Shown: positions 1-32,000 of the stretch, one piece after another | Layout of the letters: each line of letters begins with the position of its first letter | Numbering within the stretch: position 1 is the first letter of the stretch | From: an uncultured Actinomycetes bacterium | GTDB taxonomy: Bacteria; Actinomycetota; Actinomycetes; S36-B12; CAIYMF01 | Length of the DNA: 32,000 bases | Assembly: GCA_963843975.1 (NCBI GenBank) | Contig: CAWJMG010000003.1 | Location: 360,001-392,000, forward strand | Direction: 5' to 3' | Made by a program: the position numbers and the translations under genes | Notes under the pieces: generated by a model | Databases searched by the model: none | What the model was told of the DNA's origin: nothing | Seen by the model: only the letters and a program-made list of their open reading frames with translations

Positions 1-296
1 AACGCGGCCACGCCCGACAGGGCCACGACAGCGACCTTCAGGGCGAGCACCGTGCTCCAGCCCGTCGGCGCCTCGGCCTGCTCGGCCATCACGTTCCACA
101 CCCCCGTGGCCACGAGCACCCAGTAGGCGGGCCACGCGATCCGGTTGTAGGCGTTCGCCGCGGCCTTGGGCAGGCTCGGGTCCTTCGCGCGCAGCACCGG
201 AACCAGCGCGGCGAGCACGAGCTGACCGCCCACCCAGACGGTCGCCGCGATCACGTGGACGAAGAGGCGTACGACGTCGAGCCAGGCGATGTCCAT
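1..296 (-). CDS. CopD-like integral membrane protein, N-terminal part only (gene continues beyond window start)
   Basis: This ORF is absent from the track because it has no stop codon in the window. The reverse complement from the ATG at 296..294 reads MDIAWLDVVRLFVHVIAATVWVGGQLVLAALVPVLRAKDPSLPKAAANAYNRIAWPAYWVLVATGVWNVMAEQ... It has G/C-rich third codon positions and hydrophobic helices. The HxxxAxxxWxGG pattern is reminiscent of CopD-type membrane proteins. Confidence 0.5.
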   Translation of the reverse strand, partial: MDIAWLDVVRLFVHVIAATVWVGGQLVLAALVPVLRAKDPSLPKAAANAYNRIAWPAYWVLVATGVWNVMAEQAEAPTGWSTVLALKVAVVALSGVAA

Positions 297-364
297 GCGC
301 CGATCCTTCCCCTCGGCGTACCGTCGAGCCACAGTGGTCGCGCCGCGACCCGGGGGGAGTCGTC

Positions 365-544
365 ATGATCTGGATCGTCCTGCTCGCCATCGCGGTCTCG
401 GTGGTCACGACCCTCGTGATCCGCGCGCGCCGCGAGACGTCGCTCGACGACGTCCGCGACGCCGAGGCCGCACGCAACCTCGGCGCCCAGCACATCGACC
501 CGGGCCACCCTGGCGGATCGGGCGCTCCGGGCCGGCTCCGCTGA
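365..544 (+). CDS. small hypothetical membrane protein (59 aa)
   Basis: Hand translation from the ATG at 365 to the TGA at 542-544 gives MIWIVLLAIAVSVVTTLVIRARRETSLDDVRDAEAARNLGAQHIDPGHPGGSGAPGRLR. It has one N-terminal TM-like helix and good GC3. It is too short for the ORF track and I recognise no homology. Confidence 0.3.
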   Translation: MIWIVLLAIAVSVVTTLVIRARRETSLDDVRDAEAARNLGAQHIDPGHPGGSGAPGRLR

Positions 545-550
545 GCACGC

Positions 551-1123
551 ATGGCTGACGAGCCCGCACTGCCCTTCGCGACCGGTGAGGACTTCGCCGC
601 GTGGATCGCGGCCCAGGAAGGCCCCGAGGGCGTCTGGCTGCGCGTGCCCATGAAGGCGTCGGAGAACCCCGGCATCGGGTACGCCGAGGCGCTGCAGGTC
701 GCCCTCGCGCACGGGTGGATCGACGGCCACAAGAAGGGCGACGACGGCAGCGGCTACTGGCTCCAGCGCTTCACGCCGCGACGGGCGCGCAGCCGCTGGT
801 CGCAGGTCAACCGCGAGCACGCCGAGCGGCTCATCGCCGACGGTCGCATGACGCCGGCCGGGCTGGCCGAGGTGCAGGCCGCGAAGGCGGACGGGCGCTG
901 GGACGCGGCGTACGCGCCGCAGAGCCGCGCCAAGGTGCCGCCCGAGCTGGCGGCGGCGTTCGACGCCACGCCCGGCGCCCGCGAGGCGTTCGAGGCCCTG
1001 GACAGTCGCAACCGCTACTCGGTGCTGCACCGCGCGGCGTCCCCGAAGACCGACAAGGGCAAGGTCGCCGCCTGCGAGCGCCTGGCCGCGATGCTCGCCC
1101 GAGGCGACAAGCCCTACCCCTGA
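551..1123 (+). CDS. YdeI/OmpD-associated (bacteriocin-protection) family protein
   Basis: The 190-aa ORF carries the family-typical WLRxPxK...GWIDGxKK...RFTPRRxRSxWSxVN...GRMTPAG and C-terminal RNRYSVLHR segments. Confidence 0.8.
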   Translation: MADEPALPFATGEDFAAWIAAQEGPEGVWLRVPMKASENPGIGYAEALQVALAHGWIDGHKKGDDGSGYWLQRFTPRRARSRWSQVNREHAERLIADGRMTPAGLAEVQAAKADGRWDAAYAPQSRAKVPPELAAAFDATPGAREAFEALDSRNRYSVLHRAASPKTDKGKVAACERLAAMLARGDKPYP

Positions 1124-1169
1124 TTCGTCGTCGTCCGGCGGTGGGGGCGCGACCTAGACTGGCTGCGTC

Positions 1170-4100
1170 ATGTCGGCCGACGTCCCTCTCCCAGCGCCGT
1201 CGGTAGCGGACCTCCGGAGCCGCCTCGACGGCGTGATGCTGCGCGACCGCAGGCGGCTCGGGCGCAGGCTCGAGGGCACCCGGAAGATCCGCGACGACGC
1301 CAAGCGCACGCTCGCCGTCGGGAAGGTCGCCGACGACGTCGCCCGTGCCGAGGCGCGCATCGCCGCTCGTCGTGCGTCGGTTCCGACGATCACCTACCCG
1401 GACCTCCCCGTGTCGGCCCGCCGCGACGACATCGCTGCGGCGATCCGCGACCACCAGGTCGTCGTGGTCGCGGGCGAGACAGGCAGCGGCAAGACCACGC
1501 AGATCCCCAAGATCCTGCTCGAGCTCGGCCGCGGCGTCGTCGGCCAGATCGGCCATACGCAGCCGCGGCGCATCGCGGCCCGCGCCGTGGCCGACCGCGT
1601 GGCGGAGGAGCTCGACGTCGAGCTGGGCGAGGCCGTCGGCTACCAGGTGCGGTTCACCGACCACTCGAGCGACCGCACGCTCGTGAAGGTGATGACCGAC
1701 GGCGTGCTGCTCGCCGAGATCCAGAACGACCGGCTGCTCGAGCGCTACGACACGATCGTCATCGACGAGGCGCACGAACGCAGCCTCACCATCGACTTCC
1801 TGCTCGGCTACCTGCGCGAGATCCTGCCGCGGCGCCCCGACCTGAAGGTCGTCGTCACCTCGGCCACGATCGACACCGCACGTTTCAGCGAGCACTTCTC
1901 CGACGCACCGATCATCGAGGTGAGCGGGCGCACGTACCCGGTGGACGTCGTCTACGAGCCGTACGGCGTCGAGGACGGCGACGACCGCGACCAGATCGCC
2001 GCCATCTGCGACGCCGTGAAGGTGCTGCAGGGCCAGGGGACGGGCGACGTCCTCGTGTTCCTGTCCGGCGAGCGCGAGATCCGCGACACGGCCGATGCGC
2101 TGCGGGGGCTGAAGCTGCGCGACACCGAGATCCTGCCGCTCTACGCCCGCCTCTCGGCACAGGAGCAGCACCGGGTGTTCGAGGCGCACAGCGGCCGCCG
2201 AGTCGTGCTCGCCACCAACGTCGCCGAGACCTCGCTCACCGTCCCGGGCATCCGCTACGTCGTCGATCCCGGGCAGGCGCGCATCTCCCGCTACTCGGCA
2301 CGGCTCAAGGTGCAGCGGCTCCCGATCGAGGCGATCTCGCAGGCGAGCGCCAACCAGCGCAGCGGCCGGTGCGGACGCGTCGCGGACGGCATCGCGATCC
2401 GGCTCTACTCCGAGGAGGACTTCCTCGCCCGCCCGGAGTTCACCGAGCCGGAGATCCTGCGCACCAACCTGGCGTCGGTCATCCTGCAGATGACCGCGCT
2501 CGGGCTCGGCGACGTCGAGCAGTTCCCGTTCGTGGAGCCCCCCGACTCCCGCCAGGTGCGCGACGGCGTCGACCTGCTGCGCGAGCTCGGCGCCCTCGAG
2601 CCCGGGAAGGACCTGCGGCTCACCGAGATCGGGCGACGCCTCGCCCGCCTCCCGCTCGACCCGCGGCTCGGCCGCATGGTGCTCGAGGCCGAGACGCAGG
2701 GCTGCGTCGCGGAGCTCCTCGTGATCGCGAGCGCGCTGTCGATCCAGGACCCGCGCGAGCGGCCGGTCGACAAGCAGGCGCAGGCCGACCAGATGCACGC
2801 GCGCTTCAGGGACCCGACGAGCGACTTCCTCGCGCACCTCGCGCTGTGGGGCTATCTGCGCGAGCAGCAGCGCGAGCGCAGCGGCAACAACTTCCGACGG
2901 ATGTGCCGCGACGAGTTCCTGCACTACCTGCGGGTGCGCGAGTGGCAGGACGTCCACTCGCAGCTGCGGCAGGCGTGCAAGGACCTCGGCATCGAGGTCG
3001 GCCGTCTCGGCACCGCCGACGGCGGCGCGCACGACCCCGCCGCTGTTCACCGCGCTCTCGTCGCCGGCCTGCTGTCGCACGTGGGCTCGTGGGACCCGGC
3101 GCGCCGTGACTACCTCGGGGCGCGCGGCGCGCGCTGGGCGATCCATCCCGGGTCGGCGCTGTCGCGCAAGCCGCCGCAGTTCGCCGTCGCCGCGGAGCTC
3201 GTCGAGACCTCGCGGCTCTTCGGTCGCGTCGTCGCACGCGTCGACCCCGAGGCTGTCGAGAAGATCGCGGGCGACCTGGTGCAGCGCTCGTACTCCGAGC
3301 CTCGCTGGTCCGCGAAGCGCGCGGCCGTCGTCGCCGACGAGCGCGTGACGCTGTACGGCGTGCCCCTCGTGGTCGGTCGACGTGTGCAGTACGGCCGCAT
3401 AGACCCCGTGGTCTCGCGCGACCTGTTCATCCGGCACGCGCTCGTCGGTGGCGAGTGGGACTCGCACCACCACTTCGTGCGCGACAACGAGCGTGCCGTC
3501 GCCGAGGTGTCCGAGCTCGAGGACCGCGTGCGGCGCCGCGACCTCCTCGTCGACGACGAGGTGCTCGTGGAGTTCTTCGACGAGCGGATCCCGGCCACGA
3601 TCAACGACGGCAGGTCGTTCGACCGCTGGTGGCGCGCGGAGCGGCGTACGACGCCTGATCTGCTCACCTACCCGCGCGAGCTCATCGTGCGCAGCGTGGG
3701 GGAGGACGTCGACTCCGACTTCCCGCGGTCGTGGTCGTTCGGGTCGTTCGACGTCGAGCTGCCGCTGTCGTACGCGTTCGAGCCCGGAGCAGCCGTCGAC
3801 GGCGTCACCGTCGACCTGCCGATAGCCCTTCTGCCGCAAGCGCATCCGGACGACTTTCTCTGGCAGGTGCCCGGGCGCCGGGAGGAGGTCGTCACCGCGC
3901 TGATCCGCGGACTGCCGAAGAACCTGCGCACGGCGTTCGTGCCCGTGCCCGACACCGCGCGCGCCGTCCTCGAGACCCTGCAGCCGGGGGAGCGCGGCCT
4001 GCTCGACTCCCTGGGCCACACCCTCACGCGGATGTCCGGCGTGGTCGTGCCGTACGACGCGTGGGCTCCCGAGGCGATCCCGGACCACCTGCGCGTCACG

Positions 4101-5111
4101 ATCCGGGTGGTCGACGACGCCGGTGCCGAGGTGGCGTCGGGCAAGGACCTCGCCGCGCTGCAGCAGCAGCTCGCCCCGGCGGTGGCCGAGACGATCTCGC
4201 ACGCCTCGCGCGACCTCGAGGTGCGCGGGCTCACGGAGTTCCCGGCCGAGGGCGTCGAGCGGGTCGTCGAGGAGACCCACGGCGAGCACGTCGTGCAGGG
4301 CTGGCCGGCCCTCGTCGACGCGGGGGAGTCGGTCGATCTGCGCGTGCGCGTGACGCACGCCGAGCAGGTCGTCGCGATGCGCACAGGTGTACGGCGTCTG
4401 ATGCGCCTGCGCACGCCCGTGCCCGTGCGCTACGTCGTCGGCGTGCTGAGCATGAAGGAGAAGATCGCGCTGGGGCACACGCCGCACGGCTCCGTGCCAG
4501 CGCTGCTCGACGACGCGCTCGGCGCCTGTCTCGATGCCGGCGTCGCACGGGCGGCCGCGGGCGCGCCGGCCGGCTTCGCGGACGGCCTGCCGTGGACGCG
4601 TCCGGCGTACGACGCGGCTCTCGCAGCGGCGCAGGACCGCCTCGGGGACGAGGTGCTGCGCGTGGTGAAGCAGGCTGCCCTCGTGCTGGAGCTCTCGACC
4701 GAGGTGCGCACCCGCCTTCCCGGCGTCACCGCGCCGAAGCTCGCGGGCCTGCGCCGCGACGTCGAGGCGCAGGTCGACGCGCTGCTGCCCGATGGCTTCA
4801 TCACGCTCGCCGGTGTCGACCGCATGCCCGACCTCGTCCGCTACCTGCGGGCCGTCGTGCGCCGGCTCGACACCGCGCCCGAGGACACCGGCCGTGATGC
4901 GCTGCGGCAGAGCCAGATCGAGGCGATCACCGACGAGTGGCGGGACGTCGTCGCAGCGCTGCATCCCGCCGAGCGCGAGTCGGCGGCCGCGCAGGACGTG
5001 CGCTGGATGATCGAGGAGCTGCGGGTGAACCTGTTCGCCCAGAACCTCGGCACCAAGCATCCCGTCAGCGACAAGCGCATCCAGAAGGCGCTCGACGCCC
5101 TGCTGGCCTGA
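1170..5111 (+). CDS. hrpA: ATP-dependent RNA helicase HrpA (DEAH-box)
   Basis: The 1313-aa ORF has Walker A GETGSGKTT, the DEAH box VIDEAHERS, TSAT, TNVAETSLTVPGIRYVVD and motif VI QRSGRCGR. The long HA2/OB and C-terminal extension is typical of HrpA. Confidence 0.95.
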   Translation: MSADVPLPAPSVADLRSRLDGVMLRDRRRLGRRLEGTRKIRDDAKRTLAVGKVADDVARAEARIAARRASVPTITYPDLPVSARRDDIAAAIRDHQVVVVAGETGSGKTTQIPKILLELGRGVVGQIGHTQPRRIAARAVADRVAEELDVELGEAVGYQVRFTDHSSDRTLVKVMTDGVLLAEIQNDRLLERYDTIVIDEAHERSLTIDFLLGYLREILPRRPDLKVVVTSATIDTARFSEHFSDAPIIEVSGRTYPVDVVYEPYGVEDGDDRDQIAAICDAVKVLQGQGTGDVLVFLSGEREIRDTADALRGLKLRDTEILPLYARLSAQEQHRVFEAHSGRRVVLATNVAETSLTVPGIRYVVDPGQARISRYSARLKVQRLPIEAISQASANQRSGRCGRVADGIAIRLYSEEDFLARPEFTEPEILRTNLASVILQMTALGLGDVEQFPFVEPPDSRQVRDGVDLLRELGALEPGKDLRLTEIGRRLARLPLDPRLGRMVLEAETQGCVAELLVIASALSIQDPRERPVDKQAQADQMHARFRDPTSDFLAHLALWGYLREQQRERSGNNFRRMCRDEFLHYLRVREWQDVHSQLRQACKDLGIEVGRLGTADGGAHDPAAVHRALVAGLLSHVGSWDPARRDYLGARGARWAIHPGSALSRKPPQFAVAAELVETSRLFGRVVARVDPEAVEKIAGDLVQRSYSEPRWSAKRAAVVADERVTLYGVPLVVGRRVQYGRIDPVVSRDLFIRHALVGGEWDSHHHFVRDNERAVAEVSELEDRVRRRDLLVDDEVLVEFFDERIPATINDGRSFDRWWRAERRTTPDLLTYPRELIVRSVGEDVDSDFPRSWSFGSFDVELPLSYAFEPGAAVDGVTVDLPIALLPQAHPDDFLWQVPGRREEVVTALIRGLPKNLRTAFVPVPDTARAVLETLQPGERGLLDSLGHTLTRMSGVVVPYDAWAPEAIPDHLRVTIRVVDDAGAEVASGKDLAALQQQLAPAVAETISHASRDLEVRGLTEFPAEGVERVVEETHGEHVVQGWPALVDAGESVDLRVRVTHAEQVVAMRTGVRRLMRLRTPVPVRYVVGVLSMKEKIALGHTPHGSVPALLDDALGACLDAGVARAAAGAPAGFADGLPWTRPAYDAALAAAQDRLGDEVLRVVKQAALVLELSTEVRTRLPGVTAPKLAGLRRDVEAQVDALLPDGFITLAGVDRMPDLVRYLRAVVRRLDTAPEDTGRDALRQSQIEAITDEWRDVVAALHPAERESAAAQDVRWMIEELRVNLFAQNLGTKHPVSDKRIQKALDALLA

Positions 5112-5132
5112 CCCACCCGCTCACCCTGATCA

Positions 5133-5165
5133 ATCCGTCGTTTCCGGCACCGGGTGACGACGGAT
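5133..5165 (+). terminator. possible stem-loop terminator after hrpA
   Basis: The inverted repeat atccgtcgt ... acgacggat (9 bp) encloses a second short ccgg/ccgg stem. It lies 22 nt after the hrpA stop. There is no U-tract. Confidence 0.3.
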
Positions 5166-5181
5166 CGATCGGTCTCACGGG

Positions 5182-5922
5182 GTGGGATACGCCGGTGCCG
5201 GTGCTCGCGACGTCTGGTTGGGTGTGCAGGTGCACCAGGAGCCCCCACCGTCCGCTGCGCGCAGGGTGCTCGCGTTCCTCAAGGGGTCCGCGACGATCCC
5301 GCGCACCCGGTGGACGGCGCGGCAGTTCTGGCGGCCGACTCCCGGCTCGGTCTTCTCGTTGCTCCTCGGGCTCACGCTGTTCGGCATCGGGGAGGCGCTG
5401 CTCCTCGTCGCCGACCTCGGCGCCACCCCGTGGACCGTGCTGGCTCAGGGCATCAGCCTGCGCACCGGTGCGTCGATCGGCTGGGTGACGTTCGGCGTGA
5501 GCACCGTGGTGCTGCTGCTGTGGATCCCGCTGCGGCAGAAGCCGGGCCTCGGCACGCTCGCCAACATCGTCGTCATCGCGCTCGTGCTCGACCTCGCCTA
5601 CTCGTGGCTGCCCGTGCCCACCACCCTCGGCCTTCGCTACGTCGTCATGGCCCTCGGCATCGTGGTGATCGGGCTCGGCAGCGGCTTCTACCTGACGGCG
5701 GGGCACGGCCCGGGCCCGCGCGACGGCTGGATGACCGGCCTGCACCACCGCACCGGCCGCCCGGTCGCCCAGATCCGGCTCGGCATCGAGATCGTCGTGC
5801 TCACGGTGGGCTGGCTGCTCGGCGGCACCGTCGGCATCGGAACGGCGCTGTTCGCCCTGCTCATCGGGCAGTCGGTCGCGCTCGGGCTCACCCTGGTGCG
5901 ACACCTCGCGCCGCCCGCCTGA
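5182..5922 (+). CDS. YczE/YitT-like multi-pass membrane protein (start uncertain)
   Basis: The 246-aa ORF contains GLTLFGIGEALLLVADLGATPWTVLAQGIS and later GxGFYLTAGHGPGPRDGWM, which are characteristic of the YczE-type membrane protein family. The N-terminal ~40 aa may be over-extension. Confidence 0.7.
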   Translation: MGYAGAGARDVWLGVQVHQEPPPSAARRVLAFLKGSATIPRTRWTARQFWRPTPGSVFSLLLGLTLFGIGEALLLVADLGATPWTVLAQGISLRTGASIGWVTFGVSTVVLLLWIPLRQKPGLGTLANIVVIALVLDLAYSWLPVPTTLGLRYVVMALGIVVIGLGSGFYLTAGHGPGPRDGWMTGLHHRTGRPVAQIRLGIEIVVLTVGWLLGGTVGIGTALFALLIGQSVALGLTLVRHLAPPA

Positions 5923-6004
5923 GCCGTGTCCGGTCGTCGTGTGACCGGTCAGAGAAGGCCTCTCCGGCTGGGCCTTGAGGATTCCTTGCGCTTACCGTGA
6001 AGAC

Positions 6005-6574
6005 ATGGGGAGCAACGCCCGCCGGGCCGCAGGGATCGTCGTCGCAGGAGCAGTGGCTCTCGCAGGCACCGCCCTGCTCATCGCGCCGACGGCCGGCGGC
6101 GACCTGGTCGTCGGGGTGCTCGCGATCGTGGTGGTGCTCGGCGTGCTGCAGGTGATGATCGGGCTCTCGGTGATCGCCGGTGGCCAGCCGCTCGACCGCG
6201 CTGTGGTCGACCGTGCCGCCTGGGGCGCCGGCTGGGTGCTCGACGGCACCCGCGCGATCGGCCTCGCCGTCTCGATCTGGATGATCTTCGCGCCCGACGC
6301 CGGGCCGATCTCACCCGCGGGCTGGGTGATCCTCGCGGCCGTCCTGCTGTCGGCGCCGTACTCCCGTCGGCTCGACACCCGCGCGGTGCCGGCGCTGGCT
6401 CCGGGTACGTACGTCGTCCGCGCCACCCCTGCCCCGATGCCGCAGGTGCTGCCGCTGCTGCGCGCCGTCGAGCCCGTGCGGCAGCCCGCGCCGGTTCGAG
6501 TGCTGCACGCCGTGCGGTCAGCAGAGCCGGTGCTCGAGCCCCGTCGCCTGCACCGCATCGACACCCGCCTCTAG
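6005..6574 (+). CDS. hypothetical membrane protein
   Basis: The ORF 5975..6574 was trimmed to the ATG at 6005 (MGSNARRAAGIVVAGAVALAGTALL...). It has four hydrophobic helices followed by a Pro/Ala/Val-rich tail. I recognise no family. Confidence 0.55.
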   Translation: MGSNARRAAGIVVAGAVALAGTALLIAPTAGGDLVVGVLAIVVVLGVLQVMIGLSVIAGGQPLDRAVVDRAAWGAGWVLDGTRAIGLAVSIWMIFAPDAGPISPAGWVILAAVLLSAPYSRRLDTRAVPALAPGTYVVRATPAPMPQVLPLLRAVEPVRQPAPVRVLHAVRSAEPVLEPRRLHRIDTRL

Positions 6575-6585
6575 TCCGGCACGAC

Positions 6586-6619
6586 GAACGCCCTCCCGCT
6601 CGCAGGCGGGAGGGCGTTC
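6586..6619. terminator. bidirectional stem-loop terminator between convergent genes
   Basis: A perfect 14-bp inverted repeat, gaacgccctcccgc (6586-6599) and gcgggagggcgttc (6606-6619), has a 6-nt loop. It sits between the stop at 6574 (+) and the stop at 6640 (-). Confidence 0.6.
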
Positions 6620-6639
6620 GCGTGACGGGACGAGGCTCC

Positions 6640-7659
6640 TCAGGTCTTCGCCAGGCCGTGCTCGGCGAGCGCCGGCATCACCTTCTGCGCGTACGCCTTC
6701 AGGGTCGAGTCCTGGGCGTCGTGCTGCAGGTAGATGGCGAACTGGTCCACCCCGAGGTCGCGCAGGGCCTTGAGCCGTTCGATGTGAGCCTCCGCGGGGC
6801 CGAGGACGCAGAAGCGGTCGACGATCTCGTCGGGCACGAACTCCACGTGCGCGTTCCCTGCGCGGCCGTGGGAGTTGTAGTCGTACCCCTGACGGCCGGC
6901 GATGTAGTCGGTGAGGGCCTGCGGAACCGCGGCACCGCCTGCGCCGTACCTCTCCACGATGTCGGCGACGTGGTTGCCCACCATCCCGCCGAACCACCGC
7001 ACCTGGTCGCGCTGGTGCGCGATGTCGTCGCCGACGTACGCCGGGGCCGCGACGCAGATCTTGACCGACATCGGGTCGCGGCCGGCCTGCTCCGCCGCCC
7101 TTCGCACCGCGGCGATGCTCCACTCGGCGATCGACAGGTCGGCGAGCTGCAGGATGAAGCCGTCGGCGACCTCTCCAGTGAGCGCCAGCGCCTTCGGGCC
7201 GTAGGCAGCGACGTACATGTCGAGCTGGCTGCCCTTGCTCCAGGGCAGGCGCAGGTGGCTGCCGTTGTGGTCGACCGACCGGCCGTTCGCGAGCTCGCGG
7301 ATCACGTGGATGCTCTCGCGGAGCTCGGCCAGGGTGGACGGCCGGCCGTTGGTCACCCGCACCGCCGAGTCGCCGCGGCCGATGCCGCAGACGGTGCGGT
7401 TGCCGAACATGTCGTTGAGCGTCGCGTACGTCGACGCGGTCACGGTCCAGTCGCGCGTGGCCGGGTTGGTGACCATCGGGCCGACGATGACGCGGTTGGT
7501 CTGCGACAGGATCTGGCTGTAGATGACGTACGGCTCCTGCCACAGCAGGTGCGAGTCGAAGGTCCAGACGTGGGTGAACCCCGCGATCTCGGCCTTCTTC
7601 GCCAGGTCGACCACCCGCCAGGCGGGCGGGTTGCACTGCAGCACGACTCCGAAGTCCAC
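6640..7659 (-). CDS. LLM-class (luciferase-like) flavin/F420-dependent oxidoreductase
   Basis: The ORF 6640..7806 was trimmed to the GTG at 7659, which is preceded by AGGAG. The product VDFGVVLQCNPPAWRVVDLAKKAEIAGFTHVWTFDSHLLWQEPYV...GIGRGDSA... has a TIM-barrel LLM signature. It lies 8 nt downstream of the dihydropyrimidinase stop. Confidence 0.85.
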   Translation of the reverse strand: MDFGVVLQCNPPAWRVVDLAKKAEIAGFTHVWTFDSHLLWQEPYVIYSQILSQTNRVIVGPMVTNPATRDWTVTASTYATLNDMFGNRTVCGIGRGDSAVRVTNGRPSTLAELRESIHVIRELANGRSVDHNGSHLRLPWSKGSQLDMYVAAYGPKALALTGEVADGFILQLADLSIAEWSIAAVRRAAEQAGRDPMSVKICVAAPAYVGDDIAHQRDQVRWFGGMVGNHVADIVERYGAGGAAVPQALTDYIAGRQGYDYNSHGRAGNAHVEFVPDEIVDRFCVLGPAEAHIERLKALRDLGVDQFAIYLQHDAQDSTLKAYAQKVMPALAEHGLAKT

Positions 7660-7667
7660 GCCAGCTC

Positions 7668-9079
<1,412 letters not shown>

Positions 9080-9083
<4 letters not shown>

Positions 9084-9916
9084 GGCTGCACCAGGTCGCC
9101 GTAGGCCTCGGGCCGACGGTCGCGGTAGAAGGCCCAGCGGTTGCGCACCTCGGTCAGCAGCTCGAGGTCGAGGTCGCGGATGACGAGCTCGGGGGAGTGG
9201 GTGTCGGCGACGTCGCCCACGAAGGCGCCCTGCGGGTCGACGAAGTACGACGTGCCGTAGAAGTCGTCGTCACCCAGGTCCTCGATGCCCACGCGGTTGA
9301 TCGCGCCGATGAAGTACTCGTTCGCGACCGCGGCGGCCGGCTGCTCGAGCTTCCAGAGGTACGACGACAGCCCGCGCGAGGTGGCCGAGGGGTTGAACAC
9401 GATCTGCGCACCGTTGAGGCCGAGCGCGCGCCAGCCCTCCGGGAAGTGCCGGTCGTAGCAGATGTAGACGCCGACCTTGCCGACCGCGGTGTCGAACACG
9501 GGGAAGCCGAGGTTGCCGGGACGGAAGTAGAACTTCTCCCAGAAGCCCTTCACGTGGGGGATGTGGTGCTTGCGGTACTTGCCGAGGTAGCGGCCGTCGG
9601 CGTCGATGACGGCCGCGGTGTTGTAGAGGAACCCGGGCTGCTCCTGCTCGTACATAGGCAGGACCATCACCATCGACAGATCCCGGGCGAGCGCCTGGAA
9701 CCGCTCGACGATGGGACCGGGCACAGCCTCGGCGTACTCGTAGAAGGCGGGGTCCTGCACCTGGCAGAAGTACGGCCCGTAGAACAGCTCCTGGAAGCAG
9801 ATGACCTGGGCCCCCTGGGCGGCTGCCTCGCGCGCGTAGTGCTCGTGCGCGACGATCATCGATTCCTTGTCGCCGGTCCACGAGGTCTGGACGAGGGCGG
9901 CTCTGACCACGGACAC
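9080..9916 (-). CDS. beta-ureidopropionase-type nitrilase-superfamily C-N hydrolase
   Basis: The ORF 9080..9967 was trimmed to the GTG at 9916, which has GGAGG 6 nt upstream. The Glu-Lys-Cys triad contexts are CFQELF, YRKHHIP and VYICYDRHFPE. Position immediately upstream of dihydropyrimidinase fits this call. Confidence 0.85.
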
Positions 9917-10066
9917 GGTCGCCTCCAGAGGCACGTGCCGGCCCGCAGGGCCGACGGAAGACCTCACTTAACCCCGAGACCGGGGTGGCGGCAATCGGTT
10001 CGCCGAGATGTTCACACGCGCGTTGCGCGCGGCACGACAGGCAACGCGTGCACGGTCCGCCACGGA

Positions 10067-10708
10067 CTAGTCGATGCGGACGACGTCGCCGTTCGCGGTC
10101 TTGAAGTGAACGGCCACCAGGCCGGGTTCGTCGGCGTCGACCCACTGCACGTCGGTGCCGTCGATCGGCGTCGCGACGCTGCCGCCGAGCCACTCGCGGA
10201 TGCGGTCCTTGTCTCCGGCGAGCTCGCACGACACGGCCGACACGTGCGCGGGGTGCGCCTGCGACGGGTGCTGCGACGGGTCGCTCGTCCACTGGAGGAA
10301 GAAGGGGAGCGAGGGGTCCTCGCGGAGCTCGGTGATGCCGAGCTGCTTCCAGGTGAGGTCGTAGCCGTCGGGGCGCACGCGGTGGCCGTCGATGGCGCTG
10401 CGGCCGACGCGCTGCTCGACCGGCGCGATGTCGTCGACCGCGACGACCCAGCCGAGCCAGCCGCCGCCGTCCTCGGCGCGGGCGCGCACTGCCTGGCCGA
10501 ACGGGGCCTTGTCAGCGGCGGGGTGGTCGAGTGCTGCGACGACCTCGAGGTAGACGCCGCCCTCGAGCGGGAGGATGAAGTTGCGGGTGCCGAAGCGGGG
10601 GTGCCGGCCGCCGTCCTCGAAGGAGCCGCCGAGCTGCTGGCCGAGCCGCTGGACCGTGTCGACGAGCTCGTTGTGCGACACGGCGTAGGAGACGTGGTCC
10701 AGGCGCAT
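10067..10708 (-). CDS. VOC (glyoxalase-like) family protein
   Basis: The ORF was trimmed to MRLDHVSYAV... The LDHV start and overall pattern match glyoxalase-like domain proteins. Confidence 0.7.
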   Translation of the reverse strand: MRLDHVSYAVSHNELVDTVQRLGQQLGGSFEDGGRHPRFGTRNFILPLEGGVYLEVVAALDHPAADKAPFGQAVRARAEDGGGWLGWVVAVDDIAPVEQRVGRSAIDGHRVRPDGYDLTWKQLGITELREDPSLPFFLQWTSDPSQHPSQAHPAHVSAVSCELAGDKDRIREWLGGSVATPIDGTDVQWVDADEPGLVAVHFKTANGDVVRID

Positions 10709-10810
10709 AAAGGGATCCTGCCGCACCCGCGAAACCGCTCGCGCAGGGGGGTGGGGTGTCCGGCGTCAAGCCTTGTGCTGTATGGTGATCCGCCCGCTAC
10801 AAGATCGCGG

Positions 10811-11578
10811 TCAGACGGCGTCGTCGGTCTTGCGCCGGGCGCGGTCGAGAGCCTCGAGGCGATCCATCCGGGTGGCCTCCTGCAGCGTGGGCGCCGTGCC
10901 GCCGAGGCGGGCGGGCAGCCACCAGGTGTCGTCAGGCCCTGACGGCTTCTGCGGGTAGCGCGCGATGGCGTCCTCGAGCATGTCGCGCATCACCTCGTGC
11001 AGGTGCGCGCCGACCGCGTCGAGGTCGGATCCCTGGGGCACCGCGATGGGCTCGCCCACGATGATCGAGACGGCCTTGCCGCGGGAGAAGTCGCGAGGAC
11101 GCCCCTTGGTCATGAGCCGCTGCGTGCCCCACAGCACGGTCGGGATGAGAGGCACGCCTGCGTCCATCGCAAGGCGAGCGGCGCCGCTCTTGAACTCCTT
11201 GATCTCGAACGACCGCGAGATCGTGGCCTCCGGGAAGATGCCGACGATCTCGCCCTTCTTGGCCGCCTCGAGCGCGACGCGGAACGACTCCGCGCCGGCA
11301 GTGCGGTCGACCGGGATGTGCTTCATCCCGCGCATGAGCGGGCCGGCGACCGGGTTCTTCCAGATGGAGTCCTTGGCCATGAAGCGCACGTAGCGGCCTG
11401 CCGGGTTCGCGCCGAGGCCGGCGAAGATGAAGTCCATGTAGCCGATGTGGTTGCTCGCGAGGACGCCGCCGCCGGTGCGTGGGACGTTCTCCGTGCCGCG
11501 CACGTCGATGATGAGCCCCAAGCCCTTGAACATCGTCTTCGCCGTCAGCACGACGGGGGCGTACACCGGTTCGACCAT
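10811..11578 (-). CDS. 1-acyl-sn-glycerol-3-phosphate (lysophospholipid) acyltransferase, PlsC family
   Basis: The 255-aa ORF has the HX4D motif NHIGYMD, the FPEATISR motif and PLIPTV. Confidence 0.9.
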   Translation of the reverse strand: MVEPVYAPVVLTAKTMFKGLGLIIDVRGTENVPRTGGGVLASNHIGYMDFIFAGLGANPAGRYVRFMAKDSIWKNPVAGPLMRGMKHIPVDRTAGAESFRVALEAAKKGEIVGIFPEATISRSFEIKEFKSGAARLAMDAGVPLIPTVLWGTQRLMTKGRPRDFSRGKAVSIIVGEPIAVPQGSDLDAVGAHLHEVMRDMLEDAIARYPQKPSGPDDTWWLPARLGGTAPTLQEATRMDRLEALDRARRKTDDAV

Positions 11579-11584
11579 GCCGTG

Positions 11585-11594
11585 ACACTACCCT
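11585..11594. promoter_or_regulatory. overlapping back-to-back -10 (TANNNT) hexamers for two divergent leaderless genes
   Basis: The intergenic gap is only 22 nt. TACCCT (11589-11594, + strand) ends 6 nt before the ATG at 11601. TAGTGT (11590-11585, - strand) ends 6 nt before the ATG at 11578. Confidence 0.35.
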
Positions 11595-11600
11595 CGGCCC

Positions 11601-12110
11601 ATGGCCGACGACCTGCACGTCACGGTGTTCGCGGACGACTCACGGATCGAGGCGCTGGCGGCGTACACCGACAGCATCGAGGAGCTGGTGGCCGTCTTCG
11701 CCGACGCCAACACCGGGGACGGCGAGCTGCTCGACCGGCGGCCCGCGCCCGATGCCTGGTCGGTGGGCGAGGTGCTGCACCATCTCGCCGACGCCGAGAC
11801 CCATCAGACCGTCCGGCTGCGCAGCATGCTGGTCGAGGACCGGCCCGTGTGGCCGGCGTGGGACGAGGAGGCGTACGCCGCGGGCCTCGGCTACGACGTG
11901 CGCCCGGCCGCCGACGCGCTGACGCTGATCCTGTCGCTGCGCCACGTGAACTCGCGGCTGCTCGCGTCGCTGTCGCCCGATCAGTGGGCGCGCACCGCGG
12001 TGCACCCGACCGACGGCGAGGTCGATGTCGCCGGATGGGTGACGATCGCGAGCGACCACCTCAAGGCGCACGTGCTCCAGGCACGACGCGCCGTCGTGGG
12101 AATGATCTAG
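11601..12110 (+). CDS. DinB-family (DinB_2) metal-dependent protein
   Basis: The 169-aa ORF shows a four-helix-bundle His pattern: WSVGEVLHHLADAE ... ASDHLKAH. Confidence 0.8.
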   Translation: MADDLHVTVFADDSRIEALAAYTDSIEELVAVFADANTGDGELLDRRPAPDAWSVGEVLHHLADAETHQTVRLRSMLVEDRPVWPAWDEEAYAAGLGYDVRPAADALTLILSLRHVNSRLLASLSPDQWARTAVHPTDGEVDVAGWVTIASDHLKAHVLQARRAVVGMI

Positions 12111-12150
12111 CCGGCGTGCTCGTCGCACAGTCGTCTGGAAAGGTGGAGCC

Positions 12151-12423
12151 ATGCAGCAGGACGAGGCGGAGAAGGTCGTGGCAGCGCTGACCGAGAGGCG
12201 GCTGTTCGCGCACCTCTACCGGGGCGGGGTCAACAGGTTCGGCGTGCGCGTCGTGCTGTCGGACGGCCGCGAGGCCCTCTGGGACGTCGACGGCGCCGCA
12301 GGTCTCGAGGCTCAGGTCATGGCCAACGGGGTGCTCGTCGGCTTCGTGCCGAAGATCCCCGGCTCGGAGTCGTACACGATGGAGCAGACCGTCGAGGCCA
12401 TCGCCTCGGCGACGTACCAGTAG
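12151..12423 (+). CDS. hypothetical protein (90 aa)
   Basis: The ORF is clean, has high GC3 and a non-repetitive composition (MQQDEAEKVVAALTERRLFAHLYRGG...). I recognise no family. Confidence 0.55.
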   Translation: MQQDEAEKVVAALTERRLFAHLYRGGVNRFGVRVVLSDGREALWDVDGAAGLEAQVMANGVLVGFVPKIPGSESYTMEQTVEAIASATYQ

Positions 12424-12518
12424 GGCGTTCCTCCACAGACGCGGCGAGAGCCGCGTCGTCCACAGCCATCGCGGCCCGGTCGTCGTCGCGTGGGGGTGGC
12501 GCGCTCGACGGTGGCGCC

Positions 12519-13673
12519 ATGACCCGACACCCCGACCATCCCCGTCCGCGCTGGTCCTCCAGCCTCGAGCCCGACCTCGAGGCACCCGGCCTCGTGGCGC
12601 GCGGGCCCGAGTGCCTGCCGCTCGTCGTGCCGCACCTGGTGGGCTTCGTCCCGGAGCACTCGTTCGTCGTGCTCGGCCTCGAGCCCGGCAGCAACCGCTC
12701 CCTCGTCACGATGCGCTTCGACATCCCGACGCCCGACCTCACGGACGACGAGCTCCTGACCGTGCTCGACGTGTGGGAGACGTCGTTCGATGCGGTGGCG
12801 CGGGCAGGAGCCGAAGCGGTGACGGTGGTCGTCTACCCGGCCTGCGCCGGTGCCGACTGGTCCAGCGAGATCGGTCACGACCTGCCGTACGCCGATCTCG
12901 CCGACCTGCTCGACCACATGCTGACGACGCGGGGCTTCGAGGTGCGCGAGGTGGCGTGCGTGGTCGCCGACCGCGTCCGCTCCTACCTGTGCGAGAACCT
13001 CGAGTGCTGCCCCGAGGAAGGCCTGCGCCTCGACCCTTCCGAGGCGCTGCGTATCCAGGCGACGCTGGTCGAGCGCGGTTCCGCGCCGATGAGCAGCAGG
13101 CAGGCCCTCGTGGCGGTGCTGGAACCGCGCCGTGACGACGACCCTGTGCTCGCCGCGGTGGCGCACGCCCGCCCGGGAGCGATGGCCCGTCAGTCGCCCG
13201 ACGTCGTGGAGAGAGTCGAGACGTTCCTGTACGCCGTTGCGCACTGGGGGCGCAATCGAGACGCGGCTGCGAAGCAGTTCAACCGGCTGGCTGCGACGGC
13301 TGGCCTGCTCGTGGTGGAGATCCCTCCGCGCGACCTCCTGCTGCGCGAGCTCGCGGTCGAGTGCGACCGGCCAGTCCTGGACGCGGCCAGGACCGTGCTG
13401 ACCGAGGCGGTGCGATGCGCCCGGGAAGGCGAGGTGGCGCCCCTCGCGTCCGTGCTCGCGGTGTGCGCCTGGCTCCACGGCGACGGCGCCGCGGCCAGGG
13501 TGGCTCTCGACCGGGCGCTCGACGCCGACCCGTCGTACTCGCTCGCCCACCTCGTGTCGGCGGCGCTCGACAACGGGATCCCGCCGTGGTCGTGGCGGGA
13601 GTCGATGCGCGGCCTCACCGCCGAGGCGATCCTCGGCGCCGGCCCACCCGGCCAGGCGCGTTCGCCGGCGTGA
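12519..13673 (+). CDS. DUF4192-like protein
   Basis: The 384-aa ORF has the N-terminal pattern LPLVVPHLVGFVPEHSFVVLGLEP, typical of DUF4192 proteins. These are often found near principal sigma-factor genes in actinobacteria. Confidence 0.7.
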   Translation: MTRHPDHPRPRWSSSLEPDLEAPGLVARGPECLPLVVPHLVGFVPEHSFVVLGLEPGSNRSLVTMRFDIPTPDLTDDELLTVLDVWETSFDAVARAGAEAVTVVVYPACAGADWSSEIGHDLPYADLADLLDHMLTTRGFEVREVACVVADRVRSYLCENLECCPEEGLRLDPSEALRIQATLVERGSAPMSSRQALVAVLEPRRDDDPVLAAVAHARPGAMARQSPDVVERVETFLYAVAHWGRNRDAAAKQFNRLAATAGLLVVEIPPRDLLLRELAVECDRPVLDAARTVLTEAVRCAREGEVAPLASVLAVCAWLHGDGAAARVALDRALDADPSYSLAHLVSAALDNGIPPWSWRESMRGLTAEAILGAGPPGQARSPA

Positions 13674-14763
13674 TCTCGCCGAACGGAGCCACGGACGGTC
13701 CGGGGGTCGGCATCGCCGGTGCCGAGCCCGAGGCCTCGACCGAGTCGATCCAGGCGTCGACCTCCTCCCAGCGGTCGAACAGCCACGTCGACAGGTCGGC
13801 CACCGAGGTGGGCACCTCGGCGGCACGGTGCACCTGCCAGCCGACGTACAAGGTCTTGTCGGTCGGGATCTCGCGCCAGATCGTGCGCAGGTCGGTGAGC
13901 CGGTCGAGGCCGGTGTGCGCGACGACCACGACGTCCGCGTCCGGCTGGGCCAGCAGCACCTGGCGCACGCCGCCCGGCCGTGGGGCGAGGACGTGCTGCA
14001 GGCGCTCGGCCCGGTCGGCCGCCTCGTGGTGGCCCGAGTCGCGCAGCCGGTCGATCCGGCTCGTGCGGCGTCCTTCGGTGAAGTTGCCGCCCTCGGGGAA
14101 GATCAGCAGGGCGTCGTCCGGGCCCATGCCGCCGGCGAGCTGGGCGATGGCGCGGGTCGTCGCCTCGGGGTCGGACGGGTTCGGGTCGATGAAGGCGACG
14201 GGCAGCCGGTTGAGCAGGACGTCGATCACCGGGTCGACCTGCAGCGTGTCCTTGAGGACGATGCGCGGCCGACGTCCCGTCCAGCTGAGGATCTCGCGCA
14301 CGAGCAGGAACGAGTCGCCCAGTCCGGCGTGACGCGACAGCACGAGGCGGGGGCGGTCGTCGCGGACGCCGTCGCCGTCGAGGTCGTCCATGTCCATCGA
14401 GCCGGCGCGCTCGACGGTCAGCGCGAAGAAGCGGCGACCGAACACGAAGAGCGTCTCGAGCAGGCCGCGCAGCAGGCCGTAGTGCAGGCGCACGAAGAAG
14501 GGGCTGCGCTGCTTCCAGCCGAACCCGCTCGCCACCCAGGTCAGGAACAGCACCGTGAGCCCTACGACCTCCATCGCGAGGTAGACGATCGCGAAGCCGA
14601 CGACACGCAGCGGCTTGAACCACGGCGGGAGGGCGAAGGACACGAGCACCAGCACCAGGAGGATCACGGGGATCGTGCCGAGGATCAGCCAGACCCCGAT
14701 GACCCAGACCAGCGGTGCCACGACGAGGCGGCGGACCCAGTACGGCGGAAGCCAGAGGTTCAC
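13615..14763 (-). CDS. membrane-anchored lysophospholipid acyltransferase-family protein
   Basis: The 382-aa ORF has N-terminal TM helices, the HX4D motif SRHAGLGDS and the IFPEGGNF motif. It starts 12 nt after the patatin stop. Its 3' end overlaps the convergent DUF4192 gene by 59 nt. Confidence 0.8.
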   Translation of the reverse strand: MNLWLPPYWVRRLVVAPLVWVIGVWLILGTIPVILLVLVLVSFALPPWFKPLRVVGFAIVYLAMEVVGLTVLFLTWVASGFGWKQRSPFFVRLHYGLLRGLLETLFVFGRRFFALTVERAGSMDMDDLDGDGVRDDRPRLVLSRHAGLGDSFLLVREILSWTGRRPRIVLKDTLQVDPVIDVLLNRLPVAFIDPNPSDPEATTRAIAQLAGGMGPDDALLIFPEGGNFTEGRRTSRIDRLRDSGHHEAADRAERLQHVLAPRPGGVRQVLLAQPDADVVVVAHTGLDRLTDLRTIWREIPTDKTLYVGWQVHRAAEVPTSVADLSTWLFDRWEEVDAWIDSVEASGSAPAMPTPGPSVAPFGEITPANAPGRVGRRRGSPRR

Positions 14764-14775
14764 GGCAGGTCCCTG

Positions 14776-15648
14776 TCAGCCGGTGATGCCGCGGTCGGCG
14801 AGGTAGGTCGCGCTGGCGTTGCGGGCCAGCGCGATCCGCTGCGGGATCTTCGAGGTGTCGCGGTAGCCGAGGGTGGCGCGCTCGTTGTAGCGCGGCGCCG
14901 TCCCGCCCGTCGGCAGCACGTGCACCTCGAGCTCGGACTGCGCCCGCGCGAGCGCCGCGGTGAAGCGCGCGCGCCGCGCGACCTCGAAGGCCACGAGGCC
15001 GACCTCGAGGGGATTGGTCGCCGGGGCGAGGGGCTGCTCGATCCGGCCGACCTGCAGCACGAAGACCCGCTCGGCACCGGACTTGCGCGCGCGGTCGAGG
15101 GGGATGGAGTTGACGATCCCGCCGTCGATGAAGTGCTCGCCGTCGATCTCGTACGCCGGGAAGAGGCCGGGCACGGCCGACGACGCCAGCACGGCCGGGA
15201 CGATCGGGCCCGAGGTGAACCAGTGCTCGGCCGCCCGCTCGACCGAGGCCGCGCAGCACATGAACGGCACCTGCAGGTCCTCGATGAGCTCGACGGTGAG
15301 GTGCCGCTCGACGAGCTCGTGCAGCGCCTCCGGCCCGTAGAGCGCGGTGCGCGTGCGCAGGGCCGTCCGCGTCACGGTCTGAGCGCGCTCGAGCCACGAG
15401 CCCGAGAACGGCCCTTCGTCGGCGTCGGACCACAGCGCCTCGAGGCGGGCGAGCCCGGCCTCGGACGGGTCGTCGGCGATGAGCGCGCCGTTGGCCGCGC
15501 CGATCGAGGTGCCGATCACCAGGTCGGGGACGACACCGGCCTCGAGCAGTGCGCGCAGCATGCCGACCTCGGCCGCACCGAGCAGCCCGCCGCCACCGAG
15601 GACGAAGGCCGTGCGGGGCCGCCGCAGGTCGCTCGGCTCGGAGGTCAC
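14776..15648 (-). CDS. patatin-like phospholipase (start uncertain: GTG 15648 or ATG 15768)
   Basis: It has the glycine-rich oxyanion loop VLGGGGLLGAAEVG, the nucleophile elbow GTSIG and the catalytic Asp context IDGGIVN. Confidence 0.85.
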   Translation of the reverse strand: MTSEPSDLRRPRTAFVLGGGGLLGAAEVGMLRALLEAGVVPDLVIGTSIGAANGALIADDPSEAGLARLEALWSDADEGPFSGSWLERAQTVTRTALRTRTALYGPEALHELVERHLTVELIEDLQVPFMCCAASVERAAEHWFTSGPIVPAVLASSAVPGLFPAYEIDGEHFIDGGIVNSIPLDRARKSGAERVFVLQVGRIEQPLAPATNPLEVGLVAFEVARRARFTAALARAQSELEVHVLPTGGTAPRYNERATLGYRDTSKIPQRIALARNASATYLADRGITG

Positions 15649-15784
15649 CTCGGCATCGTGGCACGACGGTGCGGCTGGTGCCGGTGTGACGCGGGTGCCG
15701 GTCGTGACGCAGGTGGGGGAGGTTCCTCCACAGGCGCTCACGACGGGTGGCACGAGGCAGCCCGACATCCCTACCGTCGACGAC

Positions 15785-16660
15785 GTGCGCTCCCCGTCAC
15801 CGGCCTCGGCAGGACGCCGTCGCCGTCACCCCCACGTCCTCGCGGCCCTCGCACTCGCCGCCCTCACCTCGACCCTCGGCACCACCCTCGTCGCCACCGC
15901 GGCGCCGCCGGCGTACGCAGACCCGGTCGTCGTCGGCGACGACGCAGCCGACATCTACACCGGCACCGGCGGTGTGGTGATCCCGTCGCGCGACTGGCGC
16001 GGCGACGAGTCCGGCCGCTCCGAGGCCGCAGGCTGCGATGACTGCACCTGGCACATCACGTCGTTCTGCACGCGCGCCGACTTCGACCTCGGCAGCTGCG
16101 ACGCCAGCCACCTCGACTGCCCCGCCGGCCTCGTGCGGGTGCGCGTCTGGCTCGAGAGGCCGGGGGAGCCGAAGCGGCTCGTCGGCGGTGCCTGCGTCGG
16201 CGGGTCGCCGCCGGCCACGCGGACGCAGATCGGCGCCGCGGTCCGCGACTCCGCCGAGCAGGCCCTCCCGCCGCTGCGGGTGGGCGTGCAACCCGCAAAC
16301 GGCGTGCTCGTGGGCGTGCCCGCCGTCTTCCGAGCCGGTCAGCCGGCCGCGGGCATCGTCGGGGCCGACCTGACCGTGCTCGGCTTCGACGTGCGCCTCG
16401 ATGCCCGCCCGCGCTGGTGGTGGGCCTGGGGCGACGGCACCGGCGCGTGGTCGTCGTCGCCGGGCGGCCGCTGGCCGGACACGTCGGTGGCCCACACCTA
16501 CCGCAGCCTCGGTGAGGCGACGGCGCGGGTCACGTCGGTGTGGCGGGGCGAGTACGTCGTCGACGGCCTCGGGCCCTACCCGGTGCCCGGCGACCCGCTG
16601 ACGCAGGAGTCGACCCTCACGGTCCAGGTCCGCGAGGCGCGGGCGCTGCTCGTCGGCTGA
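15785..16660 (+). CDS. secreted hypothetical protein, Cys-rich N-domain plus PKD-like C-terminal segment
   Basis: The ORF 15479..16660 was trimmed to the GTG at 15785. The signal-like N-terminus is RRRRHPHVLAALALAALTSTLGTTLVATAAPPAYA/DP. Eight Cys residues follow (CDDCTWHITSFC...SCDASHLDC...GGAC), and then WGDGTGAWSS...VAHTYRSLGEATARVTSVW, which resembles a PKD repeat. Confidence 0.6.
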   Translation: MRSPSPASAGRRRRHPHVLAALALAALTSTLGTTLVATAAPPAYADPVVVGDDAADIYTGTGGVVIPSRDWRGDESGRSEAAGCDDCTWHITSFCTRADFDLGSCDASHLDCPAGLVRVRVWLERPGEPKRLVGGACVGGSPPATRTQIGAAVRDSAEQALPPLRVGVQPANGVLVGVPAVFRAGQPAAGIVGADLTVLGFDVRLDARPRWWWAWGDGTGAWSSSPGGRWPDTSVAHTYRSLGEATARVTSVWRGEYVVDGLGPYPVPGDPLTQESTLTVQVREARALLVG

Positions 16661-16673
16661 GCGTCGTACGGCG

Positions 16674-17522
16674 TCAGCGCGGGACGGCGGCCACGGCGCC
16701 GACCAGCGGCCCGCGCGCTGCCACCGCGCCGAGCTCGAGCGCGAGGTCGAGGTCGGCCTGGGTCGCGACGCCGACAGCGAGCACCGACGCGCCTACCTCA
16801 CGGGCGGCGTCGAGCATCCGGCGAGATCCCGCGTCGTCGCGGTGCGGTCTGCCGAGGTCGACCTGCACGTACGCCGGGCGCAGCGAGCCGAGCATCGACT
16901 CGGCCGTGGCCGCGGCCGCCGTGCCGGACACGTCCGCCACGACGAGGTGCCAGCCCCAGCCCACCATCTCCTCGGCCGCGGCCCGCAGGCGCTCGCGGTC
17001 GGCGAAGGAGTCCTCGTGCAGCTCGGCGAAGACGTTGAGGGCGCGGCGTCCGCGCAGCCACGCGACGGCGAGGCGGGGCGGGCAGGCGCCCCCGAAGGTC
17101 TCGGGCTCCGGGGTCAGGTGCAGCTCGCCGGTGAGACCGGAGTCCATCGCGACGTCGAACGCGTGGCAGCGGAAGGCCCAGTCGAGGCGCTCGACGAGGC
17201 CGAGGCTCGAGGCCTGCTCGAGCAGGCTCAGCGTGTCGGCCACCTCGGTGCCGGCCGCGCCCCGACCGACTGCCTTCCAGCCCACGAGGGTGCCGGTCGA
17301 GGGAGTCGGGCCGTCGAGACGACGGATGGGGGAGAAGTCGGGGCCGAGCCGCGACGGCTCGGCGATGAGCTGCTCGACCTGCTCGCGGACGCGGCGGTTG
17401 CGGTCGAGGCCAGCAGACAGGACCTCGGACGGGCGCTGCCGGGCGGAGCCGGACGTCGGCAGCGGCGGCGTTCCGCGGCCGGGCAGGCCGGAGGGCGTCC
17501 GCGCAGGCGGCGTCAGTGTCAC
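16674..17522 (-). CDS. degenerate EAL-domain-like protein
   Basis: The 282-aa ORF has blocks collinear with EAL domains. FSPI corresponds to FQPI. VGWKAVGRG is in place of EALxR. VFAELHE corresponds to lEitE. VVADVSGT is in place of DDFGtG. VQVD is in place of KiD. LAVGVA is in place of AEGVE. ARG is in place of QG. Confidence 0.55.
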   Translation of the reverse strand: MTLTPPARTPSGLPGRGTPPLPTSGSARQRPSEVLSAGLDRNRRVREQVEQLIAEPSRLGPDFSPIRRLDGPTPSTGTLVGWKAVGRGAAGTEVADTLSLLEQASSLGLVERLDWAFRCHAFDVAMDSGLTGELHLTPEPETFGGACPPRLAVAWLRGRRALNVFAELHEDSFADRERLRAAAEEMVGWGWHLVVADVSGTAAAATAESMLGSLRPAYVQVDLGRPHRDDAGSRRMLDAAREVGASVLAVGVATQADLDLALELGAVAARGPLVGAVAAVPR

Positions 17523-17648
17523 AGTGAAGTCGTCGGCACGATCGGCGCCGTCTTGAGCGCATCACGGGGCACGGAGCGGTACGTTCCGGCTGCAGGCGGC
17601 AACGGCGCCGCCGACGCGTCCTCGGACGCGTGCGCCAAGGAGGAACGC

Positions 17649-18059
17649 ATGGGTGGCATCGGGAGCCCGATCGTCGTCGGGTACGTCGAGACGCCGGAGG
17701 GCAAGGCGGCGCTCGATCGCGCCGTGATCGAGGCCCAGCAGCGCGGCGCGACCCTGGTCGTCATCAACTCCCAGAAGGGCGGCTGGAGCCTCAGCCCCGA
17801 GCACGCCGTCGAGGTCGACGACGAGATGAACGCTCTGCACGCGCGCCTGCACGAGATCGGCGTCGCGCACGAGGTGCGCCAGCTCGTGCGCGGCAGCGAC
17901 CCGGCCGACGACCTCATCGCCGTGGCGGACGAGGTCGACGCCGACCTCATCGTCATCGGCCTGCGTCGCCGCACGCCCGTCGGCAAGCTCATCCTCGGCA
18001 GCAACAGCCAGACGATCCTGCTCGACGCCAGCTGCCCCGTCCTGGCCGTCAAGGCCTGA
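17649..18059 (+). CDS. universal stress protein (UspA family)
   Basis: The ATG at 17649 is preceded by AAGGAGG. The 136-aa product ends with the typical DLIVIGLRRRTPVGKLILGSNSQTILLDASCPVLAVK. Confidence 0.9.
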   Translation: MGGIGSPIVVGYVETPEGKAALDRAVIEAQQRGATLVVINSQKGGWSLSPEHAVEVDDEMNALHARLHEIGVAHEVRQLVRGSDPADDLIAVADEVDADLIVIGLRRRTPVGKLILGSNSQTILLDASCPVLAVKA

Positions 18060-18152
18060 GGCACCGCGCCGCGCCGACCGCGCGCGTCTCGCGCGTCACA
18101 CGGCACGCTCGCGGGACGGCCGCCGCCCGCGCGGGCGACGTACCGTGGTCAC

Positions 18153-18743
18153 GTGACGACTGCAGCCCCCGCCTCGCTCCGGCTCTGCTTCGACGACCGC
18201 GGAGACGCTCTGCTCGCCCGTGACTCCTTCGCGCTGGTGACGGGGATGCTGCTCGACCAGCAGATGCCGATGGAGCGGGCCTTCCTCGGCCCCTGGAAGC
18301 TCGCCGAGCGGATGGGCACCACCGACCGCCTCGACGTCGCCCGCATCGCGGCCTACGACCCCGAGGAGTTCGCGGCGCTCGTCGCCACCCCGCCGGCGGT
18401 GCACCGGTTCCCCGGCTCGATGGCCGGCCGGATCCAGGGCCTCGCGAAGCACGTGGTGGTCGAGTACGCCGGCGACACGGCCGCGATCTGGCGCTCGGTG
18501 CCCTCGGGCGACGCGCTCTACCACCGCCTCCTGGACCTCCCCGGGTACGGGGACCAGAAGGCGCGCATCCTCGTCGCGCTCCTCGGCAAGCAGCTCGGGG
18601 TGCGGCCCCGCGGCTGGCGCCAGGCCGCAGGCGCGTACGGCGACGCAGGGTCGACCCGCTCGGTCGCCGACGTGACCGATGCCGCCAGCCTCGCTGCGGT
18701 CCGCTCGTTCAAGCAGGCCGCCAAGGCCGCCGCGTCCGGCTGA
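18153..18743 (+). CDS. HhH-GPD-type base-excision DNA repair family protein
   Basis: The 196-aa ORF has LVTGMLLDQQMPMERAF...LLDLPGYGDQKARILVALLGKQLG, a helix-hairpin-helix segment. This matches the actinobacterial HhH-GPD-type family. Confidence 0.7.
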   Translation: MTTAAPASLRLCFDDRGDALLARDSFALVTGMLLDQQMPMERAFLGPWKLAERMGTTDRLDVARIAAYDPEEFAALVATPPAVHRFPGSMAGRIQGLAKHVVVEYAGDTAAIWRSVPSGDALYHRLLDLPGYGDQKARILVALLGKQLGVRPRGWRQAAGAYGDAGSTRSVADVTDAASLAAVRSFKQAAKAAASG

Positions 18744-18950
18744 GCCGTCGCGGATCCGGTGGTCGGACGCCGGGGAACGCCCGGCCGCCGTCGGCTCGTC
18801 GTACCTGCGCGGCGCCCCGCACCCCGCCGGTCAGGGGGAATGCCGGGGACGTGTCACAATGTTCACCGGACGCCCCTTGCGCTCCGCCTCACCTCGCACG
18901 CCCCGGTGACCCCGGGGAGCGTGCCCGCCCGCCCGACGAGAGGTTTGTTC

Positions 18951-20420
<1,470 letters not shown>

Positions 20421-20534
20421 CGTCGGATCCGCCAGTGCGGGAGGCCGGACACCCTGACGGGTCCGGATCGGCCGGCGCCCGGTACCGAGTAGCGGTCAGA
20501 GCAGGCGTCCCGCCGGACCGGCATCGTCGTCGGG

Positions 20535-21161
20535 TTACCCGCTCGGCAAGCGCCACATGGCCACAGCGATCCACGACAGCCCGAGCGCGAGCAGCAGCCC
20601 GAAGGCGGCTGTTCCGACCTGGCCCGCGACAGGGGGCAGGAACTCGGCGACGAAGAAGACGAACAAGAAACCGGCCATCGCGGCGAGGACGACCAGCGCG
20701 GCGGGTCGTGGCAGCACGTCGGCGCGGTAGGTGGCGACGGCCGTGAGCAGCAGACCCAGCGTCAACGCGATGCCCAGGGCGAAGACGATCGGATGCTCCC
20801 CGATCGGTCCGTTCTGATCGGGGTGCAGCAGGGGCGCAGCCGAGACGAGCACCGGGAGCAGGAGCCCCAGCTCGAGCAGCACATGGCCGACGAGACCCAG
20901 GGACCCGCTGGGCGAGAGCTGCAGCGCGTACATCGCGGGCAGCGCGAGTAGCAGCAACGCCGACGAGGTCAGCACGAGAGCGGCGACGCCGGGGGAGAGC
21001 GTTGCCTCGACGACGGGATGCACCGACAGGAGCACGAGGGCGACGCCGAGGGTGATCGCGCCGGCGAGCAGAAGCAGTCCGGCCCAGTGGTAGACGTTCA
21101 GCGATTCGGTGAGCACGGCATCACCCCTCCTTCGTACCAGGTCCCGGTTCGTCAGCTTCAT
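20535..21161 (-). CDS. hypothetical multi-pass membrane protein (last gene of hemerythrin operon)
   Basis: The 208-aa ORF is almost entirely hydrophobic helices. Its ATG overlaps the upstream stop (ATGA at 21158-21161). Confidence 0.7.
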   Translation of the reverse strand: MKLTNRDLVRRRGDAVLTESLNVYHWAGLLLLAGAITLGVALVLLSVHPVVEATLSPGVAALVLTSSALLLLALPAMYALQLSPSGSLGLVGHVLLELGLLLPVLVSAAPLLHPDQNGPIGEHPIVFALGIALTLGLLLTAVATYRADVLPRPAALVVLAAMAGFLFVFFVAEFLPPVAGQVGTAAFGLLLALGLSWIAVAMWRLPSG

Positions 21162-22420
21162 GAGGGCTTCCCGGGCTTTTCGACGGGCCGGGAGGTGGCC
21201 ACCCCCGTGCGGCGGCTCGACCCCGACACCATCTCGGGTTGAGGGGGCGACGTCGTCGCTGGACCGAGGTCGTGCACGGCGGCGACCTCACCGAGGGCGG
21301 CGAGGTCCTCGACGAGAGAGGTCGTGCGATCCCTGTGCGGGGGGACCGCGAGCGAGATCAGAACAGCCCACCACCGAGCGCACGTGAGCACCTCGAACGA
21401 CTGGATGATCCGGGTGCCGCCTGCGGACGGCTCGAGGGCGAACGACCACTCGGTGCTGTCGCGCCCTACCCCACCCCGGGTCCGCCAGGCGATCCGGCGA
21501 TCCGGCTCGACGGTCGTGATGAGGCACGGGCGGCGCCAGCGGAACACGCCCGCGCGGGACCGGCCTTCGAATCGAGCGCCGGGGACAGCGTCGTGCGCAC
21601 CATCGAGCCACCGCGCGCCGACGGCCTCGTGGCTCCACTCACCTACACGTGTTGGGTCGGCGAGCACAGCCCACACCTGCGGCGGGGTCGCGGCGACCTC
21701 GACGCTGACCGTTCCGTGAGTGGCCAGGGGGAAGCCGCCGGCCCCGTCGATTCCGAAGCCGGAAGGTCGAGCGCCCCACCGTCGACGGGCCAGCCGGCGA
21801 TATCTGCAGGCAAGCCCGCGCACCAGCACCGAGCGCGGGAAGTCGGGGACGAGCCGATCGACGAGCGCGGCGTCCGAGGCGCTCAGGCCGTCGACGAGCC
21901 AGCCCTCGACCATGCCGAGCCGCAGCAGCGATCGCCCCTGGACGAACTGCTCCCGTACGAACGCCGCCCAGTCCTGCTCCGTGAGCGTCGCGGTCACCAG
22001 GGGCATCAGCTCGATCTCCTCGCGCCGCAGGTACGGCAGGAGGGTCCCCTCGAGCCGGTCCAGGGCATCGACGACCGGTCCTGCAGAAGCGCCTCGGCTG
22101 AACTCGACCGCTGCTTGTTCGACCGCCTTCATGAGCGAGGGCATGGCGCGGAGGTCGCCCTCCGAGGGCCCCAGCGACGCTGCGGCGTCAGGCATCCTGG
22201 CGCGGACGCGGGGCCACAGCTCTCGATCCTCGCCGCGCAGGTGCTCCGCGAGGAGCTCCATCAGCCAGACGAGGTGGGCGCCCACCGCGACCCGCTGGCG
22301 GGGGCGCAGGGCAGCCTCCGCCGACAGCAGGTCGTGCGCGCGAGCGAGGTCGCGACGCAGGGCGCTGTGGACGACCTCCATGATCCGCGTGTCGGCTCGC
22401 GCCTCCGTCGGGCCGGTCAT
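21158..22420 (-). CDS. hemerythrin-domain / SRPBCC-domain fusion protein
   Basis: The ORF 21158..22714 was trimmed to the ATG at 22420 (MTGPTEARADTRIMEVVHSALRRDLARA...), giving 420 aa. The N-terminal half aligns with the stand-alone hemerythrin at 24062..24751. The C-terminal half (PPQVWAVLADPTRVGEWSHEAVGARWLDG...GGTRIIQSFEV) aligns with the stand-alone SRPBCC at 22887..23399. Confidence 0.8.
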   Translation of the reverse strand: MTGPTEARADTRIMEVVHSALRRDLARAHDLLSAEAALRPRQRVAVGAHLVWLMELLAEHLRGEDRELWPRVRARMPDAAASLGPSEGDLRAMPSLMKAVEQAAVEFSRGASAGPVVDALDRLEGTLLPYLRREEIELMPLVTATLTEQDWAAFVREQFVQGRSLLRLGMVEGWLVDGLSASDAALVDRLVPDFPRSVLVRGLACRYRRLARRRWGARPSGFGIDGAGGFPLATHGTVSVEVAATPPQVWAVLADPTRVGEWSHEAVGARWLDGAHDAVPGARFEGRSRAGVFRWRRPCLITTVEPDRRIAWRTRGGVGRDSTEWSFALEPSAGGTRIIQSFEVLTCARWWAVLISLAVPPHRDRTTSLVEDLAALGEVAAVHDLGPATTSPPQPEMVSGSSRRTGVATSRPVEKPGKPS

Positions 22421-22890
22421 TCGACGAGCCCTTCGCTCGGGCCCGGGCGTGACCGGTCCGATCCTCCGGACAGGAGACTCAGCCGGGCGACCGGGATGGG
22501 GCGGTGCGCCTTGCGCGCGTACTTCGCCACCTCGGGCGCTCGCGCGAGGATCACGTCGTTCCACATGCGATCCCGCTCGCCGCCGACGAGTTCGCTGGGG
22601 ATCACGCGCGACGTCTGAGCTCCGATCTGGATCTCGGCGACCTGGGCGCGGCGCAGGTTCTCGAACCAGTCGGGATCCCGGGGGGATCCCGACCCTGTGC
22701 CCCAGACGATCCACCCGTCGTCCCAGGGGAGGTAGCGCACGCAGGTGGAGCGTGGGATGCCGGTGCGTCGTCCCGGGACGGTGATCAGGAGCACGGTCAC
22801 ACCCGATCTGCCCGACGACAACCGACCGTCAAGGCGTCGGTACATCCAGACGCCGAGGCGGTTGCTGGCCCGGGTGGCGCGCCGCGTCAT
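22417..22890 (-). CDS. Ddn-type deazaflavin (F420H2)-dependent nitroreductase-family oxidoreductase
   Basis: The ORF was trimmed to the ATG at 22890, giving 157 aa. The segments LLITVPGRRTGIPRSTCVRYL...GSGSPRDPDWFENLRRAQ...ERDRMWNDV...AHRPIPVARL match the F420H2-dependent quinone reductase fold family. ATGA overlaps occur at both ends. Confidence 0.85.
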   Translation of the reverse strand: MTRRATRASNRLGVWMYRRLDGRLSSGRSGVTVLLITVPGRRTGIPRSTCVRYLPWDDGWIVWGTGSGSPRDPDWFENLRRAQVAEIQIGAQTSRVIPSELVGGERDRMWNDVILARAPEVAKYARKAHRPIPVARLSLLSGGSDRSRPGPSEGLVE

Positions 22891-23399
22891 GGGAGATCCG
22901 GTGCGCTCGGAGCGGCGTGCTGGCTCGAGCGGGACGTCCTCGCCACCTCGCCGAGCCGCTGCAGATCGGCGGCGAGGGCCGCGGTGCGGTCCTGATGAGT
23001 CGGGACCAGCCTGACGTACAGGGGTTCGAGGAGCGGGGCACTGCGGACGACGGCGAACTCCTGCACGATCCTGGTGCCTCCCGCCAAGGCGTCGAGCCGT
23101 AGCCGCCAGAGGGTGCTGTCCGGGAACAGTGCTGTCGGGACGACGCGCCACGCCAGCTCGTGCGGAGGTTCGACCGCGGTGATCTCGCAGAGGCGTCCCC
23201 ACCGCACCCACCCAGCCCGGTTGCGGCCGCGGAAACGGACTCCCGGAGCCGCGGCCGTGGCTCCGCCGAGCCAACGCACGTCGACGCACTCGTGGCTCCA
23301 CTCTCCCGTGCGCGTGGGGTCGCAGACGACGCTCCAGACGTCGTCGATCGCCACCGGCACCACGATCTCGGTGCGCCCCGTCCTCTGCACCTGCGCCAC
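22887..23399 (-). CDS. SRPBCC (START/polyketide-cyclase-like) family protein
   Basis: The 170-aa ORF starts at a GTG with AGGAGG 5 nt upstream. It contains VWSVVCDPTRTGEWSHECVDVRWLGG...GGTRIVQEFAV. Confidence 0.8.
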   Translation of the reverse strand: MAQVQRTGRTEIVVPVAIDDVWSVVCDPTRTGEWSHECVDVRWLGGATAAAPGVRFRGRNRAGWVRWGRLCEITAVEPPHELAWRVVPTALFPDSTLWRLRLDALAGGTRIVQEFAVVRSAPLLEPLYVRLVPTHQDRTAALAADLQRLGEVARTSRSSQHAAPSAPDLP

Positions 23400-23423
23400 G
23401 ACGGCCTCCTCGCGCCGGTAGTG

Positions 23424-24065
23424 CTAGCTGTTGGTCGAGCGCAGCCGACGGGATATCTCCTCCGCGACCCACTCTTCGTAGTCGTCGACACGCCATCCGC
23501 GCAGATCGGTCAGCAGCCGGAATATCTCAACGCTCATCAGCGCCCAGAGCGCATCGACGACCTCGGCATCCACCGGTCGTCCGGTAACCAGCTCGACTCC
23601 CTGCTGGGTGTTCAGCCGGCGGTCCTCCTCGGCCTTCGCGAGTCGCAGCGCCAGCGCTGGTTCGCCTGCCGCGCCTTGGCGCAGGGCGACGTGCAAGCCG
23701 GCCGTCGAGACATGGATCCGCGTGACGAGGCGGGCGGCTTGCCGAACCCGCTCGTCGAAGGTGCCCTGCGCCAGGGCGGCGAACTCGGGCCGATCCGCCA
23801 GAGGCACCGGAGCGTCGTCACCGACCACACTCACGTCTAGTGCGGCTACCAGGAGGTCCGGCTTCGACCCGAACCCGGCGTAGACGGTCTCCACCGCTAC
23901 CCCGGCCTCGCGTGCGACGTCGCGCATGCCCGTGGACGCCCAGCCGCGCTCCGCGAACAGCCGCGTCGCCGCCTCGAGCACTGCCGCGCGCGTTTGCGCG
24001 GCCTGCTCGGCACGCCGGGGCGACCGGTAGGCGCGGGTCCGTCCGGCGGTGACGTCGGACGTCAT
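23424..24065 (-). CDS. TetR/AcrR-family transcriptional regulator
   Basis: The ORF was trimmed to the ATG at 24065 (MTSDVTAGR...). The N-terminal HTH is RAAVLEAATRLFAERGWASTGMRDVAREAGVAVETVYAGFGSKPDLL. The start overlaps the hemerythrin stop (ATGA at 24062-24065). Confidence 0.9.
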   Translation of the reverse strand: MTSDVTAGRTRAYRSPRRAEQAAQTRAAVLEAATRLFAERGWASTGMRDVAREAGVAVETVYAGFGSKPDLLVAALDVSVVGDDAPVPLADRPEFAALAQGTFDERVRQAARLVTRIHVSTAGLHVALRQGAAGEPALALRLAKAEEDRRLNTQQGVELVTGRPVDAEVVDALWALMSVEIFRLLTDLRGWRVDDYEEWVAEEISRRLRSTNS

Positions 24066-24751
24066 CGAGCCACCGCGTGCGTCGACGGAACCACCGGGGA
24101 CCAGCACCCCGACGCACGACGCCGGTACACCCCGGCGAAGCCGTGGACGAGGACGAGACGAGGGATGAACCCGACGAGGTGGACCACGACGTCGCGGCCT
24201 TCAGGGTCCAGATCGTCCAGCAGCCAGTGCCCTTCGAGCGCGAGCTGCTTGGTGGAATTGGGCGCGACGTTGTGCGCCTGCTCGATGGCCTCCCACTCGC
24301 GCCGGGTGAGGCTGGCGGACACCACCGGCATCGCGTCAGCGACCTCGCGCTGGAGGTGCGGGGCGAGCACGACGTCCAGCGCCTCCATCGAGTCGGAGAG
24401 TGCGAGGCGAGCGGAGTCGTCGGTCGTCGAGGCGTAGAGGCGCGCTGCCAGCGTGACGGCGTCCACGGCAGGCGCGATGTGCGCGTGGTCCGCCTCGAGC
24501 GAGGCGACGAGCTCGGCGGCGTCCGGGTTGCGCGCGACGAGCGCCGGCCAGAGCCCCGTGTCCTCGCTCATGTGGTGGGCGTGCAGGAACTCCATCATCC
24601 ACACGAGGTGCTCGCCGAGAGCCCGCCGTTGCTCCCCGGTCGGCGGCCTCGGGGCTGCCAGGACGTCGCGAGCACGTGCGAGGTCCCGCAGGAGAGCGCG
24701 GTGGACGATCGCCATCATCCGGGTGTCGGCCGGGCCGTCGAGCTCGCTCAT
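24062..24751 (-). CDS. hemerythrin (HHE cation-binding) domain protein
   Basis: The ORF was trimmed to the ATG at 24751, preceded by GGAGG, giving 229 aa. The full H...HxxxE...H...HxxxE pattern is present: IVHRAL, HHMSE, EADHAHI, PHLQRE. Confidence 0.85.
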   Translation of the reverse strand: MSELDGPADTRMMAIVHRALLRDLARARDVLAAPRPPTGEQRRALGEHLVWMMEFLHAHHMSEDTGLWPALVARNPDAAELVASLEADHAHIAPAVDAVTLAARLYASTTDDSARLALSDSMEALDVVLAPHLQREVADAMPVVSASLTRREWEAIEQAHNVAPNSTKQLALEGHWLLDDLDPEGRDVVVHLVGFIPRLVLVHGFAGVYRRRASGCWSPVVPSTHAVAR

Positions 24752-24777
24752 GGCTGCCTCCTGTCGGCGTCGAGCCC

Positions 24778-24816
24778 ACAGTAGAACCAACGACGATTGA
24801 TCACAAGACCGTTCTA
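24778..24816 (-). promoter_or_regulatory. candidate promoter (TTGTGA-N17-TACTGT) embedded in an inverted repeat TAGAAC-N23-GTTCTA (candidate TetR operator)
   Basis: The minus strand reads TAGAACggtcTTGTGAtcaatcgtcgttgGTTCTACTGTgggctcgacgccgacaGGAGGcagccATG. The -35 is at 24806-24801 and the -10 at 24783-24778. The IR arms are at 24782-24787 and 24811-24816. This is a locally AT-richer patch just upstream of the hemerythrin gene. Confidence 0.4.
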
Positions 24817-25313
24817 GCGAAGTTAGGTCGACCGGCCTCACGTGGGCGGACTCGCGTTCCCGTCGGTCGCGAAGCGCCGACAGGGAGTACGCCGTGCCTG
24901 CGCCACCCAGCTGGTCGCAGGTGCTGCGCGAGCAGGTCGCCCGACCCCTCGGGCCCACCTGCACGGGAGGCCGCATCACCCCGCCTGGTGCGGATCGGGC
25001 CGGCGCTCGGCCCGAGGACGGCCAGCACCCGTCGATGCCCGTCCGGGTCCTCGGGCAGGTCCAGCTTCCTCATGAGGTGCGTACGTGCGCCTCCACCGTG
25101 GGCTCGCTGCGCGGTCCTCTCTGTTGGTGTCCTACTGGTCGATCGACGTAGGTGCACGACACGATGACAGTGGTCGCCTGGACCAGCGCGGAAGAAGGAA
25201 GGTGCTGCTGCGGGCTACCACGGGTTCGGGCCCATCGACCACGCACTGGATGGCCAGCGCAGCTGCCGACGACTGCGTCACTGCCGCTGCGGCGCCGTGG
25301 CCATACCCTCCTG

Positions 25314-25413
25314 CTCAGTCCAAGGTATTGCATCGCACAGCGCTCGCCCGCCTCGTGCGTGAAGTGCCCACACGCACAGCGCTCAGGCGTTCCTGGTGCG
25401 CGACTACCTCGAC
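25314..25413. repeat. copy A of a conserved non-coding element (61-nt core interrupted by a 39-nt internal duplication)
   Basis: Positions 25314-25345 plus 25385-25413 align without gaps to 26739-26799. By hand count, 50 of 61 positions are identical. The 12-mer CGCACAGCGCTC occurs twice here (25334 and 25373), 39 nt apart. Confidence 0.6.
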
Positions 25414-25586
25414 TAGCCGACCCGCCTGAACCGTCACAGGACCCGTTGCGCTGCAACGGGTCTTGTGCGTTTCGGGCGTCGGCGTCGGACGGGCACACGC
25501 TCCTGGGTGACGTGAGGGGCTGCCCGACGTGCTGGCGTTGTGGAACGATGCGGGCTTCACGTGAGCGGTCTGGGAGGTACTGGACC

Positions 25587-26612
25587 ATGACGGAGGCACC
25601 CTCCACCGACATCCCGATCGGGATCGGTTTCACGCCGTTCGAAGACCGCCTCGACGTCATCGAGCGCGTCACACAGCACGCCGAGCGCGGAGGCCTGGCA
25701 TTCGTGTCCGTGGCCGAGGCCATGAGTCTGGCGGCGCCGCTCGTGCTTGCCCGTCTTGCGGCCGTCACGAGCGGGATCGGGCTGACGACGGGGGTGCTGT
25801 CGGTGTGGGGGCGAACGCCGGCCACCTTGGCCATGACCGCGGCGGAGCTGCAGCGGCAGTCGGGCGGACGCTTCGTCCTCGGTCTGGGAGCGGGGACCAC
25901 CCCCATCGCTGAAGGCTTCCACGGGGAGCGATGGGAATCGCCCCTGGGACGCCTGCGGTCGACGTGCCTCGCCGTCACGGCGCTGCTGCGCGGTGAGCGG
26001 CTTCCAGACCCCTCGGGAGACGCGAGGCCGCTCGCTCTGGCGAAGCCGCCGGACACGATCGTGCCGCTGGCGCTCGCGGCCATCACAGATCCCAGCATCC
26101 GGCTTGCCGGTGAGCTCGCCGACCAGTGGCTGCCCTTCCTGCTGCCGCCTTCGGCTCTGGACGATGGCCGAGAGCTGCTGAGGATGTCTGCCGCACGGCA
26201 TGGGCGGTCGACGATGCCGACCGTGACGGCTGCGATCCCCGTCGCCGTCGCGGAGGACGAAGCGAGCGCAGCGACCATCGCCGCCCGCTGGCTCGTGACG
26301 TACTGCACGCGCATGGGGCCCGTCTACCCGCGCATCCTGCGCGAGAACGGCTACGGCCCCGAGATCGACGCGCTGCTCGAGGCGAGCGGCGACCCTCGCA
26401 CTCCCGTTCTGCCGGCTGCCGCCGAACGGCTGGCACGCGACGTGCTCGTCTTCGGCACCCACGGCGACACGCGCGAGGTCCTCGCCGGCTGGCAGCAGCA
26501 CGCCGACCAGCTCGCCCTGGTCGTCCCGTTCGCCACCGAGCTCGACGATCTGCTGGCACTCGTCGACGCCGTGGTGACGACGAGACCCGGTGTCGGCCGC
26601 CCGCACTCGTGA
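25587..26612 (+). CDS. LLM-class flavin-dependent oxidoreductase
   Basis: The ORF 25152..26612 was trimmed to the ATG at 25587, with GGGAGG upstream. The product is MTEAPSTDIPIGIGFTPFEDRLDVIERVTQHAERGGLAFVSVAEAMS...RFVLGLGAGT..., a luciferase-like monooxygenase pattern. Confidence 0.85.
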   Translation: MTEAPSTDIPIGIGFTPFEDRLDVIERVTQHAERGGLAFVSVAEAMSLAAPLVLARLAAVTSGIGLTTGVLSVWGRTPATLAMTAAELQRQSGGRFVLGLGAGTTPIAEGFHGERWESPLGRLRSTCLAVTALLRGERLPDPSGDARPLALAKPPDTIVPLALAAITDPSIRLAGELADQWLPFLLPPSALDDGRELLRMSAARHGRSTMPTVTAAIPVAVAEDEASAATIAARWLVTYCTRMGPVYPRILRENGYGPEIDALLEASGDPRTPVLPAAAERLARDVLVFGTHGDTREVLAGWQQHADQLALVVPFATELDDLLALVDAVVTTRPGVGRPHS

Positions 26613-26738
26613 AGCGCGGCGCGGCAGCGTCGATGACGCCGGGAGAAGGCAGAGGGTTCGACTGATCGTTCCGAACCGCCTGTCTCGCACTCGGCAGCCC
26701 TGGCCGTGCCAGGTGAGGCGCTGCTCGGTCATCGTGCT

Positions 26739-26799
26739 CTCAGTCCAGGATGTTGCGCCGCACAGCGCTCAGGCTTCCCCGGTGCGCGACCACCTGGGC
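26739..26799. repeat. copy B of the conserved non-coding element
   Basis: The sequence ctcagtccaggatgttgcgccgcacagcgctcaggcttccccggtgcgcgaccacctgggc lies in the 400-nt gap between the LLM gene stop (26612) and the next supported start (27014). An 11-bp stem-loop follows at about 26818-26856. Confidence 0.6.
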
Positions 26800-27013
26800 T
26801 TTCAGACAGGCGCGGAAGGCCCCGAATCCCCCGGCGACCACAGGGTTCGGGGCTGTCCCGTGCCGGGGGTCGAGGCCGAGGTGGCCCTGTGCGCGCGACG
26901 ACCATCCGCACGGCGCCGACTCGGCCATGGCCGGCCGTTGGTCGCCAGGCGGGCAGCCGACGAACCGTTCCGCGCGTGGGCAGGCCGGTAGCATCGATGA
27001 GGTGCCTGCTCAC

Positions 27014-27580
27014 ATGGAGTTCGTCGAGATCGTGGCTGCCGACCGCGACCTCGTCATGACGAGTTCCGACGGCCACGTCTGCCGGCTGGAGCCGCGGACA
27101 CCTGGTGCGATCGCCTGGCACTGCGTGCTGTCGGACGGCACGTCGAACGACAGCGAGCGCGATCCCGCGTCGTACGTCAGCTGGGTCTGCCCGGCGTTGC
27201 GCGTCACCAGCGCGGGGACGCCTACGGACATACCGCTCCTCGAGGTGAGGCGGGCCGGTCCGCAGTCCGATCTCGGCAAGCTGCTCAAGGGCTTCGGGCG
27301 CATCGGTCGGGGACGCGGTGCGACACCGGAGAACGGCACCGACGAGCGATACGTGTACACCGATCCCGCCGGGGTCGTCGACGCCTCGCTCCGGCACCGC
27401 ATCGAGCACTGGCCCTCGGCACTGCACGGCGACGGGGTGGTGAGACCCGTCGAGCTGTCGTCGATCAGGCGCACCGGCGAGGGGCTCGTCGTCAGCTCGG
27501 CGTCGTGGTGGGGAAGCGTGCCGGCCCTCGACCACCATCTGGACCTCGCCCTCGACCTCGCTCGTCGACTGTCGGACTGA
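27014..27580 (+). CDS. hypothetical protein (188 aa), no recognisable family
   Basis: The ORF 26750..27580 was trimmed to the ATG at 27014 (MEFVEIVAADRDLVMTSSDGHVCRLEPRTPGAIAWHCVL...). From that point it has high GC3 and a balanced composition. The upstream 88 codons are R/P/W/C-rich junk that overlaps the repeat element. Confidence 0.55.
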   Translation: MEFVEIVAADRDLVMTSSDGHVCRLEPRTPGAIAWHCVLSDGTSNDSERDPASYVSWVCPALRVTSAGTPTDIPLLEVRRAGPQSDLGKLLKGFGRIGRGRGATPENGTDERYVYTDPAGVVDASLRHRIEHWPSALHGDGVVRPVELSSIRRTGEGLVVSSASWWGSVPALDHHLDLALDLARRLSD

Positions 27581-27733
27581 TCGGCCTCGTTCGTCGCCTG
27601 CGGGACCTGCCCGGTCGGGCTCCGACGGCAGGGGAGGGACCGGCCTGCTCCTGCCGGGCGCGTCCCAGATCCTGCGGGTAGCGTCGAGGATCAGCACCAG
27701 GTCCGCCCGAGAATCAGCACCGGAGGAATCCAC

Positions 27734-28519
27734 GTGACCCGTCAGGTCCGCATCGGCGTCCAGATCCAGCCGCAGCACGCCGACTACGCCGAGATCCGCC
27801 GCGCCGTCGCGGCCGCCGAGGATGCCGGCGTCGACATCGTGTTCAACTGGGACCACTTCTTCCCGCTGTACGGCGAGCCCGATGGCGAGCACTTCGAGTG
27901 CTGGACCATGCTCGGTGCCTGGGCGGAGGCCACCACGCGTGTCGAGATCGGCGCGCTGGTCACCTGCAACTCGTACCGCAACCCCGAGCTGCTCGCCGAC
28001 ATGGCCCGCACGGTCGACCACATCAGCGGCGGCCGCCTGATCCTCGGTAACGGCGCCGGCTGGTTCCAGCGCGACTACGACGAGTACGGCTACGACTTCG
28101 GCACTCCGGGCAGCCGCCTCGCTGACCTCGAGCAGGCGCTGCCGCGCATCGAGAAGCGCTGGTCCGTCCTGAACCCCGCCCCGGTGCGCGACATCCCCGT
28201 GCTCATCGGTGGCGGCGGCGAGAAGAAGACGCTGCGCTACACCGCTCGCCACGGCGACATCTGGCACAGCTTCGGCGACCTCGACACCTTCACCCGCAAG
28301 TCGGGGATCCTCGACGACTGGTGCCGCGCGGAGGGCCGCGACCCCGCGGAGATCGAGCGCTCGGTCGGCGTCGAGGGCGATCCGCACGCGAAGGGGCAGC
28401 CCCTGCTGGACGCCGGCGTCACGCTCTTCACGATCGGCCTGGGCGGGCCGTCGTACGACATCGACAAGGTGGCGCCGTGGGTCGCCTGGCGCGACGAGGT
28501 CAACGCCGGGCGCAGCTGA
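27734..28519 (+). CDS. LLM-class F420-dependent oxidoreductase (Rv1855c-like subgroup)
   Basis: The 261-aa ORF starts at a GTG with GGAGG upstream. It contains RIGVQIQPQHADYAEIRRAVAAAEDAGVDIVFNWDHFFPLYG...ALVTCNSYRNPELLADMARTVDHISGGRLILGNGAGW. Confidence 0.9.
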   Translation: MTRQVRIGVQIQPQHADYAEIRRAVAAAEDAGVDIVFNWDHFFPLYGEPDGEHFECWTMLGAWAEATTRVEIGALVTCNSYRNPELLADMARTVDHISGGRLILGNGAGWFQRDYDEYGYDFGTPGSRLADLEQALPRIEKRWSVLNPAPVRDIPVLIGGGGEKKTLRYTARHGDIWHSFGDLDTFTRKSGILDDWCRAEGRDPAEIERSVGVEGDPHAKGQPLLDAGVTLFTIGLGGPSYDIDKVAPWVAWRDEVNAGRS

Positions 28520-28549
28520 TCTGCGGCTGCTCCCGCGCCGCGGACGCTC

Positions 28550-28582
28550 GACGCGAGCCCCTGCTCAGCAGGGGCTCGCGTC
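28550..28582 (+). terminator. stem-loop terminator after the F420 LLM gene
   Basis: A perfect 15-bp inverted repeat, gacgcgagcccctgc / gcaggggctcgcgtc, has a 3-nt loop. It begins 31 nt after the stop at 28519. The U-tract is weak (gtct). Confidence 0.55.
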
Positions 28583-28705
28583 GTCTACGTCCCGAGGAGG
28601 TTTCGAGACGTGCCGAGAGCGGTACTCCTGCGCCATGAGCCCCCCGTATGCGCTGGACCCAGCCTCGCGTGCGCCATGCGCAACCCGCGCGCTCGGGCCG
28701 GGAGC

Positions 28706-29773
28706 ATGAGCCGCATCGCTGCGGCGCGGGGGGTCGTGGCCCGGCATGGCTACCCCCAGGAGGAGATAACCCGAGCCTTCTCCGAGCTCGTGAACCCGGA
28801 CGGCTCTCGGAGTCGGGCCGTACGGTCGATCCACGCGTCGGCTGGCGTGGAGCACCGATTCCTCGCCCTCCCGCTGGACGAGTACGCGTCCCTCGACGGC
28901 TTCGGCGCGAGCAACGACGCCTTCATCCGCGTCGGGCTCGATCTCGCCGAGGAGGCTGTCCTCGCGACGCTCGAGCAGGCAGGGCTGACGCCCGGTGATG
29001 TCGACCTCGTGGTCTCGACCTCGGTCACCGGTATCGCAGCACCATCCCTGGAGGCTCGGCTGGCCTCGCGCATCGGGCTCCGCCCCGACGTGAAGCGCAT
29101 CCCGATCTTCGGCCTGGGATGCGTCGCCGGAGCGGCCGGCATCGCTCGGATCCACGACTATCTCGCCGGCCACCCCGACGGCGTGGCGGTGCTTCTCTCG
29201 GTCGAGCTCTGCTCGCTCACCGTGCAGCGCGACGACAGCTCGATGGCCAACATCGTGGCGAGCGCCCTGTTCGGCGACGGCGCCGCGGCAGTGGTGATGG
29301 TCGGAGACGGACGCTCTGGCGATGCCACCGGTCCGGAGGTCGTCGCGTCGCGCAGCCGGCTCTACCCCCACAGCGAGCGGACGATGGGGTGGGACATCGG
29401 CAGCTCCGGCTTCCGCATCGTGCTGTCGGCGTCCGTCCCCGACCTGGTGACGACCTATCTCGGGGACGACGTCGCCGACCTGCTCGCCGACCACGACCTC
29501 AAGGTCGGCGACGTCACCACGTGGGTGTGCCACCCCGGCGGGCCCAAGGTGCTCCTCGCGATGGAGGAGGCCCTCGACCTGCGCGACGGGCAGCTCGGCG
29601 TGACCTGGAGGTCGCTGGCCCGCGTGGGCAACCTGTCGTCCGCCTCCGTGCTCCACGTTCTCGCGGACACCCTCGCGGCGGCGCGGTCGCAGCCTCCCGA
29701 GGAGGGAGCCCCTGGGGTCTTGCTCGCGATGGGGCCCGGCTTCTGCTCCGAGGTCGTGCTGCTGCGATGGTGA
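28706..29773 (+). CDS. type III polyketide synthase (chalcone/stilbene synthase family)
   Basis: The ORF 28610..29773 was trimmed to the ATG at 28706; the ATG at 28676 is also possible. The catalytic triad contexts are FGLGCVAGAAG (Cys), VCHPGGPKV (His) and VGNLSSASV (Asn). Confidence 0.92.
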   Translation: MSRIAAARGVVARHGYPQEEITRAFSELVNPDGSRSRAVRSIHASAGVEHRFLALPLDEYASLDGFGASNDAFIRVGLDLAEEAVLATLEQAGLTPGDVDLVVSTSVTGIAAPSLEARLASRIGLRPDVKRIPIFGLGCVAGAAGIARIHDYLAGHPDGVAVLLSVELCSLTVQRDDSSMANIVASALFGDGAAAVVMVGDGRSGDATGPEVVASRSRLYPHSERTMGWDIGSSGFRIVLSASVPDLVTTYLGDDVADLLADHDLKVGDVTTWVCHPGGPKVLLAMEEALDLRDGQLGVTWRSLARVGNLSSASVLHVLADTLAAARSQPPEEGAPGVLLAMGPGFCSEVVLLRW

Positions 29774-29825
29774 CGGCGTACACCGTGCTCGTGCTGCTCG
29801 TCGCGCTCGAACGGCTCGCCGAGCC

Positions 29826-30287
29826 GTGGTCTCCCGTCGCAACCTCGCGTGGAGCTACGCGCGCGGTGGCGTCGAGTACGGCGCCGGGCACTACCCGTTC
29901 ATGGTCGTGCTGCACGTCGGGCTCCTCGTCGGCTGCCTCGTCGAGGTACAGGTGGCGGACCGCCACCCCCTGCCCCTCCTCGCCTCGGTGATGGTGGCGC
30001 TCGTCCTGGCTTCGCAAGCGCTGCGCTGGTGGTGCATCACCACGCTCGGCCCCCGGTGGAACACGCGAGTCGTGGTGGTCCCGGACCTCGCCCCCGTGAC
30101 CTCGGGTCCCTATCGCTACCTGCGGCACCCCAACTACGTGGCGGTCGTCGTCGAGGGGTTTGCACTCCCGCTCGCGGGCTCCGCGTGGGTCACCGCTCTG
30201 GTCTTCACTGTGCTGAACGCGATGCTCCTGACGGTACGGATCCGGGAGGAGGACGCCGCCCTCGCCACCCTGGTGCCCAGCCCGTGA
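29826..30287 (+). CDS. isoprenylcysteine carboxyl methyltransferase (ICMT)-family membrane methyltransferase; intact ORF portion (see frameshift finding)
   Basis: The 153-aa ORF contains GPYRYLRHPNYVAVVVEGFALPL and multiple TM helices. Its stop overlaps the next start (GTGA at 30284-30287). A likely original N-terminus (MVTAYTVLVLLVALERLAE, from the ATG at 29767) lies in another frame. Confidence 0.8.
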   Translation: MVSRRNLAWSYARGGVEYGAGHYPFMVVLHVGLLVGCLVEVQVADRHPLPLLASVMVALVLASQALRWWCITTLGPRWNTRVVVVPDLAPVTSGPYRYLRHPNYVAVVVEGFALPLAGSAWVTALVFTVLNAMLLTVRIREEDAALATLVPSP

Positions 30288-31303
30288 TCGACCTCGTCGT
30301 GGTGGGTGGCGGTCCCGTCGGCCTGATGGTTGCCGTGCACGCACGGCTGGCGGGGCTGGAGGTCGTGGTCCTCGAGCAGCGAGCCTCCGCGCCCGACAAG
30401 GCGTGCGGCGAAGGGCTGATGCCGGACGCCCTCCGCCGGCTGAACGCCGTCGGGGTCGACCCCGAGGGCGCCGCACTCGCAGGGATCCGGTACGTCGACG
30501 GTGGGCGCGACGTGCGTGCCCGGTTCTCGGCCGGCCCCGGCCGCGGCGTCCGCCGTACGACTCTGGTGGACGCGCTCGAAGCTCGCGCGCGGGACCTCGG
30601 GGCACAGCTGGTCACCGGCACCGTCGGCTCGCTGGCTCAGGTCGGCACGCACGTCGTCGTCTCGGGGATCCAGGCCCGCTACGCGGTGGCCGCGGACGGC
30701 CTGCACTCGTCCGTGCGCACCCAGCTCGGGCTGCAGCGGCCGGCCCGGGGAGCTCGTCGTTACGGAGTACGCCAGCACTTCCGCGCGGAGCCGTGGAGCG
30801 ACCTGGTCGAGGTGCACTGGACGCGTGAGGCCGAGGTCTACGTGACGCCCGTGGCCCACGACCTCGTCGGGGTCGCCGCGCTCGGCACGCGGCCCCTGTC
30901 GTTCGACGCAGCGATGAGTGCGACACCCGCGGTCGGCGAGCGGCTCGAGGGAGCGGTCGCGGCGAGCCGGGTGCTGGGCGCCGGCCCGCTGCTGCAGCAG
31001 ACCTCGGCGCGGGTGCGCGGGCGGGTTCTGCTCGTGGGCGATGCCGCCGGCTACGTGGACGCCCTCACCGGGGAGGGTCTGCGCCTCGGCTTCGCCGGAG
31101 CGGAGGCGGTGGTCGCCGCCGTGCTGGCCGACGATCCCGGCAGCTATGAGCGGGAGTGGCTGCGGCTGACCCGGTCGTACCGGCTCCTGACCCACGGACT
31201 CCTCGCCGCCGCGACACGCCCCCGGCTCCGACGCGGGATCGTCCCCGCGGCTGCCGGCTGGCCGTGGGCGTTCGGCCGCGTTGTGGACGCGCTCGCCGGC
31301 TGA
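30284..31303 (+). CDS. FAD-dependent oxidoreductase / aromatic hydroxylase-like (geranylgeranyl-reductase-type fold)
   Basis: The ORF 29849..31303 was trimmed to the GTG at 30284. It has the dinucleotide-binding motif DLVVVGGGPVGL, AADGLHSSVR and LVGDAAGYVDALTGEGL. Confidence 0.85.
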   Translation: MIDLVVVGGGPVGLMVAVHARLAGLEVVVLEQRASAPDKACGEGLMPDALRRLNAVGVDPEGAALAGIRYVDGGRDVRARFSAGPGRGVRRTTLVDALEARARDLGAQLVTGTVGSLAQVGTHVVVSGIQARYAVAADGLHSSVRTQLGLQRPARGARRYGVRQHFRAEPWSDLVEVHWTREAEVYVTPVAHDLVGVAALGTRPLSFDAAMSATPAVGERLEGAVAASRVLGAGPLLQQTSARVRGRVLLVGDAAGYVDALTGEGLRLGFAGAEAVVAAVLADDPGSYEREWLRLTRSYRLLTHGLLAAATRPRLRRGIVPAAAGWPWAFGRVVDALAG

Positions 31304-31393
31304 GCCCGCTGCCGGACTGACCGCCGAGGATCGGCGCCGCCAGGATCGGCGTCGCGAGGGCGAATTGCCGCTGAGCGTCGCTAGTCTCCCGCC

Positions 31394-32000
31394 ATGCGTG
31401 TTGTCGTGCTGGGTGCCGGGTTCGGCGGTCTCGAGGTCTCGACGCGTCTGTCGGAGGCGTTGGGGGAGCAGGCGGACGTCGTCCTTGTCGACAAGGCCGA
31501 CGGCTTCGTCTTCGGGTTCTCCAAGCTCGACGTGATGTTCGGCCGGGTCGCGGCCCGGCACGTCGTGCACCGATTCGCCGACCTCGCGCATCCCGGCGTG
31601 CGCGTCCTGCAGGCCGAGGTCACCTCGATCGACCCCGCCGCGCGGCGCGTGGTGACGACCGCCGAGACCCTGGACGCCGACATCCTCGTGGTGGCGCTCG
31701 GGGCCGACCTCCACCCCGAGCTCACGCCGGGTCTGGTCGAGGGCGGCCACGAGTTCTACACCGTCGCCGGTGCGTTCGCGCTCGCCGACGTCCTCGCGGC
31801 GTTCGACGGCGGTCGCGTCGTCATCGGCGTCACCGGCACCCCGTTCAAGTGCCCGCCCGCTCCGAGCGAGACGACGCTGCTCATGCACGACCTGCTCGAG
31901 GCGAAGGGGGTGCTCGAGCGGTCGAGCATCGATCTCGTGATGCCGCTCGGCGTGCCGATCCCGCCCTCGCCGCAGGCGTCGACGACGATCCTCGAGGCGT
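31394..32000 (+). CDS. NAD(P)/FAD-dependent oxidoreductase, sulfide:quinone oxidoreductase / NDH-2-like (partial; continues beyond window end)
   Basis: This ORF is absent from the track because it has no stop codon in the window. From the ATG at 31394 it reads MRVVVLGAGFGGLEVSTRL...VIGVTGTPFKCPPAPSETTLLMHDLL. The GxGxxG and FKCPPAP motifs are typical of SQR-type flavoproteins. Confidence 0.8.
   Translation, partial: MRVVVLGAGFGGLEVSTRLSEALGEQADVVLVDKADGFVFGFSKLDVMFGRVAARHVVHRFADLAHPGVRVLQAEVTSIDPAARRVVTTAETLDADILVVALGADLHPELTPGLVEGGHEFYTVAGAFALADVLAAFDGGRVVIGVTGTPFKCPPAPSETTLLMHDLLEAKGVLERSSIDLVMPLGVPIPPSPQASTTILEA

What the first reader, a model, noticed from the sequence alone, without database searches (positions are those of the whole stretch)
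20535..24816. Six-gene, start/stop-overlapped operon with a duplicated hemerythrin + SRPBCC module around a Ddn-type F420H2 reductase
The minus-strand order is: hemerythrin (229 aa), TetR (213 aa), SRPBCC (170 aa), Ddn-type deazaflavin-dependent reductase (157 aa), hemerythrin-SRPBCC fusion (420 aa), multi-pass membrane protein (208 aa). Four of the five junctions are 4-nt ATGA overlaps, at 24062-24065, 22887-22890, 22417-22420 and 21158-21161. The fifth junction is a 24-nt gap carrying AGGAGG.

The two hemerythrin domains align end to end (ADTRMMAIVHRALLRDLARA vs ADTRIMEVVHSALRRDLARA; HLVWMMEFL vs HLVWLMELL). The two SRPBCC domains also align (DPTRTGEWSHECVDVRWLGG vs DPTRVGEWSHEAVGARWLDG; GGTRIVQEF vs GGTRIIQSF; DRTAALAADLQRLGEVA vs DRTTSLVEDLAALGEVA). 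So the same two-domain module appears twice, once split by the regulator gene and once fused.

I know of no characterised system with this composition. The parts suggest O2/NO/iron sensing, hydrophobic ligand binding and F420H2-driven quinone or nitro reduction under TetR control. This is the best candidate in the window for an undescribed functional unit.
Basis: partly seen in the sequence, partly recalled or inferred. Interest (0 to 1): 0.7.

Follow-up and report, generated by a model that had tools for sequence, protein, structure and literature searches.

The report
Doubled TetR–hemerythrin–SRPBCC cassette operon
One operon of a high-GC actinobacterium holds two old, diverged versions of a widespread but unstudied gene cassette (a TetR repressor, an iron-binding hemerythrin domain and a lipid-binding SRPBCC domain) plus a reductase and a membrane protein; the six-gene layout is a local accident, but the cassette and its conserved DNA switch are real and uncharacterised.

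Summary
The physical description holds. Six co-directional minus-strand genes lie at 20535-24751, all domain calls pass curated HMM cut-offs, and the hemerythrin (Hr) and SRPBCC parts each occur twice (40% and 50% identity).

The six-gene unit is not conserved. What recurs across Actinomycetota is a small cassette in permuted forms:
- TetR followed by a fused Hr~SRPBCC gene, in about 74 of 80 genomes sampled.
- Hr, then TetR, then SRPBCC as separate genes, in at least five lineages including this one.

Both forms are preceded by the same ~35-bp palindrome, which overlaps a promoter.

The window joins one split cassette to the remains of a fused one:
- The Ddn-type reductase follows the cassette in only a minority of relatives.
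- The membrane protein follows only the closest fused homologues.
- The fused copy has lost three otherwise invariant iron-ligand histidines.
- Strains about 95% identical lack the fused gene through a clean in-frame 1197-bp deletion.

Best reading: a TetR-autoregulated hemerythrin/SRPBCC stress or ligand-handling module, duplicated here by juxtaposition, with lineage-specific add-ons. Its biochemistry is unknown, and I found no paper describing it. Interest is moderate.

The parts
24779..24817 (-). Conserved palindromic operator-promoter element. Outer arms are TAGAAC 24811-24816 and GTTCTA 24782-24787; -35-like TTGTGA is at 24801-24806, followed by a 17-nt spacer. The -10-like hexamer TACTGT is at 24778-24783, so it overlaps the element and ends one base outside the listed range.
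   Evidence: A position-weight matrix built from about 65 distinct sites scores 43.5 bits here, and this is the only hit in the 32-kb window. The same element precedes the cassette in about 73 of 80 genomes and in the split-cassette loci. In TetR-first loci the start codon lies 6-7 nt after the -10 hexamer in 61 of 72 loci, as expected for leaderless mRNAs, which fixes the promoter register.
24757..24762 (-). Shine-Dalgarno AGGAGG in a roughly 20-nt leader, 5 nt before the Hr1 ATG
   Evidence: Read directly from the sequence. Split-cassette loci in other genomes also have a 20-30-nt leader with GGAGG.
24062..24751 (-). Hr1: standalone hemerythrin-like (HHE) protein, 229 aa. It is a four-helix core plus a helical tail and keeps all conserved diiron ligands.
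   Evidence: PF01814 E 1e-11. There are 495 homologues at E<=1e-20, almost all 229 aa. H17/H59/H60/E63/H89/H132/E136 are retained, each invariant or nearly so in the 112-sequence alignment A3. AF2 model pLDDT 88.7; best folds are PF0695, NMB1532 and the FBXL5 hemerythrin domain.
23424..24065 (-). TetR-family repressor, 213 aa, whose start overlaps the Hr1 stop (ATGA)
   Evidence: PF00440 E 1.8e-15. It is 43-59% identical to the TetR found directly upstream of the fusion gene in about 74 of 80 genomes. The N-terminal arm R11/Y13/S15/R18 and the HTH are invariant across 82 family members.
22887..23399 (-). Standalone SRPBCC (Polyketide_cyc2) protein, 170 aa, starting 24 nt after TetR with AGGAGG in the gap
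   Evidence: PF10604 E 9.5e-12. It is 50-64% identical to the C-terminal halves of fusion proteins in other genomes. The same position is occupied by a 160-171-aa SRPBCC in L094, L097, L099 and L122.
22417..22890 (-). FDOR-A / Ddn-family F420H2-dependent reductase, 157 aa, with ATGA overlaps at both ends. It is an accessory gene, not a core cassette gene.
   Evidence: PF04075 E 8.8e-21 and TIGR00026. Best solved relative is MSMEG_3356 (3H96, E 8e-14); Ddn itself (3R5R) scores 5e-7. The same SRPBCC-Ddn linkage is seen in 4 of 40 orthologue loci (L114, L121, L122, L138) and is absent from the rest.
21158..22420 (-). Hr~SRPBCC fusion protein, 420 aa. It belongs to a divergent clade; its Hr domain is degenerate (L61, L90 and Y130 where the family has His) while its SRPBCC domain is conserved.
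   Evidence: PF01814 plus PF10604. Positions 61/90/130 are His in 117/117, 117/117 and 116/117 fused homologues and in 118/118 standalone homologues. Hr core identity to its own clade is 55.8%, against 78.2% within the clade. SRPBCC identity is 68.7% against 69.6%. GC3 is 0.86, so the gene still looks coding.
21194..22390 (-). 1197-bp segment (399 codons of the fusion gene; the ends are ambiguous by one base) that is absent from strains about 95% identical
   Evidence: blastn of L089, L091 and L092 against the window. The junction sequence leaves a 21-codon in-frame mini-ORF that keeps both ATGA overlaps.
20535..21116 (-). Six-TM membrane protein. The probable start is the GTG at 21116 (193 aa); the alternative ATG at 21161 gives 208 aa. 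It is an accessory gene linked to the fused-cassette clade.
   Evidence: No Pfam or NCBIfam hit. Six hydrophobic segments. It is 75-77% identical to the gene downstream of the fusion in L082, L087 and L088. The family has 411 members at E<=1e-5, mostly 187-193 aa, and a 65% homologue sits in an unrelated context.

Best explanation
The locus is a composite operon, probably transcribed from one TetR-controlled promoter. It was assembled from two anciently diverged versions of one widespread actinobacterial cassette, plus two lineage-specific accessory genes.

The cassette:
- It has three components: a TetR repressor, a hemerythrin-like diiron domain with a helical tail, and an SRPBCC ligand-binding domain.
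- The hemerythrin and SRPBCC parts act as one two-domain protein or complex. They occur fused in either order, as adjacent genes, or separated only by the TetR gene.
- The TetR most likely binds the conserved ~35-bp palindrome that covers the -35 and -10 of the cassette's own promoter. It would repress the operon until an inducer releases it (inferred).

The window:
- The split version (Hr1-TetR-SRPBCC) is the intact, canonical copy.
- It carries a Ddn-family F420H2-dependent reductase as a translationally coupled add-on.
- Downstream lies the remnant of a fused-type cassette (fusion plus 6-TM protein) that has lost its own TetR and operator.
- That fusion's hemerythrin domain has lost three iron ligands, and sister strains have deleted the gene. 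It is a redundant, decaying or SRPBCC-only paralogue.

Likely role (inference, low confidence): an inducible module that binds a hydrophobic, redox-active or electrophilic compound in the SRPBCC pocket and acts on it, or on O2, NO or peroxide, at the diiron site. In some lineages F420H2-dependent reduction or DinB/MDMPI-type thiol chemistry assists it.
For: Architecture and evolution (shown):
- TetR lies directly upstream of the fusion on the same strand in about 74 of 80 genomes.
- Hr-TetR-SRPBCC occurs in Petropleomorpha, in Nanopelagicales and in three metagenome lineages.
- No other gene family recurs around the cassette; the maximum is 7 of 89 loci.
- Standalone Hr proteins form one clade nested among fused forms. 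The window's Hr1 is inside that clade, while its fusion sits on a long branch in another clade.
- Reversed SRPBCC~Hr fusions exist, as do adjacent SRPBCC-then-Hr genes on Rhodococcus opacus B4 plasmid pROB01.

Regulation (inferred from conservation):
- One palindrome per locus, always in front of the cassette, with no other hits in about 1.3 Mb of flanking sequence.
- The leaderless register holds in 61 of 72 loci.
- The TetR DNA-binding arm and HTH are invariant.

Operon:
- Overlaps or short gaps at every junction, no internal operator, and only one terminator-like match on this strand (20670-20697, inside the membrane-protein gene), at about the frequency seen in shuffled sequence (0.6 +/- 0.8).

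Decay of the fused copy:
- Three ligand losses.
- Divergence confined to the Hr domain.
- A 1197-bp in-frame deletion in sister strains.

Accessory status:
- Ddn is linked to the cassette in 4 of 40 orthologue loci.
- The membrane protein is linked only in L082, L087 and L088 and is independent elsewhere.

Functional hints:
- Folds resemble TcmN ARO/CYC and PYL receptors for the SRPBCC domain, and FBXL5-type hemerythrin for the Hr domain.
- Fusion partners include MDMPI/DinB.
- The Ddn family is established as quinone/xenobiotic reductases (background knowledge of PF04075).
Against: - There is no transcript, binding or biochemical data, so co-transcription and TetR-operator binding are inferences.
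- The window's operator has perfect outer arms but a degraded inner palindrome. Its TetR has Ser where 96% of the family has Arg-120, so regulation here may differ from the family norm.
- The TetR ligand-binding domain is poorly conserved and lacks Cys or His. That fits badly with a single conserved small-molecule inducer and leaves room for a protein-partner mechanism.
- The fused gene is intact with normal codon bias, so it may still function.
- The tree is neighbour-joining with midpoint rooting, built on the top hits of two queries. The direction of change (fusion to split, or split to fusion) is not settled.
- The proposed chemical role rests on family-level analogies only.
Confidence: 0.6

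Rival explanations
1. All six genes form one dedicated pathway centred on the F420H2-dependent reductase. Two hemerythrin/SRPBCC sensor-carrier pairs would feed or protect a quinone or nitro reduction step at the membrane, under TetR control.
For: - The genes are tightly packed and co-directional with overlapping stops and starts.
- Hr-TetR-SRPBCC-Ddn recurs in L122 and L138, and SRPBCC-Ddn in L114 and L121, with the same 4-nt overlap in L122.
- An F420-type LLM oxidoreductase lies divergently upstream.
Against: - The six-gene order is found only in this strain; 95%-identical strains lack the fusion gene.
- 79 of 80 fusion-bearing genomes have no Ddn within 8 kb, and none has the membrane protein.
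- The nearest split cassette (74% identical) lacks Ddn.
- 36 of 40 Ddn orthologue loci show no cassette gene next to the reductase, though many are short contigs.
- The second hemerythrin has lost three ligands.
Confidence: 0.12
2. The hemerythrin/SRPBCC protein is not an effector. It is the sensor half of a two-protein switch. It would sense O2, NO, iron or redox state at the diiron site and a lipid at the SRPBCC pocket, then bind the TetR to relieve or impose repression. AmtR-GlnK is a precedent for a protein partner controlling a TetR-family regulator, and PYL receptors are a precedent for ligand-gated protein docking. The real output genes could lie elsewhere in the genome.
For: - The three components are inseparable across permutations, and the TetR gene sits between the two domains' genes with translational coupling.
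- The TetR effector domain is weakly conserved while its DNA-binding part is invariant.
- The SRPBCC fold is closest to ligand-gated PYL receptors as well as to cyclases.
- The hemerythrin fold is closest to the FBXL5 iron/O2 sensor.
- No conserved enzyme or pump accompanies the cassette.
Against: - No TetR~Hr or TetR~SRPBCC fusion was seen among the architectures checked.
- Some genomes carry Hr/SRPBCC without the TetR or the operator: L007, L012, L065, L069 and pROB01.
- No second operator was found in any flank, although whole genomes could not be scanned.
Confidence: 0.2
3. The six genes are adjacent by chance. They are separately transcribed, and their adjacency in this strain carries no functional meaning.
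For: The locus is evolutionarily fluid. There is a strain-level deletion, homology to sister strains breaks at about 24934, and the accessory genes differ between lineages.
Against: - Three or four 4-nt overlaps plus a 24-nt gap leave no room for internal promoters.
- The sister-strain deletion preserves both overlaps in frame.
- The core trio is conserved with its operator across classes of Actinomycetota.
Confidence: 0.05

Closest known systems
Mycobacterial hemerythrin-like proteins (Rv2633c; M. kansasii HLP, reported as a nitric oxide peroxidase/catalase; PMC6993866, PMC8913304)
   Same: Both are actinobacterial non-haem diiron four-helix proteins of the HHE/hemerythrin superfamily, implicated in NO and peroxide chemistry.
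   Different: No sequence match to any solved hemerythrin at E<=1; the query in that search was the window's fused protein. The family here has an extra ~80-residue helical tail, is always paired with an SRPBCC domain, and is usually paired with a dedicated TetR. The ligand pattern H-HH..E-H-H..E resembles FBXL5 more than classical hemerythrin.
FBXL5 hemerythrin-like iron/oxygen sensor domain (3U9J, 3V5X) and the HHE proteins PF0695 and NMB1532
   Same: These are the best structural matches to the Hr1 model (probability 0.97-1.0). The ligand spacing is similar, including a ligand at i+1 of the helix-2 His (FBXL5 detail from my own knowledge).
   Different: Foldseek E-values are weak (0.03-0.5) and identity is 12-16%. 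FBXL5 is a eukaryotic F-box protein with an unrelated partner domain.
SRPBCC/Bet v1-fold proteins: TcmN ARO/CYC (2RER), WhiE-ORFVI, PYR/PYL abscisic-acid receptors, MSMEG_5634 (7WA9), Cgl2373 (2M47)
   Same: The C-terminal domain has the helix-grip fold with a hydrophobic pocket (Foldseek E about 1e-6, TM 0.6-0.76 on the target). The closest sequence match is Cgl2373, E 7e-10.
   Different: Identity is 13-20%. There is no polyketide synthase context for the cassette itself. The invariant motif GEWSHE(C) and invariant His/Arg/Asp/Gln positions are not documented for those families, as far as I know.
Ddn / FDOR-A F420H2-dependent reductases (Ddn 3R5R; MSMEG_3356 3H96)
   Same: The 157-aa protein passes PF04075 and TIGR00026 and aligns over its full length to solved FDOR-A enzymes.
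   Different: It is closer to MSMEG_3356 than to Ddn. The substrate is unknown. It has a ~19-residue C-terminal tail that orthologues lack, since their matches end near residue 138.
TetR-family local repressors with palindromic operators, such as KstR (motif TnnAACnnGTTnnA, PMC1995591); long operators bound by two dimers as in QacR (from my own knowledge)
   Same: TetR_N HTH, autoregulatory position, and a palindromic operator overlapping the promoter. The outer half-sites TAGAAC/GTTCTA match the KstR half-site letters.
   Different: The half-sites are 23 nt apart, not 2. A second inner palindrome (TGTATTnAATACA) lies between them. The KstR equivalog model scores 30.7 bits against a cut-off of 280, so this is not KstR.
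Bacterial hemerythrin-domain sensors (DcrH, Bhr-DGC, Bhr-HD-GYP; review PMC9388753)
   Same: A hemerythrin domain is joined to a second domain in one polypeptide, and an O2/redox sensing role is plausible.
   Different: The partner here is an SRPBCC ligand-binding domain, not a known signalling output such as MCP, GGDEF or HD-GYP. Any output would have to pass through the separate TetR.

Membership tests
Hemerythrin / HHE cation-binding domain (PF01814) | Profile match above the Pfam gathering score | tested here: met
   Hr1 scores 45.8 bits and the fusion N-half 31.6 bits, against a cut-off of 25.3.
Hemerythrin / HHE cation-binding domain (PF01814) | Four-helix-bundle fold like solved hemerythrin-like proteins | tested here: met
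   The AF2 model of Hr1 (pLDDT 88.7) has four long helices. The top Foldseek hits are the HHE proteins 3CAX and 2P0N and the FBXL5 Hr domain, at probability 0.97-1.0 but weak E-values of 0.03-0.5.
Hemerythrin / HHE cation-binding domain (PF01814) | Complete set of His/carboxylate diiron ligands | tested here: met
   This row concerns Hr1. It keeps every position that is invariant in 235 homologues: H, HH..E(D), H, H..E.
Hemerythrin / HHE cation-binding domain (PF01814), fused copy 21158-22420 | Complete set of His/carboxylate diiron ligands | tested here: not met
   L61, L90 and Y130 replace His that is present in 117/117, 117/117 and 116/117 fused homologues and in 118/118 standalone homologues.
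Hemerythrin / HHE cation-binding domain (PF01814) | Binds two iron atoms; reacts with O2, NO or H2O2 | not testable with these tools
   This needs metal analysis and spectroscopy of purified protein.
SRPBCC superfamily (Polyketide_cyc2, PF10604) | Profile match above the gathering score | tested here: met
   45.8 bits (standalone) and 52 bits (fusion), against a cut-off of 27.4.
SRPBCC superfamily (Polyketide_cyc2, PF10604) | Helix-grip fold with an internal ligand pocket | tested here: met
   The AF2 model of the canonical family member P0119 (pLDDT 94.1) matches TcmN, WhiE-ORFVI, PYLs and MSMEG_5634. The window's two SRPBCC domains align to it without large gaps. The pocket ligand itself is unknown.
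TetR family of repressors | N-terminal TetR_N helix-turn-helix | tested here: met
   PF00440 scores 56.9 bits against a cut-off of 24. 48 solved TetR proteins match the HTH region at E<=1e-4.
TetR family of repressors | Palindromic operator at or near its own or the adjacent promoter | tested here: met
   A conserved ~35-bp palindrome overlaps the -35 and -10 directly upstream of the cassette in about 85 loci including the window. Binding itself was not shown.
TetR family of repressors | Release from DNA on binding an inducer | not testable with these tools
   This needs EMSA or in vivo reporters. The effector domain is weakly conserved.
FDOR-A / Ddn family (PF04075, TIGR00026) | Profile matches above curated cut-offs and full-length similarity to solved FDOR-A enzymes | tested here: met
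   74.8 bits against a cut-off of 22, and 66.8 against 46.35. 3H96 matches at E 8e-14 over residues 15-137.
FDOR-A / Ddn family (PF04075, TIGR00026) | Uses F420H2; reduces quinones or nitro compounds | not testable with these tools
   The only indirect support is an F420-type LLM oxidoreductase next door. It scores below the curated cut-offs, but all its top hits are F420 LLM families.
   0 of 80 fusion-bearing genomes have it. Strains about 95% identical have five genes. Relatives have two, three or four genes.
TetR + hemerythrin + SRPBCC cassette (defined here) | All three components adjacent on one strand behind the conserved palindrome | tested here: met
   In the window the operator is at 24779-24817, followed by Hr1, TetR and SRPBCC. 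The same layout occurs in L094, L097, L099, L122 and L138. The fused variant occurs in about 74 of 80 genomes.
Known anti-phage defence systems (PADLOC) | Any component matches a defence-system model | tested here: not met
   No hit at E<=0.001 for any of the six proteins.

The most novel reading that the evidence does not exclude
The TetR/hemerythrin/SRPBCC cassette may be a new kind of two-input signal module. The Hr~SRPBCC protein (or the Hr plus SRPBCC complex) would integrate a gas, iron or redox signal at the diiron site with a lipid or quinone signal in the SRPBCC pocket. It would then control the TetR by direct protein contact, making it a protein-gated TetR switch found across Actinomycetota, including Rhodococcus, Nocardia and some Mycobacterium. 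The window would then be a natural experiment: one complete sensor plus a second, iron-blind SRPBCC-only paralogue.
Probability: 0.15. Interest if true: 0.75.

Novelty: new variant of a known kind. Interest (0 to 1): 0.48.

Why it matters
The six-gene layout is a strain-level curiosity. Following it up exposed a compact, uncharacterised cassette found in hundreds of actinobacterial genomes and metagenomes.

What makes the cassette worth study:
- It has a sharply conserved operator-promoter.
- Its two non-regulatory domains are fused in either order, or split, which is a strong sign that they work together.
- Hemerythrin-like proteins matter for NO and peroxide defence in mycobacteria.
- SRPBCC proteins bind lipids, polyketides and hormones, and TetR switches are useful parts for synthetic biology.
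- A module joining all three, with a predicted 35-bp operator and a leaderless promoter, is directly testable in Rhodococcus or Nocardia.

It could reveal a new stress-sensing or detoxification chemistry.

The window also documents how operons are rebuilt. Two diverged cassettes were juxtaposed, one regulator was lost, the metal site decayed in one domain only, and a clean in-frame deletion in sister strains preserved translational coupling.

Tried and rejected
- **Recent tandem duplication as the source of the repeated module: rejected.** The two copies fall in different old clades and are only 40-50% identical.
- **Insertion of the fusion gene in this strain: rejected in favour of deletion in sister strains.** The sister strains keep the first 10 and last 11 codons of the gene, including part of the conserved N-terminal motif.
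- **A relic of a second TetR gene in the Ddn C-terminal tail.** Nucleotide alignment to the TetR-fusion junction of L082 and L087 gave only weak, uninterpretable similarity. No claim is made.
- **Other conserved neighbours of the cassette.** Clustering 1352 flanking ORFs from 89 loci found no family in more than 7 loci.
- **Extra operator copies (a regulon).** None was found in the window or in any flank.
- **Rfam families in 20000-25600:** none.
- **Sigma-70 consensus scan:** no promoter, because the scan is too strict for actinobacterial promoters.
- **PADLOC defence models:** none.
- **NCBIfam equivalogs for Hr, SRPBCC and the membrane protein:** none. The fusion's weak hit to the Rv0910 toxin model (21 bits against a cut-off of 100) was dismissed.
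- **Literature.** No paper holds both 'hemerythrin' and 'SRPBCC', and the papers holding 'hemerythrin', 'polyketide cyclase' and 'TetR' were irrelevant.
- **Organism identity.** It remains an unnamed high-GC actinobacterium with a 2.76-Mb contig.
- **Plasmid search.** It gave only three Rhodococcus opacus plasmids, one of which showed yet another gene order.

Full report
**1. What is in the sequence**

| Gene | Coordinates | Length |
|---|---|---|
| Hr1 (hemerythrin-like) | 24062-24751 | 229 aa |
| TetR | 23424-24065 | 213 aa |
| SRPBCC | 22887-23399 | 170 aa |
| Ddn-like reductase | 22417-22890 | 157 aa |
| Hr-SRPBCC fusion | 21158-22420 | 420 aa |
| Membrane protein | 20535-21161 | 208 aa |

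- Public gene calls for the same genome use identical starts for the first five genes.
- All six show the third-position G+C bias of real genes, 0.83-0.89.
- The ATGA overlaps and the 24-nt AGGAGG-bearing gap are as described.
- Every domain assignment passes its curated threshold: PF01814 twice, PF00440, PF10604 twice, PF04075 and TIGR00026.
- The two hemerythrin parts are 40% identical over 199 residues (E 2e-36). The two SRPBCC parts are 50% identical over 146 residues (E 2e-39).

The membrane protein most likely starts at the GTG at 21116, giving 193 aa after AGGAGG at 21126-21131. Its homologues are 187-193 aa and their similarity begins at residue 13-16. The fourth ATGA overlap is probably not a start/stop junction.

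**2. What recurs elsewhere**

*The fused form*
- The Hr~SRPBCC fusion is a large family. A first search returned 331 proteins with E<=0.001 among the 8000 candidates scored.
- A scan of one genome per species found 327 loci, in Nocardia, Rhodococcus, Prescottella, Mycobacterium, Nocardioides, Pseudonocardiales, Streptosporangiales and many Acidimicrobiia.
- I ran tblastn with the six window proteins against the 80 best loci. A homologue of the window's TetR (43-59% identical) lies immediately upstream on the same strand in about 74 of them.
- A Ddn homologue lies within 8 kb in only one of the 80 (opposite strand, 30% identity). A homologue of the membrane protein lies near none.
- Clustering all flanking ORFs found no other recurrent neighbour; the maximum was 7 of 89 loci.

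*The split form*
- The standalone 229-aa hemerythrin is also a large family of almost constant length, with 495 hits at E<=1e-20.
- Its gene context is Hr, then TetR (4-nt overlap), then a 160-171-aa SRPBCC. This is seen in Petropleomorpha daqingensis, a Nanopelagicales MAG and several metagenome contigs.

*Further arrangements*
- A profile search of 1.84 billion representatives found 274 relatives at E<=1e-30. They include reversed SRPBCC~Hr fusions, and fusions of either domain to MDMPI/DinB domains.
- Rhodococcus opacus B4 plasmid pROB01 has SRPBCC and Hr as adjacent, overlapping genes.

The stable unit is therefore Hr plus SRPBCC, nearly always with a dedicated TetR. The two domains are joined in every possible way, which argues strongly that they act together.

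**3. The regulatory element**

Aligning the upstream regions of all loci shows that it is part of a ~35-bp palindrome with this consensus:

`cTAGAACAGnCTTGTATTgAATACAGnnCTGTTCTA`

- It lies directly in front of the first cassette gene in both gene orders.
- A matrix built from these sites finds exactly one site per locus, always at that position. It finds no other hit in the flanks or in the 32-kb window.
- The element contains a -35-like TTGTAT, a 17-nt spacer and a TAnnnT -10.
- In TetR-first loci the start codon lies 6-7 nt after that hexamer in 61 of 72 cases, and 5-8 nt in 68 of 72. That spacing is expected for leaderless actinobacterial mRNAs and independently fixes the promoter.
- Hr-first loci, including the window, instead have a 20-30-nt leader with GGAGG.

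In the window, -35 is TTGTGA (24801-24806), -10 is TACTGT (24778-24783) and the Shine-Dalgarno sequence is at 24757-24762.

The TetR family has an invariant N-terminal arm (R11, Y13, S15, R18) and HTH but a poorly conserved effector domain. I infer that the TetR binds this palindrome, probably as two dimers given its length, and autoregulates the operon. Binding has not been shown.

The outer half-sites resemble the KstR motif TnnAACnnGTTnnA (PMC1995591). The spacing differs, 23 nt against 2, and the KstR model is far below its threshold.

**4. How this particular locus came about**

- A neighbour-joining tree places standalone hemerythrins in one clade nested among fused forms. The window's Hr1 is inside that clade. 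The window's fusion sits on a long branch in a separate clade, P0002-P0013.
- Hr1, TetR and SRPBCC are each more similar to mainstream cassettes of other classes (for example L006: 57%, 59% and 58%) than the window's own fusion is (43%).
- The closest fused homologues (62-65% identical; L082, L087, L088) have TetR, then the fusion, then a 193-aa protein that is 75-77% identical to the window's membrane protein.
- More distant homologues of that membrane protein sit in unrelated contexts.
- Orthologues of the Ddn-like gene (54-73% identical) follow an Hr-TetR-SRPBCC or SRPBCC gene in 4 of 40 metagenome loci and not in the others. The nearest split cassette (74% identical Hr) lacks it.

The window is therefore best read as a split cassette with a Ddn add-on, followed by a fused-type cassette that has lost its own TetR and operator.

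**5. The fused copy is decaying**

- At three positions the family has His in 117/117, 117/117 and 116/117 fused members and in 118/118 standalone members. The window's fusion has Leu, Leu and Tyr there. Hr1 keeps all ligands.
- Divergence is confined to the hemerythrin part:

| Region | Window fusion vs its clade | Within the clade |
|---|---|---|
| Hr core | 55.8% | 78.2% |
| SRPBCC | 68.7% | 69.6% |

- Contigs about 95% identical to the window (L089-L092) carry Hr1-TetR-SRPBCC-Ddn-membrane protein but lack 1197 bp of the fusion gene.
- The junction keeps the first 10 and last 11 codons in frame, together with both ATGA overlaps.

This is a deletion in those strains, and the fusion gene is dispensable.

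**6. Structure and nearest known relatives**

- A canonical fusion (P0119) models with pLDDT 94.1. It has four long helices, five short helices and a helix-grip domain.
- The helix-grip domain matches TcmN ARO/CYC, WhiE-ORFVI, PYL abscisic-acid receptors and MSMEG_5634.
- The Hr1 model (pLDDT 88.7) matches the HHE proteins PF0695 and NMB1532 and the FBXL5 hemerythrin domain. Probability is high but E-values are weak.
- By sequence, the SRPBCC part is closest to Cgl2373 (2M47), and the window's fused protein matched no solved hemerythrin at E<=1.
- The reductase is closest to MSMEG_3356 (3H96) and more distant from Ddn itself.
- No defence-system model and no Rfam family matches.
- No paper in the library mentions hemerythrin together with SRPBCC.

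**7. Mechanism**

*Shown*
- The composition, conservation and permutations of the cassette.
- The conserved promoter-embedded palindrome.
- The accessory status of the reductase and the membrane protein.
- The degeneration and strain-level loss of the fused copy.

*Inferred, with my estimate of likelihood*
- TetR autoregulation through the palindrome: about 0.75.
- Co-transcription of the whole cluster: about 0.8.
- Physical cooperation of Hr and SRPBCC: about 0.85.

*Speculative: the chemistry*
- My preferred reading (about 0.3) is an inducible module that captures a hydrophobic, redox-active or electrophilic compound in the SRPBCC pocket. It would then act on that compound, or on O2, NO or peroxide, at the diiron centre. 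The occasional partners, an F420H2-dependent quinone/xenobiotic reductase and DinB/MDMPI thiol-dependent domains, point the same way.
- The main rival (about 0.2) is that Hr/SRPBCC is a protein co-sensor that gates the TetR. That would explain the weakly conserved TetR effector domain and the absence of any conserved output enzyme.

**8. Verdict**

The finding is real as an observation. Its interpretation as a novel six-gene functional unit is not supported. The underlying TetR-hemerythrin-SRPBCC cassette is an uncharacterised, widespread and experimentally tractable module. I file it as a new variant of a known kind, a TetR-controlled local operon built from known domain families. Interest is moderate.

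Noticed in passing
window 24817-25586: About 0.8 kb lies between the operator and the divergent LLM oxidoreductase gene with no codon-position G+C periodicity and no called gene. Homology to the ~95%-identical sister contigs stops at about 24934, so a second strain-level rearrangement boundary lies just upstream of the operon.
   Followed up: partly
window 25587-26612 (+): A luciferase-like monooxygenase whose best NCBIfam hits are all F420-dependent LLM families, although below their curated cut-offs. It is divergent from the operon. A Bac_luciferase gene also lies next to the split cassette of Petropleomorpha (L094).
   Followed up: partly
window 28610-29773 (+) and 29849-31303 (+): A type III polyketide synthase (chalcone/stilbene synthase domains; best NCBIfam hit DpgA-like, below cut-off) is followed by an FAD-dependent geranylgeranyl-reductase/UbiH-like protein. 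This could be a small alkylresorcinol- or quinone-type biosynthetic pair about 4 kb from the operon.
   Followed up: no
L091 1798-1863; corresponds to window 22420-22391 joined to 21194-21158: In sister strains the 1197-bp deletion leaves a 21-codon mini-ORF (MTGPTEARADSRPVEKPGKPS). Its start overlaps the Ddn stop, and its stop overlaps the upstream ATG of the membrane-protein gene. Translational coupling may therefore have been preserved.
   Followed up: yes
window 23706-23708 (TetR codon 120): The window's TetR has Ser at a position that is Arg in 96% of 82 family members. Its operator has perfect outer arms but a degraded inner palindrome (TGTGATCAATCGT against TGTATTnAATACA).
   Followed up: partly
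proteins P0406, P0435, P0401, P0409, P0408: Alternative architectures of the same domains exist: reversed SRPBCC~hemerythrin fusions, MDMPI_N+hemerythrin, and SRPBCC+MDMPI_N+MDMPI_C (DinB superfamily). Their gene contexts could not be looked up.
   Followed up: partly
L144 (Rhodococcus opacus B4 plasmid pROB01) 4186-7897: The order is SRPBCC, DUF5602, SRPBCC, hemerythrin (4-nt overlap), then a TPP-binding protein, near a P450 and an 'ester cyclase'. There is no adjacent cassette-type TetR. This is a further arrangement on a catabolic megaplasmid.
   Followed up: no
L002, L082-L088 upstream of TetR: In the clade that contains the window's fusion, the right half of the operator is degenerate (for example CTAGAACACTCTTGTATCGAATCTTCGAAACGCCTACCT), while the -10 and the leaderless spacing are kept.
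   Followed up: no
window 20535-21116 and proteins P0249-P0368: The 6-TM protein belongs to a well-conserved family (60-80% identity, 187-193 aa) with no Pfam model. Among the 120 hits listed, the only organism names come from Propionicimonas and Candidatus Limnocylindrales (Chloroflexota) MAGs.
   Followed up: partly
window 18759-20420 (+): A principal sigma-70-type factor (regions 1.2, 2, 3 and 4), convergent with the operon. Its N-terminal region is long, about 250 residues, and rich in Ala, Lys and Pro. The true start was not determined.
   Followed up: no
window 1170-5111 (+), 7668-9083 (-), 16842-18059 (+): An HrpA-like DEAH helicase with DUF3418, an amidohydrolase and a universal stress protein domain. 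These are ordinary chromosomal context.
   Followed up: no
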